Assembly (NCBI RefSeq): GCF_058153355.1 | Contig: NZ_CM177019.1 | DNA length: 64,000 nucleotides | Direction: 5' to 3' (one strand) | In this document: piece after piece, positions 1 through 64,000 of the stretch | Layout: the number at the start of each line of letters is the position of its first letter | Numbering within the stretch: the first letter of the stretch is position 1 | The notes under the pieces: generated by a model | What the model was told of the DNA's origin: nothing | Database searches by the model: none | The model's input: the letters and a program-made list of their open reading frames with translations, nothing else | Program-made: the position numbers and the translations under genes

Positions 1-143
1 CCGTAGCGCAGCAAAATGCCGCGTTCACCTTCATTAACGGTGTAATACGAGAGAAATGGCAGCACAACCACGGTAAGCACGCCAATGGCGATAGCAATAG
101 ATTTTTGTGGGCGAAATGAGGTTATTGAAACAGGTGCTTTCAT
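1..143 (-). CDS. SPFH/band-7 (HflC/HflK-like) membrane protein, N-terminal fragment; gene runs off the window start
   Basis: ATG at 141-143 on minus strand with AAGGAAG Shine-Dalgarno upstream; translation MKAPVSITSFRPQKSIAIAIGVLTVVVLPFLSYYTVNEGERGILLRY shows a TM helix followed by the YTVxEGERG motif typical of SPFH N-termini. Not in the ORF track because it is truncated. Confidence 0.45.
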   Translation of the reverse strand, partial: MKAPVSITSFRPQKSIAIAIGVLTVVVLPFLSYYTVNEGERGILLRY

Positions 144-517
144 GAGAATCTTCCTTGAGTAAAGTGTGGGAATATGTCACATGAGGTGAGGAGAAAACAG
201 CCAACAGGTGAGAATTCAGAATCTATAAAGGGGGAGAGCGAAAAACATCGGCTAAAAAAGTATGTTTTCGAACATTCAATAGATAAATAGAGATATGCAT
301 CACAAATACATAGGCAGATAAAACATTGGTTTTGTGATAAACATAACAAACACAAACTTGACTTTATAAGTATAAATTTCATGTTGTTGTTATTTAACAT
401 TTTATTATTTTGGTTCATGTTTTTTTTCTTCTCGCGTGCCAATTGCTTTCATTAAATCGCACGAGTATTTTATTTTTACCGCCGGACGGTACCCTAAAAA
501 TAAAATAAGGATAATTT
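144..517. promoter_or_regulatory. AT-rich divergent intergenic/promoter region upstream of cmtB
   Basis: Very AT-rich tract with homopolymer runs between two divergent gene starts; typical of nucleoid-protein-bound promoter DNA. The 100-aa ORF here (140..442 minus) is low-complexity. Confidence 0.4.
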
Positions 518-961
518 ATGCGGCTTATTGATTATTTTCCAGAATCATCAATCTCAGTTATACATTCAGCAAAAGACTGGCAGGAAGTTATCGATTTTTC
601 GATGGCATCATTGCTGGATAAAAACTATATCAGTGAGAATTACATTCAGGCTATTAAAGATTCCACCATTAACAATGGCCCTTATTATATTCTCGCACCA
701 GGCGTGGCAATGCCTCATGCGCGACCGGAATGTGGGGCGCTTAAAACCGGGATGTCTTTGACGTTACTTAAACAAGGCGTTTATTTTCCGGGGAATGACG
801 AACCGATTAAATTACTTATCGGTCTTTCTGCTGCCGATGCCGATTCGCACATTGGCGCTATTCAGGCGTTAAGTGAATTGCTGTGCGAAGAAGAAATACT
901 TGAACAACTCTTAACTGCAACATCAGAAAAACAATTAGCGGACATTATCAGCCGCGAATAA
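518..961 (+). CDS. cmtB: PTS mannitol-like enzyme IIA component
   Basis: 147-aa ORF; sequence recognised as CmtB (IIA-Mtl family); immediately followed by the IICB gene. Confidence 0.9.
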   Translation: MRLIDYFPESSISVIHSAKDWQEVIDFSMASLLDKNYISENYIQAIKDSTINNGPYYILAPGVAMPHARPECGALKTGMSLTLLKQGVYFPGNDEPIKLLIGLSAADADSHIGAIQALSELLCEEEILEQLLTATSEKQLADIISRE

Positions 962-988
962 TGACTCTCTCCTCTACAGGATAATATT

Positions 989-2377
989 ATGGAAAACAAG
1001 TCTGCTCGTGCAAAGGTCCAGGCTTTTGGGGGCTTTTTGACGGCAATGGTCATCCCCAATATTGGTGCTTTTATTGCCTGGGGTTTTATTACTGCATTAT
1101 TTATTCCTACTGGTTGGCTGCCTAACGAACATTTCGCCAAAATTGTCGGCCCGATGATTACCTATTTATTGCCCGTAATGATTGGTTCTACCGGTGGCCA
1201 TTTAGTCGGCGGTAAACGCGGCGCAGTCATGGGCGGAATAGGGACAATTGGTGTAATCGTCGGCGCAGAAATCCCGATGTTCCTTGGTTCAATGATCATG
1301 GGACCGTTAGGTGGGCTGGTCATAAAATATGTCGATAAGGCACTGGAAAAACGCATACCTGCTGGTTTTGAGATGGTTATCAATAACTTCTCATTAGGTA
1401 TCACCGGGATGCTCCTTTGTCTGCTGGGTTTTGAAGTTATCGGCCCGGCGGTGTTAATTGCCAATACTTTCGTCAAAGAGTGTATTGAGGCGCTGGTACA
1501 TGCGGGCTATCTGCCTTTGCTGTCAGTCATCAATGAACCGGCGAAAGTGCTTTTCCTCAATAACGCGATAGATCAGGGCGTCTATTACCCGTTGGGGATG
1601 CAACAGGCTTCAGTTAACGGTAAATCCATCTTCTTTATGGTGGCGTCCAACCCTGGGCCTGGCTTAGGACTGTTGCTGGCGTTTACTTTGTTTGGTAAAG
1701 GGATGAGTAAACGTTCTGCGCCCGGGGCGATGATTATTCACTTCCTCGGTGGGATCCACGAACTGTATTTCCCGTATGTGCTGATGAAGCCGCTGACCAT
1801 TATTGCCATGATTGCGGGCGGTATGTCTGGCACCTGGATGTTTAACTTACTGGACGGTGGTCTGGTGGCTGGCCCAAGTCCAGGCTCTATCTTTGCGTAC
1901 CTGGCACTGACGCCGAAAGGCTCATTCCTGGCGACAATTGCCGGTGTTACGGTAGGTACCCTGGTGTCCTTTGCTATCACTTCCGTAATACTGAAGATGG
2001 AAAAAACGGTGGAAACGGAGAGCGAAGATGAGTTTGTGCAGTCCGCCAATGCGGTTAAGGCGATGAAACAAGAAGGTACATTCTCGTTAAGCCGGGTTAA
2101 GCGTATCGCCTTTGTTTGCGATGCGGGAATGGGCTCCAGCGCGATGGGCGCAACCACCTTCCGTAAGCGCCTGGAAAAAGCGGGGCTGGCAATAGAAGTA
2201 AAACATTACGCGATAGAAAACGTGCCTGCGGATGTGGATATCGTCGTTACTCACGCTAGTCTGGAAGGGCGCGTGAAACGTGTGACGGATAAACCGCTGA
2301 TATTGATTAATAACTATATTGGCGATCCCAAACTCGACACTTTATTTAATCAATTAACCGCTGAACATAAAAACTGA
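989..2377 (+). CDS. cmtA: PTS mannitol-like enzyme IICB component
   Basis: 462-aa ORF with polytopic membrane N-terminus and C-terminal IIB domain; recognised as CmtA. Confidence 0.9.
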   Translation: MENKSARAKVQAFGGFLTAMVIPNIGAFIAWGFITALFIPTGWLPNEHFAKIVGPMITYLLPVMIGSTGGHLVGGKRGAVMGGIGTIGVIVGAEIPMFLGSMIMGPLGGLVIKYVDKALEKRIPAGFEMVINNFSLGITGMLLCLLGFEVIGPAVLIANTFVKECIEALVHAGYLPLLSVINEPAKVLFLNNAIDQGVYYPLGMQQASVNGKSIFFMVASNPGPGLGLLLAFTLFGKGMSKRSAPGAMIIHFLGGIHELYFPYVLMKPLTIIAMIAGGMSGTWMFNLLDGGLVAGPSPGSIFAYLALTPKGSFLATIAGVTVGTLVSFAITSVILKMEKTVETESEDEFVQSANAVKAMKQEGTFSLSRVKRIAFVCDAGMGSSAMGATTFRKRLEKAGLAIEVKHYAIENVPADVDIVVTHASLEGRVKRVTDKPLILINNYIGDPKLDTLFNQLTAEHKN

Positions 2378-2391
2378 TTGCCGAGGTAAAA

Positions 2392-3669
2392 ATGAAAACC
2401 AAAGTTGCTGCTATTTATGGCAAGCGGGATGTCCGTCTGCGCGAATTTGAACTGCCCGAAATTACCGATAATGAACTGCTGGTGAGTGTAATTTCTGACA
2501 GCGTGTGTTTATCGACCTGGAAAGCGGCGTTACTCGGTAGCGAACATAAACGGGTGCCCGACGATTTAGAAAATCATCCGGTCATTACCGGACATGAATG
2601 TGCCGGGATTATTGTTGAAGTGGGGAAAAATCTCACCGACAAATATAAAAAAGGCCAACGTTTTGTATTGCAACCGGCGATGGGGCTACCAAGCGGATAT
2701 TCAGCGGGATACAGCTACGAATATTTTGGCGGTAATGCTACCTATATGATTATTCCAGAGGTAGCCATTAATTTGGGCTGCGTATTACCGTATCACGGAT
2801 CTTATTTTGCTGCGGCGTCGCTGGCAGAGCCTATGTGCTGCATTATTGGCGCTTATCATGCCAATTATCACACCACGCAATATGTTTATGAGCATCGCAT
2901 GGGCGTCAAACCTGGCGGCAATATTGCGCTGCTGGCGTGTGCGGGCCCGATGGGGATAGGCGCTATCGATTACGCTATTCACGGCGGCATACAACCGTCG
3001 CGGGTAGTGGTGGTCGATATCGACGAAAAACGCCTGGCACAGGTGCAGAAGCTGCTGCCGGTGGAGCTGGCGGCCAGCAAAGGCATTGAGCTGATATATG
3101 TGAATACCAAAGGAATGAGCGACCCAGTCCAGAGGCTGCGGGCGCTGACAGGAGATGCCGGATTCGATGACATTTTTGTTTATGCGGCGGTGCCTGCTGT
3201 CGTTGAGATGGCTGACGAATTACTGGCGGAAGATGGCTGCCTGAACTTCTTTGCCGGGCCGACGGATAAAAACTTCAAAGTGCCGTTTAATTTCTACAAC
3301 GTCCATTACAACAGCACGCACGTTGTCGGTACATCCGGTGGTTCAACGGACGATATGAAAGAGGCGATTGCCCTGAGCGCCACGGGGCAGTTGCAACCGT
3401 CGTTTATGGTGACGCATATCGGTGGCCTGGATGCAGTGCCAGAAACCGTTCTCAATTTACCGGATATCCCCGGTGGTAAAAAACTCATTTACAACGGCGT
3501 TACCATGCCGCTCACCGCCATTGCCGATTTTGCCGAAAAAGGCAAAACCGATCCGCTGTTTAAAGAGCTTGCGCGGCTGGTTGAGGAAACGCACGGCATC
3601 TGGAATGAACAGGCCGAGAAATATCTGCTGGCGCAATTTGGCGTTGATATCGGGGAGGCCGCGCAATGA
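2392..3669 (+). CDS. yggP: zinc-type alcohol dehydrogenase-like protein
   Basis: 425-aa ORF, GHE-C-x-G and Rossmann GxGxxG motifs; K-12 YggP length. Confidence 0.85.
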   Translation: MKTKVAAIYGKRDVRLREFELPEITDNELLVSVISDSVCLSTWKAALLGSEHKRVPDDLENHPVITGHECAGIIVEVGKNLTDKYKKGQRFVLQPAMGLPSGYSAGYSYEYFGGNATYMIIPEVAINLGCVLPYHGSYFAAASLAEPMCCIIGAYHANYHTTQYVYEHRMGVKPGGNIALLACAGPMGIGAIDYAIHGGIQPSRVVVVDIDEKRLAQVQKLLPVELAASKGIELIYVNTKGMSDPVQRLRALTGDAGFDDIFVYAAVPAVVEMADELLAEDGCLNFFAGPTDKNFKVPFNFYNVHYNSTHVVGTSGGSTDDMKEAIALSATGQLQPSFMVTHIGGLDAVPETVLNLPDIPGGKKLIYNGVTMPLTAIADFAEKGKTDPLFKELARLVEETHGIWNEQAEKYLLAQFGVDIGEAAQ

Positions 3670-4631
3670 TGTCCCTGGCGTGGCCATTATTTCGCGTTAC
3701 GGAGCAGGCAGCGTTGGCTGCCTGGCCGCAAACCGGATGTGGCAACAAAAATAAAATTGATGGCCTGGCGGTCACCGCGATGCGCCAGGCATTAAACGAT
3801 GTCGCTTTTCGTGGGCGAGTGGTCATCGGCGAGGGAGAAATTGACCATGCGCCGATGCTGTGGATTGGCGAAGAGGTGGGCAAAGGCGATGGGCCAGAAG
3901 TCGATATCGCGGTTGATCCCATTGAAGGTACGCGGATGGTGGCGATGGGGCAGAGCAATGCGCTGGCGGTCATGGCTTTCGCCCCTCGAGATAGCCTGTT
4001 ACACGCGCCCGATATGTATATGAAAAAACTGGTTGTTAATCGGCTGGCGGCGGGCGCGATTGATCTGTCTTTGCCTCTGGCGGACAACTTGCGCAACGTG
4101 GCGAAAGCGTTAGGCAAACCGCTGGACAAGCTGCGTATGGTTACGCTGGATAAACCGCGCCTGAGTGCCGCAATTGAGGAAGCGACGCAACTGGGCGTGA
4201 AGGTTTTTGCCCTGCCGGATGGCGATGTCGCCGCCAGCGTGCTGACCTGCTGGCAGGATAATCCTTACGATGTGATGTACACCATCGGCGGTGCGCCAGA
4301 AGGTGTGATTTCTGCCTGTGCCGTTAAAGCATTAGGCGGGGATATGCAGGCCGAGCTGATTGACTTTTGTCAGGCCAAAGGGGATTACACGGAAAATCGG
4401 CAGATTGCAGAGCAGGAACGCCAGCGTTGCAAGGCAATGGGCGTTGACGTTAACCGTGTGTACTCGCTCGATGAACTGGTGAGGGGGAACGATATCCTCT
4501 TTAGCGCTACGGGCGTGACGGGCGGTGAGTTGGTGAACGGTATCCAACAGACGGCGAATGGGGTGCGGACGCAGACATTACTGATCGGCGGCGCGGACCA
4601 AACGTGTAATATAATAGACTCCCTGCATTGA
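3666..4631 (+). CDS. yggF: fructose-1,6-bisphosphatase class II (GlpX paralogue)
   Basis: 321-aa ORF overlapping yggP stop by 4 bp; GlpX-like sequence. Confidence 0.85.
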   Translation: MMSLAWPLFRVTEQAALAAWPQTGCGNKNKIDGLAVTAMRQALNDVAFRGRVVIGEGEIDHAPMLWIGEEVGKGDGPEVDIAVDPIEGTRMVAMGQSNALAVMAFAPRDSLLHAPDMYMKKLVVNRLAAGAIDLSLPLADNLRNVAKALGKPLDKLRMVTLDKPRLSAAIEEATQLGVKVFALPDGDVAASVLTCWQDNPYDVMYTIGGAPEGVISACAVKALGGDMQAELIDFCQAKGDYTENRQIAEQERQRCKAMGVDVNRVYSLDELVRGNDILFSATGVTGGELVNGIQQTANGVRTQTLLIGGADQTCNIIDSLH

Positions 4632-4652
4632 TGGTGATCTATCGGAAGACCA

Positions 4653-5162
4653 ATGGCGACGCTGACAGAAGATGATGTGCTTGAGCAACTGGATGCACAG
4701 GACAATTTATTTTCATTTATGAAAACTGCGCATTCTATTTTGCTCCAGGGGATACGCCAGTTTCTGCCGTCGCTGTTTGTCGATAACGATGAAGAGATCG
4801 TGGAATATGCAGTGAAGCCGTTACTCGCTCAAAGCGGCCCGCTTGACGATATTGATGTTGCGCTACGTTTGATTTTTGCACTGGGGAAAATGGACAAATG
4901 GCTGTACGCCGATATCACGCACTTTTCCCAGTTCTGGCATTACCTGAATGAACAGGATGAAACGCCCGGATTTGCCGATGACATGACCTGGGATTTTATC
5001 AGCAACGTCAATAGTATAACCCGCAATGCGACGCTCTATGACGCGTTGAAAGCGATGAAGTTCGCCGATTTCGCCGTCTGGTCAGAGGTGCGTTTTAGTG
5101 GGATGGTCAAAACGGCGCTGACGCTGGCAGTAACGACCACCTTAAAGGAATTAACGCCGTGA
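4653..5162 (+). CDS. yggD: MtlR-like transcriptional regulator
   Basis: 169-aa ORF; recognised as YggD. Confidence 0.8.
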   Translation: MATLTEDDVLEQLDAQDNLFSFMKTAHSILLQGIRQFLPSLFVDNDEEIVEYAVKPLLAQSGPLDDIDVALRLIFALGKMDKWLYADITHFSQFWHYLNEQDETPGFADDMTWDFISNVNSITRNATLYDALKAMKFADFAVWSEVRFSGMVKTALTLAVTTTLKELTP

Positions 5163-5872
5163 AAATCGAACTGACGGTGAATGGATTGAAGGTACAGGCG
5201 CAGTACCCGAACGAAGAGATTGAAAATGTGCATAAACCGTTGCTGCGTATGCTGGCAGCCTTACAGACGGTAAATCCGCAGCGGCGTACCGTGGTTTTTC
5301 TTTGCGCTCCGCCGGGGACGGGTAAATCTACCCTAACCACCTTCTGGGAATATCTCGCGCAACAAGACCCGGAACTACCCGCTATTCAGACGCTGCCGAT
5401 GGATGGTTTTCATCATTACAATAGCTGGCTGGATGCGCATCAATTGCGCCCCTTCAAAGGCGCACCAGAGACATTTGACGTTGCGAAACTGGCGGAAAAT
5501 CTGCGCCAGGTAATGGAAGGGGATTGTACGTGGCCGCAGTACGATCGACAAAAGCATGATCCTGTTGAAGATGCGTTGCACGTTACCGCACCACTCGTCA
5601 TCGTCGAAGGAAACTGGTTGTTGCTGGACGACGAGAAGTGGCGGGCGTTGGCATCGTTCTGCGATTTTTCTGTTTTTATTCATGCCCCCGTTCATATTCT
5701 GCGGGAACGCTTGATTAGTCGTAAAATTGCGGGGGGATTATCGCGGGATGAAGCCGAAGCTTTTTATGCCCGAACCGATGGTCCCAATGTCGAGCGTGTG
5801 CTGCTGAATAGTTGTCAGGCCAATCTGATATTAGAGATGACGGAAGAAGGCAGGTATCACTTCATAAGCTGA
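5159..5872 (+). CDS. yggC: P-loop nucleoside/pantothenate kinase-like protein
   Basis: 237-aa ORF with Walker A motif GTGKST; overlaps yggD stop by 4 bp. Confidence 0.8.
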   Translation: MKIELTVNGLKVQAQYPNEEIENVHKPLLRMLAALQTVNPQRRTVVFLCAPPGTGKSTLTTFWEYLAQQDPELPAIQTLPMDGFHHYNSWLDAHQLRPFKGAPETFDVAKLAENLRQVMEGDCTWPQYDRQKHDPVEDALHVTAPLVIVEGNWLLLDDEKWRALASFCDFSVFIHAPVHILRERLISRKIAGGLSRDEAEAFYARTDGPNVERVLLNSCQANLILEMTEEGRYHFIS

Positions 5873-6156
5873 CAATTTATTCCAGTTATTGCGTGGTTAT
5901 TATTACGCCAGTCTGGAATAAAGCCTCCTGCAAGAAGGGAAGAAAGTGTGATGCAAGTCAGATAATTGTCTTCTTTGACTGGACAATCATTCCTTTTATT
6001 CCACGTTTCGCTTATCCTAGCTGAAGCGTTTCAGTCGATTAAATGTTCGACAATTAACCAATCAGTCGCAGTTTGCGACAGGTAAGGTTTCCCCGGACGA
6101 TTTGCTGGATTACTCTGTCTGGCAAATTTGCTCAGGGAAAACCTTGCAGGAGATCT

Positions 6157-7176
6157 ATGACCGTACGCGTAGCGATAAATGGCTTCGGTCGCATCGGGCG
6201 TAATGTGGTTCGTGCTTTGTATGAATCCGGACGCCGGGCGGAAATTACCGTGGTGGCAATCAACGAACTGGCGGATGCTGCCGGCATGGCGCATTTGTTG
6301 AAATATGACACCAGTCATGGCCGTTTTGCATGGGAAGTACGACAGGAACGCGATCAACTTTTTGTTGGTGATGACGCCATCCGCGTATTGCACGAACGTT
6401 CACTGCAATCGCTCCCATGGCGTGAACTTGGCGTCGATGTGGTTCTCGACTGCACCGGCGTATATGGCTCCCGCGAGCATGGCGAAGCGCATATTGCCGC
6501 CGGGGCTAAAAAAGTGCTCTTTTCACATCCTGGCAGTAACGATCTCGATGCGACCGTGGTTTACGGCGTCAATCAGGATCAACTTCGTGCGGAACACCGC
6601 ATCGTTTCTAACGCTTCCTGTACCACGAATTGCATAATTCCCGTCATCAAATTGTTAGATGATGCGTACGGTATTGAGTCCGGCACTGTGACCACAATTC
6701 ACTCCGCCATGCACGATCAACAGGTTATTGATGCATATCATCCTGACCTGCGTCGCACCCGGGCAGCCAGCCAGTCGATCATTCCAGTCGATACTAAACT
6801 GGCCGCCGGTATCACACGATTTTTTCCGCAATTTAACGATCGCTTTGAAGCAATTGCGGTGCGTGTACCAACCATAAATGTGACGGCAATCGATTTAAGC
6901 GTGACGGTGAAGAAACCTGTAAAAGCCAATGAAGTCAACCTGTTGCTGCAAAAAGCAGCACAAGGTGCATTTCATGGTATAGTTGACTATACGGAATTGC
7001 CGTTGGTCTCTGTAGATTTTAACCACGATCCGCACAGTGCCATTGTCGATGGCACCCAAACCCGGGTCAGTGGCGCACACCTGATCAAAACGTTGGTCTG
7101 GTGCGATAACGAATGGGGCTTTGCTAACCGAATGCTCGACACGACGTTAGCTATGGCTACTGTTGCTTTCAGGTAA
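6157..7176 (+). CDS. epd: D-erythrose-4-phosphate dehydrogenase
   Basis: Start set at ATG 6157 ([15 protein letters not shown]); 339 aa; GAPDH-family with SCTTNC active-site motif. Confidence 0.92.
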
Positions 7177-7225
7177 GACGCAAGCAGCGTCTGCAAAACT
7201 TTTAGAATCAACGAGAGGATTCACC

Positions 7226-8389
7226 ATGTCTGTAATTAAGATGACCGATCTGGATCTTGCTGGGAAACGTGTATTTATCCGTGCGGATCTGAACGTACCA
7301 GTAAAAGACGGGAAAGTAACCAGCGATGCGCGTATCCGTGCTTCTCTGCCGACCATCGAACTGGCCCTGAAACAAGGCGCAAAAGTGATGGTAACTTCCC
7401 ACCTGGGTCGTCCTACCGAAGGCGAGTACAACGAAGAATTCTCTCTGCTGCCGGTTGTTAACTACCTGAAAGACAAACTGTCTAACCCGGTTCGTCTGGT
7501 TAAAGATTACCTCGACGGCGTTGACGTTGCTGAAGGTGAACTGGTTGTTCTGGAAAACGTTCGCTTCAACAAAGGCGAGAAGAAAGACGACGAAACCCTG
7601 TCCAAAAAATATGCTGCACTGTGTGACGTGTTCGTAATGGACGCATTCGGTACTGCTCACCGCGCGCAGGCTTCTACTCACGGTATCGGTAAATTCGCTG
7701 ATGTTGCGTGCGCAGGCCCGCTGCTGGCAGCTGAACTGGACGCGCTGGGTAAAGCACTGAAAGAACCTGCTCGCCCGATGGTGGCTATCGTTGGTGGTTC
7801 TAAAGTATCTACCAAACTGACCGTTCTGGATTCCCTGTCCAAAATCGCTGACCAGCTGATCGTGGGTGGTGGTATCGCTAACACCTTTATCGCGGCACAA
7901 GGCCACGATGTGGGTAAATCCCTGTACGAAGCTGACCTGGTTGACGAAGCAAAACGTCTGCTGACCACCTGCAACATTCCGGTTCCGTCTGACGTTCGCG
8001 TAGCAACTGAGTTCTCTGAAACTGCACCGGCTACCCTGAAATCTGTTAACGATGTGAAAGCTGACGAGCAGATCCTGGATATCGGCGATGCTTCTGCGCA
8101 GGAACTGGCTGAAATCCTGAAGAATGCGAAAACCATTCTGTGGAACGGCCCGGTTGGCGTGTTCGAATTCCCGAACTTCCGCAAAGGTACTGAAATCGTG
8201 GCTAACGCTATCGCAGACAGCGAAGCGTTCTCCATCGCTGGTGGCGGTGACACTCTGGCAGCAATCGACCTGTTCGGCATTGCTGACAAAATCTCCTACA
8301 TCTCCACTGGCGGCGGCGCATTCCTCGAATTCGTGGAAGGTAAAGTACTGCCTGCAGTAGCGATGCTCGAAGAGCGCGCTAAGAAGTAA
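7226..8389 (+). CDS. pgk: phosphoglycerate kinase
   Basis: Start at ATG 7226 ([16 protein letters not shown]); 387 aa; canonical Pgk sequence. Confidence 0.95.
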
Positions 8390-8452
8390 AAAATCACAGG
8401 GCAGGGAAACCTGCCCTTGTTGCAGCGCGCTTTTAGAGCACGCATTTTTTCA

Positions 8453-8577
8453 TACTCTAAATAATTCGAGTTGCAGGAAGGCGACAAGAGAGTGAATCCC
8501 CAGGAGCTTACATAAGTAAGTGACTGGGGTGAGCGAACGCAGACGCAGCACATGCAACTTGAAGTATGACGAGTATA
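8453..8577. repeat. ERIC (enterobacterial repetitive intergenic consensus) element, copy 1
   Basis: About 125 bp in the pgk-fbaA intergenic region containing GTGAATCCCCAGGAGCTTACATAAGTAAGTGACTGGGGTGAGCG; near-identical inverted copy at 21763-21887. Confidence 0.85.
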
Positions 8578-8603
8578 AGGCCCGACGATACAGGACAAGA
8601 GAC

Positions 8604-9683
8604 ATGTCTAAGATTTTTGATTTCGTAAAACCTGGCGTAATCACTGGTGATGACGTACAGAAAGTTTTCCAGGTAGCAAAAGAAAACAACTTCGCACTGC
8701 CAGCAGTAAACTGCGTCGGTACTGACTCCATCAACGCCGTACTGGAAACCGCTGCTAAAGTTAAAGCGCCGGTTATCGTTCAGTTCTCCAACGGTGGTGC
8801 TTCCTTTATCGCTGGTAAAGGCGTGAAATCTGACGTTCCGCAGGGTGCTGCTATCCTGGGTGCGATCTCTGGTGCGCATCACGTTCACCAGATGGCTGAA
8901 CACTATGGTGTTCCAGTTATCCTGCACACCGACCACTGCGCGAAAAAACTGCTGCCGTGGATCGACGGTCTGCTGGACGCGGGTGAAAAACACTTCGCAG
9001 CTACCGGTAAGCCGCTGTTCTCTTCTCACATGATCGACCTGTCTGAAGAATCTCTGCAAGAGAACATCGAAATCTGCTCTAAATACCTGGAGCGTATGTC
9101 CAAAATCGGCATGACTCTGGAAATCGAACTGGGTTGCACCGGTGGTGAAGAAGACGGCGTGGACAACAGCCACATGGACGCTTCTGCACTGTACACCCAG
9201 CCGGAAGACGTTGATTACGCATACACCGAGCTGAGCAAAATCAGCCCGCGCTTCACCATCGCAGCGTCCTTCGGTAACGTACACGGCGTATACAAGCCGG
9301 GTAACGTTGTTCTGACTCCGACCATCCTGCGTGACTCTCAGGAATATGTTTCTAAGAAACACAACCTGCCGCACAACAGCCTGAACTTCGTATTCCACGG
9401 CGGTTCCGGTTCTACTGCTCAGGAAATCAAAGACTCCGTAAGCTACGGCGTAGTGAAAATGAACATCGATACCGATACCCAATGGGCAACCTGGGAAGGT
9501 GTTCTGAACTACTACAAAGCGAACGAAGCTTATCTGCAGGGTCAGTTGGGCAACCCGAAAGGCGAAGATCAGCCGAACAAGAAATACTACGATCCGCGCG
9601 TATGGCTGCGTGCCGGTCAGACTTCGATGATCGCTCGTCTGGAAAAAGCATTCCAGGAACTGAACGCGATCGACGTTCTGTAA
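8604..9683 (+). CDS. fbaA: fructose-bisphosphate aldolase class II
   Basis: Start at ATG 8604 (MSKIFDFVKPGV); 359 aa; the longer ORF-track start at 8520 lies inside the ERIC repeat. Confidence 0.95.
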   Translation: MSKIFDFVKPGVITGDDVQKVFQVAKENNFALPAVNCVGTDSINAVLETAAKVKAPVIVQFSNGGASFIAGKGVKSDVPQGAAILGAISGAHHVHQMAEHYGVPVILHTDHCAKKLLPWIDGLLDAGEKHFAATGKPLFSSHMIDLSEESLQENIEICSKYLERMSKIGMTLEIELGCTGGEEDGVDNSHMDASALYTQPEDVDYAYTELSKISPRFTIAASFGNVHGVYKPGNVVLTPTILRDSQEYVSKKHNLPHNSLNFVFHGGSGSTAQEIKDSVSYGVVKMNIDTDTQWATWEGVLNYYKANEAYLQGQLGNPKGEDQPNKKYYDPRVWLRAGQTSMIARLEKAFQELNAIDVL

Positions 9684-9705
9684 GATATTCCTTTCTGCTT
9701 ATCTC

Positions 9706-9731
9706 AAGGCCCGCTCTGCGGGTCTTTTTTT
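9706..9731 (+). terminator. fbaA intrinsic terminator
   Basis: GC hairpin GGCCCGCTCTGCGGGTC followed by a T-run. Confidence 0.7.
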
Positions 9732-9747
9732 CGCCAAAAGAAAAAAT

Positions 9748-10996
<1,249 letters not shown>

Positions 10997-11026
10997 CATG
11001 CCTGCAATCTGGGAAACCGGGGTAGA

Positions 11027-11060
<34 letters not shown>

Positions 11061-11153
11061 ATCCTGCAATATATTGAATTTAAAGGCTTTTGTAGGTCTG
11101 GTAAGGCGTTAAAGCCGCATCCAGTATGACAAATCGCACATTGCTATCTGTCT

Positions 11154-11180
11154 GAGGCCCGCTCTGCGGATCTTTTTTCA
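11154..11180 (+). terminator. terminator-like hairpin plus T-run upstream of mscS (paralogous to the fbaA terminator)
   Basis: GAGGCCCGCTCTGCGGATCTTTTTT, near-repeat of 9706-9731. Confidence 0.45.
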
Positions 11181-11320
11181 CCAAAAGCAAGGTGATGCAG
11201 ATGAGAAATCTGTGATCTATTTGGCAAAATTATGCTTTATTGTTTACCCTTGTCAGACTGCCCGTCATAAGGCGGCGGAGTGTATTTCTCCATTTTGAGT
11301 CAGTTGAAAAGGAATATTGA

Positions 11321-12181
<861 letters not shown>

Positions 12182-12319
12182 TCAACGCTGAGGCCAGATA
12201 ATACTCTCTGGCCTCTCTCTTATTAGTTTTTCTGATTGCCAATTAATATTATCAATTTCCGCTAATAACAATACCGCGATATAGTCTCTTCATCAGATAC
12301 TTACTTCGGAATATCCAAC

Positions 12320-12955
12320 GTGTTTTCTTATTACTTTCAAGGTCTTGCACTTGGGGCGGCTATGATCCTACCGCTCGGTCCACAAAATGCTTTTGTGATG
12401 AATCAGGGCATACGTCGTCAGTACCACATTATGATTGCCTTACTTTGTGCTATCAGCGATTTGGTCCTGATTTGCGCCGGGATTTTTGGTGGCAGTGCGT
12501 TATTGATGCAGTCGCCGTGGTTGCTTGCGCTGGTCACCTGGGGCGGCGTAGCCTTCTTGCTGTGGTATGGTTTTGGCGCTTTTAAAACCGCAATGAGCAG
12601 TAATATTGAGTTAGCCAGTGCCGAAGTCCTGAAGCAAGGAAGATGGAAAATTATCGCCACCATGCTGGCAGTGACCTGGCTGAATCCGCATGTTTACCTG
12701 GATACTTTTGTGGTGCTGGGTAGCCTTGGTGGGCAGCTTGATGTTGAACCAAAACGTTGGTTTGCGCTCGGGACAATTAGCGCCTCTTTCCTCTGGTTCT
12801 TTGGTCTGGCTCTTCTCGCTGCCTGGCTGGCACCGGGTCTGCGTACGGCAAAAGCACAGCGCATTATCAATCTGGTAGTGGGATGTGTTATGTGGTTTAT
12901 TGCCTTGCAGCTGGCGAGAGACGGTATTGTTCATGCACAAGCCTTGTTCAGTTAG
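12320..12955 (+). CDS. argO: arginine exporter (LysE family)
   Basis: 211-aa ORF with GTG start; LysE-type membrane protein. Confidence 0.88.
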
Positions 12956-13047
12956 GCGCTATCTGATGGAAAAATAAAACAGAGGCGCTAAGCTTGCCTC
13001 CAGAGGTCCTGAATTTTGGGCAAGTCAATTAACACGGAGAGACTAAC

Positions 13048-13788
13048 GTGAAGTTCAAAGTTATCGCCCTGGCGGCATTAATGGGTATTAGCGGGATGGC
13101 AGCGCAGGCTAACGAATTGCCGGATGGACCGCATATTGTCACCTCCGGTACGGCAAGCGTGGATGCGGTGCCAGACATTGCCACTCTTGCGATTGAAGTC
13201 AACGTGGCCGCGAAGGATGCCGCTACTGCCAAGAAACAGGCGGATGAGCGCGTCGCACAATACATTTCCTTCCTTGAACTCAATCAGATCGCGAAAAAAG
13301 ATATCAGCTCAGCGAACTTACGCACCCAGCCAGATTATGATTATCAGGATGGTAAAAGTATCCTGAAAGGCTACCGTGCTGTGAGAACGGTGGAAGTCAC
13401 GCTCCGTCAGTTAGACAAACTGAATTCCTTGCTGGATGGTGCGCTGAAGGCGGGTCTTAACGAAATTCGTTCTGTATCGCTGGGCGTGGCGCAGCCGGAT
13501 GCCTATAAAGACAAAGCGCGTAAGGCAGCGATTGATAACGCGTTTCATCAGGCGCAGGAACTGGCGAACGGCTTTCATCGTAAACTAGGGCCGGTATATA
13601 GCGTGCGCTACCATGTTTCCAACTATCAGCCCAGCCCAATGGTGCGGATGATGAAAGCCGATGCCGCGCCGGTCTCAGCCCAGGAAACTTACGAGCAGGC
13701 TGCTATTCAGTTTGATGATCAGGTCGATGTGGTCTTCCAGTTAGAACCTGTGGATCAACAACCCGCTAAAACACCTGCCGCACAATAA
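13048..13788 (+). CDS. yggE: periplasmic oxidative-stress defence protein (DUF541/SIMPL)
   Basis: 246-aa ORF with signal peptide; recognised YggE. Confidence 0.85.
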   Translation: MKFKVIALAALMGISGMAAQANELPDGPHIVTSGTASVDAVPDIATLAIEVNVAAKDAATAKKQADERVAQYISFLELNQIAKKDISSANLRTQPDYDYQDGKSILKGYRAVRTVEVTLRQLDKLNSLLDGALKAGLNEIRSVSLGVAQPDAYKDKARKAAIDNAFHQAQELANGFHRKLGPVYSVRYHVSNYQPSPMVRMMKADAAPVSAQETYEQAAIQFDDQVDVVFQLEPVDQQPAKTPAAQ

Positions 13789-13955
13789 TACTTGTAGCCC
13801 GACGTATTGGTCGGGCTAATGCCTTTACCCGATATTGCCTCCTTTTTCTGTAATTTTCTGTAAAACCATGACGTAATCACCTATCTTTGCTCGCGGTTTC
13901 ATCAAGGATAGGCTGACTGAAACGGTTAAGCGGACAAGGATGCGGGGGAGCGGGG

Positions 13956-14852
13956 ATGGACATTTTTATTTCGAAAAAGATGCGCAATTTCATTTTATTA
14001 GCGCAAACCAATAATATTGCCCGGGCGGCAGAAAAAATCCATATGACGGCTTCGCCATTTGGCAAAAGCATTGCCGCGCTGGAAGAACAAATTGGCTATA
14101 CGCTATTTACCCGCAAAGATAATAATATCAGCCTCAATAAAGCCGGGCAGGAACTGTATCAAAAACTGTTCCCGGTTTATCAACGGCTTTCTGCGATTGA
14201 TAATGAAATCCATAACTCAGGACGTCGTTCACGAGAAATTGTGATAGGCATAGATAATACTTATCCGACCATTATTTTTGATCAGTTGATTAGTCTCGGA
14301 GATAAGTACGAAGGCGTGACCGCCCAGCCAGTTGAGTTCAGCGAAAACGGCGTTATCGATAATCTTTTTGACCGTCAGTTAGATTTTATAATCTCCCCAC
14401 AGCATGTATCTGCACGAGTTCAGGAACTGGAAAACCTGACTATCAGTGAACTACCACCGCTGCGATTGGGCTTTCTCGTTTCTCGCCGTTATGAAGAGCG
14501 ACAAGAGCAAGAGTTGCTTCAGGAGCTACCCTGGCTACAAATGCGCTTTCAGAACCGGGCCAACTTCGAAGCAATGATTGATGCGAATATGCGTCCTTGT
14601 GGGATCAATCCCACCATTATTTATCGACCTTACAGTTTTATGGCCAAAATCAGCGCCGTGGAGCGCGGACATTTTCTGACGGTGATCCCGCATTTTGCCT
14701 GGCGACTGGTGAATCCGGCAACGCTGAAATATTTTGATGCGCCGCACAGGCCGATGTATATGCAGGAATATCTTTATTCAATCAGAAATCATCGTTATAC
14801 CGCCACGATGCTTCAGCATATTGCTGAAGATCGTGACGGGACGAGTCATTAA
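13956..14852 (+). CDS. ygfI: LysR-family transcriptional regulator
   Basis: 298-aa ORF with N-terminal helix-turn-helix; divergent from the scp operon. Confidence 0.8.
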   Translation: MDIFISKKMRNFILLAQTNNIARAAEKIHMTASPFGKSIAALEEQIGYTLFTRKDNNISLNKAGQELYQKLFPVYQRLSAIDNEIHNSGRRSREIVIGIDNTYPTIIFDQLISLGDKYEGVTAQPVEFSENGVIDNLFDRQLDFIISPQHVSARVQELENLTISELPPLRLGFLVSRRYEERQEQELLQELPWLQMRFQNRANFEAMIDANMRPCGINPTIIYRPYSFMAKISAVERGHFLTVIPHFAWRLVNPATLKYFDAPHRPMYMQEYLYSIRNHRYTATMLQHIAEDRDGTSH

Positions 14853-16327
14853 CCCAGCATCGAGCCGGTTGCAATTAAATTACGGTGTAAATCGAAGACG
14901 TGGCTAAGATCGTGGTGAATATGTCCGCCGGGCGCATTTTCCAGATAGCGATGCAGATAATCCCGATACATAGGATGTGCACAATTATCAATGATGGTGC
15001 GGGCGCGTTGAAGCGGGGAAAGACCACGCAGATCGGCGATCCCTTGTTCGGTGATGATCACTTTGACGCTGTGTTCGCTGTGATCAACATGGCTGCACAT
15101 TGGCACGACGGTTGAGATCTTGCCTTCTTTAGCAATCGACGGGGCCATAAAGATCGACAGATACGCGTTGCGTTCAAAATCACCGCTGCCACCGATGCCG
15201 TTCATCAGATCGACCCCGGCTACGTGCGTTGAGTTGGCATGCCCGTAAATATCAAACTCCAGGCCGACGTTCAGAGCGATGACGCCCAGACGACGGATGA
15301 TTTCCGGGTTATTGGAAATCTCCTGCGGACGCAACACAATGCGGCTGGCAAAGTAATCCATATTGTCGTAAATCTTGCGCAGGGAATCGGCCGAGATAGT
15401 CAGGCTGGAGGCGCTGGCCCCGCTGATTTTGCCCGTTTCCAGTAAATGCACCACCGATTCCTGTAGCACTTCCGAATACATCATGAACGGAGGAATTTCC
15501 GGGTTTTCCCCTAGTCGCGCCATGACTGCATTATTGATATTGCCCACGCCACTTTGCAGCGGCAGAAATTCCGGCGGAATACGCCCATGCGCCATTTCCT
15601 GCAACAAGAACGTGACCACGTTATCGGCAATCTGCTGGCACATGGGATTTTGCTTATCCAGCATATTACCGGCGTCGGGCAAGTTGGTTTCCACGACGGC
15701 GACAATCTTTTTCGGATCGATTTGCACATAGCGGGTACCGACGCGATCCATTGCATGGAAGATCGATACGCTATTGCGCCGCGGTGGCGCGCCAGGAATC
15801 ACAATATCCGCCAGTTCTGCAACGCGCGGATCGTGATAGTGATTGAGTTCAATGATCACTTTCTTCGCCCGCAGCAGCCAGGTCGGCGCATTACCGATCC
15901 CGCTGGTTAACCAGACTCGACCATCCGGTGCCAGTGCCGATGCTTCAATGACGGCAACATCAATTTCGCCGAAGAAACCGTAATTGACCATTTGCGCCAC
16001 TTCGCTCAAATGCAGGTCAACGAAACTCACCGCGCCCTGATTGATCTTTTTACGTAAACCGGACGATGTTTGATATGGCGCACGCCAGGAAACAGCATCG
16101 GCGTCAGAAAGTACATCGTCAGCGGCGGCGCTGATTGACGCCCCCGTCAGTAGGCGGATTTGATACGGCTTTTTGGCCTCATGCTGTTCGTTAGCTCTGC
16201 GGGCAATGGCGGTGGGAAGGGCTTTCGGCGAACCCGCCGGGGTAAAGCCGCTAAATGCCACCATGTCGTTATGCTGGATAATTTCTGCCGCTTCATCGGC
16301 GGTCATCCTTGTCCACTGAGTTTCCAT
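14849..16327 (-). CDS. scpC: propionyl-CoA:succinate CoA transferase
   Basis: 492-aa ORF; recognised YgfH/ScpC. Confidence 0.9.
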   Translation of the reverse strand: METQWTRMTADEAAEIIQHNDMVAFSGFTPAGSPKALPTAIARRANEQHEAKKPYQIRLLTGASISAAADDVLSDADAVSWRAPYQTSSGLRKKINQGAVSFVDLHLSEVAQMVNYGFFGEIDVAVIEASALAPDGRVWLTSGIGNAPTWLLRAKKVIIELNHYHDPRVAELADIVIPGAPPRRNSVSIFHAMDRVGTRYVQIDPKKIVAVVETNLPDAGNMLDKQNPMCQQIADNVVTFLLQEMAHGRIPPEFLPLQSGVGNINNAVMARLGENPEIPPFMMYSEVLQESVVHLLETGKISGASASSLTISADSLRKIYDNMDYFASRIVLRPQEISNNPEIIRRLGVIALNVGLEFDIYGHANSTHVAGVDLMNGIGGSGDFERNAYLSIFMAPSIAKEGKISTVVPMCSHVDHSEHSVKVIITEQGIADLRGLSPLQRARTIIDNCAHPMYRDYLHRYLENAPGGHIHHDLSHVFDLHRNLIATGSMLG

Positions 16328-16350
16328 TTTTACTCCTTCGTTCGCAGGGA

Positions 16351-17136
16351 TTAATGACCAACGAAATTAGGTTTACGTTTTTCGAGGAAAGCGTTCATCC
16401 CTTCCTGGTAATCTTCGCTGTCATAAACCGCGCGGCGCATCCCCTGAATACGTTCAAATTCATCGGAGTTCATGGTGTGCGCTTCGCCCAGTACACGCAG
16501 TTCTTCTTTGATAACGGCAATGGCTAACGGCGCTTTCTCAGAGATGTGGTGCGCCATTTGTAAGGTGAAATCTTCCAGTTCTTCCACTTCCACAACATGA
16601 TTGAGGATGCCGACAGCCAGCGCGCGCTGGGCTGTGATTGGCGAAGCGGTAAAAATCAGCTCTTTGACAATGTGGAAGCCCGCGTCGCGGGTCAGGTTGT
16701 GAATGCCGACCAGGTTATACGGGACGCCGAGGTTTACAGGCGTCATTGAGAAGGTTGAGGTACTGGCGGCGATGATCAGATCGGAACTCATGATCATTTC
16801 AAATGCTCCCCCCCAAACACTACCTTCCACCATCGAAATGATCGGTTTCGGGAATTTTTGGATCATGCGGGTGATTTGACGCAACGGATCATCATAAGAG
16901 AGCGGATCGCGACCGCCAGACGGAAGTTCGTGAATATCGTGACCTGCGGAGAAGACTTTGGATCCACTCGGCGCGCGCAAAATGATACAGCGAATTTCCG
17001 GCCGGTTGAGATCGCTTAATGCCTGCATAAGATCATCAATAAAGACTTTACTTAAGGCATTAAGTTTTCGGCCATAGTTAAACTCAATGACCGCCACTTT
17101 GTTGATAGTGGCAACGTTCACATGCTGATAAGACAT
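16351..17136 (-). CDS. scpB: methylmalonyl-CoA decarboxylase (crotonase fold)
   Basis: Start at 17136 (MSYQHVNVATINKVAVIEF); 261 aa. Confidence 0.88.
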   Translation of the reverse strand: MSYQHVNVATINKVAVIEFNYGRKLNALSKVFIDDLMQALSDLNRPEIRCIILRAPSGSKVFSAGHDIHELPSGGRDPLSYDDPLRQITRMIQKFPKPIISMVEGSVWGGAFEMIMSSDLIIAASTSTFSMTPVNLGVPYNLVGIHNLTRDAGFHIVKELIFTASPITAQRALAVGILNHVVEVEELEDFTLQMAHHISEKAPLAIAVIKEELRVLGEAHTMNSDEFERIQGMRRAVYDSEDYQEGMNAFLEKRKPNFVGH

Positions 17137-17146
17137 AAAAATTCCT

Positions 17147-18142
17147 TTAATCAAAATATTGCGTCTGGATAAATTCACTAAGCTGCCGCAGGCCGGTGCG
17201 CGGTGAGAGCGTATTATTTTTGACCGCTAAAAGCGTCTGGCGGTAATAGCGATCGAAATCTTCATTCGCGAACAGGTGATTCAGTACTTCTTCTTCGGTC
17301 TGCTTACGCAGCCATTCCACCGATTGTTGTTGCCGCACTTGCTGTAAACGACCACTGGCAGTTAGCGCGGTTTTGAAGTCGATGATGGCGTGCCAGATCT
17401 CATCGATTCCACGTTTTTCCAGTGCGCTACAAGTCAGAACTCGTGGCTGCCATTCGTCGTATTTACGTCGCAGAATATGCAGGGCACTCTCGTACATATG
17501 CCGGGCAATGGCGACATTGGTATGGTTATCGCCATCGTCTTTGTTGATAACGATCAGATCTGCCACTTCCATCAGTCCCTTTTTAATCCCCTGCAGATCA
17601 TCGCCGCCACCGGCAATTTGCAACGAGATAAAACAGTCCACCATGCGGGCGACTTCCGTTTCCGACTGTCCGACGCCAACCGTTTCGACAATCACTACGT
17701 CATAACCCGCCGCTTCGCATAACAGCATTAATTCCCGCGCTCGCTGACTGGCACCGCCCAGATGGCTGGAGGATGGTACCGGGCGAATAAACGCCGCCTC
17801 GGCACGCGCCAGGTCATTCATGCGGGTTTTATCCCCGAAAATGCTACCGCCAGTGACCGGGCTGCTGGGATCGACCGCAATAACCGCAACCTTTAGTCCC
17901 TCACGAATCAACAACATGCCAAAGGCTCCAAGAAAGGTACTTTTCCCCGCGCCGGGTGTGCCGGTAACACCCAGTCGCAGGGCGTTACCACAGAACGGCA
18001 TAATGGCATCAAGCAGTTGCGTACTTAGCGCCTGATGACGCGGGTGACGGCTTTCCACCAGCGTCATGGCCTGGGCGAGCGTGGCACGCTCACCCTGACG
18101 TAAGCGGCGAATACTTTCTGCCAGCGTGGCTTCATTAATCAT
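17147..18142 (-). CDS. argK: methylmalonyl-CoA mutase-associated GTPase (MeaB/ArgK)
   Basis: 331-aa ORF with P-loop GTPGAGKST; overlaps scpA stop. Confidence 0.9.
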
Positions 18143-20279
18143 GATGCTGGCTTATCAGATTCAGTACGTCGCGCACGCTGTCGAGCATAGGCGTACCTGG
18201 ACCATAAATCGCCGCCACGCCGCGCTCCTGCAGGAAGGCGTAATCCTGCGGTGGAATGACGCCACCCGCGACCACGAAAATATCTTCGCGATTCCATTTC
18301 TTCAGCGCTTCGACCAGTTCCGGGATCAGCGTTTTATGACCGGCAGCCAGTGAAGATGCGCCCACTATGTGAACGTCGTTTTCTACTGCCAGGCGGGCGA
18401 TCTCTTCAGGTGTAGAGAACATCGGGCTTAAATCTACGTCGAAACCGAGATCGGAATAGGCGCTGGCGATCACTTTCGCGCCGCGATCGTGCCCATCCTG
18501 GCCCATTTTGGCGATCAGAATGCGCGGGCGACGACCATTGTCGGCAAGGAACTGCTCCGTTTGCGCAACAATGGCATCGAACTCGGAGGCCGATTTCTCA
18601 GACTGATGATAGCTTTGCGCAATCACGCCGGTAACACACTGGCTTGGCACCAGATAACGGTCGAAAGCGGCTTCCAGCGCATCGGAAATTTCACCCAGGG
18701 TGGCGCGAACGCGAGCGGCATTAACAGCGGCAGCCAGCAGGTTTTCGTTGTGCTGTGCGGCGTGAGTCAGGGCGTTCAACGCGGCGGTTACGGCGGCATC
18801 ATCACGGGTGGCGCGAATGCGTTCCAGCGAAGCAATTTGCTCGTTACGCACCATCACGTTGTCGATCTCAAGTACATCGGTTTCGTCTTCGTGATCCAGT
18901 TTGTACTTGTTGACACCAACGATGACACGCTTGCCCTGGTCGATCAACGACTGTTCGCGCGCGGAGGCCTCTTCGATCATTCGTTTTGGCAGACCTGCTT
19001 CGATCGCTTTCGCCATGCCACCGGCTTCGTCGATCTGTTGGATAATGGCTCTGGCTTGTTTGACGATTTGATCGGTCAGCGATTCAACGTAATAGGATCC
19101 GGCCAGTGGATCGACGGTGCGGCAGAGTTCTGATTCTTCCTGAATGATGATCTGGGTATTGCGGGCAATGCGTGCTGAGAAATCGGTTGGCAAACCCAGC
19201 GCTTCATCAAAGGCGTTGGTATGCAATGACTGAGTACCGCCCAGCGTTGCAGCCAGTGCTTCAATGGTGGTGCGGATAACGTTGTTATACGGATCCTGTT
19301 CAGTCAGGCTCCAGCCTGAGGTCTGGCAGTGGGTACGCAGCGCCAGTGATTTCGGATCCTGTGCGCCAAATCCACTGACCGCTTCGCTCCATAAATAACG
19401 TGCCGCACGCAACATGGCGACGTTCATAAACAGATCCATGCCAATGCCGAAGAAAAACGACAGGCGAGGAGCAAAGTCATCAATTTTCAGCCCAGCGGAG
19501 ATTGCTGCTTTGATGTACTCAATCCCATCAGCGAGCGTAAATGCTACCTGCTGCACGCAGTTGGCACCCGCTTCACCCATATGGTAACCGCTGATACTGA
19601 TGGTATTAAATCGCGGCATGTTGCCGGAACACCAGGCGATGATGTCTGCGATAATACGCATTGACGGTTTTGGCGGGTAAATATAGGTGTTGCGGCAAAG
19701 ATACTCTTTGAGGATATCGTTCTGAATGGTGCCTGTCAGTTTATCGGGTGTAACACCTTGCTCTTCTGCGGCGACAATATAAAACGCCAGTACTGGTAGT
19801 ACTGCGCCATTCATGGTCATCGAAACCGACATTTTATCCAGCGGGATCTGGTCGAACAGGACTTTCATATCTTCCACGGTGTCGATGGCGACGCCCGCTT
19901 TGCCGACGTCACCCGCAACGCGCGGGTTATCGGAGTCGTAGCCACGGTGGGTGGCAAGGTCAAACGCAACGGAAAGACCTTTTTGCCCGGCGGCCAGGTT
20001 ACGGCGATAAAAAGCGTTAGACTCTTTTGCTGTCGAGAAACCGGCATACTGACGGATAGTCCACGGTTGGGCGGTATACATAGTGGCACGCGGGCCACGA
20101 ACGTAGGGTGGCAAACCAGGAAGGGTACCGGTCACTTCCAGATTATCGAGATCGGCTTCAGTATACAGCGGCTTGATGGCGATCCCTTCTGCGGTTTGCT
20201 GAACCAGCGAGTCGACAGTTTTCTCCCGACGGCTCAATTCCTTGTTGGCAAGCTGTTGCCACTCCTGCACGTTAGACAT
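18135..20279 (-). CDS. scpA: methylmalonyl-CoA mutase (sleeping beauty mutase)
   Basis: Start at 20279 ([14 protein letters not shown]); 714 aa; B12-dependent mutase sequence. Confidence 0.92.
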
Positions 20280-20482
20280 TATTTGCTCCATAAAACGCAA
20301 TCAAAATGAGGGTATTTGCGCTTACGGTGAGCTTTTTACGTGGGTTTGTCGCCAGCAAAAAAAATGCATTCAGACGTCGTTTTTTGCCGCCTGAGATTTG
20401 TCTATTTTGTGATGTGATTCAAGGAATACAAAAAGAACTGGAGGTGATGCCTGGTATGTATTACCAGGCATTATTTGATGGA

Positions 20483-21376
20483 TTATTCCTGACGAAGAAC
20501 TTTGTGACCATAATCGAGCAACGCATCAGTGACTTTACGCATCATGCGGCTTTCAGGAGCAAAGCGGTGCCAGTAGAGCATCCGGCGTTGAAATAGCCCT
20601 GGCGTTAAGTCAATCAGTTCGCCGCTGGCCAGTTCTTTCTCGATTTGCAGATGTGGGATCATACAGCAGGTGGTCCCCTGACGAGCAAGTTGCACGAACG
20701 CTTCTGAAGAATTAACGATATGGCAGGGTACGCTGCCTGGAGGCAGATCAAAGTTTTGCTGCAAAAAGGCCTGGTGCATATCATCAAGATGGTCAAAGGC
20801 GACCACTGGCGCTTTCAGTAATGCCGAACGCGTTACGCCGTTAGGGAAATATTTTTCGGCGAACGGTTTTGAGCTGACGAACAGATAGTCGAGCGCACCG
20901 AGCTTATCGACAAGACAACTCGGTAGCGCCTGATGTTGAATACTCACCGCGCCGACCACTTCGCCGCGACGCAGACGTTCCTGAGTGCGGGTTTCATCTT
21001 CTACCTGCAAGTTGAGGCGGATAGGCGAATCAGCTAACACAGGAGCCAGCGCCGGAAGCAACCACGTCGCCAGACTGTCAGCGTTGACCGCCAGTGAAAG
21101 CAGCAGCGGAGTTGAACCGGTTTGTTCATCGCCCAGCCACTCTTCTTCCAGTAACTCCACCTGGCGTAGCAGTGCCAGCAGTTTTTGCCCTTGTTCCGTC
21201 GGGCGCGGCGGTACGGTACGCACCAACAGCGGCTGCCCGAACATATTTTCCAGTTGCTTAATGCGCTGTGAGACGGCTGATTGTGTAATGCACAGCTTTT
21301 GTGCCGCGCGCTCAAATCCTCGTTCACGTATCACCGCATCCAGTGCCTGTAATGTTCTGTAGTCCGGGCGTTTCAT
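20483..21376 (-). CDS. argP: LysR-family regulator ArgP (IciA)
   Basis: Start at 21376 ([15 protein letters not shown]); 297 aa. Confidence 0.9.
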
Positions 21377-21516
21377 TGCTGTTGTCTGCTCCTGGTAAAT
21401 GCTTTTTCCTGCACTATGACACAATTTTGCGTCAGGTTGCATATACCGAAGCCGTCGGCGGGTACATTTGTATCAGTGGTTAAACACGCAGCTTAAAAGA
21501 TCAGGGATTTGCGCTA

Positions 21517-21747
21517 TTGCATTTCGCTCAGCGAGTTCGCGCCCTGGTTGTGTTGAATGGCGTGGCGTTATTGCCTCAATTTGCCTGTAAACAGGGGCTT
21601 GCCAACGGTGAACTGGTGCGCCTGTTCGCACCGTGGAGCGGCATACCCAGACCGTTGTATGCTTTATTTGCCGGGCGAAAGGGGATGCCCGCCATTGCGC
21701 GATATTTTATGGATGAGTTAACCACGCGGCTTGCCAACGGGGTCTGA
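21517..21747 (+). pseudogene. yqfE: LysR-family regulator C-terminal remnant
   Basis: 76-aa ORF resembling only the C-terminal effector-domain end of a LysR regulator; no N-terminal helix-turn-helix domain present. Confidence 0.55.
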
Positions 21748-21762
21748 ATCGCTTTTTTTGTA

Positions 21763-21887
21763 TATACTCGTCATACTTCAAGTTGCATGTGCTGCGTCTG
21801 CGTTCGCTCACCCCAGTCACTTACTTCTGTAAGCTCCTGGGGATTCACTCTCTTGTCGCCTCCCTGCAACTCGAATTATTTAGAGTA
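21763..21887. repeat. ERIC element, copy 2 (inverted relative to copy 1)
   Basis: Reverse complement matches 8453-8577 with about 3 mismatches. Confidence 0.85.
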
Positions 21888-21925
21888 TAATGCGAGTGAA
21901 ATTTCATACCACAGGCGAAACGATC

Positions 21926-22585
21926 ATGACGCAGGATGAATTGAAAAAAGCAGTAGGATGGGCGGCACTTCAGTATGTTCAGCCCGGCACCATTGTTGGT
22001 GTAGGTACAGGTTCCACCGCCGCACACTTTATTGACGCGCTCGGCACGATGAAAGGCCAGATTGAAGGGGCCGTTTCCAGTTCGGATGCGTCCACTGAAA
22101 AACTGAAAAGCCTCGGCATTCACGTTTTTGATCTCAACGAAGTCGACAGCCTTGGCATCTACGTCGACGGTGCAGATGAAATCAACGGCCACATGCAGAT
22201 GATCAAAGGCGGCGGCGCGGCGCTGACCCGTGAAAAAATCATTGCTTCGGTTGCGGAAAAATTTATCTGTATTGCAGACGCTTCTAAGCAGGTTGATATT
22301 CTGGGCAAATTCCCGCTGCCAGTAGAAGTTATCCCGATGGCACGTAGTGCAGTGGCGCGCCAGCTGGTGAAACTGGGCGGTCGTCCGGAATACCGCCAGG
22401 GCGTGGTGACCGATAACGGCAACGTGATCCTCGACGTCCACGGCATGGAAATCCTTGACCCAATAGCGATGGAAAACGCCATAAATGCGATTCCGGGCGT
22501 GGTGACTGTTGGCTTATTTGCTAACCGTGGCGCGGACGTTGCGCTGATTGGCACACCTGACGGTGTCAAAACCATTGTGAAATGA
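21926..22585 (+). CDS. rpiA: ribose-5-phosphate isomerase A
   Basis: Start at 21926 ([15 protein letters not shown]); 219 aa. Confidence 0.93.
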
Positions 22586-22840
22586 TCTGACGGGGGAATC
22601 TCCCCCGTTAAAAAAATTCTCTTCGTTAAATTTGGTGACATGTGTCACGTTTTTACCTGGCTATTGTCGATTGCTCTAAATAAATCCTCTAATCCAGCAT
22701 ATTCATCCAAGAAAAACCTTTGCGTGATATTTCCTCAACATCGCGACGCAAACGTTCATATTGCCGCAATATTATTTTTTGATATGTTGAAAGGCGGATG
22801 CAAATCCGCACACAACATTTCAAAAGACAGGATTGGGTAA

Positions 22841-24073
22841 ATGGCAAAGGTATCGCTGGAGAAAGACAAGATTAAGTTTCTGCTGGTAGAAGGCGTGCAC
22901 CAAAAGGCGCTGGAAAGCCTTCGTGCAGCGGGTTACACCAACATCGAATTTCACAAAGGCGCGCTGGATGATGAACAATTAAAAGAATCCATCCGCGATG
23001 CCCACTTCATCGGCCTGCGATCCCGTACCCATCTGACTGAAGACGTGATCAACGCCGCAGAAAAACTGGTCGCTATTGGCTGTTTCTGTATCGGAACAAA
23101 CCAGGTTGATCTGGATGCAGCTGCAAAACGCGGGATCCCGGTATTTAACGCACCGTTCTCTAATACGCGCTCTGTTGCGGAGCTGGTAATTGGCGAACTT
23201 CTGCTGCTATTGCGCGGCGTACCGGAAGCCAACGCTAAAGCGCACCGTGGTGTCTGGAACAAGCTGGCAGCTGGCTCTTTTGAAGCGCGCGGCAAAAAGC
23301 TGGGTATCATCGGCTATGGTCATATTGGTACACAGTTGGGCATTCTGGCTGAATCGCTGGGAATGTATGTTTACTTTTATGATATTGAAAACAAACTGCC
23401 GCTGGGCAACGCCACTCAGGTACAGCATCTTTCTGATCTGCTGAATATGAGCGATGTGGTGAGTTTGCATGTGCCAGAGAATCCGTCCACCAAAAATATG
23501 ATGGGCGCGAAAGAGATTTCACTAATGAAGCCCGGCTCGCTGCTGATTAATGCCTCGCGCGGAACGGTGGTGGATATTCCGGCGCTGTGTGACGCGCTGG
23601 CGAGCAAACACCTGGCAGGTGCGGCAATCGATGTCTTCCCGACGGAACCGGCGACCAACAGCGATCCATTTACCTCTCCGCTGTGTGAATTCGACAACGT
23701 CCTTCTGACGCCACATATTGGCGGTTCGACTCAGGAAGCGCAGGAGAATATCGGCCTGGAAGTTGCGGGTAAATTGATCAAGTATTCTGACAATGGCTCA
23801 ACGCTCTCTGCGGTGAACTTCCCGGAAGTCTCGCTGCCACTGCACGGTGGGCGTCGTCTGATGCACATCCACGAAAACCGTCCGGGCGTGCTAACTGCGC
23901 TCAACAAAATTTTTGCCGAGCAGGGCGTCAACATCGCCGCGCAATATCTGCAAACTTCCGCCCAGATGGGTTATGTAGTTATTGATATTGAAGCCGACGA
24001 AGACGTTGCCGAAAAAGCGCTGCAGGCAATGAAAGCTATTCCGGGTACCATTCGCGCCCGTCTGCTGTACTAA
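22841..24073 (+). CDS. serA: D-3-phosphoglycerate dehydrogenase
   Basis: 410-aa ORF MAKVSLEKDKIKFLLVEGVHQ...; canonical SerA. Confidence 0.95.
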   Translation: MAKVSLEKDKIKFLLVEGVHQKALESLRAAGYTNIEFHKGALDDEQLKESIRDAHFIGLRSRTHLTEDVINAAEKLVAIGCFCIGTNQVDLDAAAKRGIPVFNAPFSNTRSVAELVIGELLLLLRGVPEANAKAHRGVWNKLAAGSFEARGKKLGIIGYGHIGTQLGILAESLGMYVYFYDIENKLPLGNATQVQHLSDLLNMSDVVSLHVPENPSTKNMMGAKEISLMKPGSLLINASRGTVVDIPALCDALASKHLAGAAIDVFPTEPATNSDPFTSPLCEFDNVLLTPHIGGSTQEAQENIGLEVAGKLIKYSDNGSTLSAVNFPEVSLPLHGGRRLMHIHENRPGVLTALNKIFAEQGVNIAAQYLQTSAQMGYVVIDIEADEDVAEKALQAMKAIPGTIRARLLY

Positions 24074-24093
24074 ATCCCCTTCTCTGAAAATCA

Positions 24094-24125
24094 ACGGGCA
24101 GGTCACTGACTTGCCCGTTTTTTTA
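24094..24125 (+). terminator. serA intrinsic terminator
   Basis: Hairpin ACGGGCA...TGCCCGT followed by TTTTTTT. Confidence 0.75.
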
Positions 24126-24229
24126 TCCCTTCTCCACACCGTTGCCGCATTGCGCATTCTACTTTGCGAGTCTGCTCCAGAAAATAAATCAAAGTCAGAT
24201 CAATGCGTTGTGTTTGTTTAATGAGGATT

Positions 24230-24375
24230 TAGGATGGCGAGGCAGCATAGGGCTACAACGGTAAAGCCCTCACCGAAGCGAGGGCTTGAAGGAGAAGGGT
24301 TATGATGCGACTCGTCATCATACTGATTGTACTGTTACTCATAAGTTTCCCAGCTTATTAACAGTCAGTCACAGG
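24230..24375 (-). ncRNA. sibC: SibC antisense sRNA (antitoxin to ibsC); ends approximate
   Basis: Inferred from the known Sib/Ibs arrangement in which the sRNA fully overlaps the toxin ORF on the opposite strand; boundaries not determinable from sequence alone. Confidence 0.45.
24302..24361 (+). CDS. ibsC: type I toxin IbsC (19-aa hydrophobic peptide)
   Basis: GAAGGAGAAGGG Shine-Dalgarno then ATGATGCGACTCGTCATCATACTGATTGTACTGTTACTCATAAGTTTCCCAGCTTATTAA = MMRLVIILIVLLLISFPAY; too short for the ORF track. Confidence 0.8.
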   Translation: MMRLVIILIVLLLISFPAY

Positions 24376-24461
24376 GGAGGAGCAATCCTCCCTTACCCTT
24401 ACTCACTAAATTAGGTCAAAGAATCAACGATGTCAATCAGGGCGATGCAGGTGTGTCGCCC

Positions 24462-25010
24462 TCACCACTCCCAGACTTTCGACGGCGTAACTACTGCAGG
24501 AAGTGGAATATCCCACTCTTCAACGGGGAGTTTTTCTACCAACTGACAATCATGCGCATAACCCACCGGTTGCATTTGATAGCGCTGCCAGTTTTGTAAG
24601 GTCCGATCATAAAAACCACCGCCCATTCCCAGGCGCTGACCGTACTCATCAAAGGCGACCAGCGGTGTGATCAACACGTCTAATCGGGAAAGGGGTAGCA
24701 CGTCACGCACATCCAGTTTTGGCTCATGGATCTTCAACCTGTTCATCACCAGTTCGCTTTGCGGATGGTAATTCAGGAACAGCAAATTACCGGCACTAAA
24801 GGGATGCAAAACTGGAAGATATACGCGCTTACCGGCGCGCCAGAGTTGTTCTATGAGTGGCTGGGTGTCGAGTTCGCCATCAAAAGAGAGGAATACAGCG
24901 ACCGTATGCGCCATCACCACCGGGGGATAAGTCATCATCCGGGTAGCAGCTTGTTGACCCATTTCTTGCTGTTGTTTCGGCGTTAACGCACGACGACGTT
25001 GCCGAATCAT
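24462..25010 (-). CDS. ygfA: 5-formyltetrahydrofolate cyclo-ligase
   Basis: Start at 25010 (MIRQRRRALTP); 182 aa; downstream of ssrS in the same transcript. Confidence 0.85.
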   Translation of the reverse strand: MIRQRRRALTPKQQQEMGQQAATRMMTYPPVVMAHTVAVFLSFDGELDTQPLIEQLWRAGKRVYLPVLHPFSAGNLLFLNYHPQSELVMNRLKIHEPKLDVRDVLPLSRLDVLITPLVAFDEYGQRLGMGGGFYDRTLQNWQRYQMQPVGYAHDCQLVEKLPVEEWDIPLPAVVTPSKVWEW

Positions 25011-25082
25011 TTTGCGGATTTCTTGTCGATATAATGTCAGTGGGATTTCTGGTAGTTGCGTCATGGCTGGTGCCAGATAAGA

Positions 25083-25268
25083 AGGGAATCTCCGAGATGC
25101 CGCCGCAGGCTGTAACCCTTGAACCCTTGGTTCAAGGTGAATGTGTCGTCACAGTTTTAAGGCTTCTCGGACGGACCGAGCATGCTCACCAACCGCGGAG
25201 CGCCACATTCTTGTGGTATGAAATATCGGCTCAGGGGACTGGCCCGCTTGCGAACATCTCAGAGAAAT
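25083..25268 (-). ncRNA. ssrS: 6S RNA
   Basis: Reverse complement reads ATTTCTCTGAGATGTTCGCAAGCGGGCCAGTCCCCTGAGCCGATATTTCATACCACAAGAATGTGGCGCTCCGCGG...GGAGATTCCCT, the 6S RNA sequence. Confidence 0.93.
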
Positions 25269-25309
25269 TTTGTCTTCACGGTTACTCTACCACAGTAAAC
25301 CGAAAAGTG

Positions 25310-25705
<396 letters not shown>

Positions 25706-25806
25706 CTATAGCTACCCTGATGAGAAGAGACAAGCCCTTTTCTGGTCCACCAGGGCCCAAAGTGGTAGCATATCATGAATATTCCTCCCTTTGACGACGA
25801 ATGCTT

Positions 25807-26385
25807 ATGTCTATACAGAACGAAATGCCTGGTTACAACGAAATGAACCAGTATCTGAACCAACAAGGGACGGGTCTGACCCCTGCTGAGATGCATGGTT
25901 TAATCAGTGGGATGATATGTGGTGGTAACGATGACAGCTCATGGCTGCCACTGCTTCACGACCTGACGAACGAAGGCATGGCTTTCGGTCATGAGCTGGC
26001 ACAGGCATTGCGCAAAATGCACTCTGCTACCAGCGATGCCCTGCAGGATGACGGCTTCCTTTTTCAGCTTTATCTGCCTGATGGCGATGATGTCAGTGTT
26101 TTCGATCGTGCTGATGCGCTGGCAGGTTGGGTCAATCACTTCCTGCTTGGTCTTGGCGTTACGCAACCGAAGCTGGACAAAGTGACCGGCGAAACCGGTG
26201 AAGCCATCGACGATCTGCGTAACATCGCGCAGCTGGGCTACGACGAAGACGAAGATCAGGAAGAGCTGGAAATGTCGCTTGAAGAGATCATCGAGTACGT
26301 CCGTGTTGCCGCGCTGTTATGCCACGACACCTTTACTCATCCGCAACCGACCGCGCCAGAAGTACAAAAACCGACTCTACACTAA
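25807..26385 (+). CDS. ygfB: UPF0149 family protein
   Basis: About 192 aa; first gene of the ygfB-pepP-ubiH-ubiI cluster. Confidence 0.8.
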
Positions 26386-26410
26386 AAACAAAAAACGTAA
26401 GGAGAGTGTT

Positions 26411-27736
26411 ATGAGTGAGATATCCCGGCAAGAATTTCAGCGTCGCCGTCAGGCCCTGGTAGAGCAAATGCAACCCGGCAGCGCCGCGCTGATTTTCGCG
26501 GCACCAGAAGTGACCCGTAGCGCCGACAGCGAATACCCCTATCGTCAGAACAGTGACTTCTGGTACTTCACCGGCTTTAACGAACCGGAAGCGGTGCTGG
26601 TACTGATTAAAAGTGATGACACTCATAACCACAGCGTTTTGTTTAACCGCGTGCGCGACTTGACGGCGGAGATCTGGTTTGGCCGTCGTTTAGGTCAGGA
26701 TGCCGCGCCAGAGAAACTGGGCGTTGACCGCGCACTGGCGTTCAGTGAAATCAATCAGCAACTTTATCAACTGCTTAATGGTCTGGATGTGGTTTACCAC
26801 GCTCAGGGCGAATATGCCTATGCTGATGAAATCGTGAACAGCGCGCTGGAAAAGCTGCGTAAAGGCTCGCGACAAAATCTCACCGCGCCAGCAACGATGA
26901 TCGACTGGCGTCCTGGTGTTCATGAAATGCGCCTGTTCAAATCGCCGGAAGAGATTGCCGTACTTCGCCGCGCGGGTGAAATCACTGCCCTGGCGCATAC
27001 CCGGGCGATGGAAAAATGCCGTCCGGGGATGTTCGAGTACCATCTGGAAGGCGAAATTCACCACGAATTTAACCGCCACGGTGCGCGTTACCCTTCCTAT
27101 AACACCATTGTTGGCAGCGGTGAAAACGGCTGCATTCTGCATTACACCGAAAACGAGTGTGAAATGCGCGACGGCGACCTGGTGCTGATTGATGCTGGTT
27201 GTGAATACAAAGGTTACGCTGGCGATATTACCCGCACCTTCCCGGTTAACGGTAAATTCACTCAGGCTCAGCGTGAAATCTACGACATTGTGCTGGAGTC
27301 TCTTGAAACCAGCTTGCGCCTGTATCGTCCGGGAACGTCCATTCAGGAAGTCACCGGTGAAGTGGTGCGCATCATGGTTAGCGGCCTGGTAAAACTCGGC
27401 ATCCTGAAAGGTGATGTTGATGAACTGATCGCTCAGAACGCCCATCGTCCTTTCTTTATGCATGGCCTTAGCCACTGGTTAGGTCTGGATGTCCATGATG
27501 TTGGTATTTATGGTCAGGATCGCTCGCGCATTCTGGAACCGGGCATGGTACTGACCGTAGAGCCGGGGCTGTACATTGCGCCGGATGCGGATGTACCAGA
27601 ACAATATCGCGGTATCGGCATTCGTATCGAAGACGACATTGTGATTACCGAAACCGGCAATGAAAACCTCACTGCCAGCGTAGTGAAAAAGCCGGAAGAA
27701 ATTGAAGCGTTGATGGCTGCTGCGAGAAAGCAATGA
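26411..27736 (+). CDS. pepP: Xaa-Pro aminopeptidase
   Basis: Start at 26411 (MSEISRQEFQRRRQ); 441 aa; the long ORF-track start is in the ygfB frame tail. Confidence 0.92.
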   Translation: MSEISRQEFQRRRQALVEQMQPGSAALIFAAPEVTRSADSEYPYRQNSDFWYFTGFNEPEAVLVLIKSDDTHNHSVLFNRVRDLTAEIWFGRRLGQDAAPEKLGVDRALAFSEINQQLYQLLNGLDVVYHAQGEYAYADEIVNSALEKLRKGSRQNLTAPATMIDWRPGVHEMRLFKSPEEIAVLRRAGEITALAHTRAMEKCRPGMFEYHLEGEIHHEFNRHGARYPSYNTIVGSGENGCILHYTENECEMRDGDLVLIDAGCEYKGYAGDITRTFPVNGKFTQAQREIYDIVLESLETSLRLYRPGTSIQEVTGEVVRIMVSGLVKLGILKGDVDELIAQNAHRPFFMHGLSHWLGLDVHDVGIYGQDRSRILEPGMVLTVEPGLYIAPDADVPEQYRGIGIRIEDDIVITETGNENLTASVVKKPEEIEALMAAARKQ

Positions 27737-28911
27737 GCGTAATCATCGTCGGTGGCGGCATGGCGGGCGCGACGCTGGCGCTGGCTATTTCCCGGTTAAG
27801 TCACGGGGCGCTGCCGGTACATTTGATTGAAGCGACTGCGCCAGAGTCACATGCTCATCCGGGCTTTGATGGACGAGCTATTGCGCTGGCGGCGGGTACT
27901 TGTCAGCAACTGGCGCGCATCGGCGTCTGGCAATCTCTGGCTGATTGCGCAACCGCCATCACCAGCGTGCATGTCAGCGATCGTGGTCATGCCGGATTCG
28001 TCACCCTCGCCGCAGAAGATTACCAACTGGCGGCGCTGGGGCAGGTTGTCGAATTGCATAATGTCGGGCAACGGCTGTTTGCATTGCTGCGCAAAGCACC
28101 TGGCGTAACGCTGCATTGTCCGGATCGCGTGGCTAACGTTGCCCGTGCTCAGAGTCACGTTGAAGTGACGCTGGAGAGTGGCAAGACGTTGACGGGGCGT
28201 GTGCTGGTCGCTGCTGATGGCACCCATTCCGCGTTAGCCACCGCGTGCGGTGTTGACTGGCAGCAGGAGCCTTACGAACAACTGGCCGTGATTGCGAACG
28301 TTGCGACTTCCGTTGCGCACGAAGGCCGGGCGTTTGAGCGTTTCACACAATATGGCCCGTTGGCGATGTTGCCGATGTCTGACGGACGCTGTTCGCTGGT
28401 CTGGTGCCATCCACTGGAACGGCGCGAAGAGGTGCTGTCGTGGAGCGACGAGACGTTTTGCCGTGAACTCCAGTCGGCCTTTGGCTGGCGACTTGGGAAA
28501 ATTACCCACGCTGGTAAACGCAGTGCTTACCCGCTGGCGTTAACCCGCGCCGCCAGACCTGTTACCCATCGTACCGTGCTGGTGGGCAATGCGGCGCAAA
28601 CCCTGCACCCGATTGCCGGGCAAGGATTTAACCTCGGTATGCGTGATGTGATGAGCCTTGCGGAAACGCTGACTCAGGCTCAGGCACGTGAAGATGACAT
28701 CGGTGATTACGGCGTATTGTGCCGTTATCAGCAGCGTCGGCAGAGCGATCGCGAAGCAACCATCGGTGTCACGGACAGCCTTGTACATCTTTTTGCTAAC
28801 CGTTGGGCACCGTTGGTTGTCGGGCGCAACCTCGGGCTGATGACGATGGAATTATTCACCCCAGCACGCGATGTGCTGGCGCAGCGCACCCTCGGTTGGG
28901 TGGCGCGTTAA
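27733..28911 (+). CDS. ubiH: 2-octaprenyl-6-methoxyphenol hydroxylase (FAD monooxygenase)
   Basis: 392-aa ORF with N-terminal GGGMAG FAD fingerprint; overlaps pepP stop by 4 bp. Confidence 0.9.
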   Translation: MSVIIVGGGMAGATLALAISRLSHGALPVHLIEATAPESHAHPGFDGRAIALAAGTCQQLARIGVWQSLADCATAITSVHVSDRGHAGFVTLAAEDYQLAALGQVVELHNVGQRLFALLRKAPGVTLHCPDRVANVARAQSHVEVTLESGKTLTGRVLVAADGTHSALATACGVDWQQEPYEQLAVIANVATSVAHEGRAFERFTQYGPLAMLPMSDGRCSLVWCHPLERREEVLSWSDETFCRELQSAFGWRLGKITHAGKRSAYPLALTRAARPVTHRTVLVGNAAQTLHPIAGQGFNLGMRDVMSLAETLTQAQAREDDIGDYGVLCRYQQRRQSDREATIGVTDSLVHLFANRWAPLVVGRNLGLMTMELFTPARDVLAQRTLGWVAR

Positions 28912-28933
28912 AGGCGGCTTTAAGGAATAAACA

Positions 28934-30136
28934 ATGCAAAGTGTTGATGTAGCCATTGTTGGCGGCGGCATGGTGGGGCTGGCGGTTGCCTGCGGCTTGC
29001 AGGGCAGCGGCTTACGCGTTGCCGTACTGGAGCAGCGCGTACCGGAACCTCTGGCGGCGGATGCACCACCACAACTGCGCGTTTCGGCTATCAATGCCGC
29101 CAGCGAAAAATTACTCACCCGTCTTGGCGTCTGGCAGGACATTCTCTCTCGTAGGGCCAGCTGTTATCACGGTATGGAAGTGTGGGACAAAGACAGCTTT
29201 GGTCACATTTCGTTTGACGATCAAAGCATGGGCTATAGCCATCTTGGGCATATCGTTGAAAATTCAGTCATTCACTACGCGCTGTGGAACAAAGCACAGC
29301 AGTCCTCAGATATCAGCCTGCTAGCCCCTGCAGAATTACAGCAAGTCGCCTGGGGAGAGAACGAAACCTTCCTGACGCTGAAAGACGGCAGCATGTTAAC
29401 GGCGCGTCTGGTAATTGGCGCAGACGGCGCTAATTCCTGGTTGCGCAACAAAGCCGATATTCCGCTGACTTTCTGGGATTATCTGCATCACGCGCTGGTG
29501 GCGACCATTCGCACGGAAGAACCGCATGATGCGGTGGCGCGACAGGTTTTCCATGGCGAAGGCATTCTGGCCTTTTTGCCGCTTAGCGATCCGCATCTTT
29601 GCTCAATTGTCTGGTCACTGTCGCCAGAGGAAGCACAGCGGATGCAGCAGGCAGGTGAAGACGAATTTAATCGCGAGTTAAATATCGCTTTTGATAATCG
29701 CCTGGGCTTATGCAAGGTTGAGAGTGAACGCCTGGTGTTCCCGCTGACTGGGCGTTATGCGCGCCAGTTTGCCGCGCACCGTCTGGCGCTGGTGGGCGAC
29801 GCCGCACATACCATTCACCCGTTGGCGGGGCAGGGGGTGAATCTCGGCTTTATGGATGCTGCAGAGCTGATTGCTGAACTGAAACGGTTGCATCGTCAGG
29901 GTAAAGACATCGGGCAGTACATTTACCTGCGTCGCTATGAGCGTAGCCGCAAGCACAGTGCGGCGCTGATGCTGGCAGGTATGCAGGGATTCCGCGATCT
30001 GTTTTCCGGGGCTAATCCGGCGAAAAAACTGCTGCGTGATATTGGCCTGAAACTGGCCGACACGCTTCCTGGCGTTAAACCACAACTTATCCGTCAGGCA
30101 ATGGGATTAAACGATTTGCCTGAATGGCTGCGCTAA
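28934..30136 (+). CDS. ubiI: 2-octaprenylphenol hydroxylase (FAD monooxygenase)
   Basis: 400-aa ORF, paralogue of ubiH (VisC). Confidence 0.9.
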   Translation: MQSVDVAIVGGGMVGLAVACGLQGSGLRVAVLEQRVPEPLAADAPPQLRVSAINAASEKLLTRLGVWQDILSRRASCYHGMEVWDKDSFGHISFDDQSMGYSHLGHIVENSVIHYALWNKAQQSSDISLLAPAELQQVAWGENETFLTLKDGSMLTARLVIGADGANSWLRNKADIPLTFWDYLHHALVATIRTEEPHDAVARQVFHGEGILAFLPLSDPHLCSIVWSLSPEEAQRMQQAGEDEFNRELNIAFDNRLGLCKVESERLVFPLTGRYARQFAAHRLALVGDAAHTIHPLAGQGVNLGFMDAAELIAELKRLHRQGKDIGQYIYLRRYERSRKHSAALMLAGMQGFRDLFSGANPAKKLLRDIGLKLADTLPGVKPQLIRQAMGLNDLPEWLR

Positions 30137-30583
30137 AAATTTCTCTTCTGCTGTTTATTTGATACCCATCACACTTTCATCTCCCGGTTTTTTCGCCGGG
30201 AGATTTTCCTCATTTGAAATAAACTAATTTCACCTGCGATTTCGCATTATATTTTCTAATGCCACGAATTTTTGATTTGGTGTTTTTTGACATTTTTTCA
30301 GTTCTTAATGTTGCCTTATTCAAATTAACTTTCTCATCTAATTATCTTTGTATAGAGATTGGTTCTTTTTTTGGTTTTTTATTCTGTTGTGATTTTGGCG
30401 TTTTTTAACCATAAGCTAATGTGATGATCAATTTTACCTTATGGTTAACAGTCTGTTTCGGTGGTAAGTTCAGGGAAAAGAGAACGATTGCGTTGGGGAC
30501 CGGGAGTGGCTCCGATGCTGGGTTTCGTGGTGATAATTTCACCATGAAAAAGTTGTCAGCCCCGCTTATTCAATGAGGACAAG
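30137..30583 (+). promoter_or_regulatory. gcvTHP promoter/regulatory region
   Basis: About 450-bp AT-rich upstream region with T-tracts; known in E. coli to carry GcvA/Lrp/PurR/CRP sites. Individual sites not mapped here. Confidence 0.5.
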
Positions 30584-31678
30584 ATGGCACAACAGACTCC
30601 TTTGTACGAACAACACACGCTTTGCGGCGCTCGCATGGTGGATTTCCACGGCTGGATGATGCCGCTGCATTACGGTTCGCAAATCGACGAACATCATGCG
30701 GTACGTACCGATGCCGGAATGTTTGATGTGTCACATATGACCATCGTCGATCTTCGCGGCAGTCGCACCAGGGAGTTTCTGCGTTATCTGCTGGCGAACG
30801 ATGTGGCGAAGCTCACCAAAAGCGGCAAAGCCCTTTACTCGGGGATGTTGAATGCCTCTGGCGGTGTGATAGATGACCTTATCGTCTACTACTTTACTGA
30901 AGATTTCTTCCGCCTCGTTGTTAACTCCGCCACCCGCGAAAAAGACCTCTCCTGGATTACCCAACACGCTGAACCCTTCGGTATCGAAATTACCGTTCGT
31001 GATGACCTTTCCATGATTGCCGTTCAAGGACCGAATGCGCAGGCAAAAGCTGCCACACTGTTTAATGATGCTCAGCGTCAGGCGGTGGAAGGGATGAAAC
31101 CCTTCTTTGGCGTGCAGGCTGGCGATCTGTTTATTGCCACCACCGGTTATACCGGTGAAGCGGGCTACGAAATTGCGCTGCCCAATGAAAAAGCGGCGGA
31201 TTTCTGGCGTGCGCTGGTGGAAGCGGGCGTTAAGCCCTGCGGTCTGGGCGCTCGTGACACACTGCGTCTGGAAGCGGGTATGAATCTTTATGGTCAGGAG
31301 ATGGACGAAACCATTTCTCCTTTAGCAGCCAACATGGGCTGGACCATCGCCTGGGAACCGACTGATCGTGACTTTATCGGTCGTGAAGCTCTGGAAGCGC
31401 AGCGTGAACATGGCACAGAAAAACTGGTTGGTCTGGTGATGACCGAAAAAGGCGTGCTGCGTAATGAACTGCCGGTACGTTTTACCGATGCGCAGGGCAA
31501 TCAGCATGAAGGCATTATCACCAGCGGTACTTTCTCCCCGACGTTGGGTTACAGCATTGCGCTGGCACGCGTGCCGGAAGGTATTGGCGAAACGGCGATT
31601 GTGCAAATTCGCAACCGTGAAATGCCGGTAAAAGTGACGAAACCTGTTTTTGTGCGTAACGGCAAAGCCGTCGCGTGA
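30584..31678 (+). CDS. gcvT: glycine cleavage system T protein (aminomethyltransferase)
   Basis: 364-aa ORF. Confidence 0.95.
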
Positions 31679-31700
31679 TTTACTTTTTGGAGATTAATTG

Positions 31701-32090
31701 ATGAGCAACGTACCAGCAGAACTGAAATACAGTAAAGAACACGAATGGCTGCGTAAAGAAGCCGACGGCACTTACACGGTTGGCATCACTGAGCACGCTC
31801 AGGAGCTGTTAGGCGATATGGTGTTTGTTGACCTGCCGGAAGTGGGCGCAACGGTAAGCGCGGGCGATGACTGCGCGGTTGCCGAATCGGTAAAAGCGGC
31901 GTCAGACATTTATGCGCCAGTAAGCGGTGAAATCATGGCGGTAAACGACGCACTGAGCGATTCTCCGGAACTGGTGAACAGCGAACCGTATGCAGGCGGC
32001 TGGATCTTCAAAATCAAAGCCAGCGATGAAAGCGAACTGGAATCACTGCTGGATGCGACCGCATACGAAGCATTGTTAGAAGACGAGTAA
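31701..32090 (+). CDS. gcvH: glycine cleavage system H protein
   Basis: 129-aa ORF starting [16 protein letters not shown]. Confidence 0.95.
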
Positions 32091-32208
32091 CAGCTTTATT
32101 CCTCTTCTGCGGAAGAGGATCAGGGTGAGGAACATTTACGCCTCACCCTCACTCTCTTCGCAAGGAGAGAGGTTCACAATTCACTGCACGTTTCAGGAAC
32201 CATCGCTC

Positions 32209-35082
32209 ATGACACAGACGTTAAGCCAGCTTGAAAACAGCGGCGCTTTTATTGAACGCCATATCGGACCGGACGCCGCGCAACAGCAAGAAATGCTGAA
32301 TGCCGTTGGCGCACAATCGTTAAACGCGCTGACCGGCCAGATTGTGCCGAAAGATATTCAGCTTGCGACCCCGCCGCAGGTTGGCGCACCGGCGACCGAA
32401 TACGCCGCGCTGGCGGAGCTCAAGGCTATTGCCAGTCGCAATAAACGCTTCACGTCTTACATCGGCATGGGTTACACCGCCGTGCAGCTACCGCCGGTTA
32501 TTCTGCGTAACATGCTGGAAAATCCGGGCTGGTATACCGCGTATACTCCGTATCAACCTGAAGTCTCCCAGGGCCGCCTTGAAGCACTGCTCAACTTCCA
32601 GCAGGTAACGCTGGATTTGACCGGGCTGGATATGGCTTCGGCTTCTCTTCTTGACGAAGCCACTGCTGCTGCCGAAGCAATGGCGATGGCAAAACGCGTC
32701 AGTAAACTGAAAAATGCCAACCGCTTCTTCGTTGCTTCTGACGTGCATCCGCAAACCTTAGATGTAGTACGTACACGCGCAGAAACCTTTGGTTTTGAAG
32801 TGATTGTCGACGATGCGCAAAAAGTTCTCGATCACCAGGACGTCTTCGGCGTGCTGTTACAGCAGGTTGGCACTACCGGTGAAATTCACGACTACACTGC
32901 GCTTATCAGCGAACTGAAATCACGCAAAATTGTGGTCAGCGTCGCCGCCGATATTATGGCGCTGGTGCTGTTAACCGCGCCGGGTAAACAGGGCGCGGAT
33001 ATTGTCTTTGGTTCGGCGCAACGCTTCGGCGTGCCGATGGGCTACGGTGGCCCACATGCGGCATTCTTTGCGGCGAAAGATGAATACAAACGCTCAATGC
33101 CGGGCCGTATTATTGGTGTATCGAAAGATGCTGCGGGCAATACCGCGCTGCGCATGGCGATGCAGACTCGCGAGCAACATATTCGCCGTGAGAAAGCGAA
33201 CTCCAACATTTGTACTTCCCAGGTACTGCTGGCAAACATCGCCAGCCTGTATGCCGTTTATCACGGCCCGGTTGGCCTGAAACGTATCGCTAATCGCATC
33301 CACCGTCTGACCGATATCCTGGCAGCGGGCCTGCAACAAAAAGGTCTGAAGCTGCGCCATGCGCACTATTTCGATACTTTGTGTGTGGAAGTGGCCGACA
33401 AAGCGGGCGTGCTGGCGCGTGCCGAAGCGGCTGAAATCAACCTGCGTAGCGATATTCTGAATGCGGTTGGGATCACCCTTGATGAAACCACCACGCGCGA
33501 AAACGTGATGCAGCTTTTCAGCGTACTGCTGGGCGATAATCACGGACTGGACATCGACACGCTGGACAAAGACGTGGCTCACGACAGCCGTTCTATTCAG
33601 CCTGCAATGCTGCGCGATGACGAAATTCTCACCCATCCGGTGTTTAATCGCTACCACAGCGAAACCGAAATGATGCGCTATATGCACTCGCTGGAGCGTA
33701 AAGATCTGGCGCTGAATCAGGCGATGATCCCGCTGGGTTCCTGCACCATGAAACTGAACGCCGCCGCCGAGATGATCCCAATCACCTGGCCGGAATTTGC
33801 CGAACTGCACCCGTTCTGCCCGCCGGAACAGGCCGAAGGTTATCAGCAGATGATCGCGCAACTGGCTGACTGGCTGGTGAAACTGACCGGTTACGACGCC
33901 GTCTGTATGCAGCCGAACTCTGGCGCTCAGGGCGAATACGCGGGGCTGCTGGCGATTCGTCATTATCATGAAAGCCGCAACGAAGGGCATCGCGATATCT
34001 GCCTGATCCCGGCTTCTGCGCATGGCACTAACCCGGCTTCCGCGCATATGGCAGGAATGCAGGTGGTGGTTGTGGCGTGTGATAAAAACGGCAACATCGA
34101 TCTGACTGACCTGCGCGCGAAAGCGGAGCAGGCGGGCGATAATCTCTCCTGCATTATGGTGACCTATCCTTCCACCCACGGCGTGTACGAAGAAACGATC
34201 CGTGAAGTGTGTGAAATCGTGCATCAGTTCGGCGGTCAGGTTTACCTTGATGGCGCGAACATGAACGCTCAGGTTGGCATCACTTCGCCGGGCTTTATTG
34301 GCGCGGACGTTTCGCACCTTAACCTGCATAAAACTTTCTGCATTCCGCACGGCGGTGGTGGTCCGGGTATGGGACCGATCGGTGTGAAAGCGCATTTGGC
34401 ACCGTTTGTTCCGGGTCATAGTGTGGTGCAAATCGAAGGCATGTTAACCCGTCAGGGCGCGGTTTCTGCGGCACCGTTCGGTAGCGCTTCTATTCTGCCA
34501 ATTAGCTGGATGTACATCCGCATGATGGGCGCAGAAGGGCTGAAAAAAGCAAGCCAGGTGGCAATTCTTAACGCCAACTATATTGCCAGCCGCCTGCAGG
34601 ATGCCTTCCCGGTGCTGTATACCGGTCGCGACGGTCGCGTGGCGCACGAATGTATTCTCGATATTCGCCCGCTGAAAGAAGAAACCGGCATCAGCGAGCT
34701 GGATATTGCCAAGCGCCTGATCGACTACGGTTTTCACGCGCCGACTATGTCGTTCCCGGTGGCGGGGACGCTGATGGTAGAACCGACTGAATCTGAAAGC
34801 AAAGTGGAACTGGATCGCTTTATCGATGCGATGCTGTCTATCCGCGCAGAAATCGACCAGGTGAAAGCCGGTGTTTGGCCGCTGGAAGATAACCCGCTAG
34901 TGAACGCGCCGCACATTCAGAGCGAACTGGTCGCCGAGTGGGCGCATCCGTACAGCCGTGAAGTTGCAGTATTCCCGGCAGGCGTGGCAGACAAATACTG
35001 GCCGACAGTGAAACGTCTGGATGATGTTTATGGCGACCGTAACCTGTTCTGCTCCTGCGTACCGATTAGCGAATACCAGTAA
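32209..35082 (+). CDS. gcvP: glycine dehydrogenase (decarboxylating), P protein
   Basis: Start at 32209 ([18 protein letters not shown]); 957 aa. Confidence 0.95.
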
Positions 35083-35104
35083 TTTACTGATCCGACTATC
35101 TTCT

Positions 35105-35307
35105 AAAGGCGCTTCGGCGCCTTTGACACTGATGTCAAACTCAACATTGCCTGATACACCTCGTTTATCAGGCCTACATAGTCTGTGCAATGTATTGAAT
35201 TTGCACGATTTTGTAGGCTGGATAAGGCGTTCACGCCGCATCCGGCATAATAAAAGCACTTTGTCATCAATAATTTGAAAGGCGCTTCGGCGCCTTTATT
35301 TTTTTAG
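35105..35307. repeat. BIME/REP cluster flanked by two copies of a terminator hairpin
   Basis: AAAGGCGCTTCGGCGCCTTT at 35105-35124 and again at 35277-35296, the second followed by a T-run; REP-like palindromes between them. Confidence 0.7.
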
Positions 35308-35315
35308 GAAAACAA

Positions 35316-36059
35316 ATGACTATAGCACTTGTGACCGGTGGCAGTCGCGGCATCGGGCGGGCAACTGCATTACTGTTGGCGCAAGAAGGATATACGGTGG
35401 CGGTTAATTATCAGCAAAACCGCCACGCAGCGCAGGAAGTTGTGAACTTAATAACTGAAGCAGGTGGCAAAGCGTTTGCGCTCCAGGCGGATATCAGTGA
35501 CGAAAATCAGGTCATCGCAATGTTTACAGCAATCGATCAGCACGATGAACCGCTAGCCGCGCTGGTCAATAACGCCGGGATCTTGTTTACCCAGTGCACC
35601 GTAGAAAACCTTACCGCAGAGCGAATCAACCGGGTACTTTCCACCAATGTGACGGGATATTTTCTCTGTTGCCGCGAGGCGGTAAAACGCATGGCGCTTA
35701 AAAATGGCGGTAATGGCGGTGCTATCGTCAATGTCTCTTCAGTGGCCTCACGGCTGGGATCTCCGGGGGAATACGTTGATTATGCGGCCTCGAAAGGGGC
35801 GATTGATACGTTAACCACCGGACTATCGCTGGAAGTCGCCGCGCAGGGGATCCGCGTTAACGGCGTGCGGCCAGGGTTTATTTATACCGAAATGCACGCC
35901 AGCGGTGGCGAGCCTGGACGCGTTGATCGCGTTAAGTCGAATATCCCCATGCAGCGTGGCGGACAGGCGGAAGAGGTCGCGCAGGCCATCGTCTGGCTGT
36001 TAAGTGATAAAGCCTCTTATGTCACGGGAAGTTTTATCGATTTGGCGGGTGGAAAATAA
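35316..36059 (+). CDS. ygfF: short-chain dehydrogenase/reductase
   Basis: 247-aa ORF with TGGSRGIG cofactor motif. Confidence 0.88.
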   Translation: MTIALVTGGSRGIGRATALLLAQEGYTVAVNYQQNRHAAQEVVNLITEAGGKAFALQADISDENQVIAMFTAIDQHDEPLAALVNNAGILFTQCTVENLTAERINRVLSTNVTGYFLCCREAVKRMALKNGGNGGAIVNVSSVASRLGSPGEYVDYAASKGAIDTLTTGLSLEVAAQGIRVNGVRPGFIYTEMHASGGEPGRVDRVKSNIPMQRGGQAEEVAQAIVWLLSDKASYVTGSFIDLAGGK

Positions 36060-36077
36060 AACAGGACAGTTGTCTGA

Positions 36078-36108
36078 CCGGATGCAACGCAACAAGTATT
36101 GCATCCGG
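36078..36108. terminator. bidirectional terminator between convergent ygfF and bglA
   Basis: 10-bp perfect stem CCGGATGCAA/TTGCATCCGG. Confidence 0.6.
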
Positions 36109-36120
36109 TACTTCATCGAC

Positions 36121-37581
<1,461 letters not shown>

Positions 37582-37598
37582 TTACAGGAAATAGTACC

Positions 37599-37910
37599 AT
37601 GCAGCCAAACGACATCACTTTTTTTCAACGTTTCCAGGATGACATTCTGGCTGGGCGTAAAACCATCACCATCCGCGACGAGTCTGAATCGCACTTCAAA
37701 ACGGGTGATGTGCTTCGTGTCGGGCGCTTTGAAGATGACGGTTATTTTTGCACGATTGAAGTCACTGCAACCTCAACCGTAACGCTGGATACACTGACGG
37801 AAAAACATGCAGAGCAGGAAAATATGCCCCTGACTGATCTGAAAAAGGTCATTGCCGATATCTATCCCGGCCAGACACAGTTTTATGTGATTGAATTTAA
37901 ATGCCTTTAA
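37599..37910 (+). CDS. yqfB: ASCH-domain protein (N4-acetylcytidine amidohydrolase)
   Basis: 103-aa ORF. Confidence 0.85.
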
Positions 37911-38070
37911 ATTGAACTCACGCCTGTTAGTTGAAATTTCGCATTTAATTTCATGATTTTTCGGAGATTAGTCTCAAATCAGAATTTATTTTAGCTAACA
38001 GGTGTTCACTGGAACTATTCTCAGTTACGCTGGAGAAGTGTTCACGTGCGTGTACGTTTCTCCGGAGTAA

Positions 38071-38733
<663 letters not shown>

Positions 38734-38745
38734 TGAGTGTGCCTT

Positions 38746-38776
<31 letters not shown>

Positions 38777-38806
38777 TCTACCCCGGTTTCCCAGATTGCA
38801 GGCATG

Positions 38807-40190
<1,384 letters not shown>

Positions 40191-40207
40191 CGGAGCGATA
40201 CAGAGAT

Positions 40208-41188
40208 TTACTCTTCGAGCGAATACGGCAGCGGCTCGATATGCAATGTATTCATATCGTCGCGTACGCGGAAGATGCTGTCCGGTTCCATATCGTTATT
40301 CATGACGACCTGTACCACGACCTGACCATCTTCCAGTTTTACCGCAGCCAGCACCGTACCGGTACGACGCCAGTTCTCGCCCATTTTCAGCTCTAAATCT
40401 TCACCCGCTTCCGGCAGTCGGCTGGCGCTACCTGCCAGCAGCCAGAGGGCACGTTTGTTGGCACCGCGGAATTTAGCTCGTGCCACCATCTCTTGTCCGG
40501 TATAACAGCCTTTTTTAAAGCTGATGCCGCCCAGCGCCTGGAGGTTGGTCGCCTGTGGGATAAACTGCCCGCTGTTGGCGGCATCAATCACCGGAAAACC
40601 CGCTTCAATGTTTAATGCCAGCCACTGTTGGCTATTGTTCAGTTCCGCTTCACCGCGCAGTTTATCGGTCAGCGTATTGGCGGTAGCTTCATCGGTTACG
40701 ATCAGGAAACGTTCTGCTGGGTGTTCAAACCATAGCAGGGTAGTCGCACCTTCTCTGATAACCTGCTTTTCCTTCGAAGGTAATTCACTAAAGAGGTTAG
40801 CCAGCGCAGCGCGTGCCTGAAAACCGGCAACACCAAGCAGCACACGTTCATCGTCTGGCGCGATGGTCACTTTAGAGAACACCGCATATTTTTTCAGTTC
40901 AGTCAGTTGCGACTCGCGCACGCTGCGCCGTTCAATCCACGCAAAGCCATCGCCGTCGCGGAACAGACGTAAATTGCTCCACATTTTACCTTTGGCGTCG
41001 CAATGGGCGGCGAGCAGGTGCTGATCTTCTGTCATCTGGCTGACATCTGCTGTCACCTGACCCTGCATATATTTTTCGCTGTCCGTGCCAGTAATGGTGG
41101 CAAGCGCCCAGTCATCAAGCGTCATCAGCGTCAGCGGTAAACGGGCAGAAGCCGTAGGCTGACGGGGAGGAAAAGGTGTAAAAGCCAT
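40208..41188 (-). CDS. ygfZ: folate-binding tRNA-modification protein
   Basis: Start at 41188 ([19 protein letters not shown]); 326 aa. Confidence 0.9.
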
Positions 41189-41427
41189 AATGGAGTCCTG
41201 TTTTACAAACGGCGTATTTATGACTAATGGTAAAAGAGCTATGAGGCAATGCAAGTGCTTTCACTACGCGATCTGTGCCTTCTGATATGCTTTGCGAGGC
41301 GACTTCCAAAAAAATGAAGCCCTTGAAATATTGTGGGTTAATTTCGCGATCGCGATTGTGTTTACTGATATTCCCGCAAAAGAAGTCGAAAAACACGTTA
41401 CAATAGCCTGGTACTGGATTTTCGTGA

Positions 41428-42094
<667 letters not shown>

Positions 42095-42133
42095 AGATGA
42101 CGGCAAAGGCTGTGTGCTAAGCCGTCAGTGACA

Positions 42134-42655
42134 TCAGGCGTAATGCTCTGCCATTTCGTTGAGGATTTGCTCGCACCAGCTCTGAATACGCTCGTCGCTA
42201 AGGTCATACTGGTTAGTTTCGTCCAGTGCCAGACCCACGAACAGTTGCCCGTCAGCAATCACCGGTTTCGGGCTGGTAAACTCATATCCTTCCGTTGGCC
42301 AGTAGCCGACGAACTTCACGCCTTTGGTCGAGAGTTTGTCATGCAGCATGCCGAGCGCATCGAGGAACCACTCGCCGTACCCCAGTTGATCGCCAAGCCC
42401 ATACAGCGCAACAATTTTACCTTCGAGATTCAGGTCGTCGAGCTGATCCCAGACGGCTTCCCAGTCTTCCTGGATTTCGCCAAAATCCCAGGTCGGGATA
42501 CCCAGAATGAGCACATCGTACTGCTCCATTAATTTCGGGGAGTCGTCCTTGAGGTTATGTAAGGTCACCAGTTCTGGGCCGATAATATCGCGGATTTTTT
42601 CTGCCGCCATTTCGGTATAACAGGTGCTGGAACCATAAAAAAGACCCATATTCAT
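42134..42655 (-). CDS. fldB: flavodoxin 2
   Basis: 173-aa ORF. Confidence 0.9.
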
Positions 42656-42766
42656 AACGTAAGCTTCTCGATTCTGCTGTGGCTTTTGCGGCTAGTGTAT
42701 CAGAATCGCTTTAGTCACGGCACAATAAGGCATAATGGATCAAATGAGTGACCATAAGGGGCGCAA

Positions 42767-43663
42767 GTGAAACAGGATCTGGCACGCATCGAGCAGTTTC
42801 TTGATGCTCTGTGGCTGGAAAAAAATCTGGCTGAAAATACGTTGAACGCATACCGTCGCGATCTGTCAATGATGGTGGAGTGGTTGCATCACCGCGGGTT
42901 GACGCTGGCGACGGCGCAAAGTGACGATTTGCAGGCATTACTGGCAGAACGGCTGGAGGGCGGGTATAAAGCCACCAGCTCAGCGCGTTTGCTGAGTGCA
43001 GTGCGACGATTGTTCCAGTATCTTTATCGCGAAAACTTTCGTGAAGACGATCCCAGCGCGCATCTGGCTTCGCCGAAATTGCCCCAGCGTTTGCCAAAAG
43101 ATTTAAGCGAAGCGCAGGTCGAACGATTATTACAGGCACCATTAATTGATCAGCCACTGGAGCTGCGCGATAAAGCCATGCTTGAAGTGTTGTATGCTAC
43201 CGGGCTGCGTGTCTCTGAACTGGTCGGGCTGACAATGAGTGATATCAGCCTGCGTCAGGGCGTAGTGCGGGTCATTGGTAAAGGCAACAAAGAACGCCTT
43301 GTGCCGTTAGGTGAAGAGGCGGTTTACTGGCTGGAAACTTATCTGGAACACGGGCGACCGTGGTTGCTAAACGGTGTGTCGATTGACGTGTTGTTTCCCA
43401 GCCAGCGCGCGCAGCAGATGACGAGACAAACCTTCTGGCACCGCATTAAACATTATGCTGTGCTGGCGGGGATCGACAGCGAAAAGCTGTCACCGCATGT
43501 GTTGCGTCACGCCTTTGCCACTCATTTATTAAATCATGGTGCGGATTTACGCGTGGTTCAGATGCTACTGGGCCACAGCGATCTTTCCACCACGCAAATT
43601 TATACGCATGTCGCTACCGAGCGTCTGCGGCAACTTCATCAACAGCATCACCCGCGGGCGTGA
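42767..43663 (+). CDS. xerD: site-specific tyrosine recombinase XerD
   Basis: 298-aa ORF with GTG start; C-terminal HxxR...Y catalytic motifs. Confidence 0.93.
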   Translation: MKQDLARIEQFLDALWLEKNLAENTLNAYRRDLSMMVEWLHHRGLTLATAQSDDLQALLAERLEGGYKATSSARLLSAVRRLFQYLYRENFREDDPSAHLASPKLPQRLPKDLSEAQVERLLQAPLIDQPLELRDKAMLEVLYATGLRVSELVGLTMSDISLRQGVVRVIGKGNKERLVPLGEEAVYWLETYLEHGRPWLLNGVSIDVLFPSQRAQQMTRQTFWHRIKHYAVLAGIDSEKLSPHVLRHAFATHLLNHGADLRVVQMLLGHSDLSTTQIYTHVATERLRQLHQQHHPRA

Positions 43664-43687
43664 TGTCTGAAAAGAACGGGAAGATTT

Positions 43688-44398
43688 ATGAAGAAAGGTT
43701 TTATGTTATTTACGTTGTTGGCGGCGTTTTCTGGTTTTGCTCAGGCTGATGACGCGGCAATTCAACAAACGTTAGCCAAAATGGGCATCAAAAGCAGCGA
43801 TATTCAGCCTGCACCCGTGGCTGGCATGAAGACAGTTCTGACTAACAGCGGTGTGTTGTACATCACCGATGACGGTAAACATATCATTCAGGGGCCAATG
43901 TATGACGTTAGCGGAACGGCTCCGGTCAATGTCACCAATAAGATGCTGTTAAAGCAACTGAACGCGCTTGAAAACGAGATGATCGTTTATAAAGCGCCGC
44001 AGGAAAAACACGTCATTACCGTGTTTACTGATATTACCTGTGGTTACTGCCACAAACTGCATGAGCAAATGGCAGACTACAACGCGCTGGGGATCACCGT
44101 GCGTTATCTTGCTTTCCCTCGCCAGGGGCTGGAGAGCCAGGCTGAGCAACAAATGAAAGCCATCTGGTGTGCGAAAGATAAAAAGAAAGCGTTTGATGAT
44201 GTGATGGCGGGTAAAGCTGCCACTCCGGCAAGTTGCGATATCGATATTGCCGATCATTACGCACTTGGCGTCCAGCTTGGCGTTAGTGGCACTCCGGCAA
44301 TTGTGCTGAGCAATGGCACACTTGTTCCGGGTTACCAGCCGCCGAAAGAGATGAAAGAATTCCTCGACGAACACCAAAAAATGACCAGCGGTAAATAA
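43688..44398 (+). CDS. dsbC: periplasmic disulfide isomerase
   Basis: 236-aa ORF with signal peptide and CGYC active site. Confidence 0.93.
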   Translation: MKKGFMLFTLLAAFSGFAQADDAAIQQTLAKMGIKSSDIQPAPVAGMKTVLTNSGVLYITDDGKHIIQGPMYDVSGTAPVNVTNKMLLKQLNALENEMIVYKAPQEKHVITVFTDITCGYCHKLHEQMADYNALGITVRYLAFPRQGLESQAEQQMKAIWCAKDKKKAFDDVMAGKAATPASCDIDIADHYALGVQLGVSGTPAIVLSNGTLVPGYQPPKEMKEFLDEHQKMTSGK

Positions 44399-44403
44399 TT
44401 CGC

Positions 44404-46137
44404 GTGAAACAACAGATACAACTTCGTCGCCGTGAAGTCGATGAAACGGCAGACTTGCCCGCTGAATTGCCTCCCTTGCTGCGCCGTTTATATGCCAGCC
44501 GGGGAGTACGCAGTGCGCAAGAACTGGAACGTAGTGTAAAAGGTATGCTGCCCTGGCAGCAACTGAGCGGCGTCGAAAAGGCCGTTGAGATCCTTTACAA
44601 CGCTTTTCGCGAAGGAACGCGGATTATGGTGGTCGGTGACTTCGACGCCGACGGTGCCACCAGCACGGCTCTAAGCGTGCTGGCGATGCGCTCGCTTGGT
44701 TGCAGCAATATCGACTACCTGGTACCAAACCGTTTCGAAGACGGTTACGGCTTAAGCCCGGAAGTGGTCGATCAGGCCCATGCCCGTGGCGCGCAGTTAA
44801 TTGTCACGGTGGATAACGGCATTTCCTCCCATGCGGGGGTTGAACATGCTCGATCGTTGGGCATTCCGGTTATTGTTACCGATCACCATTTGCCGGGCGA
44901 AACATTACCCGCGGCGGAAGCGATCATTAACCCTAACTTGCGCGACTGCAATTTCCCGTCGAAATCACTGGCAGGCGTGGGTGTGGCGTTTTATTTAATG
45001 CTGGCGCTGCGCACCTTTTTGCGTGATCAGGGCTGGTTTGATGAGCGCGGCATCGCAATTCCTAACCTGGCAGAACTGCTGGATCTGGTCGCGTTGGGGA
45101 CAGTGGCGGACGTCGTGCCGCTGGACGCTAATAATCGCATTCTGACCTGGCAGGGGATGAGTCGCATCCGTGCCGGAAAGTGCCGTCCAGGGATTAAAGC
45201 GTTGCTGGAAGTGGCCAACCGCGATGCGCAAAAACTCGCCGCCAGCGATTTAGGTTTTGCGCTGGGGCCACGTCTCAATGCAGCTGGGAGACTGGATGAT
45301 ATGTCCGTTGGTGTGGCGCTGTTGCTGTGCGACAACATCGGCGAAGCGCGAGTACTGGCAAATGAACTCGATGCGCTAAACCAGACGCGAAAAGAGATCG
45401 AACAGGGAATGCAGGTTGAAGCCCTGACCCTGTGCGAGAAACTGGAGCGCAGCCGCGACACGCTACCCGGCGGGCTGGCAATGTATCACCCGGAATGGCA
45501 TCAGGGCGTGGTTGGTATTCTGGCTTCGCGTATTAAAGAGCGTTTTCACCGTCCGGTTATCGCTTTTGCGCCTGCGGGTGACGGTACGCTGAAAGGTTCC
45601 GGTCGCTCCATTCAGGGGCTGCATATGCGTGATGCGCTGGAGCGGCTAGACACACTCTACCCCGGCATGATGCTGAAGTTTGGCGGTCATGCGATGGCGG
45701 CAGGCCTGTCGCTGGAAGAGGATAAATTCGAACTCTTTCAGCAACGGTTTGGCGAACTGGTTACTGAGTGGCTGGACCCTTCGCTATTGCAAGGCGAAGT
45801 GGTGTCAGACGGTCCGCTAAGCCCAGCCGAAATGACCATGGAAGTGGCGCAGCTGCTGCGCGATGCTGGCCCGTGGGGGCAGATGTTCCCGGAGCCGCTG
45901 TTTGACGGTCATTTCCGTCTGCTGCAACAGCGACTGGTGGGTGAACGTCATTTGAAAGTCATGGTCGAACCGGTCGGCGGCGGTCCGCTGCTGGACGGTA
46001 TTGCTTTTAATGTCGATACCGCCCTCTGGCCGGATAACGGCGTGCGCGAAGTGCAACTGGCTTACAAGCTGGATATCAACGAGTTTCGTGGCAACCGCAG
46101 CCTGCAAATTATCATCGACAATATCTGGCCAATTTAG
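44404..46137 (+). CDS. recJ: single-stranded-DNA-specific 5'-3' exonuclease RecJ
   Basis: 577-aa ORF with GTG start; DHH motif. Confidence 0.93.
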   Translation: MKQQIQLRRREVDETADLPAELPPLLRRLYASRGVRSAQELERSVKGMLPWQQLSGVEKAVEILYNAFREGTRIMVVGDFDADGATSTALSVLAMRSLGCSNIDYLVPNRFEDGYGLSPEVVDQAHARGAQLIVTVDNGISSHAGVEHARSLGIPVIVTDHHLPGETLPAAEAIINPNLRDCNFPSKSLAGVGVAFYLMLALRTFLRDQGWFDERGIAIPNLAELLDLVALGTVADVVPLDANNRILTWQGMSRIRAGKCRPGIKALLEVANRDAQKLAASDLGFALGPRLNAAGRLDDMSVGVALLLCDNIGEARVLANELDALNQTRKEIEQGMQVEALTLCEKLERSRDTLPGGLAMYHPEWHQGVVGILASRIKERFHRPVIAFAPAGDGTLKGSGRSIQGLHMRDALERLDTLYPGMMLKFGGHAMAAGLSLEEDKFELFQQRFGELVTEWLDPSLLQGEVVSDGPLSPAEMTMEVAQLLRDAGPWGQMFPEPLFDGHFRLLQQRLVGERHLKVMVEPVGGGPLLDGIAFNVDTALWPDNGVREVQLAYKLDINEFRGNRSLQIIIDNIWPI

Positions 46138-46227
46138 CGTCATATTATCTATAAAAAAGAGCGTGGATTGGGTACAATCCCGCTCTTATCACCGCATTTT
46201 GACTAGCTCAATAAAAGAAATCAGACC

Positions 46228-47326
46228 ATGTTTGAAATTAATCCGGTAAATAATCGCATTCAGGACCTCACGGAACGCTCCGACGTTCTTAGGGGGTATC
46301 TTTGACTACGACGCCAAGAAAGAGCGTCTGGAAGAAGTAAACGCCGAGCTGGAACAGCCGGATGTCTGGAACGAACCCGAACGCGCACAGGCGCTGGGTA
46401 AAGAGCGTTCCTCCCTCGAAGCCGTTGTCGACACCCTCGACCAAATGAAACAGGGGCTGGAAGATGTTTCTGGTCTGCTGGAGCTGGCTGTAGAAGCTGA
46501 CGACGAAGAAACCTTTAACGAAGCCGTTGCTGAACTCGACGCCCTGGAAGAAAAACTGGCGCAGCTTGAGTTCCGTCGTATGTTCTCTGGCGAATATGAT
46601 AGCGCCGACTGCTACCTCGATATTCAGGCAGGTTCTGGCGGTACGGAAGCACAGGACTGGGCGAGCATGCTTGAGCGTATGTATCTGCGCTGGGCTGAAT
46701 CGCGTGGTTTCAAAACTGAAATCATCGAAGAGTCGGAAGGTGAAGTGGCGGGTATTAAATCCGTGACTATCAAAATCTCCGGCGATTACGCTTACGGCTG
46801 GCTGCGTACTGAAACCGGCGTTCACCGCCTGGTGCGCAAGAGCCCGTTTGACTCCGGCGGTCGTCGCCACACGTCGTTCAGCTCCGCGTTTGTTTACCCG
46901 GAAGTCGATGATGATATCGATATCGAAATCAATCCGGCGGATCTGCGCATCGACGTTTATCGCGCATCCGGCGCGGGTGGTCAGCACGTTAACCGTACCG
47001 AATCTGCGGTGCGTATTACTCACATCCCAACCGGGATTGTGACCCAATGCCAGAACGACCGTTCCCAGCACAAGAACAAAGACCAGGCCATGAAGCAGAT
47101 GAAAGCGAAGCTTTATGAACTGGAGATGCAGAAGAAAAATGCCGAGAAACAGGCGATGGAAGATAACAAATCTGACATCGGCTGGGGCAGCCAGATTCGT
47201 TCTTATGTCCTTGATGACTCCCGCATTAAAGATCTGCGTACCGGGGTAGAAACTCGTAACACGCAGGCAGTGCTGGACGGCAGCCTGGATCAATTTATCG
47301 AAGCAAGTTTGAAAGCAGGGTTATGA
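46228..47326 (+). CDS. prfB: peptide chain release factor 2, requires programmed +1 frameshift
   Basis: Frame-0 ATG at 46228 runs 25 codons to in-frame TGA at 46303-46305 within AGGGGGTATCTTTGAC; +1 frame from 46304 continues to 47326 and contains the SPF and GGQ motifs. Confidence 0.93.
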
Positions 47327-47335
47327 GGAACCAAC

Positions 47336-48853
47336 ATGTCTGAACAACACGCACAGGGCGCTGACGCGGTAGTCGATCTTAACAATGAACTGAAAACGCG
47401 TCGTGAGAAGCTGGCGAACCTGCGTGAGCAGGGGATTGCCTTCCCGAACGATTTCCGTCGCGATCATACCTCTGACCAATTGCACGCAGAATTCGACGGC
47501 AAAGAAAACGAAGAACTGGAAGCGCTGAACATCGAAGTTGCCGTTGCTGGCCGCATGATGACCCGCCGTATTATGGGTAAAGCGTCTTTCGTTACCCTGC
47601 AGGATGTGGGGGGCCGCATTCAGCTGTACGTTGCTCGTGACGATCTGCCGGAAGGCGTTTACAACGAGCAGTTCAAAAAATGGGACCTCGGCGATATCCT
47701 CGGCGCGAAAGGTAAACTGTTCAAAACCAAAACCGGCGAACTGTCTATCCACTGCACCGAGCTGCGTCTGCTGACCAAAGCACTGCGTCCGCTGCCGGAC
47801 AAATTCCACGGTTTGCAGGATCAGGAAGCGCGCTATCGTCAGCGTTATCTGGATCTCATTTCTAACGATGAATCCCGCAACACCTTTAAAGTGCGTTCGC
47901 AGATCCTCTCTGGCATTCGCCAGTTCATGGTGAATCGTGGCTTTATGGAAGTTGAAACGCCGATGATGCAGGTGATCCCAGGCGGCGCGGCGGCGCGTCC
48001 GTTTATCACCCATCACAATGCGCTGGATCTCGACATGTACTTGCGTATCGCGCCGGAACTGTACCTCAAGCGTCTGGTGGTTGGTGGCTTCGAGCGTGTA
48101 TTCGAAATCAACCGTAACTTCCGTAACGAAGGTATCTCCGTACGTCATAACCCAGAGTTCACCATGATGGAACTCTATATGGCTTACGCTGATTACAAAG
48201 ATCTGATCGAGCTGACCGAATCGCTGTTCCGTACTCTGGCACAGGATATTCTCGGTAAGACCGAAGTGACCTACGGCGACGTGACGCTGGACTTCGGTAA
48301 ACCGTTCGAAAAACTGACCATGCGTGAAGCGATCAAGAAATATCGCCCGGAAACCGACATGGCGGATCTGGACAACTTCGACTCTGCGAAAGCGATTGCT
48401 GAATCTATCGGCATCCACGTTGAGAAGAGCTGGGGTCTGGGCCGTATCGTTACCGAGATCTTCGAAGAAGTGGCAGAAGCACATCTGATCCAGCCGACCT
48501 TCATTACTGAATATCCGGCAGAAGTTTCTCCGCTGGCGCGTCGTAACGACGTTAACCCGGAAATCACTGACCGCTTTGAGTTCTTCATTGGTGGTCGTGA
48601 AATCGGTAACGGCTTTAGCGAGTTGAATGACGCGGAAGATCAGGCGCAGCGCTTCCTGGATCAGGTTGCCGCGAAAGACGCAGGCGACGACGAAGCGATG
48701 TTCTACGACGAAGATTACGTCACCGCACTGGAACACGGCTTACCGCCGACAGCAGGTCTGGGAATTGGTATCGACCGTATGGTAATGCTGTTCACCAACA
48801 GCCATACCATCCGCGACGTTATTCTGTTCCCGGCGATGCGTCCGGTGAAATAA
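47336..48853 (+). CDS. lysS: lysyl-tRNA synthetase (constitutive)
   Basis: 505-aa [28 protein letters not shown]... Confidence 0.95.
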
Positions 48854-48888
48854 GCATTACGTTATGCTCACAACCCCGGCAAATGTCG

Positions 48889-50314
48889 TAATGCCAGTCA
48901 GTTAAGCAACTGACTGGCTCTTTTTCGGGGCTGTGGGGTATTTCCAGGGCCTCTCCTTTACCACTCTCGGGAAGGCCCTTTCCCTTCTTGTCGGTAATTT
49001 CACAAGTTGTCCCATACTTGCAAGATCGCGCATCAGCTCCGGTATACGTCCCGGTGAAGCGCCCTGCAATGTCATCAGCATTCTCATCACCATTCCGCAT
49101 GATTCTGAGAAACTCAGTTGATTCGGCCAGTAACCTTTCAGATGTTCCGCCATTTTAATCATCTGATATCTCACCAGATTATAAGCCAGTAAGACACCCC
49201 ACAGCTCTTGCTCCACAAGCTCCGGCTTTTTACTTCTCAGCGTCAGCCTGCTCAGTTGCATCGTCTGTTTTATCTCCCTGTATCCCAGTTCGATTTCCCA
49301 GCGATGACTGTACAGATCCGCCATTTCTCCTCCGGGGAAGCGCATGGCGTCCGTCATCGACGTCAGCAGATGGCAGACTTTTCCTTTGCGCGTCACGGTC
49401 AGCAGGCGGGCTGTCACTTCATTTCCCAGTCCCGGCCACTTTTTTCGTGCCTGCGGGCTGGTTTTCAGCTTCACCAGATGATCGCCTTTACCCAGTTTTC
49501 TGATCTCTTCATATTGCGCTCCCTTTCTGAGAGGTATCATCCAGTGGCGGTGTTCTCCCGCCAGGCTCCAGGCATTTAACAGTCCCAGTGAGTAATAACC
49601 TTTATCCATTAACGTCAGAGTGTTATCGCCGGTTTGTTCTATAAGTTGCTCAGCAAGCTCATTTTCGCTGTTCTTCATCGTGCCGAAGGCTGCAGCCGTC
49701 AGCAGATGGCTGGTCAGTTCCATCTGGCAGACCATTTTGACCTGCGGGTAGAGCGCCGGGTTCCCGGCATGTGTCTGGCGGGGGAAGGCTGCATCGTTCT
49801 CTGGTGTATCCGGTGTGCGCCAGAACACACCATCGATGGCCAGCAGGGTCAGGCCGCACCAGTGCGGATGCGGCGTGGCGTTATGCCAGAGCTGCGCTGT
49901 TTTCGTGAACACGCGGCGGACAGCCTCACTTCCCAGGCGCTGGCGGGCCTGAATAACGGCACTGGGGGCAACGAAGGGGCGATTGCCCGGCAGCATGATG
50001 TCCAGGCGATTCACAATCTGGTGAAGAGGTTCTTTACGCTCAAGCGCCATGCCAACAATACACCAGACCATCATTTCGAGGGGAAGACGGCGCTTGCGTA
50101 GCGTTACAGTACCTGATTCGGCAAGGCAACGAGAGATGAGTTCGGGGTCGAGGTAATCCCCCAGAGAAGTCAGTGGGTTACGCAGAGAATCGTAACGGGA
50201 TACCAGATCAAGAGCCTGTCCAATGTGCATAAAAAAATCCGGAAACAAGTGAGCGTTTCCGGATTCTTACACAGCCACTGGATCGGTCAACTGATCCTTA
50301 ACTGATCGGCATTA
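48889..50314 (-). mobile_element. IS4 insertion sequence
   Basis: 1426 bp; 18-bp imperfect terminal inverted repeats TAATGCCAGTCAGTTAAG (48889-48906) and CTTAACTGATCGGCATTA (50297-50314); flanked by 12-bp direct repeat CGGCAAATGTCG at 48877-48888 and 50315-50326. Confidence 0.92.
48902..50230 (-). CDS. insG: IS4 transposase
   Basis: Start at ATG 50230 ([14 protein letters not shown]); 442 aa; the ORF-track start at 50248 is not ATG. Confidence 0.9.
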
Positions 50315-50333
50315 CGGCAAATGTCGGGGTTTT

Positions 50334-50877
50334 TTATTTAAGCTGGGTAAATGCAGATAATCGTTTTCTGGCTTCGCGATTTGTCGCCTGCATCACCATC
50401 CACGGACTGAACGCCCACGGCGTGGCATCAATACCGCGTAAAACCGCTGCTAAATCACACCATTGATAATCCATCACTTCATCATCGTTGATCTGTAACG
50501 CACTGGTCGTGCGTGCGGCAAATACCGGACATACTTCATTTCTACAATGCCATTCGGATCGGTGGCGCGATAGCGAAAGTCAGGATAGATTCAGGAGGTG
50601 TAATTTCCACGCCAAGCTCATAACGGCAACGGCGGATCACCGCGTCTTCGTTGCTTTCTCCCAGTTGTGGGTGCCCACAAACCGAGTTAGTCCACACGCC
50701 CGGCCATGCTTTTTTGCTAAGGGCGCGGCGGGTAACTAATAATTGCCCTTTGGCATTAAACAGCCAGCAGGAGAACGCGAGATGTAAGAGAGTGTCTGCC
50801 GTGTGTGCGGCATACTTTTCCAGCGTACCCGTGGGAACTCCCTGTGCATTCAATAAAATGACGTGTTCCGTTTGCAT
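50334..50877 (-). pseudogene. idi: isopentenyl-diphosphate isomerase, disrupted by frameshifts
   Basis: N-terminal 111 codons (50542-50877) end at a premature stop; the Idi-like C-terminus ([13 protein letters not shown]...[17 protein letters not shown]) continues in a different frame to the stop at 50334-50336. Locus is 544 bp against 549 expected for a 182-aa gene. Confidence 0.7.
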
Positions 50878-50998
50878 AATTTCTCACATGTAATTCTAAT
50901 CACTCATCATTATAGATAATTGAAGAGTGAAATGATTAACCAAGTGAGCGTTTATCGACAACCGCCCGTTTTGAGCGGATGTCGACAGGTAAAACCAT

Positions 50999-51124
50999 TT
51001 AAAAAAGCAGCATCATATATTTGAAGCGACTTTCAATGGCCATTGCAACACAGTCAGAAATGACAGGAATAGAGAGAGTAAAAAGCAACAACAGACTGAA
51101 TATAGCGCGCATTAAAAGATTCAT
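50999..51124 (-). CDS. small hydrophobic protein (41 aa), possibly coupled to uacT
   Basis: ATG at 51122-51124 lies 1 nt after the uacT stop (TAATATG) with GGAG 9 nt upstream; product MNLLMRAIFSLLLLFTLSIPVISDCVAMAIESRFKYMMLLF; below the ORF-track length cut-off. Confidence 0.4.
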   Translation of the reverse strand: MNLLMRAIFSLLLLFTLSIPVISDCVAMAIESRFKYMMLLF

Positions 51125-51125
51125 A

Positions 51126-52574
51126 TTATTCTCCATGCTCATTTTTCTTCAGCTTGCGCATCAGAAGCCACATACGTACTGTCCTGACTTTTAAATCTTT
51201 ATCAGAGACGGATTCCTTCACCAGATCAGCATGATGCTGATAGCCATTAAAGAAGACGTTCAGCGCAACGGCGCTAAGGGTTGCGAGCATAATGCCGCTA
51301 TGCAGCAACGGTTGCAGTACGGCCGGTAACTTAGAAAAGAAATCGTGAGAGAGCGTCGGAGTCATGCCAACGCCGAGACTGATCGCCACAATATAGAGGT
51401 TGTAACGGTTAGTGGTGTAGTTACAGCGCGACAGAATTCGAATCCCCGTCGCCAGTACCATGCCGAACATCACCAGCCCTGCGCCGCCAAGCACAAATTG
51501 CGGAATCGAGGCTACCAGCACCGCCATTTTGGGCACCATGCCAAACATGATTAATATGATCCCCGAAGAAATACACACCCAGCGACTATGAACGCGAGTC
51601 ACGCTAACCAGGCCAACGTTTTGAGAAAATGACGTGTGGGGGAAGCTGTTAAACGTTCCGCCTATCATTGTCCCTACACCATCGACACGCAGCCCGCGAA
51701 TAATATCGTGCGAAGAGAGTTTACGACCGACTATTTCACCCAGTGCCAGGAACATCCCCATCGACTCGATAAACACGATGATTAACACAGCGGTCATGGT
51801 TAGAATAGAAACGGGGTCAAATACCGGCATACCAAACGACATTGGGGTGACAATCGCAAACCACGAAGCATCATGTAGCCCGGACAAATTGACTTCATTC
51901 ATCATCCACGAAAGTAAAAAGCCAAATACAATCCCCAGTAATACGGCGACGTTGGACATAAATCCTTTCGCATAGCGAGTAATGAGCAAGATAAAAATTA
52001 AGACGGCAAAGGAGATACCTAAATAAACGGGATTACCATATTGCGGATTCCCTTCACCTCCAGCGGCCCAGTCAATACCGACCTGAATAATGCTAAGCCC
52101 GATAGAAGTAATAACCACACCGGTAACCAGTGGCGGGAATAAAGGCATTAAGCGACCGATAAGTGGTGCTAATAATGTGGTGATAAATCCCGCGGCGATA
52201 GTGGCACCAAATATCCCCAGCAGGCCGATATCCGGGTTCATGCCAATGGCTATCATTGGTGTTACAGCAGCAAAGGTTACCGACATAATCACCGGCAGAC
52301 GGATCCCCATAAAGCGGCCGATACCGATACATTGTAATAATGTGACGATCCCGCAGCAAAAGAGATCCGAGCTAATGAGCATCGCAATAGCTTCTTTTGA
52401 GAGGCCCAGTCGGTCACCAATCATAAGAGGAACAGCGACTGCACCTGCGTACATTACAAGGACGTGTTGCAGACCGAGTATGATCAGCTTTCCTGGTGAT
52501 AATATGCGGTCAACCTCATCAGTTGGGCGGTCTTGCCCTGAAGATGAGGGAAGTTGGGAATCTATGGCGCTCAT
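51126..52574 (-). CDS. uacT: uric acid:proton symporter (NCS2 family)
   Basis: Start at 52574 (MSAIDSQLPSSSGQDR); 482 aa. Confidence 0.88.
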   Translation of the reverse strand: MSAIDSQLPSSSGQDRPTDEVDRILSPGKLIILGLQHVLVMYAGAVAVPLMIGDRLGLSKEAIAMLISSDLFCCGIVTLLQCIGIGRFMGIRLPVIMSVTFAAVTPMIAIGMNPDIGLLGIFGATIAAGFITTLLAPLIGRLMPLFPPLVTGVVITSIGLSIIQVGIDWAAGGEGNPQYGNPVYLGISFAVLIFILLITRYAKGFMSNVAVLLGIVFGFLLSWMMNEVNLSGLHDASWFAIVTPMSFGMPVFDPVSILTMTAVLIIVFIESMGMFLALGEIVGRKLSSHDIIRGLRVDGVGTMIGGTFNSFPHTSFSQNVGLVSVTRVHSRWVCISSGIILIMFGMVPKMAVLVASIPQFVLGGAGLVMFGMVLATGIRILSRCNYTTNRYNLYIVAISLGVGMTPTLSHDFFSKLPAVLQPLLHSGIMLATLSAVALNVFFNGYQHHADLVKESVSDKDLKVRTVRMWLLMRKLKKNEHGE

Positions 52575-53009
52575 CAGTGTTTCTCCTTTCGCCCGCCAGA
52601 GTAAAAAGCAACCGTTTACGTTATTGAAACTGTCTAAACATATGCTCGTGGAGTGCCAGTTTTTGCGAGGAAGGGGAGTTAGAGACAGGAATTGCGGAGG
52701 CAATCACATAATCGTGGTTAAACCACGAAAATGAGAAGAGAACCTGACAATGGAATTATCTGTAATTTTCTCATATTGATATTTTATTAATCATTCTGGC
52801 ATGTCGCACTCTCGCATTTAATCGTTTTTATCTGGATAGCGCTCTTTTGGTCGGCAATGTTGAAATAATGAAAGCGGCACAGATTGAGGGGCAATAATTT
52901 GAACTCAGTCGCAAAATTATAATTAAAACGGTCATGCTACCTAATATATGCCCGTTTATTGCATCGCGAACTTTGAGAAGACATAACTCATTAAATGAAA
53001 GGGATGCAA

Positions 53010-54929
53010 ATGAATAAGTTTATCGCTGCTGAAGCTGCGGAATGTATAGGCTGTCATGCTTGTGAAATTGCCTGTGCGGTGGCACATAATCAAGAAAACT
53101 GGCCGCTGAGTCACAGTGACTTTCGACCGCGTATCCACGTTGTAGGGAAAGGCCAGGCTGCGAATCCGGTGGCCTGCCATCATTGCAACAATGCCCCTTG
53201 CGTTACGGCTTGTCCGGTTAATGCTCTGACTTTCCAGCCCGATAGCGTACAACTGGACGAGCAAAAATGTATTGGTTGTAAAAGATGCGCAATCGCTTGC
53301 CCCTTTGGCGTCGTTGAGATGGTCGATACGATTGCGCAGAAATGCGACCTTTGTAACCAGCGCAGTTCCGGCACGCAAGCCTGTATTGACGTATGCCCAA
53401 CACAGGCGTTACGGCTGATGGACGATAAAGGGTTGCAGCAGATAAAGGTGGCCCGCCAGCGCAAAACGGCAGCAGGAAAAGCGTCATCAGACGCTCAGCC
53501 ATCTCGCAGTGCAGCGTTGCTCCCCGTTAACTCGCGTAAAGGCGCAGATAAAATTTCAGCGAATGAACGGAAAACCCACTTTGGCGAAATTTATTGCGGG
53601 CTGGATCCACAACAAGCGACTTATGAGAGTGACCGCTGTGTTTATTGCGCCGAAAAAGCTAACTGCAACTGGCATTGCCCGCTGCATAACGCTATTCCGG
53701 ATTACATCCGTCTGGTGCAGGAAGGAAAGATTATTGAAGCGGCAGAACTTTGCCACCAGACCAGTTCCTTACCAGAAATCTGCGGCAGGGTATGTCCACA
53801 GGACCGTCTTTGTGAAGGCGCATGTACTTTGAAAGATCACTCTGGCGCAGTCTCTATCGGGAATCTGGAACGCTACATCACCGATACCGCGCTGGCGATG
53901 GGCTGGCGTCCTGATGTCAGCCATGTTGTTCCCCGTATCGAAAAAGTGGCGGTGATTGGCGCAGGGCCTGCAGGGTTAGGGTGTGCTGATATTCTGGCGC
54001 GCGCAGGAGTTCAGGTTGATGTCTTTGATCGCCATCCAGAAATTGGCGGTATGCTGACTTTTGGCATACCTCCTTTCAAACTCGATAAAACGGTATTAAG
54101 CCAGCGGCGAGAGATATTCACCGCAATGGGAATCGACTTTCATCTTAACTGTGAAATTGGCCGCGATATTACCTTTAGCGATTTAACTTCTGAATATGAT
54201 GCAGTTTTCATCGGCGTGGGGACTTACGGGATGATGCGAGCAGATCTGCCGCATGAAGATGCGCCCGGTGTCATTCAGGCTCTACCGTTCCTGACTGCCC
54301 ATACCCGCCAGCTCATGGGGTTGCCGGAGTCTGAAGAGTATCCGCTGACGGATGTGGAAGGTAAGCGAGTTGTGGTATTGGGCGGTGGCGATACGACCAT
54401 GGATTGTTTGCGGACTTCCATCCGCCTCAATGCCGCCAGCGTGACCTGCGCCTATCGTCGTGATGAAGTCAGTATGCCGGGCTCGCGCAAAGAGGTGGTC
54501 AATGCGCGCGAGGAAGGTGTCGAGTTTCAGTTCAATGTTCAGCCGCAATATATCGCTTGTGACGAAGATGGGCGTTTAACTGCGGTGGGCCTGATTCGTA
54601 CCGCTATGGGGGAGCCGGGGCCGGATGGTCGCCGTCGTCCTCGTCCGGTAGCGGGTTCAGAGTTTGAGCTGCCCGCCGATGTTCTGATTATGGCCTTTGG
54701 TTTCCAGGCGCATGCCATGCCGTGGTTGCAAGGCAGCGGAATTAAGCTCGATAAATGGGGCCTGATTCAAACCGGGGACGTCGGGTATTTACCCACCCAG
54801 ACGCATCTGAAAAAAGTCTTTGCTGGTGGTGATGCAGTTCATGGCGCGGATCTGGTCGTCACTGCAATGGCTGCAGGAAGGCAAGCGGCGCGCGATATGT
54901 TAACTCTGTTTGATTCGAAGGCATTGTGA
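53010..54929 (+). CDS. ygfT: fused 4Fe-4S ferredoxin / GltD-like NAD(P)H oxidoreductase
   Basis: Start at 53010 ([19 protein letters not shown]); 639 aa; multiple CxxCxxCxxxCP clusters and FAD/NAD GxGxxG motifs. Confidence 0.88.
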
Positions 54930-55417
54930 TGAAATCGTTAATTGTCGTTAATCCGGCTGATTGTATTGGCTGCCGTACTTGTGAAGTAGCCTGTGTGGTC
55001 GCTCATCCTTCAGAACAGGCGTTGAATGCCGATGTCTTTTTACCCCGGCTGAAGGTACAGCGACTGGACTGCATCAGTGCGCCGGTGATGTGCCATCAGT
55101 GTGAAAACGCCCCTTGTGTTGGCGCTTGCCCCGTGGGAGCGCTGACGATGGGCGAGCAGGTGGTGCAGGCCAATTCTGCCCGTTGTATTGGCTGTCAGAG
55201 TTGCGTCAGTGCGTGCCCGTTTGGGATGATAACCATTCAGTCGTTGCCGGGGGATACCCGGCAACAAATTGTGAAATGCGATCTCTGTGAACAGCGGGAA
55301 GAGGGGCCTGCCTGCGTTGAATCTTGCCCGACACAGGCACTGCAGTTGCTTACTGAAAGAGAACTCAGGCGAGTCCGCCAGCAGCGTATTGTTGCCAGCG
55401 GTGAGAATCCTCTCTGA
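54926..55417 (+). CDS. ygfS: 4Fe-4S ferredoxin-type protein
   Basis: About 162 aa; overlaps ygfT stop; four Cys clusters. Confidence 0.85.
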
Positions 55418-55419
55418 AA

Positions 55420-55451
55420 GAATTCTCCGCGCTGAAAGGCGCGGAGAATCT
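55420..55451. terminator. bidirectional terminator between convergent ygfS and ghxQ
   Basis: Perfect palindrome ATTCTCCGCGC...GCGCGGAGAAT. Confidence 0.65.
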
Positions 55452-55452
55452 A

Positions 55453-56820
55453 TTAGATAGCCCATCCACCCGCGTAAAATGCGACCAGTGCGGCAGTAAT
55501 GATTACCGTACCAATATTCAGCTTTTGCCATTCGCGTGCAAAGACGCGGCCTACGACCAGTGTCACAAAGCCCAGCATAATACCGGTAACGATATTACAA
55601 GTCAGAACGATAAACACGGCACACACCAGGCCAGCCATTGCGTCAATAAAATCGTTGAAATCCAGCTTCGAGACGTTACTTAACATCAGCAAACCTACGT
55701 ACATCAGAGCGGGTGCAGTGGCGTAACCAGGGATCAAAAATGACAGTGGTGATAAAAACAGAATCAACAGGAATAACGCCCCCACTACGGTTGCGGTCAA
55801 CCCTGTTTTACCCCCGGCGGCGGTTCCTGCCGCTGATTCGATATAAACCGCTGCGGGCGCAGCACCCACCAGGCCGGAGAATATTGAACTTACTGAGTCA
55901 CTGGTCAGGGCTTTACCGCCGTTGATGATCTGGTTGTCTTTATCTAACAAATTCGCCTGACCGGCGACGGCACGGATGGTACCGGTGGCGTCGAACACTG
56001 CGGTCATCACCAATGCCAGTACACTCGGAAGTACAGTTGGCTGGAGTGCCCCCATAATATCGAGGCTGAAAATCAGAGACTTACCATCTTCGCCAGTCAG
56101 ACTGGGCATCGCCACCAGACCGTGGTACTTCACCGCTGGATCAAAGATTAAGCCGATGATCGAAATTGCAATAATCACCAACAAGATCCCGCCAGGTACG
56201 CGGCACTTTTCCAGACCGAAGATGACCGCCAGACCCAGTAAGCTCATCATCACCGGGAAGGAGGTAAACGCGCCGAGCGCCACCGGCAAGCCTTCAATCG
56301 GGTTTTTGATAACCATTCCCACACCGTTAGCAGCAATCAGCAGCAGAAACAGGCCGATACCGATACCTGTGCCGTGAGCGATACCCATCGGTAAATTACG
56401 TAATATCCAGGTTCGCACACCGGTTACAGAAATGGCGGTGAAGATGACGCCCATCAGAAAGACCGCGCCCAGTGCGACAGGAACGCTAATTTGTTGCCCG
56501 AGTACCAGACTGAATGCGGTAAATGCCGTTAAGGAAATAGCGCAACCAATCGCCATTGGCAAGTTGGCCCACAAGCCCATCAGCAACGAGCCGAAGCCCG
56601 CGACCAGACAGGTGGCAACAAACACAGCTGCGGGAGGAAAACCTGCTTTGCCCAGCATTCCCGGAACGACGATAACGGAATAAACCATGGCCAGAAAGGT
56701 CGTTAAGCCAGCCAGTACTTCCTGACGAACGGTACTGCCACGAGCGGTAATTTTAAAATAATTATCCAGCGCGCCTTGTGGCTTTGGTGCGTCCGGTGTT
56801 TGTAGGATGTCTCCAGACAT
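55453..56820 (-). CDS. ghxQ: guanine/hypoxanthine permease
   Basis: 455-aa membrane ORF. Confidence 0.88.
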
Positions 56821-56855
56821 AATGATGTCCTCACGAGGATGTTAAAGTTTTATTA

Positions 56856-58175
56856 TTAGTTGCGTTCGTACACCAGACGACCATCAACGTAGGTGCGGTA
56901 GATCGAACGGTCATCGCCCAACGTCATCATCACGAACAATTTGTCGACTAAAGAAACAGAGTTGTCATAGCGCAGCTGCTGTAGCGGGGTGGCGGTGGGT
57001 TCCATCACCACGAAATCAGCCTCTTTGCCAGGTAAAAAGTTGCCAATCAAATCGTCAAGGCCCAGAGATTTCGCCCCGCCGAGCGTGGCAAGGTAAAACG
57101 CTTCATATGCCGAGAGGCGATAGCCTTGTAATTGCAACACTTTGTAGGCTTCGTTCAGCGTTTGCAGCATGTTGAAAGTTGTTCCTGCGCCAATGTCAGT
57201 CCCCATGCCCACTTTGACTTTCTTCTGCCATGCTTTTTTCAAGTTGAATAAGCCACTGCCGAGGTAAAGGTTGGAGGTAGGACAGAAAGCAATGCTGGAT
57301 TTGGTTTCGCTGAGACGATCCCACTCTTTCTCTTCGAGATGGACGCAGTGAGCAAAGACACAATTTTTACCTGTCAGACCGTACTGATGGTAAACATCCA
57401 AATAACCATCATGGTCAGGATAAAGCGATTTGACCCAGGCAATTTCATCTTTATTTTCACAAAGATGGGTATGTACCCATGTGTCGGGATACTCTTCTTT
57501 CAGGCGTTGCGCCATCGCCATCTGTTCAGGAGATGAGGTTGGGGCGAAGCGTGGCGTAATCGCATACAACAGACGACCATTTTTGTGCCAGCGTTCGATC
57601 AGTTCTTTGCTTTGGTGATAGCTGCTTTCGGCAGTGTCGAGCAGATAATCCGGTGCGTTGCGGTCCATCATCACCTTACCGGCAATCATACGCATATTGA
57701 TATGACTGGCGGCTTCAAACAGCGCATCAACGGATTGCGGATGAACGGTACCAAACACCAACGCTGTGGTGGTTCCGTTACGTAAAAGCTGCTTGATGAA
57801 GAACGCCGACATTTCGCGGGCGTACTCTAAATCCTCATAACGACGTTCAGTAGGGAAGGTGTGTTTATTCAACCACTCCAACAATTGTTCACCATAGGCC
57901 CCAACCATTTCACTTTGCGGATAATGGATATGTGTATCGACAAAGCCCGGTACTACCAGTTTGCCGCGATAGTCGCGCACGCGAATGGTGTCAGGAATTT
58001 GATGCTTTCCGTCTTCCCATTCGCCAAACCATTCCACTTTTCCCTGTTTAATGAGTAATAAACCATCCTCAATAAACCGCAGCGCAGAGGCAATCTCTTC
58101 CGGGTTATCGACCGTACGGGTGACATCAATAAAACTGCCTCGTACCGCTTTTAACGTGTGTTCTCCTGACATCAT
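56856..58175 (-). CDS. guaD: guanine deaminase
   Basis: Start at 58175 (MMSGEHTLKAVRGSF); 439 aa; amidohydrolase HxH metal motif. Confidence 0.9.
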   Translation of the reverse strand: MMSGEHTLKAVRGSFIDVTRTVDNPEEIASALRFIEDGLLLIKQGKVEWFGEWEDGKHQIPDTIRVRDYRGKLVVPGFVDTHIHYPQSEMVGAYGEQLLEWLNKHTFPTERRYEDLEYAREMSAFFIKQLLRNGTTTALVFGTVHPQSVDALFEAASHINMRMIAGKVMMDRNAPDYLLDTAESSYHQSKELIERWHKNGRLLYAITPRFAPTSSPEQMAMAQRLKEEYPDTWVHTHLCENKDEIAWVKSLYPDHDGYLDVYHQYGLTGKNCVFAHCVHLEEKEWDRLSETKSSIAFCPTSNLYLGSGLFNLKKAWQKKVKVGMGTDIGAGTTFNMLQTLNEAYKVLQLQGYRLSAYEAFYLATLGGAKSLGLDDLIGNFLPGKEADFVVMEPTATPLQQLRYDNSVSLVDKLFVMMTLGDDRSIYRTYVDGRLVYERN

Positions 58176-58189
58176 TGACTCCTTTACTG

Positions 58190-59590
58190 TTAATCCATCT
58201 CTTCCGCTGAGGTAATACCAGGCAGAACGTTTTCCTGTCGGTAGCCACCAGGGAGGATAATATTTAATAAAATCGCAGTTAATCCACCAGCACAAATAGG
58301 GTTTTCAACTAATACATAAATAGAGGCTGGCAATATTTTAAAAATTTCCGGGTCGTAGGAGACGCCAAGCCCTAAACCTAAAGAAGTGGCGACAATAAGT
58401 GTTTCACGGCGCTTTAATCCGTTGGTGATGATGATGCGAATCCCAGCGATGGCAATCATGGAAAACATCAACGTCATTGCGCCTCCCAGAACAGCCGAGG
58501 GAATGGTCGTGAAGAAGCCGCCAATCATCGGAAACAAGCCGAGAATAACCAACATGACCGCGATGGTTCGCCCGACATAACGTGAAGCGACACCGGTCAT
58601 CTGAATAACCCCATTATTTTGCGCAAACGTGGTTAACGGTAATGAACCGACAGCGGAAGCGATAACCGAAACCAGGCCATCTGCCAGTACGCCGCCTTTC
58701 AGACGCGACTGATACTCTTCTCCCTGGATGGGGCGGCGGGAAACCATTGCCGTGGCGGTGATATCACCGACAGCTTCCAGCACGCTAAGCAAATAAATCG
58801 TGCCGACCACCAGGAACTGATGGAAGCTGAAACTAAACCCGTATTTGAACGGATGCGGGATGGTGATTAACGGCAAATTGCGCATACTGCTGAAATCCAC
58901 CATGCCCAGGCATAACGACGCGATATAACCGACACATAGCCCAATGGCAATCCCTCCCATGCGTAGTAACGGACTGCGGCAGCAGTTAAAGCCGATCACC
59001 ACAATCAAAACCAATAAACCAACGCCGAGATGTTCGTAATTGCCGAACGTACCGCTGCTTTTGGCAGCAAATCCTCCACCAAAATCGATAATGCCGACTT
59101 TAATCAGGCTTAAGCCGATCATCAGCACCACAATGCCGCTAACGGTAGGTGTAATAACCCGACGTAAATAGGGCAGGATAAAAGAAGAGCCGACAACCAG
59201 AAATGCGCCAACGAAGGAGACGCCGAGAAGCGACGACATGATTAACTCTTCGTGAAAACCATCGCTTTTCATGCTGCTGCCCAGCGCAATCATGACTGTA
59301 ACAAATGAAAAATTGACTGACTGAATTGAGAGTAGGCCAGAACCGACGATGCCATAGCGGTTTACCTGTAACCAGGTACCAATACCAGAGGCGATCATCG
59401 CCATAGAAACAAGATAGGCGGTTGTTTCAGCGGAAAGCTGTAAGGCCGCACCCACGATTAACGCAGGGGTTACCATCGGAACGAAAATTGCCAACAGATG
59501 GGTAATGGCACCAACGAGAGCCTGATGAAAGGGAGGGCGATCCTCCAGTTCAAATATAAGGTCAGAACCTGCATGGTTTATATCAGACAT
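58190..59590 (-). CDS. xanQ: xanthine permease (NCS2 family)
   Basis: Start at 59590 (MSDINHAGSDLIFELEDRPPF); 466 aa. Confidence 0.9.
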   Translation of the reverse strand: MSDINHAGSDLIFELEDRPPFHQALVGAITHLLAIFVPMVTPALIVGAALQLSAETTAYLVSMAMIASGIGTWLQVNRYGIVGSGLLSIQSVNFSFVTVMIALGSSMKSDGFHEELIMSSLLGVSFVGAFLVVGSSFILPYLRRVITPTVSGIVVLMIGLSLIKVGIIDFGGGFAAKSSGTFGNYEHLGVGLLVLIVVIGFNCCRSPLLRMGGIAIGLCVGYIASLCLGMVDFSSMRNLPLITIPHPFKYGFSFSFHQFLVVGTIYLLSVLEAVGDITATAMVSRRPIQGEEYQSRLKGGVLADGLVSVIASAVGSLPLTTFAQNNGVIQMTGVASRYVGRTIAVMLVILGLFPMIGGFFTTIPSAVLGGAMTLMFSMIAIAGIRIIITNGLKRRETLIVATSLGLGLGVSYDPEIFKILPASIYVLVENPICAGGLTAILLNIILPGGYRQENVLPGITSAEEMD

Positions 59591-59717
59591 CCCTTCACTC
59601 CTTTTAAAGTAAATTTGATCATCTGAATCAGTAAAATAAATTCCCACGAATTTGGGGCGCAGGACGCCTTGAGAACGGCTTATCTCATTTTCGCAGTCAA
59701 CTATTTAGTCATCGTTC

Positions 59718-59746
59718 AAACAGAGAAACAGGCCGCCGAAGCGGCC
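59718..59746 (-). terminator. putative terminator downstream of xdhD
   Basis: GGCCGCTTCGGCGGCC hairpin followed on the minus strand by a T-rich tract. Confidence 0.45.
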
Positions 59747-59755
59747 ATTTATTAT

Positions 59756-62626
59756 TTATATTTTTTCCAGCGCGGTGAGTATTTTCTCCGGTGTGAAATG
59801 CCATTCGCGTAACCAGATGCCGCAGGCATCGTGAATTGCGGTAGCAATCGCCGGAGCTGCGCCATTTACACCGATTTCTGAGATTGATTTCGCCCCGAAT
59901 GGGCCGACTTTATCGTCGCTCGGCACCAGCACAGCGCGGAAATCACGCGGAATGTCACCAATTTTCGGTGCGCCGTAACTGCGTAAATCACGCGTTAACG
60001 GGTGGCCTTCGGCGTCATAAATGATTTCTTCGCTCATACTGTGCCCGATAGCACGCAGGGTGGCTCCGTAGATTTGTCCCAACGCTAACTCTGGATTGAC
60101 CGGTGTACCACAGTCCAGCAAGGCGTAGAATTTATCCAGGCGGATTTCACCCGTACGTGTGTTGACGGCAACTTCAGCAAAGTTTGCGCCATACGGGAAG
60201 GCGAAATCAGGCGTGATATAACTGGCAGTTCCCACCAGTGAACCAAAACCGGTGCCGGTTTCGCCTTTATGGGCAATATCCCCGAAACTAACTTCGCCTT
60301 TCTTGCCGCGCACGACGCCCGGCGTTGCTAGTTGAACATCTGCCACTGGCTCACCCAACATTTGCGCGCCGTGGAACAGAATTTTATCCCGCAGATTTTC
60401 CGCTGCCAAACGCGCCGCGTTACCCGAGAAGCAAGTACCGGACGAGGCATATGCGCCTTTATCAAACAACGCATGATCGGTATCACCGGAGATAACATGC
60501 ACGTCCTGCGGTGGGCAGTGCAGCACTTCTGCTGCCAGTTTCGTCACCACGGTATCCAGACCAGTACCAATATCCGCACCGCCAGAATGAACAATAAAGG
60601 TACCGTCCGATTCCAGTTTAATCATGCAGTTAGCCTGATCGATATCCGGGATCCCCGATTTCTGCATGATAATGGCGACGCCGCGACCGATGTGCCAGTC
60701 ACCATTTTGCGGTTTTGGTGAAGACCATTGGATCATCTCGCGACCCTGACGCAGGATCTCTTCCAGCGCGCAGCTGGCGGCGGAAGGAACGGAGGTCGGC
60801 GCTTTACCTTCACCAATCGCACCGAGAATTTTCAGCTCTTGCCCTTCGTGTACCCGGTTACGTTCGATAATTTCCAGTTGGTCGATCTGTAACTGTTCAG
60901 CCAGTTCCGCTAATGCCATGGTGATAGCGAAGTTACCTTTCGGTGCGCCATAACCCTGATAAGCACCATTTGGGCAAATGTTGCTGTAGTAGGTGGTGAC
61001 CTGGAAATCGACGTTATCGCACGGATATAACGGCAGCGACAGCGCCGGTCCGTTACACGGTACGGTGAGTGAGTGGTTGCCGTAAGGGCCTGTGTTGGCG
61101 CGGAAATCCATCTTCACAGCCGTCAGGCGACCATCTTTCTTTGCCCCCAGTTTGACGGTGACTTTCGCGACGTGACGAGAGGTGTTAGCAATAAACTCTT
61201 CTTCACGGGTGTAGCGGAACAGTACCGGACGCCCGGTCACGCGGGTTGCCCAGGCGCACACTTCTTCCAGCAGGATGTCCTGTTTGGAACCAAAACCACC
61301 GCCTACGCGTTCTTTAATGACATGAACTTTATGTTGTTTCATGCCCACGAGGCGCGCAACCTGGCGGCGCAAGTGCCATGGTACCTGGGTGGAGGCGTGG
61401 ATCACCAGACGGTCGCCATCCATACGGGTAAAGCAGATATGTGTTTCAGTCGGGCATTGCTGCGCCTGAGTTGAGTTATAGGTTCGTTCAATGATCACAT
61501 CGGCATCGGCAAAGCCTTTATCCATATCGCCAATATGACCATGAATACTGGCGGCGATATTTTTACGAGGGCGAGAACCGATAGGGAAGTTGATGATCAT
61601 ATGCTCGCCGCGCTGGGCTGCATGGCTGTTATCGTCTTCCAGAGTGTCTGGCGCACCCGCCACATACACCACCGGTTCATCGTGTACGACAGGCGCATCT
61701 TCCGCCATTGCCTCGTCAATCGACATTACCGGCTTAAGCACTTCATATTCAACGTCGATGAGCTTCAGTGCTTCGAGCGCAATTTCTTCACTTTCAGCGA
61801 CTACCGCAGCAACGCGATCGCCGACGTGACGCATTTTCTTGCCGAACATACGGCGGTCAAGCGGTGACGGTTCCGGTGCGCTCTGACCACCCGGGGTATA
61901 GTAGATATCCGGGCAATTCAGGTGAGTAATAACGTGAACGACGCCCGGTAAGGCTTCAGCTTTGCTGACATCCAGATGAGTAATCAGTGCGTGAGCGTGT
62001 GGGCTACGTAACATTTTAATGACGCAGGCGTCAGCCGTTACGCGGTCTTCAACATAGCAGGGTTTCGCCTGCACCATTTTTGCGGCATCAGTTTTAGGAT
62101 AATGCTTACCAATGACTTCAAGGTCATCGCGGAAAGTCGGAGCGATATCAATGGTGGCCTGCGGGTTATTTTTACGTGCAATTGCCAGTTCAACGACCTG
62201 ATAGTATTGTTGCCAGCCTGCATCGCGACTGAACAAACCAGAAAGCGCGTCGTCGATCTCTTCGCGGGTCGGTGCGGCGATACGCTCGAGCAGATCAGTG
62301 ATAATCAGAGCAGCAGCAGGATCGTTATAACCAGACTGCACCACGCCAACATCAACCATTGCCTGTTGAACCAGACTTAACTCGTTCCATTTTCCCAGAG
62401 ACTCTGCCGTACGAATATCAGCCTTCTCTATCTGTGCGGCAATAAGTAAGGACGCGTTAACGATATTACCGTTAAAGATAATTGCGTCAGAACCGGCAAA
62501 CCCGAATCCATCATCGCTGTTGCGTACAGAGTGCATTCCCATGTTAAACAACAGCTTTTGCACGTTTTCGCCTGGATTAACGGTTAGCTCCTGAGGCGCG
62601 CCATTTAAAGTAAAGTGGATGATCAT
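59756..62626 (-). CDS. xdhD: molybdopterin-dependent hydroxylase, fused Fe-S/Mo-binding subunit
   Basis: 956-aa ORF. Confidence 0.9.
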   Translation of the reverse strand: MIIHFTLNGAPQELTVNPGENVQKLLFNMGMHSVRNSDDGFGFAGSDAIIFNGNIVNASLLIAAQIEKADIRTAESLGKWNELSLVQQAMVDVGVVQSGYNDPAAALIITDLLERIAAPTREEIDDALSGLFSRDAGWQQYYQVVELAIARKNNPQATIDIAPTFRDDLEVIGKHYPKTDAAKMVQAKPCYVEDRVTADACVIKMLRSPHAHALITHLDVSKAEALPGVVHVITHLNCPDIYYTPGGQSAPEPSPLDRRMFGKKMRHVGDRVAAVVAESEEIALEALKLIDVEYEVLKPVMSIDEAMAEDAPVVHDEPVVYVAGAPDTLEDDNSHAAQRGEHMIINFPIGSRPRKNIAASIHGHIGDMDKGFADADVIIERTYNSTQAQQCPTETHICFTRMDGDRLVIHASTQVPWHLRRQVARLVGMKQHKVHVIKERVGGGFGSKQDILLEEVCAWATRVTGRPVLFRYTREEEFIANTSRHVAKVTVKLGAKKDGRLTAVKMDFRANTGPYGNHSLTVPCNGPALSLPLYPCDNVDFQVTTYYSNICPNGAYQGYGAPKGNFAITMALAELAEQLQIDQLEIIERNRVHEGQELKILGAIGEGKAPTSVPSAASCALEEILRQGREMIQWSSPKPQNGDWHIGRGVAIIMQKSGIPDIDQANCMIKLESDGTFIVHSGGADIGTGLDTVVTKLAAEVLHCPPQDVHVISGDTDHALFDKGAYASSGTCFSGNAARLAAENLRDKILFHGAQMLGEPVADVQLATPGVVRGKKGEVSFGDIAHKGETGTGFGSLVGTASYITPDFAFPYGANFAEVAVNTRTGEIRLDKFYALLDCGTPVNPELALGQIYGATLRAIGHSMSEEIIYDAEGHPLTRDLRSYGAPKIGDIPRDFRAVLVPSDDKVGPFGAKSISEIGVNGAAPAIATAIHDACGIWLREWHFTPEKILTALEKI

Positions 62627-63402
62627 ACGGCTTCCTCCCCAGCCTGTTGGCAGTCGGCATAAAGGTCGGCTACCAGAACTCCCGTGATATAGCGTTTATA
62701 GGCCACGCTGCCCCGCAAATCTTCCTGCGGGAAAATGGCGTTGGCGACAGCCTGTTCAAGGGCATCGCCTTCCAGGTTTTGTTTTTCAACATCGTGCAGA
62801 CGCAGTGCTTTACTGGCCACGCCATCCAACGCAATTCGCATACCGTCGTGATCGGTTAACGCAACGGCTGCCGTTACTACCGTTAACCCAGCCTGAGAAC
62901 GGCTAATTTTGCGAGTCGCACAGGTGCGATACGGATCTTTAATGATGATTTCGGTTAGCAGGCGATCGCATGGGCAGGCCAGGTACTCCTCAATTGACAG
63001 AGTTTCACCGTTGCCAAAAACCAGTTCGGCATCCAGTGCCAGCAGGACGGGAAGCAGCACCGACTCTTCCTGCCGGGCGGCGATTTCACCACCAATGGTC
63101 GACTGATTACGAATATGGCGAGAGTAGACAAAGCCGAGAGCCTCACGCAGTGCTGCAGGAATAAACCGTGCATCACGCAGTGTTTGCAAGCGAGACATCG
63201 CGCCAATCCGCAATGCACCGTTATCCCAGTCAACCCAGTCCAGTTCCAGATCCTGTAAGGATATGGCAATCTTTTTATCGGTACGGGTTGGTGTGGCGTT
63301 GAGTTTACTGCCTCCGGCAAACCAGACAGCTTCATCCTGATAGCGGCGCTTCAGTTCCAGCGCCTGTTCGACAGAGTCGGGTCTGAAAAATTGTTCAATC
63401 AT
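62623..63402 (-). CDS. ygfM: FAD-binding subunit of molybdenum hydroxylase
   Basis: 259-aa ORF overlapping xdhD start by 4 bp. Confidence 0.85.
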   Translation of the reverse strand: MIEQFFRPDSVEQALELKRRYQDEAVWFAGGSKLNATPTRTDKKIAISLQDLELDWVDWDNGALRIGAMSRLQTLRDARFIPAALREALGFVYSRHIRNQSTIGGEIAARQEESVLLPVLLALDAELVFGNGETLSIEEYLACPCDRLLTEIIIKDPYRTCATRKISRSQAGLTVVTAAVALTDHDGMRIALDGVASKALRLHDVEKQNLEGDALEQAVANAIFPQEDLRGSVAYKRYITGVLVADLYADCQQAGEEAV

Positions 63403-63452
63403 CTTCTTTCCTTATTTAACCCTCTTCCTTTAAGGAAGAGGGTATCTGTCAT

Positions 63453-64000
63453 TTATGCCAGCGCATCCATCCGACGCCACATAGCAGCGGCGGCTTTTTG
63501 GGCTTGCGCATAAATGGAATCGCAATCGAAGTTAAACTGACGGTCTTCATAGACCATAACGCCGTTGACCATCACGCTGTGGACGCTGCCTGAACCCATG
63601 CCGAAAGCGATATGTCCAGCGATATTGTCTGCCAGCAGTGGCGTCGGCGAGTTGTAATCGCAAATGGTTAAATCGGCTTTATAACCGGTTTCCAGCAGGC
63701 CAAATTTCGCGCCAAAGTTGCGGCTCATCAGTTCGTTGCCGTTAGCCAGAGCTTTGGCAAAGCTGTCAGGCCACAGCGGACCACCCGCATCGCGATGTTT
63801 AAAGAAGGCAAATTTCATCTCTTCAAACATATCTGAACCAATACCGTCCGTACCCAACGCCAGATTGCGGATGTCGCAAAGATGATGGTTGTAGCCGACA
63901 TGGTTGTTCATGTTTGAACGGGCGTTATGCACCAGGAATGCATCACGCTGATTGAGCAACGCGATGTCGTCTTTAGACAGATAAAGCCCATGAGCGACCA
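63453..64000 (-). CDS. ssnA: amidohydrolase-family protein SsnA, C-terminal part; 5' end beyond window
   Basis: Open minus-strand frame from the window end to the stop at 63453; last 168 aa listed in the ORF track. Confidence 0.8.
   Translation of the reverse strand, partial: VAHGLYLSKDDIALLNQRDAFLVHNARSNMNNHVGYNHHLCDIRNLALGTDGIGSDMFEEMKFAFFKHRDAGGPLWPDSFAKALANGNELMSRNFGAKFGLLETGYKADLTICDYNSPTPLLADNIAGHIAFGMGSGSVHSVMVNGVMVYEDRQFNFDCDSIYAQAQKAAAAMWRRMDALA

Follow-up and report, generated by a model that had tools for sequence, protein, structure and literature searches.

What lies upstream of the cmtBA operon in a genome whose gene order here departs from that of Escherichia coli K-12, and which of the two arrangements is the older? 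The stretch of DNA that we analysed (the window, 64,000 nucleotides) opens within this interval. Expecting the K-12 order, in which tktA stands next to cmtB, the initial annotation had read the N-terminus of an SPFH/band-7 gene on the opposite strand, together with an AT-rich spacer of about 370 bp, as a strain-specific insertion or replacement. This K-12 order proved correct, with K-12 tkt ending 313 bp upstream of cmtB and nothing annotated in those 313 bp. Translation of the minus strand of the window from 143 to 1 gives MKAPVSITSFRPQKSIAIAIGVLTVVVLPFLSYYTVNEGERGILLRY, the N-terminus of a 302-aa protein that RefSeq names 'prohibitin family protein' in the matching genomes. Only 47 of its 302 codons fall inside the window, the remaining ~766 nt lying upstream of the window start. 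The spacer at 144-517 measures 374 bp with 32.4% GC, as compared with 51.4% for the whole window, and the ORF list holds no convincing ORF within it. The features on which the following argument draws are these:

1-143, minus strand: first 47 codons of the SPFH/Band-7 gene, from translation, with an ATG start codon at 143-141; the ORF leaves the window at its start.
144-252, unstranded: SPFH-proximal spacer, presumably leader and promoter of the SPFH gene; without a K-12 counterpart in the spacer alignment described below (A1).
253-436, unstranded: fast-evolving, AT-rich, cmtB-distal spacer, delimited by the block identities of A1.
333-348, plus strand: CRP-like site TGTGATAAACATAACA, a consensus match with at most one mismatch.
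437-517, plus strand: conserved cmtB leader with ribosome-binding site, common to K-12 (97.6% against K-12-type genomes); right edge of the polymorphic segment.
518-961, plus strand: cmtB (PTS mannitol-type IIA), from the ORF list and the annotation of matching genomes; divergent from the SPFH gene.
989-2377, plus strand: cmtA (PTS IICB), from the ORF list and annotation; flank context.

The complete genomes closest to the window are R32_14_1F (99.8% identity over 1-517) and 24A16CRGN010, from which we infer that the SPFH gene is intact in the source strain. In R32_14_1F, the nearest carrier, the gene is 909 bp long and sits between tkt and cmtB, convergent with the former and divergent from the latter. 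Over positions 1-9000, identity to the complete E. coli genomes (5,426) peaked at 98.7%, eight of them exceeded 98% and the next-best listed stood at 96.1%; against K-12 the window is 96-97.4% identical over ~54 kb. Judged by these identities, the window is from a rare, deep-branching E. coli lineage (the source may be either deep-branching or cryptic). Because this lineage is rare and deep-branching, the SPFH-spacer allele of the window is rare too, with at least 99% identity in only 11 of 5,400 best matches.

The encoded protein is a member of the SPFH/Band 7 superfamily. Residues 35-210 align with positions 2-176 of the 176-position Pfam profile PF01145 (Band_7/SPFH) at 105.8 bits, against a gathering cut-off of 23.6 (E 3.4e-30), which bears out the initial reading of the window start. 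An AlphaFold2 monomer model built on 37 homologues (pLDDT 82) has an N-terminal membrane helix at residues 12-32, an alpha/beta domain at 33-181 and a long helix at 183-269, and Foldseek matched it in the PDB to HflC, erlin1/2, PHB1/2, stomatin and QmcA (E 5e-17 to 6e-12). By sequence, the matches among solved structures were HflC (E 4e-14), HflK (E 1e-10), QmcA (E 5e-7), prohibitin 1 (E 1.8e-5) and stomatin. Orthology with HflK or HflC was considered and rejected, the scores for the NCBIfam HflC/HflK models TIGR01932, TIGR01933, NF008259 and NF008181 all lying far below the equivalog cut-offs (60.8 against 134.4 bits for HflC, 37.7 against 159.4 for HflK, and 53.3 against 427 and 34.9 against 660 for the other two comparisons). 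Three K/R residues precede the N-terminal helix and the net charge after it is 0, a distribution that, under the positive-inside rule, suggests an N-in topology that would place the SPFH domain on the periplasmic side, like that of HflK/C and prohibitins. By analogy with these relatives, the protein probably assembles into an oligomeric cage anchored in the membrane.

Lying between tkt and cmtB, the gene is monocistronic and has no NfeD partner. When 80 homologous loci of gamma- and alpha-proteobacteria were compared, no neighbour proved conserved, no family being common to more than 11 of the 80 and synteny being lineage-local only; antisense ORFs that appeared 'conserved' at these loci were discarded as artefacts of the Ala/Glu-rich repeat.

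The window shows no more than 143 nt of the gene, and such an N-terminal fragment might be taken for a pseudogene relic or an assembly error. That can hardly be right, however, given that at least 80% of the 909-bp gene is present in 1,818 complete genomes, where it is annotated as an intact CDS, that the closest genomes hold the full ORF, and that dN/dS ranges from 0.007 to 0.041 in 21 pairs among seven Escherichia alleles. All eight alleles examined are intact. On the strength of these ratios, the SPFH gene is under strong purifying selection where present.

The arrangement is not strain-specific, as the initial annotation had supposed. When window positions 1-517 were searched by megablast against the 5,426 complete E. 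coli genomes, 1,822 of these matched over 80% or more of the query, the feature under the match being annotated 'prohibitin family protein', while the remaining genomes, among them K-12 derivatives, BL21 and O157:H7, matched 437-517 only, at ~97.6%. Reciprocal searches found the 909-bp gene in 1,830 of the 5,426 genomes and the K-12-specific 231 bp in 3,595, which together account for 5,425 of 5,426. Carriers include O25b:H4-ST131, VR50, an O145 strain and the ETEC strain TW10598; non-carriers include K-12, BL21, O157:H7 and O103:H2. As far as these alignments allow us to judge, the tkt-cmtB interval in E. coli is present as two old haplotypes, one SPFH-plus (about one third of genomes, the window included) and the other SPFH-minus (the K-12 type).

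The two haplotypes differ between sharp borders. In all carriers tested by pairwise BLAST, the edges of the difference were the tkt stop codon and a point 81 bp upstream of cmtB, and K-12 is without the sequence of window positions 1-436 at this place, its similarity beginning at 437 (megablast), so that the contrast with K-12 that had first drawn attention to the locus stood. The polymorphic segment is ~230 bp long in K-12 and ~1.2-1.4 kb in carriers; it is therefore a replacement and no clean insertion into an empty site. Of the two events that the initial annotation had offered, replacement thus fits the borders, whereas insertion does not, K-12 having no empty site.

To describe the segment more closely, we aligned the spacers of seven carrier alleles with that of K-12 (alignment A1) and took identities by block. 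Columns 1-64 are gapped in the K-12 row. Columns 65-116 (~50 bp) hold K-12's own tkt terminator hairpin segment, which is 31-35% identical to carriers and whose hairpin is unrelated to the carriers' GGGCCGCGAAAGCGGCCC hairpin. Over columns 117-304, K-12 shares ~52% identity with each carrier, which puts it at the distance of the E. albertii spacer, and this similarity exceeds that of shuffled controls (z 4.8-7.4 in global alignment); the K-12 spacer and the carriers' cmtB-proximal spacer are thus remotely homologous. Even among the carrier alleles of E. coli, the variable block (window positions 253-436) is only 72-86% identical. In the last 78 columns (305-382), K-12 is 92-99% identical to E. 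coli and cryptic-clade carriers, as against 65% to E. albertii. On the other side of the interval, in sequence beyond the window, the final ~500 nt of tkt (L001:10500-11015 and equivalents) are 93-96% identical between K-12 and carriers, compared with ~98% in upstream tkt, so diversity rises beside the polymorphic interval. Strain TW10598 combines the SPFH gene with a cmtB 100% identical to that of K-12, and recombination therefore shuffles the tkt-cmtB interval. In some genomes cmtB is itself unusually diverged, at 86-90% aa identity to K-12.

Which state came first was addressed with a protein scan that used the SPFH protein as query and one genome per species. The scan returned orthologues with 95-99% aa identity in E. 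whittamii, Escherichia sp. MOD1-EC7003, E. albertii and the E. coli representative, orthologues with ~85% aa identity in Pseudocitrobacter, and farther homologues, at 50-60%, in Shewanella, Pseudomonas, Cellvibrio, Yersinia, Brucella/Ochrobactrum and Rhizobium. With K-12 proteins as tblastn queries, the gene order glpX-yggP-cmtA-cmtB / SPFH / tkt-loiP-speB was found in all four Escherichia species, and two Pseudocitrobacter genomes had the order SPFH / tkt-loiP, with the SPFH gene convergent with tkt and no cmt operon. Presence in the same slot across Escherichia, together with adjacency to tkt in Pseudocitrobacter, argues that presence predates E. coli. Most likely, to judge from this synteny, the SPFH gene already stood beside tkt in the Escherichia ancestor and the K-12-type haplotype is secondarily gene-less, so that the polarity implied at the outset, a gain in this strain, is most likely the reverse of what happened, the same tkt-cmtB slot being filled in other Escherichia species. 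Taken as a whole, the data are best explained by an old SPFH-plus/minus dimorphism with presence ancestral, a stand-alone SPFH membrane protein and a shared divergent promoter spacer, an account that we consider likely to be right.

The opposite polarity would have the SPFH gene horizontally inserted into the tkt-cmtB spacer of the carriers' ancestor, with K-12 keeping the original order. The gene is indeed missing from two thirds of E. coli genomes and patchy in Enterobacteriaceae outside Escherichia, E. fergusonii, E. marmotae and E. ruysiae had no orthologue among the matches of the species scan, and lateral transfer has been reported for SPFH families and subfamilies (PMC2636767). If the three species without a scan match lack the gene, ancestral presence needs several losses or a polymorphism older than the species. 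Such a gain nevertheless seems improbable to us, since four Escherichia species have the gene at one and the same position and Pseudocitrobacter has it next to tkt, and since its divergence between species is that of its neighbours: in pairs with another Escherichia species or a divergent E. coli representative, dS is 0.25-0.45 for the SPFH gene and 0.28-0.63 for cmtB and cmtA. Its GC content (48.5%, against 51.4% for the window) is native, and the carriers' interval shows no IS, integrase, tRNA or target duplication at its borders and no flanking direct repeats besides REP-type hairpins. Nor is the K-12 interval an 'empty site': ~50 bp of it are private to K-12, and its spacer differs from that of the carriers by 48%. 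A mobile island or horizontally acquired islet was likewise rejected as a candidate, in view of the missing mobility signature, the near-native GC and the gene standing at this very place in three further Escherichia species.

If presence is ancestral, the K-12 state has to be accounted for. On the alignment evidence it cannot be a simple recent deletion, because its terminator is private and its spacer only ~52% identical to that of any carrier; either an old in-situ deletion followed by fast spacer evolution, or allelic replacement from a diverged relative, would produce it. In the latter case, which shares the polarity of the preferred account and differs from it solely in how the K-12 state arose, the SPFH-minus haplotype would have been imported by homologous recombination from a diverged, gene-less relative, the crossovers falling towards the 3' end of tkt and shortly before cmtB. 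The private hairpin, a K-12 spacer that equals the E. albertii one in its distance from E. coli carriers, the sharp switch to 99% identity at window base 437, the lowered identity in the last ~500 nt of tkt and the K-12-identical cmtB beside the SPFH gene in TW10598 all speak for such an import. No donor was identified, however, and with a spacer so hypervariable among the carriers themselves, an old in-situ deletion with fast local evolution could look alike; we thus see the import as a serious but somewhat unlikely route.

The AT-rich spacer had been taken to suggest a strain-specific insertion or replacement, but the remotely homologous K-12 spacer is equally AT-rich (32.9% GC). Such AT-richness reflects a promoter-rich intergenic region and is no evidence of foreign origin. 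In carriers, this spacer would act as a divergent promoter region common to the SPFH gene and the cmt operon, with the CRP-like site serving cmt. That site (333-348) is one of three matches with at most one mismatch in the 64 kb, where 1.8 are expected by chance; its TGTGA half-site falls in the same A1 column in most rows and has a degenerate form in K-12. In K-12, cmtB has been reported to have a CRP-activated promoter (PMC3105977), and we regard 333-348 as a candidate activator site for the cmtBA promoter. A scan of positions 1-700 for sigma-70 promoters and intrinsic terminators returned none (shuffled sequences give 2.8 and 0.6 matches), and a comparison of 1-1200 with Rfam, E values up to 1 being admitted, gave a chance-level match only (SpF10, 20 bits against a gathering score of 60). 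A palindrome in the cmtB leader (~466-508) was dismissed, as it folds no better than shuffles (z 0.05).

Repeats and insertion sequences have left their own marks on the interval. Between tkt and the SPFH gene of R32_14_1F (L001:11036-11231), a REP-like palindrome pair is flanked by two identical 22-bp terminator hairpins, AAGGGCCGCGAAAGCGGCCCTT, whereas the gap at this place in the carriers L086 and L088 is 45 bp long and contains one hairpin; from its layout, the R32_14_1F repeat looks like a BIME-type insertion that duplicated the hairpin. IS1 landed independently in the AT-rich spacer of two strains (L086:3465-4162 and L087:3109-3806). In TW10598 an IS1 lies between the SPFH gene and cmtB, and strain A30 has an IS1 plus a deletion of cmtB and the 5' end of cmtA.

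Elsewhere the region differs from K-12 in several further respects. An insertion sequence of ~1.28 kb, which we take to resemble IS621, is present in two copies (~9775-11052 on the plus strand and ~38751-40028 on the minus strand) that encode an identical 326-aa IS110-type transposase, and both copies are missing from K-12 at the fbaA-mscS and trhA-ygfZ intervals. Between lysS and idi (~48889-50314, minus strand), the window has ~1.4 kb extra relative to K-12 with a 448-aa ORF, presumably an IS4-family transposase. A 126-bp segment at 21763-21888 is 98% identical, in inverted orientation, to a stretch across the K-12 pgk-fbaA intergenic region (L083 8268-8393) and, from this similarity, resembles a dispersed intergenic repeat. 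In R32_14_1F, a cluster of five genes separates yggC from epd (L001:17845-20921) and encodes an ECF transporter (S, T and two ATPase components) and a PPC-domain protein, and a 732-bp hypothetical gene stands between speA and speB (L001:5995-6726). K-12 is without either of these; the window is without the ECF cluster, and the speA-speB interval lies beyond it.

How the protein might act can be sketched from the gene arrangement and from its better-known relatives. The SPFH gene runs convergently with tktA, the two having a terminator hairpin in common, and divergently from the cmtBA operon. Its product would be anchored in the inner membrane by the N-terminal transmembrane helix and would assemble, through the SPFH domain and the long C-terminal helix, into an oligomeric ring or cage around a patch of membrane; this cage might restrict, organise or shield client membrane proteins, the FtsH protease possibly among them. 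The usual count of four SPFH proteins for E. coli derives from K-12. It is a rather doubtful suggestion, although one we think should be stated, that about one third of strains, pandemic ST131 among them, have retained a fifth SPFH protein, prohibitin-like, stand-alone and strongly constrained, whose ancient haplotype has been segregating against a gene-less one since before E. coli diversified and is perhaps maintained by selection. Were the dimorphism so maintained, for instance because a second cage facing the periplasm modulates FtsH or other envelope clients in certain niches, nature would here have set up an on/off experiment on bacterial prohibitin function. In many clinical lineages, a fifth prohibitin-like paralogue could mask or modify hflKC, qmcA and yqiK phenotypes. 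In P. aeruginosa, deletion of accessory SPFH genes gave little or no phenotype (PMC13086221).

The gene is already known, in that it is annotated in more than 1,800 complete RefSeq genomes, and it is a routine accessory-gene difference from K-12; a search of the literature for 'prohibitin family protein' in E. coli and for a tktA-cmtB prohibitin found nothing specific to this gene. The value of the present analysis lies in correcting the direction of inference, with K-12 most likely being the derived, gene-less state, and in treating the AT-richness of a spacer as no proof of foreign DNA.

Set beside the characterized SPFH systems, the protein shares features with each. The hflKC genes form a core E. 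coli operon, and the cage that HflK and HflC build modulates FtsH. HflC ranks first by sequence and also by fold (7vhq_G, E 5e-17), and the N-terminal transmembrane helix is a further likeness, as is the periplasmic orientation suggested by the charges of the SPFH protein. Unlike HflK/HflC, however, the SPFH protein is encoded by one gene with no pair, at a different locus, and has no known FtsH interaction. QmcA (YbbK) and YqiK are the other two K-12 SPFH proteins beside HflK and HflC. QmcA (YbbK)/YbbJ and YqiK belong to the same superfamily, and QmcA is matched at the fold level (E 6e-12), but its sequence similarity is weak (E 5e-7) and the qmcA and yqiK genes sit with an NfeD-type partner, which the SPFH gene lacks. 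Human PHB1/PHB2 are matched by fold at E ~1e-14. The p-prohibitins (SPFH4; Hinderhofer et al. 2009, PMC2636767) resemble the protein in being ~300 aa long, with an N-terminal anchor, an SPFH domain and a long Ala/Glu-rich helix, in being encoded by a single gene without an NfeD partner, and in the RefSeq name 'prohibitin family protein'; in sequence, it departs from them by scoring HflC (4e-14) and HflK (1e-10) above prohibitin 1 (1.8e-5), the fold-level scores being about equal. Genomes that encode both an SPFH4 protein and HflK/C are reportedly uncommon, a tendency with exceptions (PMC2636767). The stand-alone gene fits the p-prohibitin (SPFH4) class.

As a polymorphism, the locus is in most respects like the ordinary presence/absence differences of E. 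coli: a single gene at a fixed chromosomal site, in ~34% of genomes, with core-gene flanks and with alleles shuffled by recombination, as in TW10598. It is unlike ordinary accessory-gene polymorphisms in that both haplotypes are unusually old, their spacers being ~50% diverged, and unlike a recent strain-specific island in that the gene-bearing state is common to other Escherichia species.

Follow-up and report, generated by a model that had tools for sequence, protein, structure and literature searches.

According to our analysis, the two inverted, nearly identical sequences in the window (the whole 64,000-nucleotide stretch of DNA considered here) are ERIC elements, of which copy A is very probably an old insertion, now nearly fixed in the pgk-fbaA spacer of Escherichia coli, and copy B a segregating allele inserted at the putative -10 box of rpiA. 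Both are full-length ERIC (IRU/RU-1) elements in which every testable defining feature of the family was found, and both are ordinary members of it, with no departure from known ERIC biology. The family, reportedly first described in 1990-91, consists of non-autonomous enterobacterial miniature inverted-repeat elements of about 127 bp that sit at TA dinucleotides. Published work describes them as MITEs with terminal inverted repeats, a TA duplication and strain-specific copies (PMC2229807, PMC2759123, PMC3184786, PMC10969869); no cognate transposase is known (PMC2759123), and a 2006 report, as cited in PMC10969869, lists 14 extra strain-specific loci in non-K-12 strains. TA duplication, hairpins, strain-to-strain presence and absence, length variants, internal insertions and palindrome-associated deletions are thus features already established for ERIC.

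A repeat finder run over the 64 kb returned one inverted pair, with arms of 126 nt each (8452-8577 and 21763-21888) that are 98% complementary and separated by 13,185 nt, just as the original prediction had it: two ERIC repeats in inverted orientation 13 kb apart. Its placement of the copies between pgk and fbaA and between yqfE and rpiA agrees with the boundaries of pgk and fbaA and of the yqfE remnant and rpiA, and both positions are extragenic. The near-identity proposed from reading by eye was, if anything, slightly underestimated, since alignment of the two copies gave 124/126 identities, and the "about three" differences have to be corrected to exactly two, at element position 27 (A versus G) and position 62 (T versus G); when the allele common in other strains replaces the window's own copy B, the agreement becomes 125/126. 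Two ERIC-PCR primer 22-mers used as probes, which we take to be ERIC1R and ERIC2, both occur with 0-1 mismatch in copy A as well as in copy B, against 0.00 matches expected by chance (100 shuffles), and the bases they target are also present in the published E. coli consensus.

Both copies align without gaps, end to end over 127 nt, with published ERIC sequences, namely the E. coli consensus (as its reverse complement) and Salmonella SeRU-1, taken from Delihas 2007 (PMC2759123). Copy A matches the consensus at 112/127 positions and copy B at 111/127 (about 88%), each of them matches SeRU-1 at 117/127 (about 92%), and BLAST E values against these sequences range from 3e-44 to 1e-49, with 3e-44 for copy A; the full-length alignment together with the BLAST matches excludes a spurious consensus match. 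The terminal inverted repeats read TATACTC...GAGTATA in both, with TA/TATA flanks, and an element of 127 nt cannot carry a transposase of its own. Dispersal over at least two copies is seen in the pair itself and in E. coli genomes generally, where megablast with ERIC-containing queries detected a median of 5-6 places per genome, while BLAST with the two published consensus sequences, up to E=10, found no third copy in the window. Neither element is covered by any Rfam family at the gathering threshold. An identity as REP/BIME was considered and rejected, the unit being 127 nt long, with no Rfam REP-type match at either site and an ERIC match instead. At about 13 positions copies A and B depart together from the E. 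coli consensus and, being 98% alike and only 88% like that consensus, they belong to one ERIC sub-type; that copy A is the closest paralogue of copy B is suggested by the single circumstance that both stand about 12% away from the consensus.

Table 1. Coordinates of the two ERIC copies and of associated features in the window and in compared loci.
Feature	Sequence	Coordinates	Strand	Description
GC-rich hairpin GGGCAGG-GAAA-CCTGCCC	window	8398..8417	+	just 3' of the pgk stop, upstream of copy A
ERIC copy A	window	8452..8577	+	Wilson & Sharp consensus orientation relative to pgk->fbaA transcription; canonical 127-nt copy 8451-8577, C replacing T at the first base
fbaA coding sequence	window	8604..9683	+	translation MSKIFDFVKPGVITGDD..., annotation of matching records
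yqfE remnant stop codon	window	21746..21748	+	14 nt before copy B; annotation in 2020CK-00188 and K-12
ERIC copy B	window	21763..21889	-	127 nt, TATACTCG...TTTAGAGTATA; reverse relative to copy A and rpiA
Left TATA direct repeat	window	21763..21766	+	flanks/terminates copy B; target duplication of TA or TATA
Putative rpiA -10 hexamer TATAAT	window	21886..21891	+	begins with the right-hand TATA of copy B
rpiA coding sequence	window	21926..22585	+	219 codons plus stop; translation, annotation in matching E. coli records
ERIC remnant, 52 nt	L013, L014 (Escherichia sp. E1V33, E. albertii)	6586-6640, 5731-5767		pgk-fbaA site
Spacer without copy A	L095, L096, L097 (E. coli MB53, PS10-3, AH04)			pgk-fbaA site
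Internal modules of the longest copy B form	L004 (E2348/69)	414-492, 534-604		79 nt and 71 nt
Internal module of the intermediate copy B form	L005 (06-00048)	456-526		71 nt
TATAATGC upstream of rpiA	Escherichia, Salmonella, Citrobacter, Klebsiella, Raoultella, Kosakonia, Enterobacter, Kluyvera and others			invariant block

Copy B lies between the stop codon of a yqfE-type LysR remnant and the rpiA ATG, and its left flank is identical at 243/243 positions to that of strain 2020CK-00188. The empty site, as in K-12 and O26, reads GTA/TATAATGCG within the surrounding sequence GTATATAATG, and the filled site of the window reads GTA-TATACTCG...TTTAGAG-TATAATGCG, from which copy B is a net insert of 123 bp with TATA on both sides. 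The right-hand TATA opens a TATAAT that stands 34 nt before the rpiA ATG, and TATAATGC upstream of rpiA is invariant in 15 enterobacterial loci from at least nine named genera, most of the genera other than Escherichia having in addition a GGGACA about 18 nt farther upstream. From this conservation it would be logical to suggest that TATAAT is the -10 box of rpiA. As copy B ends inside this putative hexamer, it would represent DNA upstream of the rpiA start site and is probably outside the rpiA mRNA; only read-through from the yqfE remnant would bring it into RNA.

The insertion displaces the former upstream sequence to -136 and brings CTGCAA, at the end of copy B, to the -35 position with a 17-bp spacing. 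CTGCAA has 3 of 6 matches to the -35 consensus, no -35 box is recognisable in K-12 rpiA, and a consensus promoter scan gave no site above threshold in either the filled or the empty region; with 3 of 6 bases and no scan match, the case for the ERIC end standing in for a -35 box is weak. We propose that copy B was inserted, with a duplication of TATA (or TA), directly upstream of the rpiA -10 box, moving the former upstream promoter DNA 123 bp away and leaving TATAAT intact, and that rpiA in filled strains would then be driven by the -10 box and by whatever the ERIC end supplies (CTGCAA, 17 bp upstream). Literature searches for ERIC together with rpiA, or together with pgk/fbaA, gave nothing relevant.

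The neighbouring yqfE block has a variable structure of its own. A complete LysR gene of 897 nt is present in some E. coli, among them GmM066 (L090), and in Escherichia sp. MOD1-EC7003 (L011), and GmM066 carries azoreductase and BhsA-like genes ahead of this intact yqfE; K-12 and the window (21520-21748) have only its 3' remnant. The right boundary of the block coincides with the putative rpiA -10 box and with the copy B site. The whole block is missing from E. albertii and the other genera, and so is the ERIC; there, similarity to E. coli starts exactly at TATAAT.

Copy A occupies the other spacer, which is 214 nt long from the pgk stop (8387-8389) to the fbaA ATG, and ends 26 nt before that ATG. 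5'RACE detected no transcription start in this spacer, and the authors concluded that promoters farther upstream in the operon drive fbaA (Olvera et al. 2009, PMC2759082); we infer from that study that copy A is co-transcribed with pgk-fbaA and, as no start site falls within the spacer, that it precedes fbaA in the RNA in its full length, between the two cistrons. A sigma-70 scan of the pgk-fbaA spacer found nothing promoter-like above threshold, and the only terminator-like match in the scans was the pgk 3' hairpin, on the minus strand, which is also kept in ERIC-less spacers of other genera. Folded as RNA, copy A gives -48.8 kcal/mol (z -7.9) in a long imperfect hairpin of 33 pairs, and copy B, taken in the sense of rpiA and hence as the opposite strand of the element, gives -38.2 kcal/mol (z -5.4). 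A structure alignment of nine sequences (copies A and B, two published sequences and five pgk-fbaA spacer elements from Raoultella, Kosakonia and a MAG) has a consensus hairpin of 38 pairs, 12 of them kept by double (compensatory) changes. The internal palindromy that had been proposed for each copy is borne out by these folds; stem-loops in mRNA, claimed for both, stand as a hairpin potential of both copies but probably not as an mRNA feature of copy B, which most likely lies upstream of the rpiA start site. Likewise, the claim that the fbaA 5' leader contains the whole element is correct in that the element is upstream of fbaA in the RNA and incorrect in that this RNA is a polycistronic pgk-fbaA message, with the element between cistrons, and not a leader made from a promoter of fbaA itself.

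In Yersinia the reported effect of ERIC on mRNA is linked to RNase E (PMC2229807, PMC2759123, PMC3184786, PMC10969869), and a co-transcribed element can alter segmental mRNA stability in an orientation-dependent manner, likewise linked to RNase E (PMC2229807, PMC10969869, PMC3184786). Copy A should fold in the RNA into a hairpin that has the pgk 3' hairpin on one side and the ribosome-binding site of fbaA on the other. By analogy with Yersinia, if it acts at all, it would most likely be a passive RNA structure that modulates segmental decay or processing of the message. Both elements are absent from some healthy natural strains, which suggests that any effect of either one is modest.

With a 501-nt query centred on copy A and coverage of at least 80%, the element was found in 5414/5426 complete E. 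coli genomes. At least eight complete genomes (MB53, PS10-3, AH04 and others) are without it. These genomes match K-12 at 99.7-99.9% in the epd-pgk flank, with 3-6 differences in 2140 nt. Their junction, TTTTC-TA-CAGCCCG, is exactly the sequence of E. whittamii and of locus L010. The insertion junction of copy A is blurred, filled TTTTTCA...TA AGGCCCG standing against the empty TTTTC TA CAGCCCG. Simple precise excision is not supported as the origin of the ERIC-less E. coli alleles, the junction not being K-12 minus the element; an E. whittamii-type junction within K-12-like flanks argues instead that the ERIC-less spacer is an old allele moved by recombination. As a group, these genomes point to a trans-species ERIC-less allele and to short-tract recombination.

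For comparison with other species we used 80 loci, anchored on YggE in order that both spacers be included. An ERIC-less spacer of 87-98 nt is found in Klebsiella, Citrobacter, Kluyvera, Enterobacter and others, as well as in E. whittamii and in the species representative labelled E. coli SCPM-O-B-8794. In E. albertii and Escherichia sp. E1V33 the pgk-fbaA site holds a 52-nt ERIC remnant, from which the central 74 nt are gone between two GCAG direct repeats with identical end points in both species; the E. albertii remnant differs from E. coli copy A at 5/52 positions. Long spacers of 141-241 nt occur in Raoultella, Kosakonia, Intestinirhabdus, Enterobacter sp. Bisph1 and a MAG, and those of Raoultella and Kosakonia (L064, L066, L068, L071, L077, L087) contain BLAST ERIC-like matches of 70-93% to copy A, most of them in the orientation of copy A. 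BLAST gave no ERIC match in the long spacers of the MAG (L021, 201 nt), Intestinirhabdus (L053, 241 nt) and Enterobacter sp. Bisph1 (L079, 141 nt), of which those of the MAG and of Bisph1 look ERIC-like by eye and that of the MAG is alignable with the other elements in the structure alignment. The Raoultella and Kosakonia elements may go back to a single ancient insertion that the loci inherited, or to one TA site that was hit more than once.

Copy B has the opposite frequency. The filled state was counted in 51/5426 complete E. coli genomes with a 461-nt query (coverage at least 80%) and in 66/5426 with a 271-nt query that also catches variant flanks and longer forms; the site is empty in about 99% of complete genomes, K-12 and O26 included, and also in E. 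albertii. The complete-genome collection holds no exact match to the copy B region of the window, the best being 99.3% over 21690-21960, and the mismatches are a private C in the window's copy B and a promoter-proximal A common to the E686 group. Escherichia sp. MOD1-EC7003, a separate species representative, has an element at the same base after the yqfE stop, in the same orientation and with the B-specific loop variant, its contig ending inside the element. Three length forms exist at the rpiA site: 127 nt, the same with an additional 71 nt (06-00048), and the same with an additional 79 and 71 nt (E2348/69), these internal modules being built from three to four small hairpins. ERICs of Citrobacter amalonaticus (L023, L027) contain the 71-nt module too, at 94-96% identity, which makes it a feature of the family, and the 79-nt module is found again in Intestinirhabdus (L053) at 77-79%.

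Eight filled copy B alleles compared over 330 nt to the right of the element gave six different sequences, of which two are sequences of empty alleles: the filled CFSAN018748 equals the empty AF57, and the filled 06-00048 equals the empty K-12 and O26. GF4-3, also filled, differs from all others at 12-17 sites, and in 06-00048 the left flank resembles that of the window and the right flank that of K-12. The three length forms, the several flank haplotypes and the occurrence in another Escherichia species favour an old insertion that was probably lost or replaced later in most lineages; both ERIC sites are polymorphic for presence and absence, in a pattern that fits old recombined or lost alleles at least as well as new insertions. 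On the simplest reading, the insertion took place in an early Escherichia lineage carrying the yqfE block, and the later loss would have gone through deletion between the TATA repeats or through replacement by recombination.

The window itself is a piece of E. coli chromosome in which the gene order is that of K-12 (tkt ... epd-pgk-fbaA-mscS-argO-yggE ... argP-yqfE-rpiA-serA ...), about 96% identical to K-12 (L093) throughout and 98-99.9% identical to E. coli E686 (L094), and it comes from a divergent E. coli lineage that has no exact representative among the 5426 complete genomes. Local introgression around copy B was considered and ruled out, the whole window being about 96% identical to K-12 and 98-99.9% to E686. 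An insertion sequence is present in two 100%-identical inverted copies (9763-11057 and 38746-40040), seen as 1278-nt gaps against K-12 and E686 (9775-11052 and 38751-40028), and its 326-aa ORF at 9967-10947 matches NF033542, "IS110 family RNA-guided transposase", with 253 bits; it presumably resembles IS621. Both copies lie in or beside REP sequences and bracket a 27.7-kb segment that includes copy B. A further insertion of 1426 nt against K-12 and E686 (48889-50314) has a 448-aa minus-strand ORF for an IS4 family transposase (NF033592, 304 bits). Gathering-level Rfam matches at 24286-24436, 25085-25268, 35170-35212 and 40030-40107 are Sib antitoxin RNA, 6S RNA, ES036 and the REP-derived naRNA4, respectively, all of them expected in this E. 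coli region.

The similarity between the two copies deserves separate consideration. They differ at 1-2 of 126 positions, where by a rough estimate about 8 differences would be expected had a neutral duplication preceded the radiation of E. coli; with fewer differences than this neutral expectation, a later copying event with horizontal spread, gene conversion or constraint is possible. One may tentatively suggest, in a reading that is compatible with an old insertion and that we hold to be possible but not probable, that gene conversion or selection on the sequence has kept the copies alike and that their near-identity is no sign of recency. The E. albertii remnant, with 5/52 differences, speaks against strong constraint on the element between species, and still only one or two positions separate A from B; the mixed flanks of 06-00048 imply exchange at or beside the element. 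However, the differences between A and B are too few to demonstrate a conversion tract, 126 bp is short for efficient RecA-dependent exchange, and the crossover outcome, an inversion, was seen in 0/5426 genomes.

The same resemblance, 124/126 (or 125/126 with the common allele) between copies that are each only about 88% like the family consensus, could be read as a recent 13-kb hop of copy A to the rpiA site, with ERIC still mobile and a TA-duplicating transposase acting in trans, and the clean TATA duplication in the filled/empty comparison and the rarity of copy B would agree with it. We consider this unlikely, because another Escherichia species carries the insertion at this very base and likewise oriented, and the filled alleles have divergent flank haplotypes, one of them 13-17 differences per 330 nt away, and three length forms, so that independent hops would have to strike one TA repeatedly. 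No transposase candidate with matching ends was identified, and the insertion-sequence types of the window are IS110-family and IS4-family, neither of which is known to duplicate TA.

A further suggestion, improbable in our view, is that both elements are selected regulatory parts, copy A setting the Pgk:FbaA ratio by RNase E processing or 5' protection and copy B serving as an rpiA promoter module. Near-fixation of copy A in E. coli, ERIC-type elements in the same spacer and orientation in Raoultella, Kosakonia and others, and a hairpin kept through compensatory changes speak in its favour, as do the orientation-dependent, RNase E-linked effects reported for Yersinia (PMC2229807). Against it stand the 87-98-nt ERIC-less spacer of most genera and of two other Escherichia species, the absence of copy A from at least eight otherwise K-12-like E. 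coli genomes, the mere 52-nt remnant retained by E. albertii, and the absence of copy B from about 99% of genomes; besides, a palindromic transposon end would be expected to show compensatory changes just as well.

A more far-reaching version, to which we give little credence, takes copy B as a promoter-rewiring allele in which the ERIC replaces everything upstream of the -10 box of rpiA, a nearly essential gene, both states being kept across Escherichia by selection or by recurrent precise excision at the TATA repeats; copy A may perhaps behave likewise in pgk-fbaA, at the opposite frequency. If this were true, ERIC presence and absence would constitute a tractable, long-lived cis-regulatory polymorphism in central metabolism. 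Finally, a part of the pair in recombination that inverts the 13 kb from fbaA to yqfE, imaginable for two 126-nt inverted repeats of 98% identity, is extremely improbable and at the population level effectively refuted, the predicted pgk-ERIC-yqfE(rc) junction occurring in 0/5426 genomes (coverage at least 80%) and the window being collinear with K-12 across the segment.

With copy B on the probable rpiA core promoter, promoter models based on K-12 annotation would not transfer to the roughly 1% of strains that carry it, and polymorphic copies alter ERIC-PCR fingerprints. Natural filled/empty pairs in near-identical backgrounds (MB53 versus K-12 for pgk-fbaA; CFSAN018748 versus AF57 and 06-00048 versus K-12 for rpiA) are ready material for asking whether ERICs act.

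Among known systems, the REP/BIME sequences are, like the two copies, extragenic palindromic repeats of E. coli, with examples in the window at 40023-40182. A REP unit is a GC-rich palindrome of 35-40 nt, often clustered, unlike our 127-nt ERIC-matching elements, and the only REP-derived Rfam hit is at 40030-40107. The E. coli ERIC consensus (Wilson & Sharp 2006, in PMC2759123) has the same length of 127 nt, the same central inverted repeat, TATAC...GTATA ends, TA at the insertion point, extragenic location and long hairpin; the outer arms of our copies, however, are nearer to the Salmonella sequence, and the first 34 and last 27 nt of SeRU-1 are identical to copy B, the two differing at about 10 central positions, in species and in locus. 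The Yersinia ERICs (De Gregorio et al. 2005, as reviewed in PMC2229807 and PMC10969869) are, like copy A, intercistronic, co-transcribed and hairpin-forming, but it was in Yersinia that an RNase E site was reported to destabilise the upstream cistron, depending on orientation, an effect that would apply to pgk-fbaA by analogy, and copy B is probably in no mRNA. The Correia/NEMIS elements of Neisseria, an unrelated sequence family, are also MITEs with a TA duplication, often lie beside promoters, and have ends that can supply -10 and -35 boxes (PMC3184786). Copy B resembles them in abutting a putative -10 box; in contrast to a box supplied by the element, TATAAT pre-exists in the empty alleles and in all genera checked, so that copy B would preserve, not create, the -10 box of rpiA.

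Follow-up and report, generated by a model that had tools for sequence, protein, structure and literature searches.

An intact scpA-argK-scpB-scpC gene cluster and its convergent neighbor srsR in Escherichia coli DNA

Results

The scp genes match those of K-12

We analyzed a 64,000-nucleotide stretch of DNA from contig NZ_CM177019.1 of RefSeq assembly GCF_058153355.1 (the window). The list of open reading frames contained four contiguous genes, scpA, argK, scpB, and scpC, on the minus strand between 14849 and 20279 (Table 1). The junctions are tight. scpA and argK overlap by 8 nt, and the next two gaps are 10 nt and 23 nt and contain ribosome-binding sites. As in the definition of the operon in K-12, the four co-directional genes lie between argP and srsR.

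Table 1. Features of the scp region, with predicted products (positions are those of the window)
Feature	Coordinates	Strand	Description	Basis or remarks
srsR (ygfI/dhfA)	13956..14852	+	LysR-type regulator, 298 aa	NF047842; convergent with scpC, 4-nt overlap
scpC (ygfH)	14849..16327	-	propionyl-CoA:succinate CoA transferase, 492 aa	TIGR03458, NF053853, Pfam
scpB (ygfG)	16351..17136	-	methylmalonyl-CoA decarboxylase, crotonase superfamily, 261 aa	NF008506, 1EF8
argK (meaB/ygfD)	17147..18142	-	G3E GTPase chaperone of the mutase, 331 aa	start overlaps scpA stop by 8 nt
scpA (sbm)	18135..20279	-	adenosylcobalamin-dependent methylmalonyl-CoA mutase, 714 aa	K-12 length, NCBIfam, Pfam, motif
argP-scpA intergenic region	20280..20482	-	presumed scpA promoter and leader, 203 nt	
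Conserved dyad	20345..20391	-	GCAAAAAACGA-N12-TTTTTTTTGC then TGGCGACAA	-66 to -112 from scpA ATG
Hairpin	20447..20471	-	10-bp hairpin directly after argP stop	-17.6 kcal/mol, z = -4.5

We compared the region base by base with K-12 MG1655 (NC_000913.3, 3060850-3066280). Gene order, lengths (2145, 996, 786, and 1479 nt for scpA, argK, scpB, and scpC), overlaps, spacing, ATG starts, and TAA stops are those of b2917-b2920. The neighbors are also the same: argP upstream and, downstream, a convergent srsR followed by yggE. There were no indels, no internal stops, and no frameshifts in the nucleotide alignment. The initial annotation had described four intact genes of the expected lengths, and the reading frames, the K-12 alignment, and the NCBIfam searches all agree with that description.

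Nucleotide identity to K-12 was 97.0-98.4% for the scp genes. scpA, argK, scpB, and scpC had 64, 28, 15, and 23 nucleotide differences and 6, 5, 2, and 3 amino acid differences, respectively (16 substitutions in total). Most of the nucleotide differences were at third codon positions (56 of 64 in scpA), and dN/dS was 0.040-0.064 across the four genes. All four proteins scored above the cut-offs of their NCBIfam models (three equivalog models and, for ScpC, a subfamily model) and had the expected Pfam architectures.

The GC content of the scp genes was unremarkable (49-54%); only srsR was low (44.8%). Because these scp values are ordinary, we rejected horizontal transfer as judged from base composition. 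We also rejected an inversion between the two inverted copies of IS621 that bracket the region, since the segment is collinear with K-12.

Based on these results we are nearly certain that this is the canonical scpA-argK-scpB-scpC operon of the E. coli chromosome, intact and under purifying selection. Nothing contradicts this identification, and the caveats given below concern function only. The E. coli "sleeping beauty mutase" (Sbm) operon is already well described; every E. coli reference genome carries its annotation, and it has served in the engineering of propionate and 1-propanol production. Finding it here is not new in itself, and the intact operon is a correct landmark for the window.

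Predicted properties of the Scp proteins

ScpA scored 1250 bits against the NF006944 equivalog model (cut-off 876) and contains PF01642 (782 bits) and PF02310. It aligns end to end with the structures of human MMUT and P. shermanii MutB. The alignment to human MMUT covers residues 6-707 (E = 1e-277). The DxHxxG motif for B12 binding is conserved, as DGHDRG at residues 595-600. With its TIM barrel, C-terminal B12 domain, and score above cut-off, ScpA belongs to the methylmalonyl-CoA mutase family. At 97.0% nucleotide identity, 6 of its 714 residues differ from K-12, none of them in the motifs checked. Three of the substitutions (V638I, G663N, and C668F) map to a B12-domain loop that is variable, and strain R32_14_1F has them too. 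A longer reading frame could start from a TTG at 20300, but the start common across genera is the ATG at 20279. The K-12 mutase interconverts succinyl-CoA and methylmalonyl-CoA in a B12-dependent reaction (PMC3850637, PMC5512728), and by analogy the ScpA allele in the window would do so as well.

ArgK scored 487 bits against the NF006958 equivalog model (cut-off 329) and is identical to PDB 2P67 at 326 of 331 positions. It has a P-loop (GTPGAGKS, residues 61-68) and an NKDD motif (200-203). It aligns with MeaB of Methylorubrum extorquens and human MMAA, with which it has the P-loop and, apart from the substitution in switch I described below, the switch motifs in common. The substitutions E72G, L102F, and G126S define a rare allele found in only 2 public contigs. 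L102F falls in the switch-I motif GGSILGDKTRM, and G126S changes the SSGxLGG motif from SSGHLGG to SSSHLGG. Positions 102 and 126 are conserved in YgfD, MeaB, Rv1496, and nearly all of 10 related species checked, among which E. albertii has Cys at 126. Since L102F and G126S alter family-conserved positions, chaperone activity of this allele is not guaranteed.

ScpB scored 485 bits against NF008506 (cut-off 257) and matches PDB 1EF8 at 259 of 261 positions, including His66 and Tyr140. The crotonase fold, these two residues, and the score place it in the ScpB/YgfG decarboxylase family. Its reading frame could also start further upstream, from a GTG at 17178, but the ATG at 17136, preceded by an AAGGAA ribosome-binding site, matches both K-12 and 1EF8. 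ScpC scored 755 bits against TIGR03458 (cut-off 659) and 602 against NF053853 (cut-off 500). It contains PF02550 and PF13336, and its closest solved relatives are 2NVV and AarC (4EU3). With both domains and scores above cut-off, ScpC is predicted to be a succinate CoA transferase of the YgfH subfamily.

The argP-scpA spacer contains a conserved dyad

The tight packing of the genes indicates a single transcript of all four, which would start in the spacer between argP and scpA. A consensus scan and manual inspection of hexamers in 20280-20482 gave no convincing -35/-10 pair for sigma-70. The sole promoter-like match (TGGTCA-17-AATAAT at 20510-20482, 9/12) straddles the argP stop codon. An E-sigmaS ChIP-seq peak has been assigned to the scpA promoter (PMC4447067), and this peak maps to about 20402-20551 of the window. 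A search of the region upstream of scpA against Rfam at permissive thresholds found no cobalamin riboswitch and nothing else credible.

We found that the last ~155 nt of the spacer hardly vary from one E. coli strain to another and that blocks of them are conserved across genera. The hairpin that follows argP is likely a terminator or insulator for argP; it has a compensatory G-C to A-T change between the window and K-12/JJ1886. Closer to scpA, the dyad itself lies 76-108 nt upstream of the gene and is conserved across genera in the alignment. In 41 of 48 related loci, TTTTTGCNNGCGAC is present a single time, and in each of these it lies upstream of scpA. The dyad is a candidate operator.

We rejected a conserved terminator or attenuator in the leader because the hairpin and U-run are uneven across genera, and a DNA dyad fits better. 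The hairpin and U-run are strong in Kosakonia (z = -5.6 and -3.75), weak in the window (z = -1.6), Citrobacter, and Klebsiella, and absent in Yersinia.

srsR is linked to the scp genes but is not divergent from them

The initial annotation, given for 14849-20279, had described ygfI (srsR) as a divergent LysR regulator. We found instead that srsR lies outside that interval, at 13956-14852, and meets scpC tail to tail at the 3' end of the operon. The gene upstream of scpA is argP, which encodes another LysR-family member and is on the same strand as scpA. In the classical layout a LysR regulator is divergent from its target and the two have a common intergenic region; srsR is ~5.4 kb from the scpA promoter. 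SrsR scored 635 bits against NF047842 (cut-off 425). The protein is identical to that of K-12, and the 18 differences in the gene are all synonymous.

The linkage of srsR to the scp genes is conserved. Of the related loci, 47 are long enough to include the pair, and in every one of them srsR adjoins scpC convergently. These loci represent at least 7 flanking contexts, including those of Yersinia, Kosakonia, the Sodalis group, Superficieibacter, and strain RU39B. In Yersinia, yniA-like and yniB-like genes flank the five genes exactly. srsR is the fifth member of a conserved module with scpA-argK-scpB-scpC, and this conserved synteny argues for a functional link.

Discussion

Pathway and possible physiological role

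In the biochemistry established for this operon, ScpC moves CoA from propionyl-CoA to succinate, generating succinyl-CoA. ScpA, an adenosylcobalamin enzyme, rearranges succinyl-CoA to methylmalonyl-CoA; its GTPase chaperone, ArgK/MeaB, protects it and gates the loading of the cofactor. ScpB then decarboxylates methylmalonyl-CoA to propionyl-CoA, for a net conversion of succinate to propionate and CO2. This scheme is from Haller et al. 2000, as cited in PMC3850637, and from the structures 1EF8 and 2P67. From the literature we infer that the operon in the window would have these enzymatic activities, B12 dependence, and low expression.

The initial annotation called this a B12-dependent succinate-to-propionate pathway that is normally silent. 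The biochemistry agrees with published work (PMC3850637, PMC5512728). However, whether the pathway is complete is disputed: Gonzalez-Garcia et al. consider it to be missing a methylmalonyl-CoA epimerase (PMC5512728). Published descriptions of the operon as silent or barely expressed (PMC3850637, PMC5512728) support the second part of the claim, with the qualification of the E-sigmaS peak. Since E. coli lacks de novo B12 synthesis, the mutase is inactive unless the cofactor is supplied (PMC3850637).

By themselves the four enzymes leave the cycle stereochemically open, so the operon might not serve fermentation of succinate to propionate. It might instead handle propionyl- and methylmalonyl-CoA from catabolism of amino acids (Thr, Ile) or odd-chain compounds, a role that we consider possible but doubtful. 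Consistent with such a role, glucose yielded propionate only with the addition of a heterologous epimerase, the operon raised degradation of amino acids to propionate in rich medium, and it enabled isoleucine degradation (all PMC5512728). In addition, none of the 48 loci has an epimerase gene in the five-gene module. On the other hand, others have obtained propionate or 1-propanol with the native genes and no additional epimerase (PMC3850637), and the sequence gives no hint of the direction of flux.

Possible control of the scp operon by SrsR

SrsR might be a dedicated regulator of the scp genes, even though srsR is convergent with them, acting at the dyad upstream of scpA and responding to an effector that laboratory media lack. 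Absence of the effector would explain the "sleep" of the operon. We put this forward tentatively and think it rather unlikely. More tentative still is the broader proposal that the conserved, horizontally mobile unit is the five-gene module, and that SrsR is the missing switch at the dyad GCAAAAAAYGA-N12-TTTTTTGC then TGGCGACA, with an effector that was not in the published binding assays.

The linkage in all 47 loci despite differing flanking genes, the block in Yersinia, and a dyad that is conserved and unique within each locus are consistent with regulation by SrsR. Several published SrsR boxes (e.g., TCcatTTTTGC and TCActTTTTGC) have the form TC-N3-TTTTGC. One arm of the dyad, TCGTTTTTTGC (plus strand, 20377-20387), fits this form, and in Kosakonia both arms do. 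Genomes of the ST131 type, which lack scp, carry nonsense mutations in srsR (S92* and W193* in JJ1886), and 552 genomes match the 81-nt srsR S92* allele exactly. Finally, ygfI is reported to be induced by threonine, a source of propionyl-CoA (PMC9068703); the supplement to that paper has no scp entries.

In contrast, binding experiments do not point to scpA. gSELEX with purified SrsR identified ten loci, none of them scp (PMC9181523), and ChIP-exo in glucose M9 identified only dhaK and mdtL (PMC8464067 supplement). By the measure of experimentally detected binding at its promoter, scpA is not in the SrsR regulon. The TC-N3-TTTTGC match is also post hoc: the window contains 5 matches against 4.3 expected by chance, with a probability of only about 0.014 that one falls in the 203-nt spacer. 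Allowing up to 2 mismatches to the SrsR box TCAGATTTTGC, we found no match in the spacer (the best was 8/11), and the count across the window equals that expected by chance. B2 strains of the ST73 and ST95 types have lost scp but retain an intact srsR, which means that SrsR either has other roles or has had too little time to decay. We rejected decay of srsR together with scp throughout B2, since it is limited to the ST131 type; srsR is intact in the ST73 type, the ST95 type, and strain HH45. The invariant linkage of srsR in unrelated contexts is a testable lead on how scp is switched on.

Distribution and loss of the operon

The same four genes are present in the same order in 48 loci from species of Enterobacterales. 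Of 5426 complete E. coli genomes, 5425 match the scp locus and 4273-4282 carry most of the operon. Intact scp is thus the majority state (~79%) and is not universal. About one fifth of the genomes (~21%, B2 type) have a ~4.3 kb deletion that leaves the 5' end of scpA and the 3' end of scpC, and strain MB51 has an independent, IS1-mediated deletion.

It is very unlikely that the operon is a decaying relic, cryptic, no longer used, and heading for loss: the reports of silence or poor expression (PMC3850637, PMC5512728), the lack of a good sigma-70 promoter, both kinds of deletion, and the rare ArgK allele with substitutions at conserved positions would fit, but dN/dS in all four genes (0.04-0.06) is at the low level of ordinary housekeeping genes, most E. 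coli genomes and many genera have the genes intact, conservation of the non-coding blocks upstream far exceeds what neutrality predicts, and an E-sigmaS ChIP peak lies at the scpA promoter (PMC4447067). Taken with the conservation of elements upstream, the strong purifying selection is an argument that the "sleeping" operon has a use in some natural setting.

Comparison with known systems

The locus in the window is the undeleted state of that in the B2 phylogroup (JJ1886/ST131, clone D i14, and APEC O1). The B2 locus is at the same argP-srsR site and has a conserved upstream spacer, but ~4.3 kb has been lost, and 927 bp of scpA and 153 bp of scpC remain as pseudogene fragments.

In the human MMUT/MMAA and M. 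extorquens MCM/MeaB systems, the mutase acts with an epimerase and a carboxylase and feeds propionate catabolism into the TCA cycle. In contrast, the scp operon has no epimerase and ties its mutase to a crotonase-type decarboxylase and a CoA transferase.

The scp operon is intact

We found that the scp operon is complete, as the initial annotation had claimed. Four contiguous minus-strand reading frames in the six-frame ORF list occupy exactly 14849-20279, and the segment falls in the annotated scpA-meaB-scpB-scpC locus (megablast, 5,426 complete E. coli genomes). Each gene was aligned nucleotide by nucleotide to its counterpart in K-12 MG1655 (NC_000913.3 3060850-3066280). Gene lengths, ATG starts, and TAA stops were the same for all four genes, and the alignment, which was the proposed check for frameshifts, contained no indels or internal stops in any of them.

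The scpB and scpA reading frames can be mechanically extended to a GTG at 17178 and a TTG at 20300, respectively. K-12 uses the same ATG starts that we counted from. The 1EF8 crystal sequence concurs with the scpB start, and orthologues from 19 further species share the scpA start; in several of these species in-frame stops lie shortly before that ATG.

Nucleotide identity to K-12 was 97.0% for scpA (6 amino-acid differences; Nei-Gojobori dN/dS 0.040), 97.2% for argK (5; 0.064), 98.1% for scpB (2; 0.043), and 98.4% for scpC (3; 0.044). Third codon positions took the vast majority of substitutions in the annotated frames (e.g., 56/64 in scpA). The low dN/dS and third-position bias indicate that the four frames are under strong purifying selection, with no decay. 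The scpA and argK genes overlap by 8 nt, and gaps of 10 nt (with AAGGAA) and 23 nt (with AAGGAG) separate argK from scpB and scpB from scpC. These junctions indicate a single, translationally coupled transcript. The operon is an already known feature, of low interest here.

Features of the window, with positions and strands
Feature	Position	Strand	Details
IS621-family (IS110-like) copy 1	9775-11052	plus	326-aa transposase
srsR (formerly ygfI)	13956-14852	plus	downstream of, and convergent with, scpC
scpC	14849-16327	minus	492 aa; six-frame ORF list
scpB	16351-17136	minus	261 aa from ATG; six-frame ORF list
argK/meaB	17147-18142	minus	331 aa; six-frame ORF list
argK codons 72, 102, 126	17765-17929		E72G, L102F, G126S; rare ArgK/MeaB allele
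scpA	18135-20279	minus	714 aa from ATG; six-frame ORF list
10-bp hairpin	20447-20471	minus	directly after argP; z = -4.5
argP	20483-21376	minus	same strand as and upstream of scpA, then 203-nt spacer
SibC antitoxin RNA	24286-24436		Rfam
6S RNA	25085-25268		Rfam
IS621-family (IS110-like) copy 2	38751-40028	minus	326-aa transposase
naRNA4/REP-derived element	40030-40107		Rfam; directly abuts IS621 copy 2
IS4 insertion	48889-50314		1426 bp; between lysS and idi; transposase ORF listed as 448 aa

A five-gene unit that includes srsR

The initial annotation was correct about the identity of the operon but not about the position and orientation of the LysR gene ygfI (srsR), which it had called divergent. 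Upstream of scpA lies argP; srsR is at the other end, where its reading frame and that of scpC share a 4-nt overlap.

Using ScpB to scan one genome per species, we obtained 48 loci, from Escherichia, Citrobacter, Salmonella arizonae/diarizonae, the Klebsiella oxytoca group, Yokenella, Kosakonia, Yersinia, Sodalis-like bacteria, and others. The order scpA-argK-scpB-scpC was identical in all 48, and an srsR orthologue (58-100% identity) was directly convergent to scpC in every locus that extended far enough (47/47). The flanks of the module cluster into at least seven unrelated contexts. Flanking argP and yggE are found only in the Escherichia/Citrobacter/Klebsiella/Salmonella group, and in Yersinia a fructosamine-kinase-family gene and a YniB-like gene, which are neighbours in K-12, exactly border the five-gene module. 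Because the convergent srsR is kept across these contexts, we infer that the conserved unit is five genes, scpA-argK-scpB-scpC plus srsR. The synteny makes a good comparative case that srsR and scp are functionally linked; it is silent on mechanism.

Conserved sequences upstream of scpA

A consensus scan found no sigma-70-like promoter within the argP-scpA spacer (20280-20482); the only promoter-like match, TGGTCA-17-AATAAT (20510-20482), straddles the argP stop. The scpA upstream region matched no Rfam family, specifically no cobalamin riboswitch. The argP-proximal hairpin differs from that of K-12 by a compensated base-pair change and is probably the argP terminator. An E-sigmaS ChIP-seq peak published as that of scpA (PMC4447067) converts to approximately 20402-20551, using a 1978-nt offset taken from sibC in the same table, and spans the end of argP and the first conserved block of the spacer.

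The last ~155 nt before the scpA ATG had 2-3 variable sites among five divergent E. coli strains, compared to a dS of ~0.1 in the flanking genes. In a cross-genus alignment this region splits into conserved blocks. The strongest, TTTTTGCNNGCGAC, is present in 41 of the 48 loci, exactly once per ~20-kb locus and always at 80-120 nt upstream of scpA; with GCAAAAAAYGA it forms a dyad (20355-20387). One arm of the dyad, read on the opposite strand as TCGTTTTTTGC, matches the TC-N3-TTTTGC pattern that several published SrsR boxes share (PMC9181523); in Kosakonia both arms fit. This likeness is a post hoc match of only weak significance, given 5 matches observed in the window versus 4.3 expected by chance and a chance of ~0.014 for a match in the spacer.

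SrsR may be the cognate switch of the scp operon, working at this dyad, and the invariant srsR-scp synteny supports that notion. Two genome-wide binding surveys, both negative for scpA, speak against it: it was not among the ten SrsR loci from gSELEX, which include yfdO/yfdP, fucA/fucP, and paaZ/paaA (PMC9181523), and ChIP-exo in glucose minimal medium placed SrsR at dhaK and mdtL only (PMC8464067 supplement; PMC9068703).

In two Kosakonia loci the dyad region (L030 6740-6790; L035 6737-6785) has a strong terminator-like hairpin with a U-run (z = -5.6 and -3.75); the E. coli counterpart is weak (z = -1.6). A separate block distinct from the dyad, CTGTnAnnnnCTGTAAAA (13840-13875), precedes the srsR start by ~90-115 nt. 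It is kept in Escherichia, Citrobacter, Salmonella, Klebsiella, Yokenella, and Superficieibacter (comparison loci L008, L010, L011, L019, L026, L028, L033) and is a possible promoter or operator of srsR.

Loss of the operon in E. coli

The locus was matched in 5,425/5,426 complete E. coli genomes, and most of scp was present in only 4,273-4,282 (79%). The remaining ~21% are of B2 type and have lost ~4.3 kb, from the 3' part of scpA through argK and scpB to the 5' part of scpC; 927 bp of scpA and 153 bp of scpC remain. Examples are ST131 JJ1886 (locus L006, 2108-4056), clone D i14, and APEC O1; scp losses are also seen in loci L055, L056, L057, and L058. The JJ1886 srsR has the nonsense change S92* plus W193*. 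S92* is found in ST131-type genomes (81-nt allele exact in 552 genomes), and srsR is still intact in other B2 lineages. Strain MB51 has a separate, independent IS1-mediated deletion from srsR into scpA.

Other differences from K-12

The two IS621 copies are 100% identical, inverted relative to each other, and each within a REP/BIME element. They flank 27.7 kb holding the scp operon. IS621 is known for bridge-RNA-guided recombination. The segment between the copies is collinear with K-12, with no inversion. The IS4 insertion, absent between lysS and idi in K-12, has a 12-bp target duplication (GGCAAATGTCG region). REP/BIME-type repeats at 21763-21888 and 35125-35297 are unlike K-12. The former is a copy, 126 bp long, of the repeat in the K-12 fbaA-pgk spacer, inserted upstream of rpiA, between that gene and the yqfE remnant; the ygfF-gcvP spacer is replaced relative to K-12 and includes a match to Rfam ES036 (35170-35212). 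Outside positions 1-436 the window is collinear with K-12. Those first 436 bases show no match to the cmtB-tktA spacer of K-12, which suggests that the left edge is strain-specific DNA.

The Scp proteins and known enzymes

We take the pathway from established knowledge of the E. coli enzymes. As relayed from Haller et al. 2000 in PMC3850637, and in PMC5512728, ScpC would convert succinate and propionyl-CoA to succinyl-CoA, ScpA with adenosylcobalamin, helped by the ArgK GTPase, would convert succinyl-CoA to methylmalonyl-CoA, and ScpB would decarboxylate this to propionyl-CoA. Expression is described as very low, with the mutase inactive unless B12 is supplied (PMC3850637), and one group required an added epimerase for the cycle to run from glucose (PMC5512728).

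The ArgK substitutions are relative to K-12, the two closest genomes, and ten related species compared. L102 sits in the GGSILGDKTRM motif, identical across YgfD, MeaB, and M. tuberculosis Rv1496, and G126 is part of the conserved SSGxLGG motif. The exact ArgK protein is public but rare (2 contigs); exact ScpA and ScpC are each in at least 1000 contigs. L102F, G126S, and E72G may impair the chaperone.

All four proteins scored above the curated NCBIfam cut-offs (methylmalonyl-CoA mutase, MeaB, methylmalonyl-CoA decarboxylase, and YgfH-type succinate CoA transferase), with the expected Pfam architectures. ScpA has the DxHxxG B12-binding motif (residues 595-600), and its alignments with human MMUT and with Propionibacterium MutB are full-length. 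ScpB, with His66 and Tyr140, is identical to PDB 1EF8 at 259/261 residues, and ArgK, with its P-loop and NKDD motif, to PDB 2P67 at 326/331. The nearest solved relatives of ScpC are 2NVV and AarC.

Follow-up and report, generated by a model that had tools for sequence, protein, structure and literature searches.

The 64-kb stretch of DNA analysed here (hereafter, the window) carries, in the 388-nt intergenic region between serA and fau/ygfA, a 19-codon open reading frame (ORF) on the plus strand and, on the minus strand, a small RNA that runs antisense to the ORF and to its ribosome-binding site (Table 1). The intergenic region aligns without gaps with its counterpart in Escherichia coli K-12 MG1655 (NC_000913.3), where sibC (b4446, 141 nt) and ibsC (b4665) occupy the same position in the order serA, ibsC/sibC, fau-ssrS-zapA. 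The initial annotation of this DNA had placed a type I toxin-antitoxin locus, ibsC/sibC, between serA and ygfA, and the boundaries of the flanking genes bear this placement out.

Table 1. Features of the ibsC/sibC locus and of the neighbouring genes, in window positions
Feature	Position	Strand	Remarks
rpiA	21890-22585	+	
serA	22841-24073	+	
Whole locus, putative ibsC promoter through sibC promoter	~24208-24436	both	
Putative ibsC promoter	24208-24235	+	-35 TTGTGT at 24208-24213, 16-nt spacer, -10 TAGGAT at 24230-24235; read by eye
ibsC mRNA	24242-24400	+	159 nt; predicted by transfer of the K-12 geometry; 18-nt 5' overhang past the SibC 3' end
SibC RNA	24260-24400	- (24400 to 24260)	141 nt; K-12 b4446 coordinates carried over through the ungapped alignment; covers the ibsC ORF and the ribosome-binding site
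SibC terminator hairpin	24264-24287	-	10-bp stem, UUCG loop, then UACC; same as K-12; predicted fold
TRD2 of SibC	24286-24302	-	SibC +99 to +115; UAACCCUUCUCCUUCAA, as in K-12; pairs with the Shine-Dalgarno sequence and the A of the ATG
Shine-Dalgarno sequence GAAGGAG	24288-24294	+	7 nt to the ATG; same in K-12; inside the TRD2 target
ibsC ORF	24302-24361	+	19 codons and stop; DNA ATGATGCGACTCGTC...GCTTATTAA, translated as MMRLVIILIVLLLISFPAY and stop; collinear with K-12 ibsC b4665
TRD1 of SibC	24333-24355	-	SibC +46 to +68; pairs with ibsC codons 11-18; mapped from PMC2943612
sibC promoter	24408-24436	-	-35 TTGACA at 24436-24431, 17-nt spacer, -10 TAATTT at 24413-24408, +1 at 24400
fau/ygfA	24462-25064	-	
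6S RNA (ssrS)	25085-25268	-	Rfam RF00013, 138.1 bits, full length; 5' of fau as in K-12
zapA	25310-25639	-	
ygfB and pepP		+	Further neighbours of the locus

Both the short ORF and the strong Shine-Dalgarno sequence that the initial annotation had ascribed to it were recovered at the expected spacing, and the ORF is indeed invisible to a length-filtered track, being missing from the list of ORFs of at least 20 aa, so that ibsC confirms how real 19-codon genes escape such filters. The peptide, described beforehand as almost entirely hydrophobic, has a GRAVY of 2.40 over its 19 residues, compared with 1.98-2.59 for the K-12 Ibs peptides, and, its own second-ATG version (2.43) aside, is surpassed in hydrophobicity by only one (2.65) of the window's 460 ORFs that start with ATG and have 15-30 codons. 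The membership of the Ibs toxin family that had been proposed on this ground is upheld by profile matches and by sequence identity. Specifically, a paralogue HMM built from K-12 IbsA, IbsB, IbsD and IbsE only, with IbsC left out, gives the ibsC ORF a score of 45.4 bits (E 8e-13) in a search of 2,650 small ORFs in all six frames of the window, of which the runner-up reaches 6.2 bits, while the Pfam model PF13956 (Ibs_toxin) matches the peptide over its full length (positions 1-19 of 19, 44.6 bits, i-E 1.3e-11 per copy, the query being the peptide written twice to reach the 30-aa minimum). Moreover, the peptide agrees in every residue with RefSeq WP_071525914.1, which bears the name "type I toxin-antitoxin system toxin IbsC", and has the pattern MM[KR].[VL]II..V.LL..SF..Y in common with the K-12 Ibs paralogues. 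A search of NCBIfam with a 20-aa query, in which the in-frame Val upstream was added to the peptide, gave no match, most probably on account of the shortness of the query.

On the opposite strand, the fully overlapping antisense Sib RNA that had been postulated was identified by the Rfam scan proposed as a check in the initial annotation. The SIB_RNA model (RF00113) matches the minus strand at 24286-24436 from end to end (model positions 1-147 of 147) with 140.5 bits and an E-value of 7.6e-30, against a gathering score of 56, and when the scan was repeated over the whole 64 kb this was the sole Sib match. Both the ORF and its Shine-Dalgarno sequence fall within the SibC transcript as delimited by the K-12 coordinates. 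The range of 24230-24375 originally assigned to the locus stood only in part: it takes in the ORF and the ibsC -10 region on the plus strand and leaves out, on the minus strand, the sibC promoter and the 25 nt at the 5' end of SibC. The transcript is predicted to fold into a closing stem, three hairpins and a terminator (-54.7 kcal/mol, z -4.79 against shuffled sequences), and, when the window copy is aligned with the five K-12 Sib RNAs, compensatory changes are found in 8 of the 42 consensus pairs.

The sequence at 24401-24436 is the same as in K-12, and the sibC promoter that it contains lies within the first 36 positions of the Rfam model. A consensus scan of 24050-24500 called no promoter, neither that of sibC nor the putative one of ibsC, and missed the SibC terminator, returning only the serA terminator at 24093-24119; the sibC promoter was not called because its -10 element matches the consensus at only three of six positions, and the SibC terminator because of its short U-tract. 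In K-12, the ends of the Sib RNAs are described as well defined by Han et al. (PMC2943612), a Sib transcript of ~140 nt has been demonstrated (PMC2943612; PMC4447067), and the sigma-S RNA polymerase binds to the sibC promoter region (PMC4447067). SibC's two recognition domains, TRD1 and TRD2, were placed at +46 to +68 and +99 to +115, respectively, by Han et al. in 2010 (PMC2943612). A 29-codon ORF inside SibC (24253-24342, minus strand) was considered and rejected, as it has no Shine-Dalgarno sequence and its stop codon lies past the SibC 3' end. Upstream of the sibC promoter, an inverted repeat (AGGGCGA, 10 nt, TCGCCCT) is present at 24439-24462, where it directly follows the stop codon of fau (minus strand, 24462-24464) and precedes the -35 element of sibC by 3 nt; it is not followed by a U-tract, and the corresponding stem of K-12 has 8 bp. 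This repeat could function as a barrier or a processing site between read-through from ssrS-fau and sibC.

The limits of the ibsC mRNA given in Table 1 follow the K-12 transcript, for which Han et al. reported in 2010 a length of 159 nt and a 5' end that extends 18 nt past the 3' end of SibC (PMC2943612). With these limits, the window mRNA is predicted to adopt the same architecture as the K-12 mRNA (-61.1 kcal/mol, z -4.56). The putative ibsC promoter ends 7 nt 5' of the transferred start site at 24242 and aligns with the TTGCGT and AACAAT elements upstream of ibsD and ibsE; its -10 hexamer reads TAGGAT in the window and TACGAT in K-12. Conserved promoter elements upstream of ibsC are reported by Han et al. 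(PMC2943612). A 23-codon ORF at 24234-24305 (plus strand) was discarded as a leader peptide, since its ATG lies 5' of the transferred start site.

Most probably, the locus is orthologous to the type I toxin-antitoxin pair ibsC/sibC of E. coli K-12 and apparently intact, a reading to which a probability of about 95% can be assigned. As far as a sequence can tell, all the features that define the Sib RNA family, SibC orthology, and the Ibs toxin family are present; orthology to SibC in particular is indicated by the serA and fau/ygfA neighbours, which are those of K-12, and by recognition domains of the SibC type, and the window allele itself carries the ibsC annotation in RefSeq genomes. The identification is thus correct but already known, and there is nothing new at the locus. 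The K-12 pair has been characterised since 2008-2010, and of the 5,426 complete E. coli genomes all but one (5,425) carry the locus with the annotation ibsC; its relevance beyond correct annotation is slight.

The likeness to K-12 extends to the sibC promoter, the terminator, the Shine-Dalgarno sequence, and TRD2, all of which are identical, and to the lengths of the RNA and of the ORF, which are equal. The differences fall into the SibC transcript, which diverges at five positions (+30, +49 to +51, and +88), and into the ibsC promoter and 5' leader, where eight substitutions lie outside SibC. Within the transcript, the change at +88 is synonymous in ibsC codon 4, whereas the triplet at +49 to +51 (24350-24352) corresponds to codon 17 and converts the AGC (S) of K-12 into CCA (P), the sole difference between the two peptides. 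In the predicted fold, the same triplet belongs to the 8-nt loop of the TRD1 hairpin, where it reads UGG in the window and GCU in K-12, and TRD1 is otherwise identical. It is this triplet that Han et al. altered (primer C1d) to turn TRD1 of SibC to SibD specificity (PMC2943612). A codon that also sets the specificity of TRD1 provides a clean natural illustration of the model of Han et al., and, since one stretch of DNA encodes both toxin and antitoxin, cognate pairing is kept automatically.

Codon 17 is the most variable site of the Ibs peptides, encoding S in K-12 IbsC, P in the window, Q in IbsA, A in IbsD, P in IbsE, and G in one copy of the divergent "E. coli" SCPM-O-B-8794. The CCA of the window is one base away from the codons of K-12 ibsE (CCG) and ibsB (CCC), and proline is natural at the aligned position, being P17 in IbsE and residue 16 of the 18-residue IbsB. 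Moreover, the 59-nt core at 24322-24380, CCA included, is 100% identical in ~1,767 of the 5,082 matching complete E. coli genomes; P17 is thus a common natural allele, and the S17 of K-12 is simply another. The published toxicity of IbsC concerns the K-12 S17 form (PMC8309996; PMC2943612). In SCPM-O-B-8794 (NZ_JAATUR010000026.1, 1-471), which is ~90% identical to the window, two tandem sibC-type copies follow the 3' end of serA, compared with one in the window and in K-12, and the two differ from each other at the codon 17/TRD1 triplet, GGA in one and CCA in the other.

The second set of differences forms a divergent patch at 24216-24256, with 8 substitutions per 42 nt in comparison with the closest E. 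coli genomes. In the putative ibsC promoter it spans the spacer, the -10 element and the discriminator, and in the leader the first 15 nt; this is exactly the part of the ibsC unit that is not overlapped by SibC. Left unchanged are the promoter positions that match the consensus (TTG of the -35 element and TA..AT of the -10 element). Among the 5,426 complete E. coli genomes, the best identity is ~98-98.5% over 12 kb (18000-30000) and 97.2% over the intergenic region, and it is at most 93.5% in every one of them over 24195-24300; the exact 30-mer of the patch has no match in 100,044 species-representative genomes. The identity over the 12 kb suggests a less-sampled E. coli lineage. A scan with a SibC-specific anchor returned only two representatives, Escherichia sp. 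E1V33 and SCPM-O-B-8794, and four of the substitutions (24216G, 24224A, 24239G, and 24240A) are common to one or the other of these outgroup copies, whereas, among the sequences compared, only the window has 24232G, 24249A, 24255A, and 24256C.

Several explanations of the patch were considered. As a statistical outlier it fails, because the closest genome, that of strain ST3 (1.53% overall divergence), also shows 9, 7, 7, and 7 mismatches to the window in four further 42-nt stretches of these 12 kb. Gene conversion from a paralogue was rejected, none of K-12 sibA, sibB, sibD, and sibE being nearer than sibC to the states of the window, and a compensatory change in the ibsC leader hairpin is unsupported, as one pair is strengthened (G-U to G-C) and another (C-G) is lost. 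The states held in common with the outgroup lend partial support to an origin of the patch in an older haplotype, either retained or imported. Since similarly dense patches occur elsewhere in the 12 kb, the patch appears to reflect the usual mosaic divergence of an E. coli lineage that is under-sampled.

It can nonetheless be asked whether the system works as in K-12 but with altered quantities, either because the substitutions in the promoter and leader, which could alter the transcription of the toxin relative to K-12, shift its expression, or because the CCA loop of TRD1 shifts the cross-talk among Sib RNAs. In more specific terms, the haplotype of the promoter and of the 18-nt leader would change the amount of toxin mRNA, or a SibE- or SibB-type RNA would cross-repress the CCA allele of ibsC; either outcome appears unlikely, and, if true, either would represent a quantitative variation on a known system. 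In favour of such a shift speak the four substitutions that none of the other sequences compared has and of which one (24232) falls in the putative -10 element, the low identity of the promoter region to all complete E. coli genomes together with the absence of its 30-mer from the representatives, the altered leader hairpin, and the coincidence of +49 to +51 with the triplet that Han et al. used for the ibsC-to-ibsD switch, at which the window stands one base from the ibsE and ibsB states. Conversely, similarly dense mismatch patches are found elsewhere in the 12 kb, half of the differences are common to outgroup Escherichia, the overall fold of the mRNA is unchanged, the CCA allele is very common, and the other sib loci of this genome lie outside the window.

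An appreciably less probable reading takes the locus for a decaying and non-functional remnant whose RNA or peptide has ceased to be made or to be active. The eight substitutions that cluster in the promoter and leader of ibsC, including one in the putative -10 element, and the failure of the consensus scan to call a promoter would fit with such a decay, but the -10 change (C to G, hexamer position 3) affects a site that is off-consensus in both alleles, and the TTG of the -35 and the TA..AT of the -10 element are retained. Moreover, the ORF has an intact start and stop, the Shine-Dalgarno sequence, the sibC promoter, the terminator and TRD2 are intact and identical to those of K-12, the core recurs without a change in ~1,767 E. 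coli genomes, and substitution patterns reveal coding constraint. Specifically, a comparison of the eight 19-codon copies gives a ratio of synonymous to non-synonymous codon differences of 79:97 in the ibs frame, as opposed to 18:155 and 6:165 in the two alternative frames, and in the same eight full-length copies the variable columns at codon positions 1, 2, and 3 number 8, 3, and 11; IbsB (18 codons), which differs by an in-frame 3-nt deletion, was excluded from these counts. This pattern indicates that the ORF is under coding constraint and is no by-product of the Sib RNA. The notion that only the RNA matters, in a regulatory or structural role, and that the hydrophobic ORF arises from its sequence can hence be given hardly any credence: chance 19-codon ORFs do arise easily and the RNA structure is conserved, but the frame, length, start and stop are kept in 9 of 9 copies, the only indel of IbsB being an in-frame one of 3 nt, the ibs frame is strongly enriched in synonymous changes over the other two, the strong Shine-Dalgarno sequence is conserved at the right spacing, and the Ibs peptides are published as toxic and membrane-depolarising (PMC2943612; PMC8309996).

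For an intact orthologue of the K-12 pair, the mode of action can be drawn from published K-12 experiments, which underlie all the functional steps, while the window contributes the anatomy. SibC would be made continuously and would meet the ibsC mRNA at two independent recognition domains, the hairpin loop of TRD1 making a loop-loop contact within the ibsC ORF and TRD2 pairing across the Shine-Dalgarno sequence and the start codon. The pairing would then extend into the flanks, so that translation would be blocked, the duplex would become a substrate of RNase III, and no IbsC would be produced. Conversely, when the ibsC mRNA is in excess of SibC, the peptide would be expected to enter the inner membrane as a helix, to depolarise it in minutes, and to stop growth. 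In K-12, the contacts of the recognition domains, the spreading of the pairing, and the formation of a duplex that is an RNase III substrate are documented for SibC (PMC2943612), and IbsC has been described as forming a helix, depolarising the inner membrane in a matter of minutes, inducing the psp operon, and either killing or arresting the cell (PMC8309996). A further study reports that frameshifted ibsC products are still toxic (PMC7192591).

The four other pairs of K-12 (sibA/ibsA, sibB/ibsB, sibD/ibsD, and sibE/ibsE) share their architecture and RNA fold with the window copy, with compensatory changes of base pairs, and differ from it in the TRD1 and TRD2 regions that confer cognate specificity (PMC2943612). 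They are located elsewhere as tandem pairs (yegL-mdtA and yqiK-hldE), whereas the window copy is single. Among chromosomal systems, hok/sok, ldr/rdl, and tisB/istR-1 as well as shoB/ohsC also combine a small hydrophobic membrane toxin with a repressing antisense RNA (PMC2943612; PMC8309996), although their toxin families are unrelated in sequence to Ibs (PMC2943612). Unlike in the other type I systems of E. coli, the antitoxin RNA of Sib/Ibs covers the functional mRNA in its entirety, both ribosome-binding site and ORF included.

Other observations concern the surroundings of the locus and the rest of the window. The fau/ygfA ORF has 200 codons from its first ATG and is annotated with 603 nt in the RefSeq genomes of other strains and with 549 nt in K-12 MG1655; the gap is one of start-codon annotation and not of sequence. 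Farther upstream, between argP and rpiA, ~113 bases of the stretch at 21545-21705 are absent from E. coli strain ST3, and the stretch continues on the plus strand into an open frame whose stop codon lies at ~21745-21747. By eye, this open frame resembles the C terminus of a LysR-type regulator, and the corresponding position of K-12 is presumably occupied by the yqfE LysR-type pseudogene. Lastly, naRNA4/CssrE (RF02564) matches both strands at 40030-40107 (81.3 bits on the minus and 59.7 bits on the plus strand), which points to a palindromic, repeat-like element, and ES036/CssrF (RF02751) matches the minus strand at 35170-35212 with 43.2 bits.

What the first reader, a model, noticed from the sequence alone, without database searches (positions are those of the whole stretch)
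25083..25268. 6S RNA (ssrS) co-transcribed with ygfA
Regulatory RNA that sequesters sigma-70 RNA polymerase. A long antisense ORF-track entry (25034..25360 plus) overlaps it and should not be taken as coding.
Basis: established knowledge. Interest (0 to 1): 0.25.

Follow-up and report, generated by a model that had tools for sequence, protein, structure and literature searches.

The report
Ordinary E. coli 6S RNA gene
This is the standard Escherichia coli 6S RNA gene (ssrS), a well-studied small RNA that mimics an open promoter to tie up the cell's main RNA polymerase in stationary phase; nothing about it here is unusual.

Summary
The finding is correct and ordinary. Rfam's 6S model (RF00013) matches window 25085..25268 on the minus strand over its full length, at 138.1 bits against a gathering score of 46.4. 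The sequence matches E. coli K-12 ssrS at 183 of 184 bases. It sits in the canonical zapA -> ssrS -> fau(ygfA) arrangement, which RefSeq annotates identically and which 5425 of 5426 complete E. coli genomes carry.

Sixty non-redundant homologues (one of them, L080, later shown to be a chance pattern match), fetched from other gammaproteobacteria and aligned without reference to structure, support the rod-and-bubble fold: 82% of cells pair against 38-49% for slid controls, and 36 of 51 pairs show compensatory changes. The pRNA template start (U44) and both promoter-like elements (P1, and P2 inside zapA) are present.

The plus-strand ORF 25034..25360 has no Pfam match, is not annotated in the two RefSeq records examined, and is not conserved as an open frame.

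- The gene is on the minus strand.
- The 3' end is 25085 or 25086, not 25083.
- Co-transcription with ygfA is limited by published Rho-dependent termination inside ygfA.

The only peculiarity is a rare C118U allele (30 of 5426 genomes) that turns one G-C pair into a G-U wobble.

The parts
25085..25268 (-). Mature 6S RNA (ssrS), 184 nt. The 5' end is A at 25268. The K-12 annotation would end it at 25086 (183 nt).
   Evidence: RF00013 at 138.1 bits over the full model. 183 of 184 bases identical to K-12 b2911 and 184 of 184 to the PGAP-annotated ssrS of strain MFDS1022581.
25087..25103 (-). 3' half of the closing stem (6S nt 166-182). It pairs with nt 2-19 (window 25250..25267).
   Evidence: Rfam consensus structure projected on the sequence. 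This is helix 1: 13 of 17 pairs show compensatory changes and 83.7% of cells pair.
25250..25267 (-). 5' half of the closing stem (6S nt 2-19).
25211..25227 (-). 5' strand of the central bubble (6S nt 42-58, GAUAUUUCAUACCACAA). It contains U44.
   Evidence: Unpaired in the Rfam consensus, in the centroid fold and in the RNAalifold consensus.
25126..25138 (-). 3' strand of the central bubble (6S nt 131-143, ACCUUGAACCAAG). It can form a small hairpin.
   Evidence: Unpaired in the Rfam consensus. A small hairpin is predicted here.
25225..25244 (-). Template for the product RNA (6S nt 44 down to 25). Its complement reads 5'-AUCGGCUCAGGGGACUGGCC.
   Evidence: Sequence computed. U44 as the start site of the de novo transcripts comes from PMC1874619. 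This stretch is identical to K-12.
25139..25210 (-). Internal stem and terminal hairpin (6S nt 59-130).
   Evidence: Helices 3-5: 22 of 24 pairs show compensatory changes and 83-99% of cells pair.
25151..25151 (-). U118, the single difference from K-12 (which has C118). It turns the G73-C118 pair into a G73-U118 wobble.
   Evidence: Alignment. The allele is found in 30 of 5426 complete E. coli genomes. The same pair is G-C, A-U or G-U in other enterics, and the change costs about 1.9 kcal/mol.
25284..25313 (-). Proximal promoter-like site (P1): ATGACA, 18-nt spacer with TG, TAGAGT. It predicts a start near 25277, 9 nt before the mature 5' end.
   Evidence: Promoter scan. Identical to K-12. The -10 hexamer is conserved in Escherichia, Citrobacter and Enterobacter. 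Two tandem promoters are described in PMC12152304 and PMC10406553. The -9 position is recalled from Kim & Lee 2004, which I could not read here.
25269..25277 (-). Short 5' leader of the P1 transcript (AGACAAA-rich). It is removed by RNase E/G.
   Evidence: Inferred from the P1 geometry. Processing by RNase E/G comes from the literature.
25500..25528 (-). Distal promoter-like site (P2) inside zapA codons 38-47: TTGCAA, 17-nt spacer, TAGAGT. It predicts a start at A 25492, which is -224.
   Evidence: Read from the sequence. It matches 8 of 12 consensus positions, below the scanner's cut-off. Both hexamers are unchanged in the 11 aligned sequences that cover this stretch, from E. coli to Yersinia. 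Third-codon-position conservation in zapA peaks here, 0.859 against about 0.6-0.7 elsewhere.
25310..25639 (-). zapA (cell division protein ZapA), the upstream gene. It carries P2.
   Evidence: Pfam PF05164, E 8.7e-21. RefSeq annotation.
24462..25064 (-). fau / ygfA (5-formyltetrahydrofolate cyclo-ligase), the downstream gene of the transcription unit. The K-12 annotation uses a later ATG at 25010.
   Evidence: Pfam PF01812, E 2.1e-47, with the profile starting at residue 13 of the long form. Annotation.
25005..25084 (-). C-rich, G-poor 80 nt immediately after 6S (23 C, 11 G). This is a candidate Rho-utilisation region.
   Evidence: Base composition. Rho-dependent termination within ygfA is reported in the literature. 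Assigning this stretch as the rut site is my inference.
25034..25360 (+). Antisense 108-aa ORF. It is not a gene.
   Evidence: No Pfam hit. Not annotated in the two RefSeq records examined. Not conserved as an open frame.

Best explanation
Window 25085..25268 (minus strand) is the chromosomal ssrS gene of an Escherichia coli strain. It encodes 6S RNA.

How it is made: transcription starts at two tandem promoters, P1 just upstream and P2 inside zapA. RNase E/G trims the 5' end and exonucleases trim the 3' end. Most transcripts end by Rho-dependent termination in the early part of fau/ygfA, and some read through to express fau.

How it works: the 184-nt RNA folds into a long, imperfect duplex with a large central bubble that resembles DNA in an open promoter complex. 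It occupies the active-site channel of the sigma-70 holoenzyme and so withholds that enzyme from sigma-70 promoters in stationary phase. When NTP levels rise on outgrowth, the polymerase uses the RNA as a template starting at U44 and makes a 14-24 nt product RNA. The resulting 6S:pRNA duplex rearranges the bubble and releases the polymerase.

Shown here: family membership, fold, covariation, gene context, promoter-like elements, and the presence of the template sequence. Inferred from E. coli literature on an essentially identical sequence: polymerase binding, pRNA synthesis, processing and termination.
For: - Rfam RF00013 gives a full-length match at 138.1 bits against a gathering score of 46.4.
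- The sequence matches K-12 ssrS at 183 of 184 bases and a PGAP-annotated ssrS at 184 of 184.
- The locus is present once per genome in 5425 of 5426 complete E. coli genomes, under the annotations zapA | ssrS | fau.
- The fold has z = -5.55, with nt 42-58 unpaired in the centroid structure.
- On a structure-blind MAFFT alignment of 60 pattern-retrieved sequences under 93% identical (L080 is a chance match, L098 a partial one), RNAalifold recovers 42 pairs, 35 of them with compensatory changes.
- For the Rfam structure on the same alignment, 82.1% of cells pair against 38-49% when partners are slid. 36 of 51 pairs show compensatory change. The covariation score is 0.415 against 0.10-0.16.
- Thirteen of 15 distant loci are independently confirmed as full-length 6S.
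- Synteny holds widely: zapA lies upstream in 102 of 113 loci and fau downstream in 97 of 105.
- ssrS is far more conserved than its coding neighbours. Against Citrobacter it is 97.8% identical, compared with 89.9% for zapA and 75.5% for fau.
- A P1-like promoter is found by the scan. The P2-like element is conserved, with a peak of synonymous-site conservation.
- Literature support: U44 as the pRNA start (PMC1874619); sigma-70 holoenzyme sequestration and release by pRNA (PMC3299989; PMC10578484); co-transcription with ygfA (PMC2848244).
Against: Nothing substantive.

- No expression or binding data exist for this particular strain.
- The helix flanking the bubble (helix 2) shows little covariation here, at 71.6% paired. 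Its bases were fixed by the search pattern used to fetch the homologues, and MAFFT misaligns its 3' strand in Pseudomonas-type sequences, so this is uninformative rather than contrary.
- The exact start sites (-9 and -224) rest on my recollection of Kim & Lee 2004, which could not be opened.
Confidence: 0.98

Rival explanations
1. The plus-strand ORF 25034..25360 (108 aa) is a real protein-coding gene, and the RNA-family match is incidental.
For: The ORF is open for 327 nt with an ATG start.
Against: - It has no Pfam family.
- No CDS is annotated there in K-12 or in the PGAP-annotated relative.
- It would overlap, in antisense, the start of fau, all of ssrS and the end of zapA.
- In enterobacterial relatives that are 85-88% identical, every antisense frame across 6S has stops. 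Overall only 25 of 60 homologues have a stop-free antisense frame, similar to the sense strand at 20 of 60.
- The conservation pattern is that of paired RNA, with compensatory changes, and not of codons.
Confidence: 0.005
2. The element is only a structured 5' leader (cis-regulatory region) of the fau/ygfA mRNA, and not a stable trans-acting RNA.
For: It lies 20 nt upstream of the fau ATG on the same strand with no intrinsic terminator between them. The ssrS-fau linkage is conserved in 97 of 105 loci.
Against: - For an essentially identical sequence (183 of 184 bases), the literature documents a processed, abundant 184-nt RNA bound to RNA polymerase.
- 6S occurs without fau downstream in the Moraxellaceae loci (L064, L093, L103, L116, L120).
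- The Rfam family spans bacteria that have other gene contexts.
Confidence: 0.01
3. The C118U change makes this copy a weakened or non-functional variant of 6S RNA.
For: The allele is rare, at 30 of 5426 genomes, and costs about 1.9 kcal/mol in the internal stem.
Against: - The change keeps the pair, turning G-C into a G-U wobble.
- The same position is G-U in two other genera among the fetched loci (L020, L021) and A-U in Citrobacter and Enterobacter, so the pair is a normal covarying site.
- It lies in the internal stem, away from the bubble and from U44.
- It is the only ssrS copy in these genomes.
Confidence: 0.02

Closest known systems
Escherichia coli K-12 ssrS (b2911), 6S RNA; Rfam RF00013
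   Same: 183 of 184 bases are identical. The neighbours are the same (ygfB <> zapA -> ssrS -> fau -> sibC/ibsC, then serA). The 62 nt upstream, including P1, are identical, and so is the 20-nt spacer to the fau ATG.
   Different: There is one substitution, C118U (window 25151), giving a G-U wobble in the internal stem. The allele is present in only 30 of 5426 complete E. coli genomes.
6S RNAs of other Gammaproteobacteria (Pseudomonas, Alcanivorax, Porticoccaceae, Orbaceae and others)
   Same: The architecture is the same (closing stem, central bubble, internal stem, terminal hairpin). The CUGAGCCGA and CACCU.GAA...GGUUCAA blocks are shared; they were fixed by the search pattern used to fetch these loci, so their constancy in this set is by construction. 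The zapA-6S-fau order is the same in most loci.
   Different: Sequence identity is only 43-64%, with many compensatory pair changes, and lengths run 177-186 nt. The Moraxellaceae loci lack detectable zapA and fau neighbours.
Bacillus subtilis 6S-1 / 6S-2 RNAs and actinobacterial Ms1
   Same: 6S-1 and 6S-2 use the same principle: an RNA mimic of an open promoter that binds the housekeeping holoenzyme. 6S-1 is also released by pRNA synthesis (PMC3299989; PMC10578484).
   Different: Their sequences, genomic context and processing enzymes (RNase J1) differ. 6S-2 does not direct efficient pRNA synthesis under physiological conditions. Ms1 binds core RNAP and not the holoenzyme (PMC9130861 abstract). 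These were not compared by computation here.

Membership tests
6S / SsrS RNA (Rfam RF00013) | Covariance-model score at or above the curated gathering score, over the full model. | tested here: met
   138.1 bits against 46.4, model positions 1-187 of 187, E 8.7e-29. It remains one of only five gathering-level hits in the whole 64-kb window.
6S / SsrS RNA (Rfam RF00013) | A ~180-190 nt, largely double-stranded rod: closing stem, large central bubble, internal stem and terminal hairpin. | tested here: met
   The MFE and centroid folds leave nt 42-58 unpaired between two long stems, z = -5.55. The Rfam structure projected on the sequence gives a 17-nt 5' side and a 13-nt 3' side for the bubble.
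6S / SsrS RNA (Rfam RF00013) | Helices supported by compensatory base changes among homologues. | tested here: met
   On a structure-blind alignment of 60 sequences, 36 of 51 pairs show compensatory changes and 82.1% of cells pair against 38-49% for slid controls. No shuffle out of 500 reached the observed value on four of the five measures; 2 of 500 did on the fifth. The bubble-flanking helix could not be assessed because its bases were fixed by the retrieval pattern.
6S / SsrS RNA (Rfam RF00013) | Conserved 5' bubble sequence with a pRNA initiation site (U44 in E. coli) and a downstream template. | tested here: met
   Nt 25-44 are identical to K-12, and their complement reads AUCGGCUCAGGGGACUGGCC. 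U44 as the start site comes from PMC1874619. Only presence of the sequence was tested, not activity.
6S / SsrS RNA (Rfam RF00013) | [quoted passage not shown] | not testable with these tools
   Taken from the literature on the K-12 RNA, which differs by one wobble-preserving base.
Gammaproteobacterial ssrS-ygfA transcription unit | ssrS immediately upstream of, and on the same strand as, a 5-formyltetrahydrofolate cyclo-ligase gene, with zapA upstream. | tested here: met
   In the window, zapA is 25639..25310, ssrS 25268..25085 and fau 25064..24462, all on the minus strand. RefSeq annotation agrees. The order is conserved in 102 of 113 loci upstream and 97 of 105 loci downstream.
Gammaproteobacterial ssrS-ygfA transcription unit | No intrinsic terminator between ssrS and fau; transcription actually continues into fau. 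| tested here: inconclusive
   No terminator-like site lies in the 20-nt gap, and a C-rich, G-poor stretch follows 6S. Actual read-through versus Rho termination is known only from the literature.
Gammaproteobacterial ssrS-ygfA transcription unit | Tandem promoters P1 (proximal) and P2 (distal). | tested here: met
   P1 matches 9 of 12 consensus positions with an extended -10 TG. P2 (TTGCAA-17-TAGAGT) matches 8 of 12, is conserved across genera and is under synonymous-site constraint. Only sequence was tested. Promoter activity comes from the literature.

The most novel reading that the evidence does not exclude
The most novel reading not excluded is that the rare G73-U118 wobble allele (30 of 5426 complete E. 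coli genomes) measurably alters 6S RNA stability or RNA polymerase affinity in this lineage. The alternative is that it is a neutral intermediate in a G-C to A-U compensatory switch.
Probability: 0.05. Interest if true: 0.15.

Novelty: already known. Interest (0 to 1): 0.04.

Why it matters
It matters only for correct annotation. The region should be labelled ssrS (6S RNA) on the minus strand, and the 108-aa plus-strand ORF should be discarded. 6S RNA is a textbook global regulator of sigma-70 transcription, and this copy adds no new biology. Two small by-products are of mild interest to specialists but are not surprising: a lineage-specific G-U wobble at a covarying pair, and a clear footprint of synonymous-site constraint over the P2 promoter embedded in zapA.

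Tried and rejected
(1) I tried to open the primary papers for the promoter start sites, Rho termination and comparative analysis: Chae 2011 (PMC3012964), Kim & Lee 2004 (PMC534622), Lee 2013 (PMC3887979) and Barrick 2005 (PMC1370762). None is held. The -9 and -224 start positions are therefore recalled knowledge. The sequence geometry is consistent with both values: counting 7 nt downstream of each -10 hexamer gives 25277 and 25492.

(2) PMC10406553 gives precursor lengths of 194 and 404 nt. These do not add up exactly to -9 and -224 plus 183 nt. I left this unresolved.

(3) One pattern hit, L080 (a Gemmatimonadetes MAG), is a chance match with no Rfam hit. L098 is only a partial 6S. Both stayed in alignment A2, where they slightly lower the paired percentages.

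(4) Covariation in the helix next to the bubble could not be evaluated. The retrieval pattern fixed its bases, and MAFFT shifts its 3' strand in Pseudomonas-type sequences.

(5) The plus strand also folds well (z = -3.76), as expected for the complement of a structured RNA. It gives no gathering-level Rfam 6S hit, so plus-strand orientation is rejected.

(6) The terminator-like site at 24635..24620 lies inside the fau coding sequence. The number of such sites in the region (3) is close to that expected from shuffles (1.7), so I treated it as chance.

Full report
**Observation.** A scan of window 20000..30000, and then of the whole window, against Rfam 15 gives a full-length match to RF00013 (6S / SsrS RNA). 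It lies at 25085..25268 on the minus strand: 138.1 bits against a gathering score of 46.4, E 8.7e-29, model positions 1-187 of 187. The plus-strand ORF 25034..25360 (108 aa) exists as stated.

**Identity and context.**
- The 1361-bp zapA-ssrS-fau stretch is found once per genome in 5425 of 5426 complete E. coli genomes, always under the features zapA, ssrS and fau. The best match is 99.9% identical (strain MFDS1022581).
- RefSeq annotation of that strain and of K-12 MG1655 gives the same order as the window: ygfB (divergent), zapA, ssrS, fau, sibC/ibsC, serA.
- In the window, on the minus strand, zapA is 25639..25310, ssrS is 25268..25085 and fau is 25064..24462.
- Against K-12, ssrS differs at one base out of 184. 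zapA is 99.1% identical and fau 97.0%. The upstream 41-nt spacer and the downstream 20-nt spacer are identical.
- The window is therefore E. coli (98.2% identical to K-12 and 94.9% to E. albertii over this stretch).
- ssrS is much more conserved than its coding neighbours. Against Citrobacter werkmanii it is 97.8% identical, compared with 89.9% for zapA and 75.5% for fau.

**Structure.** The sense strand folds to -78.6 kcal/mol with z = -5.55, and 0 of 200 shuffles fold as well. The centroid structure has a long closing stem, an unpaired nt 42-58, an internal stem and a terminal hairpin. Projecting the Rfam consensus onto the sequence gives 51 pairs. The central bubble consists of nt 42-58 (GAUAUUUCAUACCACAA) and nt 131-143 (ACCUUGAACCAAG). 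The complement also folds (z = -3.76), as any complement of a structured RNA does, but it gives no gathering-level 6S match.

**Evidence from other species.**
- One DNA-pattern scan of the species-representative genome collection, using two conserved blocks that flank the bubble, returned 120 loci from Enterobacterales, Pseudomonadales, Alcanivoracaceae, Porticoccaceae, Orbaceae, Moraxellaceae and others.
- I reduced these to 60 sequences under 93% identical (39-89% identical to the window RNA) and aligned them with MAFFT, which does not use structure.
- RNAalifold recovers the closing stem, internal stem and terminal hairpin. It predicts 42 pairs, 35 of them with compensatory changes, and leaves the central region open apart from a small 3'-side hairpin.
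- Counting the Rfam structure on the same alignment: 82.1% of cells pair, against 38.0-49.0% when partners are slid by 1-3 columns. 36 of 51 pairs have changes on both sides. The covariation score is 0.415 against 0.105-0.160. No shuffle out of 500 reaches the observed value on four of the five measures; 2 of 500 do on the fifth.
- The helix next to the bubble is uninformative here, because its bases were fixed by the retrieval pattern.
- Rfam independently confirms 13 of 15 of the most distant loci as full-length 6S. L080 is a chance pattern match and L098 is a partial match.

**Synteny.** With every locus oriented on 6S, a ZapA homologue lies upstream on the same strand within 400 nt in 102 of 113 loci that have enough flank. 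A Fau homologue lies downstream on the same strand within 400 nt in 97 of 105. The exceptions are the Moraxellaceae loci and the two doubtful hits. This reproduces the published statement that the ssrS-ygfA arrangement is conserved among enterobacteria and gammaproteobacteria (PMC2848244).

**Expression signals.**
- The promoter scan finds ATGACA-18-TAGAGT, with a TG extension, at 25313..25284 on the minus strand. A start 7 nt further on would be at 25277, 9 nt before the mature 5' end. This fits the proximal promoter P1.
- By eye, TTGCAA (25528..25523), a 17-nt spacer and TAGAGT (25505..25500) sit inside zapA and would start transcription at A 25492, which is -224. This matches 8 of 12 consensus positions, below the scanner's threshold.
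- Both P2 hexamers are unchanged in the 11 aligned sequences that cover this stretch, from E. coli to Pantoea, Serratia, Rahnella and Yersinia.
- Across 24 non-redundant enterobacterial zapA genes, third-codon-position conservation peaks at codons 37-49 (0.859). Elsewhere it is about 0.6-0.7, including in stretches whose amino-acid conservation is equal or higher. This is the footprint expected of a promoter embedded in a coding sequence.
- The numerical positions -9 and -224 are my recollection of Kim & Lee 2004, which I could not open.
- No terminator-like site lies between ssrS and fau. The first 80 nt after 6S are C-rich and G-poor, with 23 C and 11 G. This is consistent with the Rho-dependent termination within ygfA reported by Chae et al. 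2011, as cited in PMC3299989. Calling this stretch the rut site is inference.

**Mechanism.** All of this is taken from work on the K-12 RNA, which differs by one wobble-preserving base. The rod with its open bubble resembles promoter DNA in the open complex and binds the sigma-70 holoenzyme, which keeps the holoenzyme away from DNA promoters in stationary phase (PMC3299989; PMC10406553). On nutrient upshift the enzyme transcribes the RNA itself from U44 (PMC1874619). Product RNAs of 13 nt or more form a duplex that rearranges 6S and releases the polymerase (PMC10578484). The template is present here unchanged: the complement of nt 44-25 reads AUCGGCUCAGGGGACUGGCC, at window 25225..25244.

**The antisense ORF.**
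- It has no Pfam family at E <= 0.01 and is not annotated in either RefSeq record examined.
- It would overlap, in antisense, the fau start, all of ssrS and the zapA end.
- Among the 60 homologues only 25 keep any stop-free antisense frame across 6S, about the same as the non-coding sense strand (20 of 60). Several enterobacterial relatives at 85-88% identity have none.
- It is an accident of a G+C-balanced structured RNA gene.

**The one peculiarity.**
- The single difference from K-12 is C118U (window 25151), which changes G73-C118 to G73-U118.
- A 31-mer centred on it cannot seed a megablast hit if the central base differs. It finds 30 of 5426 genomes, all within annotated ssrS. The allele is therefore rare and lineage-restricted. 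This count is a lower bound.
- Among enterobacterial homologues the same pair is G-C (12), A-U (14) or G-U (4). The wobble costs about 1.9 kcal/mol.
- This is a normal intermediate at a covarying pair, far from the bubble. I see no reason to expect a functional effect.

**Verdict.** There are three small corrections:
- The strand is minus.
- The 3' end is 25085 or 25086.
- Co-transcription with ygfA is tempered by Rho-dependent termination.

The feature is already known in every respect, and interest is very low.

Noticed in passing
window 24286..24436 (- strand RNA) and 24302..24361 (+ strand ORF): This is a SibC/IbsC type I toxin-antitoxin pair, directly downstream of fau. Rfam SIB_RNA matches at 140.5 bits (gathering score 56). 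The opposite-strand 19-aa ORF translates to MMRLVIILIVLLLISFPAY, a hydrophobic Ibs-type toxin. RefSeq annotates it as sibC/ibsC.
   Followed up: partly
window 25500..25528 (- strand), inside zapA codons 38-47: The distal ssrS promoter-like element (TTGCAA-17-TAGAGT) is unchanged in the 11 aligned enterobacterial sequences that cover it. It coincides with the peak of third-codon-position conservation in zapA (0.859 against about 0.6-0.7), including a conserved rare AGA arginine codon that forms part of the -10 hexamer. This is a clear case of a coding sequence constrained by an embedded promoter.
   Followed up: yes
window 25151: A rare ssrS allele, C118U, giving a G-U wobble. It is present in only 30 of 5426 complete E. 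coli genomes. The same pair is G-C, A-U or G-U in other enterics.
   Followed up: yes
window 25010 vs 25064 (- strand): There are two candidate fau/ygfA start codons. PGAP uses the ATG at 25064 (200 aa, 20 nt after 6S). The K-12 annotation uses the ATG at 25010 (182 aa). The Pfam 5-FTHF cyclo-ligase profile begins at residue 13 of the long form, so the short form would cut off the first few profile positions. Neither ATG has an obvious Shine-Dalgarno sequence.
   Followed up: partly
window 40030..40107 (both strands): An Rfam naRNA4 (RF02564) match, 81.3 bits on the minus strand and 59.7 on the plus strand. This is the signature of a REP-type palindromic repeat element.
   Followed up: no
window 35170..35212 (- strand): An Rfam ES036 (RF02751) sRNA match at 43.2 bits (gathering score 37.6). 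I did not examine it further.
   Followed up: no
L064, L093, L103, L116, L120 (Moraxellaceae loci): L064 and L093 were confirmed as full-length 6S by Rfam at about 110 bits; the other three were not scanned. All five loci lack detectable zapA and fau neighbours, unlike almost all other gammaproteobacterial loci fetched. The ssrS-fau linkage has therefore been lost or rearranged in that family.
   Followed up: partly

Follow-up and report, generated by a model that had tools for sequence, protein, structure and literature searches.

Our analysis of the interval between gcvP and ygfF, within a 64-kb stretch of E. coli DNA (64,000 nucleotides, referred to here as the window), suggests that a non-autonomous element, 153 bp in length, long ago inserted into the intrinsic terminator of gcvP, divided it and left it in duplicate, and we consider this the probable origin of the interval. 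The insert lies exactly between the terminator stem and its T-run, and the whole 20-bp hairpin is duplicated at its flanks.

The two genes, whose names follow the RefSeq annotation of near-identical E. coli genomes, are co-oriented; gcvP ends at position 35082 and ygfF starts at 35316 (Table 1). The 20-nt sequence AAAGGCGCTTCGGCGCCTTT occurs at exactly two sites in the window, as direct repeats 173 nt apart, and two matches were found in none of 100 shuffles, with three mismatches tolerated. Each copy forms an 8-bp stem with five G-C pairs and a UUCG loop (dG -12.2 kcal/mol). A sequence-only reading of this DNA had described the same terminator hairpin twice around a REP cluster after gcvP, and this is what we find: two identical 20-nt copies with a REP pair between them. 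It had also assigned the T-run to the second copy only, and here too we agree: ATTTTTTT adjoins copy 2, and copy 1 is followed by GACACTGA. Copy 2 combines a GC-rich stem and short loop with a T-run within 0–2 nt, and it alone was called in a terminator scan; copy 1 lacks the T-run. The distance of 9 nt to ygfF given in that reading is right when counted from 35307, where it ended the interval, but the distance to the ATG is 18 nt from the end of the copy 2 stem and 10 nt from the end of the T-run, with an AGGA resembling a Shine-Dalgarno (SD) sequence in between. When the RNA of the whole spacer is folded, an alternative structure pairs hairpin 1 with hairpin 2 around the BIME that contains the REPs (MFE -85.5 kcal/mol). 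The behaviour of the spacer RNA in the cell may be more complex on account of this predicted pairing, but co-transcriptional folding should favour the local hairpins. An inverted duplication of the terminator and its flank was considered and rejected: both loops read TTCG, as in a direct repeat, and the flanking sequences are terminal inverted repeats.

Table 1. Features of the gcvP–ygfF interval, with positions numbered from the first letter of the window.
Feature	Position	Strand	Description
gcvP CDS	32209..35082	+	Start placed according to the RefSeq gene of 2874 nt; the mechanically called ORF begins at 32125
Hairpin copy 1 (left target-site duplication)	35105..35124	+	Ancestral gcvP terminator stem-loop without the T-run, followed by GACACTGA
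Insert left arm GACACTGATGTCAAAC	35125..35147	+	Resembles the YPAL/RU-2 terminal inverted repeat AGACTGCTGACAAAC at 12/15 positions
Insert core, RU-3-type BIME	35148..35249	-	Z2-like REP, linker and inverted Y-type REP; nhmmer, Rfam
Insert right arm GCACTTTGTCATCAATAA	35250..35277	+	Matches the Y. pestis RU-2 right end GCACTTTGTCAATAA except for a 3-nt insertion
Hairpin copy 2 (right target-site duplication)	35278..35297	+	With the T-run, the only complete intrinsic-terminator-like site in the interval
T-run ATTTTTTT of the ancestral terminator	35298..35305	+	Directly 3' of hairpin copy 2
Shine-Dalgarno-like AGGA of ygfF	35306..35309	+	6 nt upstream of the ATG; same placement in 45 species
ygfF, SDR-family oxidoreductase	35316..36059	+	RefSeq annotation of near-identical genomes

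Comparison with other Enterobacterales indicates what the interval looked like before the insertion. A scan of species-representative genomes for YgfF yielded 80 loci, roughly 50 of which have gcvP directly upstream; there was no match in E. albertii, E. fergusonii, Salmonella or Citrobacter, and the comparison leaves these out. In 45 species or alleles from the Enterobacteriaceae and Erwiniaceae, the gcvP–ygfF spacer is 56–97 bp long, mostly 56–75 bp, and consists of a single hairpin rich in G and C (median dG -14.6), a tail rich in T (median of 6 T in 8 nt) and an SD sequence, the last lying between the end of the stem and the start codon, a median distance of 18 nt. These spacers contain 36 distinct hairpin sequences, among them the compensatory series GGCGC/GCGCC, GGCGC/GTGCC and GGCAC/GTGCC as well as wholly different stems; hence, it is the structure of the hairpin and not its sequence that is conserved. 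Furthermore, the spacers of Kluyvera, Raoultella and one Enterobacter are almost identical to the single-hairpin allele of E. coli. Together, the single-hairpin spacers and their near-identical counterparts in the outgroups indicate that the ancestral layout is one hairpin immediately upstream of ygfF, and that the window carries an insertion.

Some of these spacers have features of their own. In Kluyvera georgiana and Atlantibacter (L018, L026, L027), a pyrimidine stretch immediately 5' of the hairpin (TCTTCT or TCCTGT) can pair with the ygfF SD sequence GGGAGA in the MFE fold, which lengthens the predicted terminator stem and would mask the SD sequence in read-through transcripts. The corresponding pyrimidine stretch in the window (35096–35104) was pushed 173 nt away from the SD sequence by the insertion. 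The 97-bp spacer of Erwinia aphidicola (L052 2401–2500) has two similar hairpins, GGGCAGGCAATCCTGCCC and GGGGCAGCCAATGGTTGCCC, with a T-run after the second only; the pair may go back to an ancient duplication of the hairpin from which everything between the copies has since been lost.

The interval exists in several forms within Escherichia. The window form was found in 8 of 5426 complete E. coli genomes. In at least three E. coli genomes, a stretch of exactly 173 bp is missing, and one hairpin with its T-run lies directly upstream of ygfF (sequence L005). The K-12 form, with a 266-bp spacer, one intact hairpin and a BoxC pair, is present in 3009 of the 5426 genomes, and ygfF is missing from 2350 of them, including O157:H7 EDL933 and LR-28. 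Where ygfF is missing, the convergent gene bglA follows gcvP at a distance of 165 bp and has a 3' end unlike that of ygfF-bearing strains. This form retains the hairpin, followed by TAGATTGTTAATAAAGT, the end motif that forms the left arm of the element; hence, the deletion that removed ygfF began inside the element. In Escherichia sp. E1V33 (L009 1674–2081), the 173-bp unit of hairpin plus 153-bp insert occurs in tandem, giving three hairpins and two BIMEs. The outer hairpins of this allele are mutated, the first by a 1-nt deletion and the third in its loop (TTTG) and stem (GCGTC). The unit is therefore present in 0, 1 or 2 copies across Escherichia, and we infer that the 20-bp direct repeats render it recombinationally unstable. 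We initially took the empty E. coli allele to be simply ancestral and have modified that reading, since it shares its ygfF haplotype with a unit-bearing strain (100% identity in the 5' region of ygfF). Furthermore, unit-bearing alleles form the deeper branches of the Escherichia tree, a small tree that recombination could distort. The empty allele is more likely to reflect a recent, precise loss through the 20-bp repeats, which would have restored the ancestral sequence.

Two further observations concern these alleles. In one genome, that of E. coli 2017-02-2CC, IS621 (IS110 family) lies inside the first, Z2-type REP of the unit (L006 1–700), beside CTACATAGTCTG; this agrees with the known targeting of REPs by IS621. 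In addition, the first 430 nt of ygfF are 89–96% identical among E. coli strains (the window set against L001 and L004–L009), as compared with 94–98.5% for the last 400 nt of gcvP, and the greater divergence of ygfF may reflect relaxed constraint or recombination.

What kind of element is the insert? Its core is a full-length match to the 103-nt RU-3 of Delihas (nhmmer E=5.6e-17), in which a Z2-like REP (35149–35173) and a Y-type REP (35217–35246) stand in inverted orientation on either side of a linker typical of the BIME family. Rfam recognised only REP-derived families in the interval, namely ES036, which scored 43 bits (gathering score 37.6), and naRNA4, as a partial match. The ES036 (CssrF sRNA) match, at 35170–35212 on the minus strand, covers the linker of the RU-3 BIME and the tails of its REPs, and this "sRNA" family may, at least partly, be a model of a dispersed BIME linker. 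Elsewhere in the window, a second REP cluster consists of two 41-nt direct copies (40023–40063 and 40142–40182), 93% identical and 119 nt apart.

Outside the core, both ends of the insert are of the YPAL sequence type. The score of the right arm against the published RU-2 end was reached by none of 2000 shuffles, and that of the left arm, ACTGATGTCAAAC, by 33 of 2000; the same 11–12-mer is found at the right-arm junction in sequence L034 and in K-12. The likeness to YPAL, and to the 140-bp family described below, is confined to about 15–20 nt at each end, and nhmmer searches with RU-2 and with the 140-bp family profile, including single-sequence searches, gave no match at 35125–35277. Membership therefore rests on the ends and on the target duplication, which at 20 bp falls within the 3–26 bp range of YPAL duplications at or adjoining dyad symmetries, and corresponds exactly to the terminator hairpin. 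At 153 bp, the insert is also of the size of the small elements of this kind (about 130–170 bp) and, like them, is non-coding and intergenic, with empty and filled alleles. Its arms were found at this locus only among the 5426 E. coli genomes, at the sensitivity used; the insert thus has no dispersed copies there and gives no sign of recent mobility. On these sequence characters, we file the insert as a variant of the YPAL kind and not as a regular member: its arms and target behaviour are YPAL-like, and its core is an RU-3 BIME. The BIME is cargo or a secondary occupant, not the agent of insertion.

The same signature is found in a second, dispersed family. In Enterobacter sp. Ag1, the gcvP hairpin of that species, AAGGGCACTTCGGTGCCCT, is duplicated around a different insert of 141 bp. 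Over its full length, this insert belongs to a dispersed 140-bp family (nhmmer E=1.9e-30), and its homologues lie in unrelated intergenic regions of Klebsiella and Providencia (L090–L093) and of Proteus. In K. pneumoniae and K. aerogenes, each family copy lies between two copies of the local hairpin, of which only the second has a T-run. When metagenomes were scanned with the core of the family, 88 usable copies in 62 contexts were obtained (L094–L186). Among these are 32 distinct elements of 139–156 bp that lie between perfect direct repeats of 18–27 nt (median 22), and every one of these repeats makes up an entire GC-rich hairpin (median dG -15.5); the majority of the remaining copies have the same hairpins with a mismatch. 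Of the 8 nt after copy 2, at least five are T in 17 of the 32 elements; after copy 1 this holds for none, and an A-rich stretch precedes copy 1 in 18. An A-rich stretch 5' of copy 1 together with a T-rich stretch 3' of copy 2 suggests that the targets are typically bidirectional terminators.

The inverted ends of the 140-bp family are about 16 nt long (SAGRYYGNTGACAAAS), and its core has two internal hairpins around AATCAATTTATTGATTTTCGGCTGATAA. The ends of the family, of Y. pestis RU-2 and of the window insert can all be aligned, and between the family and RU-2 the alignment covers the ends only. At least three sub-families can be told apart by arm and core sequence (CAGGCCGTTGAC, GAGATTCATGAC and CAGACTGCTGAC). 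Some contigs of one metagenome sample carry many copies, and two copies have an internal 15–16-nt duplication of TTTCGGCTGATAACAC. A search of E. coli for this Klebsiella-type element gave no match. We found no published name for the family in a literature search and no model of it in Rfam, and an Rfam search with the Ag1 insert returned nothing credible.

The most widespread ygfF-bearing form, that of K-12, appears to carry the same kind of element. Its spacer (L001 434–699) comprises the intact hairpin, an end motif (TAGTCAGATGACAAAG), the BoxC pair and the other end motif (GTTTGTTAGCAATCTC), whose score of 13.5 equals the best of 128,000 positions in the window; the position-weight matrix of the ends is partly mis-anchored, and we used it for the K-12 and O157 matches only, checked by eye. 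After GTTTGTTAGCAATCTC come 21 nt, AAAGATACGTCAACGAATTAA (L001 679–699), and then the T-run, SD sequence and ATG. These 21 nt lie exactly where hairpin copy 2 would be expected. They agree with that hairpin at 12 of 21 positions (binomial P about 0.009), and the ability to fold has been lost. The spacer sequence thus indicates that in K-12 the site is likewise occupied by an element of this kind, with copy 1 intact and copy 2 decayed. A comparison of the orientations of the window and K-12 elements gave scores reached by 1 of 2000 and 9 of 2000 shuffles for the two orientations. Decay of copy 2 would uncouple ygfF from the terminator and from gcvTHP. This fits the listing of ygfF in RegulonDB as its own unit in K-12 (as cited in PMC5100583), and the gSELEX data, which show RNA polymerase binding and list a promoter in the K-12 gcvP–ygfF spacer. 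We could not locate the hexamers of the listed promoter in the K-12 spacer, which differs from that of the window.

YPAL-like arms around BoxC, abutting terminator hairpins, occur not only in the gcvP–ygfF spacer but also at fimH-gntP, adk-hemH and yijF-gldA (L198, L191 and L187, respectively). At fimH-gntP the order is AGAGCCTGCCAATGGCAGGCT followed directly by CAGACTGATGACAAAG and then BoxC; at adk-hemH, BoxC is followed by CTTATCAGCAATCTC and, directly after it, AGGCCGGATATTCATTCGGCCT. Arms are present at 4 of about 14 BoxC loci examined, and the remaining loci look truncated. These sequences suggest that, in E. coli, a branch of the YPAL-like family may have BoxC (also called PIT, TMECO and HPGQ) as its core. 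In papers on BoxC, PIT, TMECO and HPGQ (PMC4666352, PMC5100583), BoxC is not presented as belonging to a mobile element, and the arms are not mentioned.

In the ancestral state, a spacer of about 60 bp held a single hairpin, a T-run and an SD sequence between gcvP and the start codon of ygfF. We propose that an element whose inverted ends resembled those of YPAL/RU-2 integrated at the 3' foot of the stem, between the stem and the T-run, and that the integration duplicated the whole 20-bp hairpin as a target-site duplication. The core of this element is now the RU-3 BIME. The length of the duplication tracks that of the hairpin (18–27 nt in the 140-bp family), which suggests that the cuts are made at both feet of an extruded hairpin or cruciform and not at a fixed stagger; this part of the mechanism we infer. 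We know of no transposase partner.

A broader reading, which we offer tentatively and would put at somewhat below an even chance, is that YPAL-type ends define a wider superfamily of enterobacterial miniature elements that integrate at the foot of extruded terminator hairpins, with the hairpin and not an enzyme stagger setting the length of the duplication. BoxC/PIT/TMECO/HPGQ and the BIME-cored copy would be its E. coli members, REP/BIME and BoxC sequences would be cargo that is spread by the arms or swapped between them, and ygfF would have been uncoupled from gcvTHP in K-12 through the decay of copy 2.

Could the interval have arisen in another way? Because the core of the insert is a complete RU-3 BIME, a REP pair (a REPIN or BIME mobilised by a RAYT-type Y1 transposase) might itself have inserted and made the duplication, the YPAL-like arms of the TGACAAAG type being a coincidental flank. 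BIMEs vary between strains and occupy the 3' ends of genes. However, the other REP pairs in the window (40023–40182 and about 11053–11126) have no duplicated hairpin at their flanks, and duplicated hairpins were found at this locus alone in roughly 560 kb scanned. The elements of Enterobacter, Klebsiella and the metagenomes, by contrast, duplicate hairpins and contain no REP at all. The right arm matches the RU-2 end better than any of 2000 shuffles, and we know of no target duplications made by HUH/Y1 transposition. We therefore consider REP-pair insertion very unlikely. It is also conceivable, though unlikely, that no transposable element was involved, and that template switching or illegitimate recombination at the palindrome copied about 150 bp and re-primed on the hairpin. 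Palindromes are hot spots for template switching, the insert is single-copy in E. coli, and the copy number of the unit does shift by recombination. Against this, the 5426 E. coli genomes contain no donor locus, and the same arms recur at the K-12 site, at fimH-gntP, adk-hemH and yijF-gldA, and at dozens of unrelated sites in other genera. Recurrent inverted-repeat arms are what a mobile element with defined ends predicts.

The least probable of the alternatives, in our judgement, is that the two hairpins are a selected tandem terminator or insulator for gcvTHP, with a promoter for ygfF inside the repeat cluster. Both hairpins are intact and identical in several divergent window-type alleles, and a promoter-like match, TTGAAA-16-TATTTT (35275–35302), arises where the right arm meets hairpin 2. 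However, this is the single match in a promoter scan for which 1.5 were expected, and so is not above chance; it overlaps hairpin 2 and would give a leader of about 6 nt with no SD sequence. Nor does the distribution of the two hairpins favour a selected design: the window form is confined to the 8 genomes noted above, hairpin 2 has been lost in most ygfF-bearing strains (the K-12 type), the outgroups have one hairpin, and hairpin 1 lacks a T-run.

What does insertion of a mobile element into the terminator mean for expression of ygfF? Without a T-run, hairpin 1 would not terminate transcription efficiently and would at most pause RNA polymerase. Transcripts of gcvTHP would run through the REP pair and end at hairpin 2, so that their 3' UTR would gain 173 nt rich in stable stem-loops, contributed by the REPs and both hairpins. 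REP stem-loops have been linked to mRNA stability. The structure of YPAL has been linked to mRNA stability as well (PMC2229807). Hairpin 2 keeps its ancestral relation to ygfF, which would be fed by the fraction of read-through, as in other enterobacteria.

The sequence-only reading had proposed that ygfF either needs its own promoter inside the repeat cluster or depends on read-through. The latter is plausible and the most economical route: a canonical-looking terminator does lie just upstream of ygfF, and a hairpin with a T-rich tail is conserved there in 45 species or alleles. The former is unnecessary and would not circumvent hairpin 2, since such a promoter would lie upstream of that hairpin and hence offer no escape from the terminator. 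Comparison of the spacers indicates that the layout predates the repeat cluster, and that a terminator before ygfF is not a product of it. The 45 species or alleles combine conserved co-orientation with a short spacer and leave no room for a promoter downstream of the terminator. With a median of 18 nt from the end of the stem to the start codon, any transcript that reaches ygfF must cross the hairpin. From the arrangement of these sequences, we lean slightly towards ygfF being, most simply, a read-through gene of gcvTHP.

These results turn an odd "double terminator" into a dated evolutionary event with clear states before and after, and explain why the gcvP–ygfF spacer varies from strain to strain. 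They also describe a natural experiment on the 3' end of an operon once a mobile element parts the terminator stem from its T-run. The little-studied YPAL/RU-2 class is extended to Escherichia, Klebsiella and their relatives, and the dozens of clean cases in which the target duplication is a whole terminator hairpin are a strong clue to structure-specific integration. Furthermore, the data suggest an origin for the BoxC repeats of E. coli. For annotation and transcriptomics there is a warning, in that a hairpin seen twice need not represent two terminators, and the conserved layout suggests that in many enterobacteria ygfF is probably transcribed by read-through from gcvTHP.

Several known systems resemble parts of this interval. 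Intra-operon terminators that attenuate transcription are known, for example that between rpsU and dnaG in E. coli; the gcvP–ygfF arrangement likewise has a hairpin and T-run between co-oriented genes with no room for a promoter, so that the downstream gene would depend on partial read-through. The core of the insert is built like RU-3/BIME (PU-BIME of Gilson, Bachellier, Hofnung; RU-3 of Delihas 2007), with a Y-type and a Z2-type REP tail to tail and a typical linker, but ordinary BIMEs have no reported YPAL-like arms or duplicated hairpins at their bounds. BoxC/PIT/TMECO/HPGQ resembles the insert in that the BoxC pair of K-12 sits at the same site between the same kind of arms, and differs in that the window allele has no BoxC. 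The 140-bp family of Klebsiella, Enterobacter sp. Ag1, Providencia, Proteus and gut or environmental metagenomes shares with the insert its terminal inverted repeats, its position at the 3' foot of a terminator stem, the duplication of the whole hairpin and the T-run on copy 2, and one of its copies, in Enterobacter sp. Ag1, lies in the same gcvP terminator; its conserved core, however, is different.

The most informative comparison is with YPAL/RU-2 of Yersinia, a 168-bp element that makes target duplications of 3–26 bp at sites spanning or next to dyad symmetries, and whose transcription is joined to that of the genes upstream (Delihas 2008, PMC2229807, citing De Gregorio 2006). The published Y. 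pestis RU-2 begins with TTCAGACTGCTGACAAAC and ends with GCACTTTGTCAATAACCTCA (PMC2759123). Like YPAL/RU-2, the insert is small and non-coding (153 bp as compared with 167–168 bp), has the same type of ends (AGACTGCTGACAAAC ... GCACTTTGTCAATAA), is flanked by a long target duplication, of the variable kind, at a dyad symmetry, and exists as empty and filled sites; it lies at the 3' end of a gene, with which it would be co-transcribed, judging from its position. Unlike YPAL/RU-2, it has the RU-3 BIME of E. coli as its core, is single-copy in E. coli and has no detectable homology over the whole element. Furthermore, reviews give Yersinia and Erwinia carotovora as hosts of YPAL/RU-2, whereas the host of the window insert is Escherichia. 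Duplication of a whole dyad by YPAL is already published, and the kind of element is itself known. By the literature examined, the BIME-cored copy in Escherichia, the 140-bp relatives with clean duplications of whole hairpins, and the arms around BoxC appear to be new.

Follow-up and report, generated by a model that had tools for sequence, protein, structure and literature searches.

A prfB locus with the canonical motif for programmed +1 frameshifting in an Escherichia genome

Programmed frameshifting in prfB and related systems

The programmed frameshift in prfB, which encodes RF2, belongs to a long-known feedback loop that matches the level of RF2 to the demand for termination. A premature stop codon was found in 64% of 12,753 surveyed genomes, and the elements that accompany it, an AGGGGG, a 3-nt spacer, CTTT, the TGA and a following C, are reported to be hyper-conserved (PMC12421855). 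For E. coli, the frameshift, the fall in its efficiency as RF2 rises and the peptide that spans the junction have all been established experimentally (PMC12421855 and references there). The prfB gene of E. coli K-12 (Craigen and Caskey; PMC12421855) carries the cassette CTT AGG GGG TAT CTT TGA C, with the premature stop at codon 26 of a gene for a protein of 365 aa that lies in the operon context recJ-prfB-lysS. The locus described here, which lies in a 64,000-nucleotide stretch of DNA analysed as a whole (hereafter the window), shares all of these features with K-12, and nothing differs at the site itself.

Two further groups of systems help to delimit the site. The TTTTTGA variants of prfB, found in Aquificota and some low-GC Gammaproteobacteria, have the same gene, Shine-Dalgarno (SD)-like element, spacing and TGA, but in these variants tRNA-Phe slips on a poly-T tract (PMC12421855), whereas the window has the canonical CTT, read by tRNA-Leu. 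The -1 frameshifts of dnaX and of IS3-family transposases (e.g., IS2, which is annotated in E. coli MB06101) likewise combine an internal SD-like stimulator with a slippery sequence. They differ in that the shift takes place on a heptanucleotide of the form X XXY YYZ, usually with a downstream hairpin or pseudoknot, and the stop codon does not act as a sensor, while the shift in prfB is +1, dependent on the stop codon and autoregulated by the gene's own product.

We consider the site in the window to be the autoregulatory programmed +1 ribosomal frameshift of prfB (RF2) in an Escherichia genome, with a probability of roughly 98%. Such a site is already known, textbook and ordinary, and this instance adds nothing new to the picture of the feedback loop; it does bear on how the gene is annotated and on how its two reading frames are to be read.

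The cassette and the product of the joined frames

The prfB gene lies on the + strand and begins with the ATG at 46228-46230. Its frame-0 segment, codons 1-25 (46228..46302), aligns with the first 25 residues of the solved RF2 chains from E. coli and ends in the cassette, which reads AGGGGG-TAT-CTT-TGA-C directly in the sequence (46291-46306, + strand throughout). The internal SD-like AGGGGG (AGG GGG, encoding Arg22-Gly23; 46291-46296) matches the published consensus, and the 3-nt spacer TAT (Tyr24; 46297..46299) sets it at the published distance from the slippery sequence (PMC12421855). The latter, CTTT (46300..46303), is made up of the Leu25 codon CTT, which is codon 25 when counted from the ATG at 46228 and occupies 46300-46302, and the T of the premature TGA. 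This TGA is an in-frame, RF2-specific stop at codon 26 in the frame-0 translation (46303..46305), and the C directly 3' of it (46306), which creates the UGA-C context, doubles as the third base of GAC, the codon with which the +1-frame segment opens. The preliminary description had reported an in-frame UGA at codon 26 in the context CUU UGA C with AGGGGG three nucleotides upstream of the CUU; its coordinates are exact and the arrangement agrees with the published definition (PMC12421855).

All of the sequence-level defining features of the prfB frameshift family were tested and are present, and it is their combination that sets the site apart. When both strands of the 64-kb window were searched for AGGGGGNNNCTTTGAC with at most one mismatch, the single match was the prfB site, with 0 mismatches, against a chance expectation of 0.05 (100 shuffles). 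By itself, the heptamer CTTTGAC is found at 12 places in the window, so the non-random feature is the full cassette, in frame inside the RF2 gene. A similar caution applies to the SD-like element. A duplex of AGGGGG with the 3' tail of 16S rRNA is predicted at -12.6 kcal/mol, in a crude calculation for which the tail was the established E. coli sequence, the window being without an rRNA gene. On the same scale the initiation region of prfB itself (46205-46230) reaches -1.3 kcal/mol, i.e., it has almost no SD complementarity, and the energies computed along prfB include a second strong anti-SD match, at 46972-46976 (-12.8 kcal/mol). Because this second match scores as well as AGGGGG, SD-likeness alone is not diagnostic and the combination of elements is; the value of -12.6 kcal/mol is only supportive of a frameshift site. 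The AGG of the element is the sole AGG among the 134 Arg codons of xerD, dsbC, recJ, prfB and lysS, a pattern consistent with selection for the nucleotide sequence itself and not for the protein. A scan of the whole window at Rfam gathering thresholds gave no family at the prfB site, as one would expect of a motif that is short, linear and devoid of secondary structure.

Downstream of the cassette, the +1-frame segment (46304..47326, + strand) comprises codons 26-365 and the terminal TGA at 47324-47326, and aligns to RF2 residues 26-365. The joining of frame 0 (46228-46302) to this segment, which the preliminary description had put forward as its own check, yields a product of 365 aa that aligns with solved E. 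coli RF2 chains over residues 1-365, with the junction ...LRGYL|DYDAKK... free of gaps. The best structural match, 1gqe_A (E = 8.1e-241), differs by one substitution. The joined product scores 525.9 bits against the NCBIfam model TIGR00020 for prfB (cutoff 370; the match begins at residue 12) and falls below the cutoffs of the NCBIfam models for prfA (RF1). It contains the Pfam domains PCRF (residues 31-219) and RF-1 (228-337), and the alignment to RF2 shows that the SPF tripeptide of stop-codon recognition (205-207) and the catalytic GGQ motif (250-252) are intact. Residue 246 (codon 46963-46965) is Ala by alignment to the solved chains, in contrast to the Thr of K-12; Ala246 is what E. coli B and most bacteria carry, while the less active Thr246 is peculiar to K-12 (PMC5373646).

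Among the decodings compared, the +1 junction (LRGYL-DYDAKK) alone reproduces the RF2 sequence, and full-length RF2 can be encoded solely by joining frame-0 codons 1-25 to the +1 frame at the GAC at 46304. The comparison bears directly on the proposal that UGA-26 is recoded in some other way, through readthrough or suppression, insertion of selenocysteine, or a shift by -1 or -2, to which UGA-C lends some plausibility as a leaky stop context (PMC12421855). Continued reading in frame 0 gives a sequence unrelated to RF2 that stops after 31 codons, a -1 shift meets a stop after 12 further codons, and a -2 shift would produce GYLFDYD, with an extra Phe that is not in the RF2 chains; we give such recoding almost no credence.

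Reading frames, annotation and conservation

No stop interrupts the frame of 46304 between 46250 and the TGA at 47324-47326, and the first ATG, GTG or TTG in this frame is at 46445, which is why a mechanical ORF list gives a truncated RF2 of 293 aa (46445-47326, in the same frame as 46304). The preliminary description had ascribed this truncated ORF to the frameshift, and the lack of a start codon in the +1 frame before 46445 bears it out: the site accounts for what a naive ORF caller returns, a 25-codon ORF and an RF2 cut short to 293 aa. The same output is precisely what would be listed if the locus held two cistrons and no frameshift, with a 25-codon leader ORF (46228-46305) followed by a shorter RF2 that starts at the ATG at 46445. 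The sequence between the two ORFs argues otherwise. The +1 frame from 46304 to 46444, although it has no start codon, encodes RF2 residues 26-72 in perfect alignment with the full-length chains, the frame-0 peptide corresponds to RF2 residues 1-25, and the matches to both PCRF (from residue 31) and TIGR00020 (from residue 12) begin upstream of Met73. An arrangement of two cistrons is therefore exceedingly improbable.

In RefSeq, the homologous coordinates of two E. coli genomes hold a CDS in two pieces that bears the note 'programmed frameshift', and the annotated E. coli locus L001 (3129..4227) is the exact counterpart of 46228..47326 in the window. The right annotation here is likewise a two-piece CDS, join(46228..46302, 46304..47326), and not a pseudogene. 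Taken with the identity of the joined product and the agreement of its elements with the published motif, the RefSeq note sustains the description of the locus as a classic autoregulatory RF2 frameshift site.

A break in the reading frame may also arise from an error of sequencing or assembly, or from a real inactivating indel, in which case prfB would be a misread single-frame gene or a pseudogene. Single-base differences in the homopolymer do occur in databases, as the assembly of E. coli BH100 substr. MG2014 has four G in place of five. This G4 form is a singleton, however (1 genome at >=99% identity). A single copy of the 1.3-kb locus occurs in 5,425 of 5,426 complete E. coli genomes, and the 69 nt centred on the site, with the G5/TGA arrangement of the window, are 100% identical in 4,410 of the 5,425, with 95-99% identity in the rest. 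The same broken-frame arrangement recurs in at least 120 other species, and the premature stop is widespread in the published survey cited above. RF2 is moreover an essential factor. Conservation effectively refutes the error and pseudogene readings, whose chance of being correct we regard as negligible.

In the BH100 substr. MG2014 assembly (NZ_CP024650.2; locus L123, 261-378, homologous to 46291-46296 of the window), AGGGG, a form that none of the others among 5,419 genomes has, puts prfB into one continuous frame (…LRGIFDYD…), and the RefSeq annotation of this gene has no frameshift. The G4 may reflect a mistake in assembling the homopolymer, or this laboratory substrain may truly have lost autoregulation.

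Beyond E. coli, the exact 19-mer CTTAGGGGGTATCTTTGAC was found in species-representative genomes of at least 120 other species, against a chance expectation of ~2 (our own arithmetic: 298 Gb x 2 strands / 4^19). The matches listed are mostly from Gammaproteobacteria, with others from Betaproteobacteria (Sutterella, Pelistega, Methylotenera) and from MAGs labelled Eremiobacteraeota and Deltaproteobacteria. At all 120 of the 120 loci listed, the product of frame 0 and the +1 frame matches RF2; the stop lies near codon 25-28, in most cases at 25-26, and the +1 ORFs that follow it have a median of 340 aa. The upstream flanks of these loci have diverged, with a third-codon-position identity to the window of 0.21-0.63. 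Since the loci were retrieved by exact match, conservation within the 19-mer is 100% by construction, and the only informative measures are how many species carry it and how far their flanks have diverged. In its nucleotides, the cassette is conserved across E. coli as well as in at least 120 further species.

Error or pseudogenization, two cistrons, readthrough and -1 or -2 shifts were thus all rejected on conservation and on the alignment to RF2. For the programmed +1 frameshift, the steps can be proposed by analogy with E. coli. The ribosome would decode CUU (Leu25) in the P site, with the TAT (Tyr24) codon in the E site and the weak stop UGA-C in the A site (PMC12421855). When RF2 is abundant, UGA-26 would be recognised and a 25-residue peptide released (PMC12421855). 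When RF2 is scarce, the ribosome would pause at UGA-C, and pairing of AGGGGG with the 16S anti-SD would destabilise or displace the E-site tRNA; the peptidyl-tRNA-Leu could then slip from CUU to UUU, and with GAC (Asp26) now in the A site translation would go on through the remaining 340 codons (PMC12421855). In this manner RF2 would set its own rate of synthesis via negative feedback. That the frameshift takes place in vivo in this genome, and with an efficiency that falls as RF2 rises, is what sequence identity with E. coli would lead one to expect. It is very unlikely that the set-point of the feedback, i.e., the frameshift efficiency, differs measurably from that of K-12, or that the 25-residue peptide released on termination serves some function in its own right; the sequence holds no pointer to either, the cassette and its 69-nt surroundings being those of most E. 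coli.

The surrounding operon and genome

The genes at the locus are ordered xerD-dsbC-recJ-prfB-lysS. From the annotation of homologous loci, lysS (lysine-tRNA ligase; 47336..48853, + strand) begins 9 nt 3' of prfB in the same orientation and so comes after the frameshift gene in translation. A consensus scan of 45900-49000 for promoters and terminators gave nothing near prfB beyond the expectation from shuffles; it contained one weak promoter-like site inside the end of recJ (46088-46115), and no terminator-like site in the prfB-lysS interval, the first on the + strand being at 48893-48918.

The wider window shows several levels of identity to E. coli. Compared with strain MB06101, whose chromosome is typical of E. 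coli, the region 9763-59818 has a uniform identity of ~96.3%. For 26000-46000 the highest identity of any full-length E. coli match is 95.9%, yet 43100-51833 is 99.3-100% identical to strain 24A16CRGN010. Identity of >=99% over prfB is found in just 10 of 5,425 E. coli genomes. These mixed levels suggest that the genome may belong to a divergent Escherichia lineage or may have undergone recombination between lineages.

At Rfam gathering thresholds the window further contains a Sib antitoxin RNA (24286-24436, - strand; the annotation of homologous E. coli places it beside ibsC), 6S RNA (ssrS; 25085-25268, - strand), the sRNA ES036 (35170-35212, - strand) and an naRNA4/REP-type element (40030-40107) that scores on both strands. 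Mobile elements are also present. Between trhA and ygfZ there is a gene for an IS621 (IS110-like) transposase (38856-39836, - strand) that E. coli MB06101 also has, and 9763-11057 matches the same IS621 element in the opposite orientation with 97.6% identity. Closer to prfB, an IS4 element occupies 48889-50314, between lysS and idi, with its transposase ORF at 48902-50248 on the - strand. When the region is aligned with an E. coli sequence that lacks the insertion, the alignment splits at 48888/50315 and the two subject segments overlap by 12 nt, indicating that the target site was duplicated. This IS4 arrangement is shared by 3 of 5,426 complete E. coli genomes, which are ~97.5% identical.
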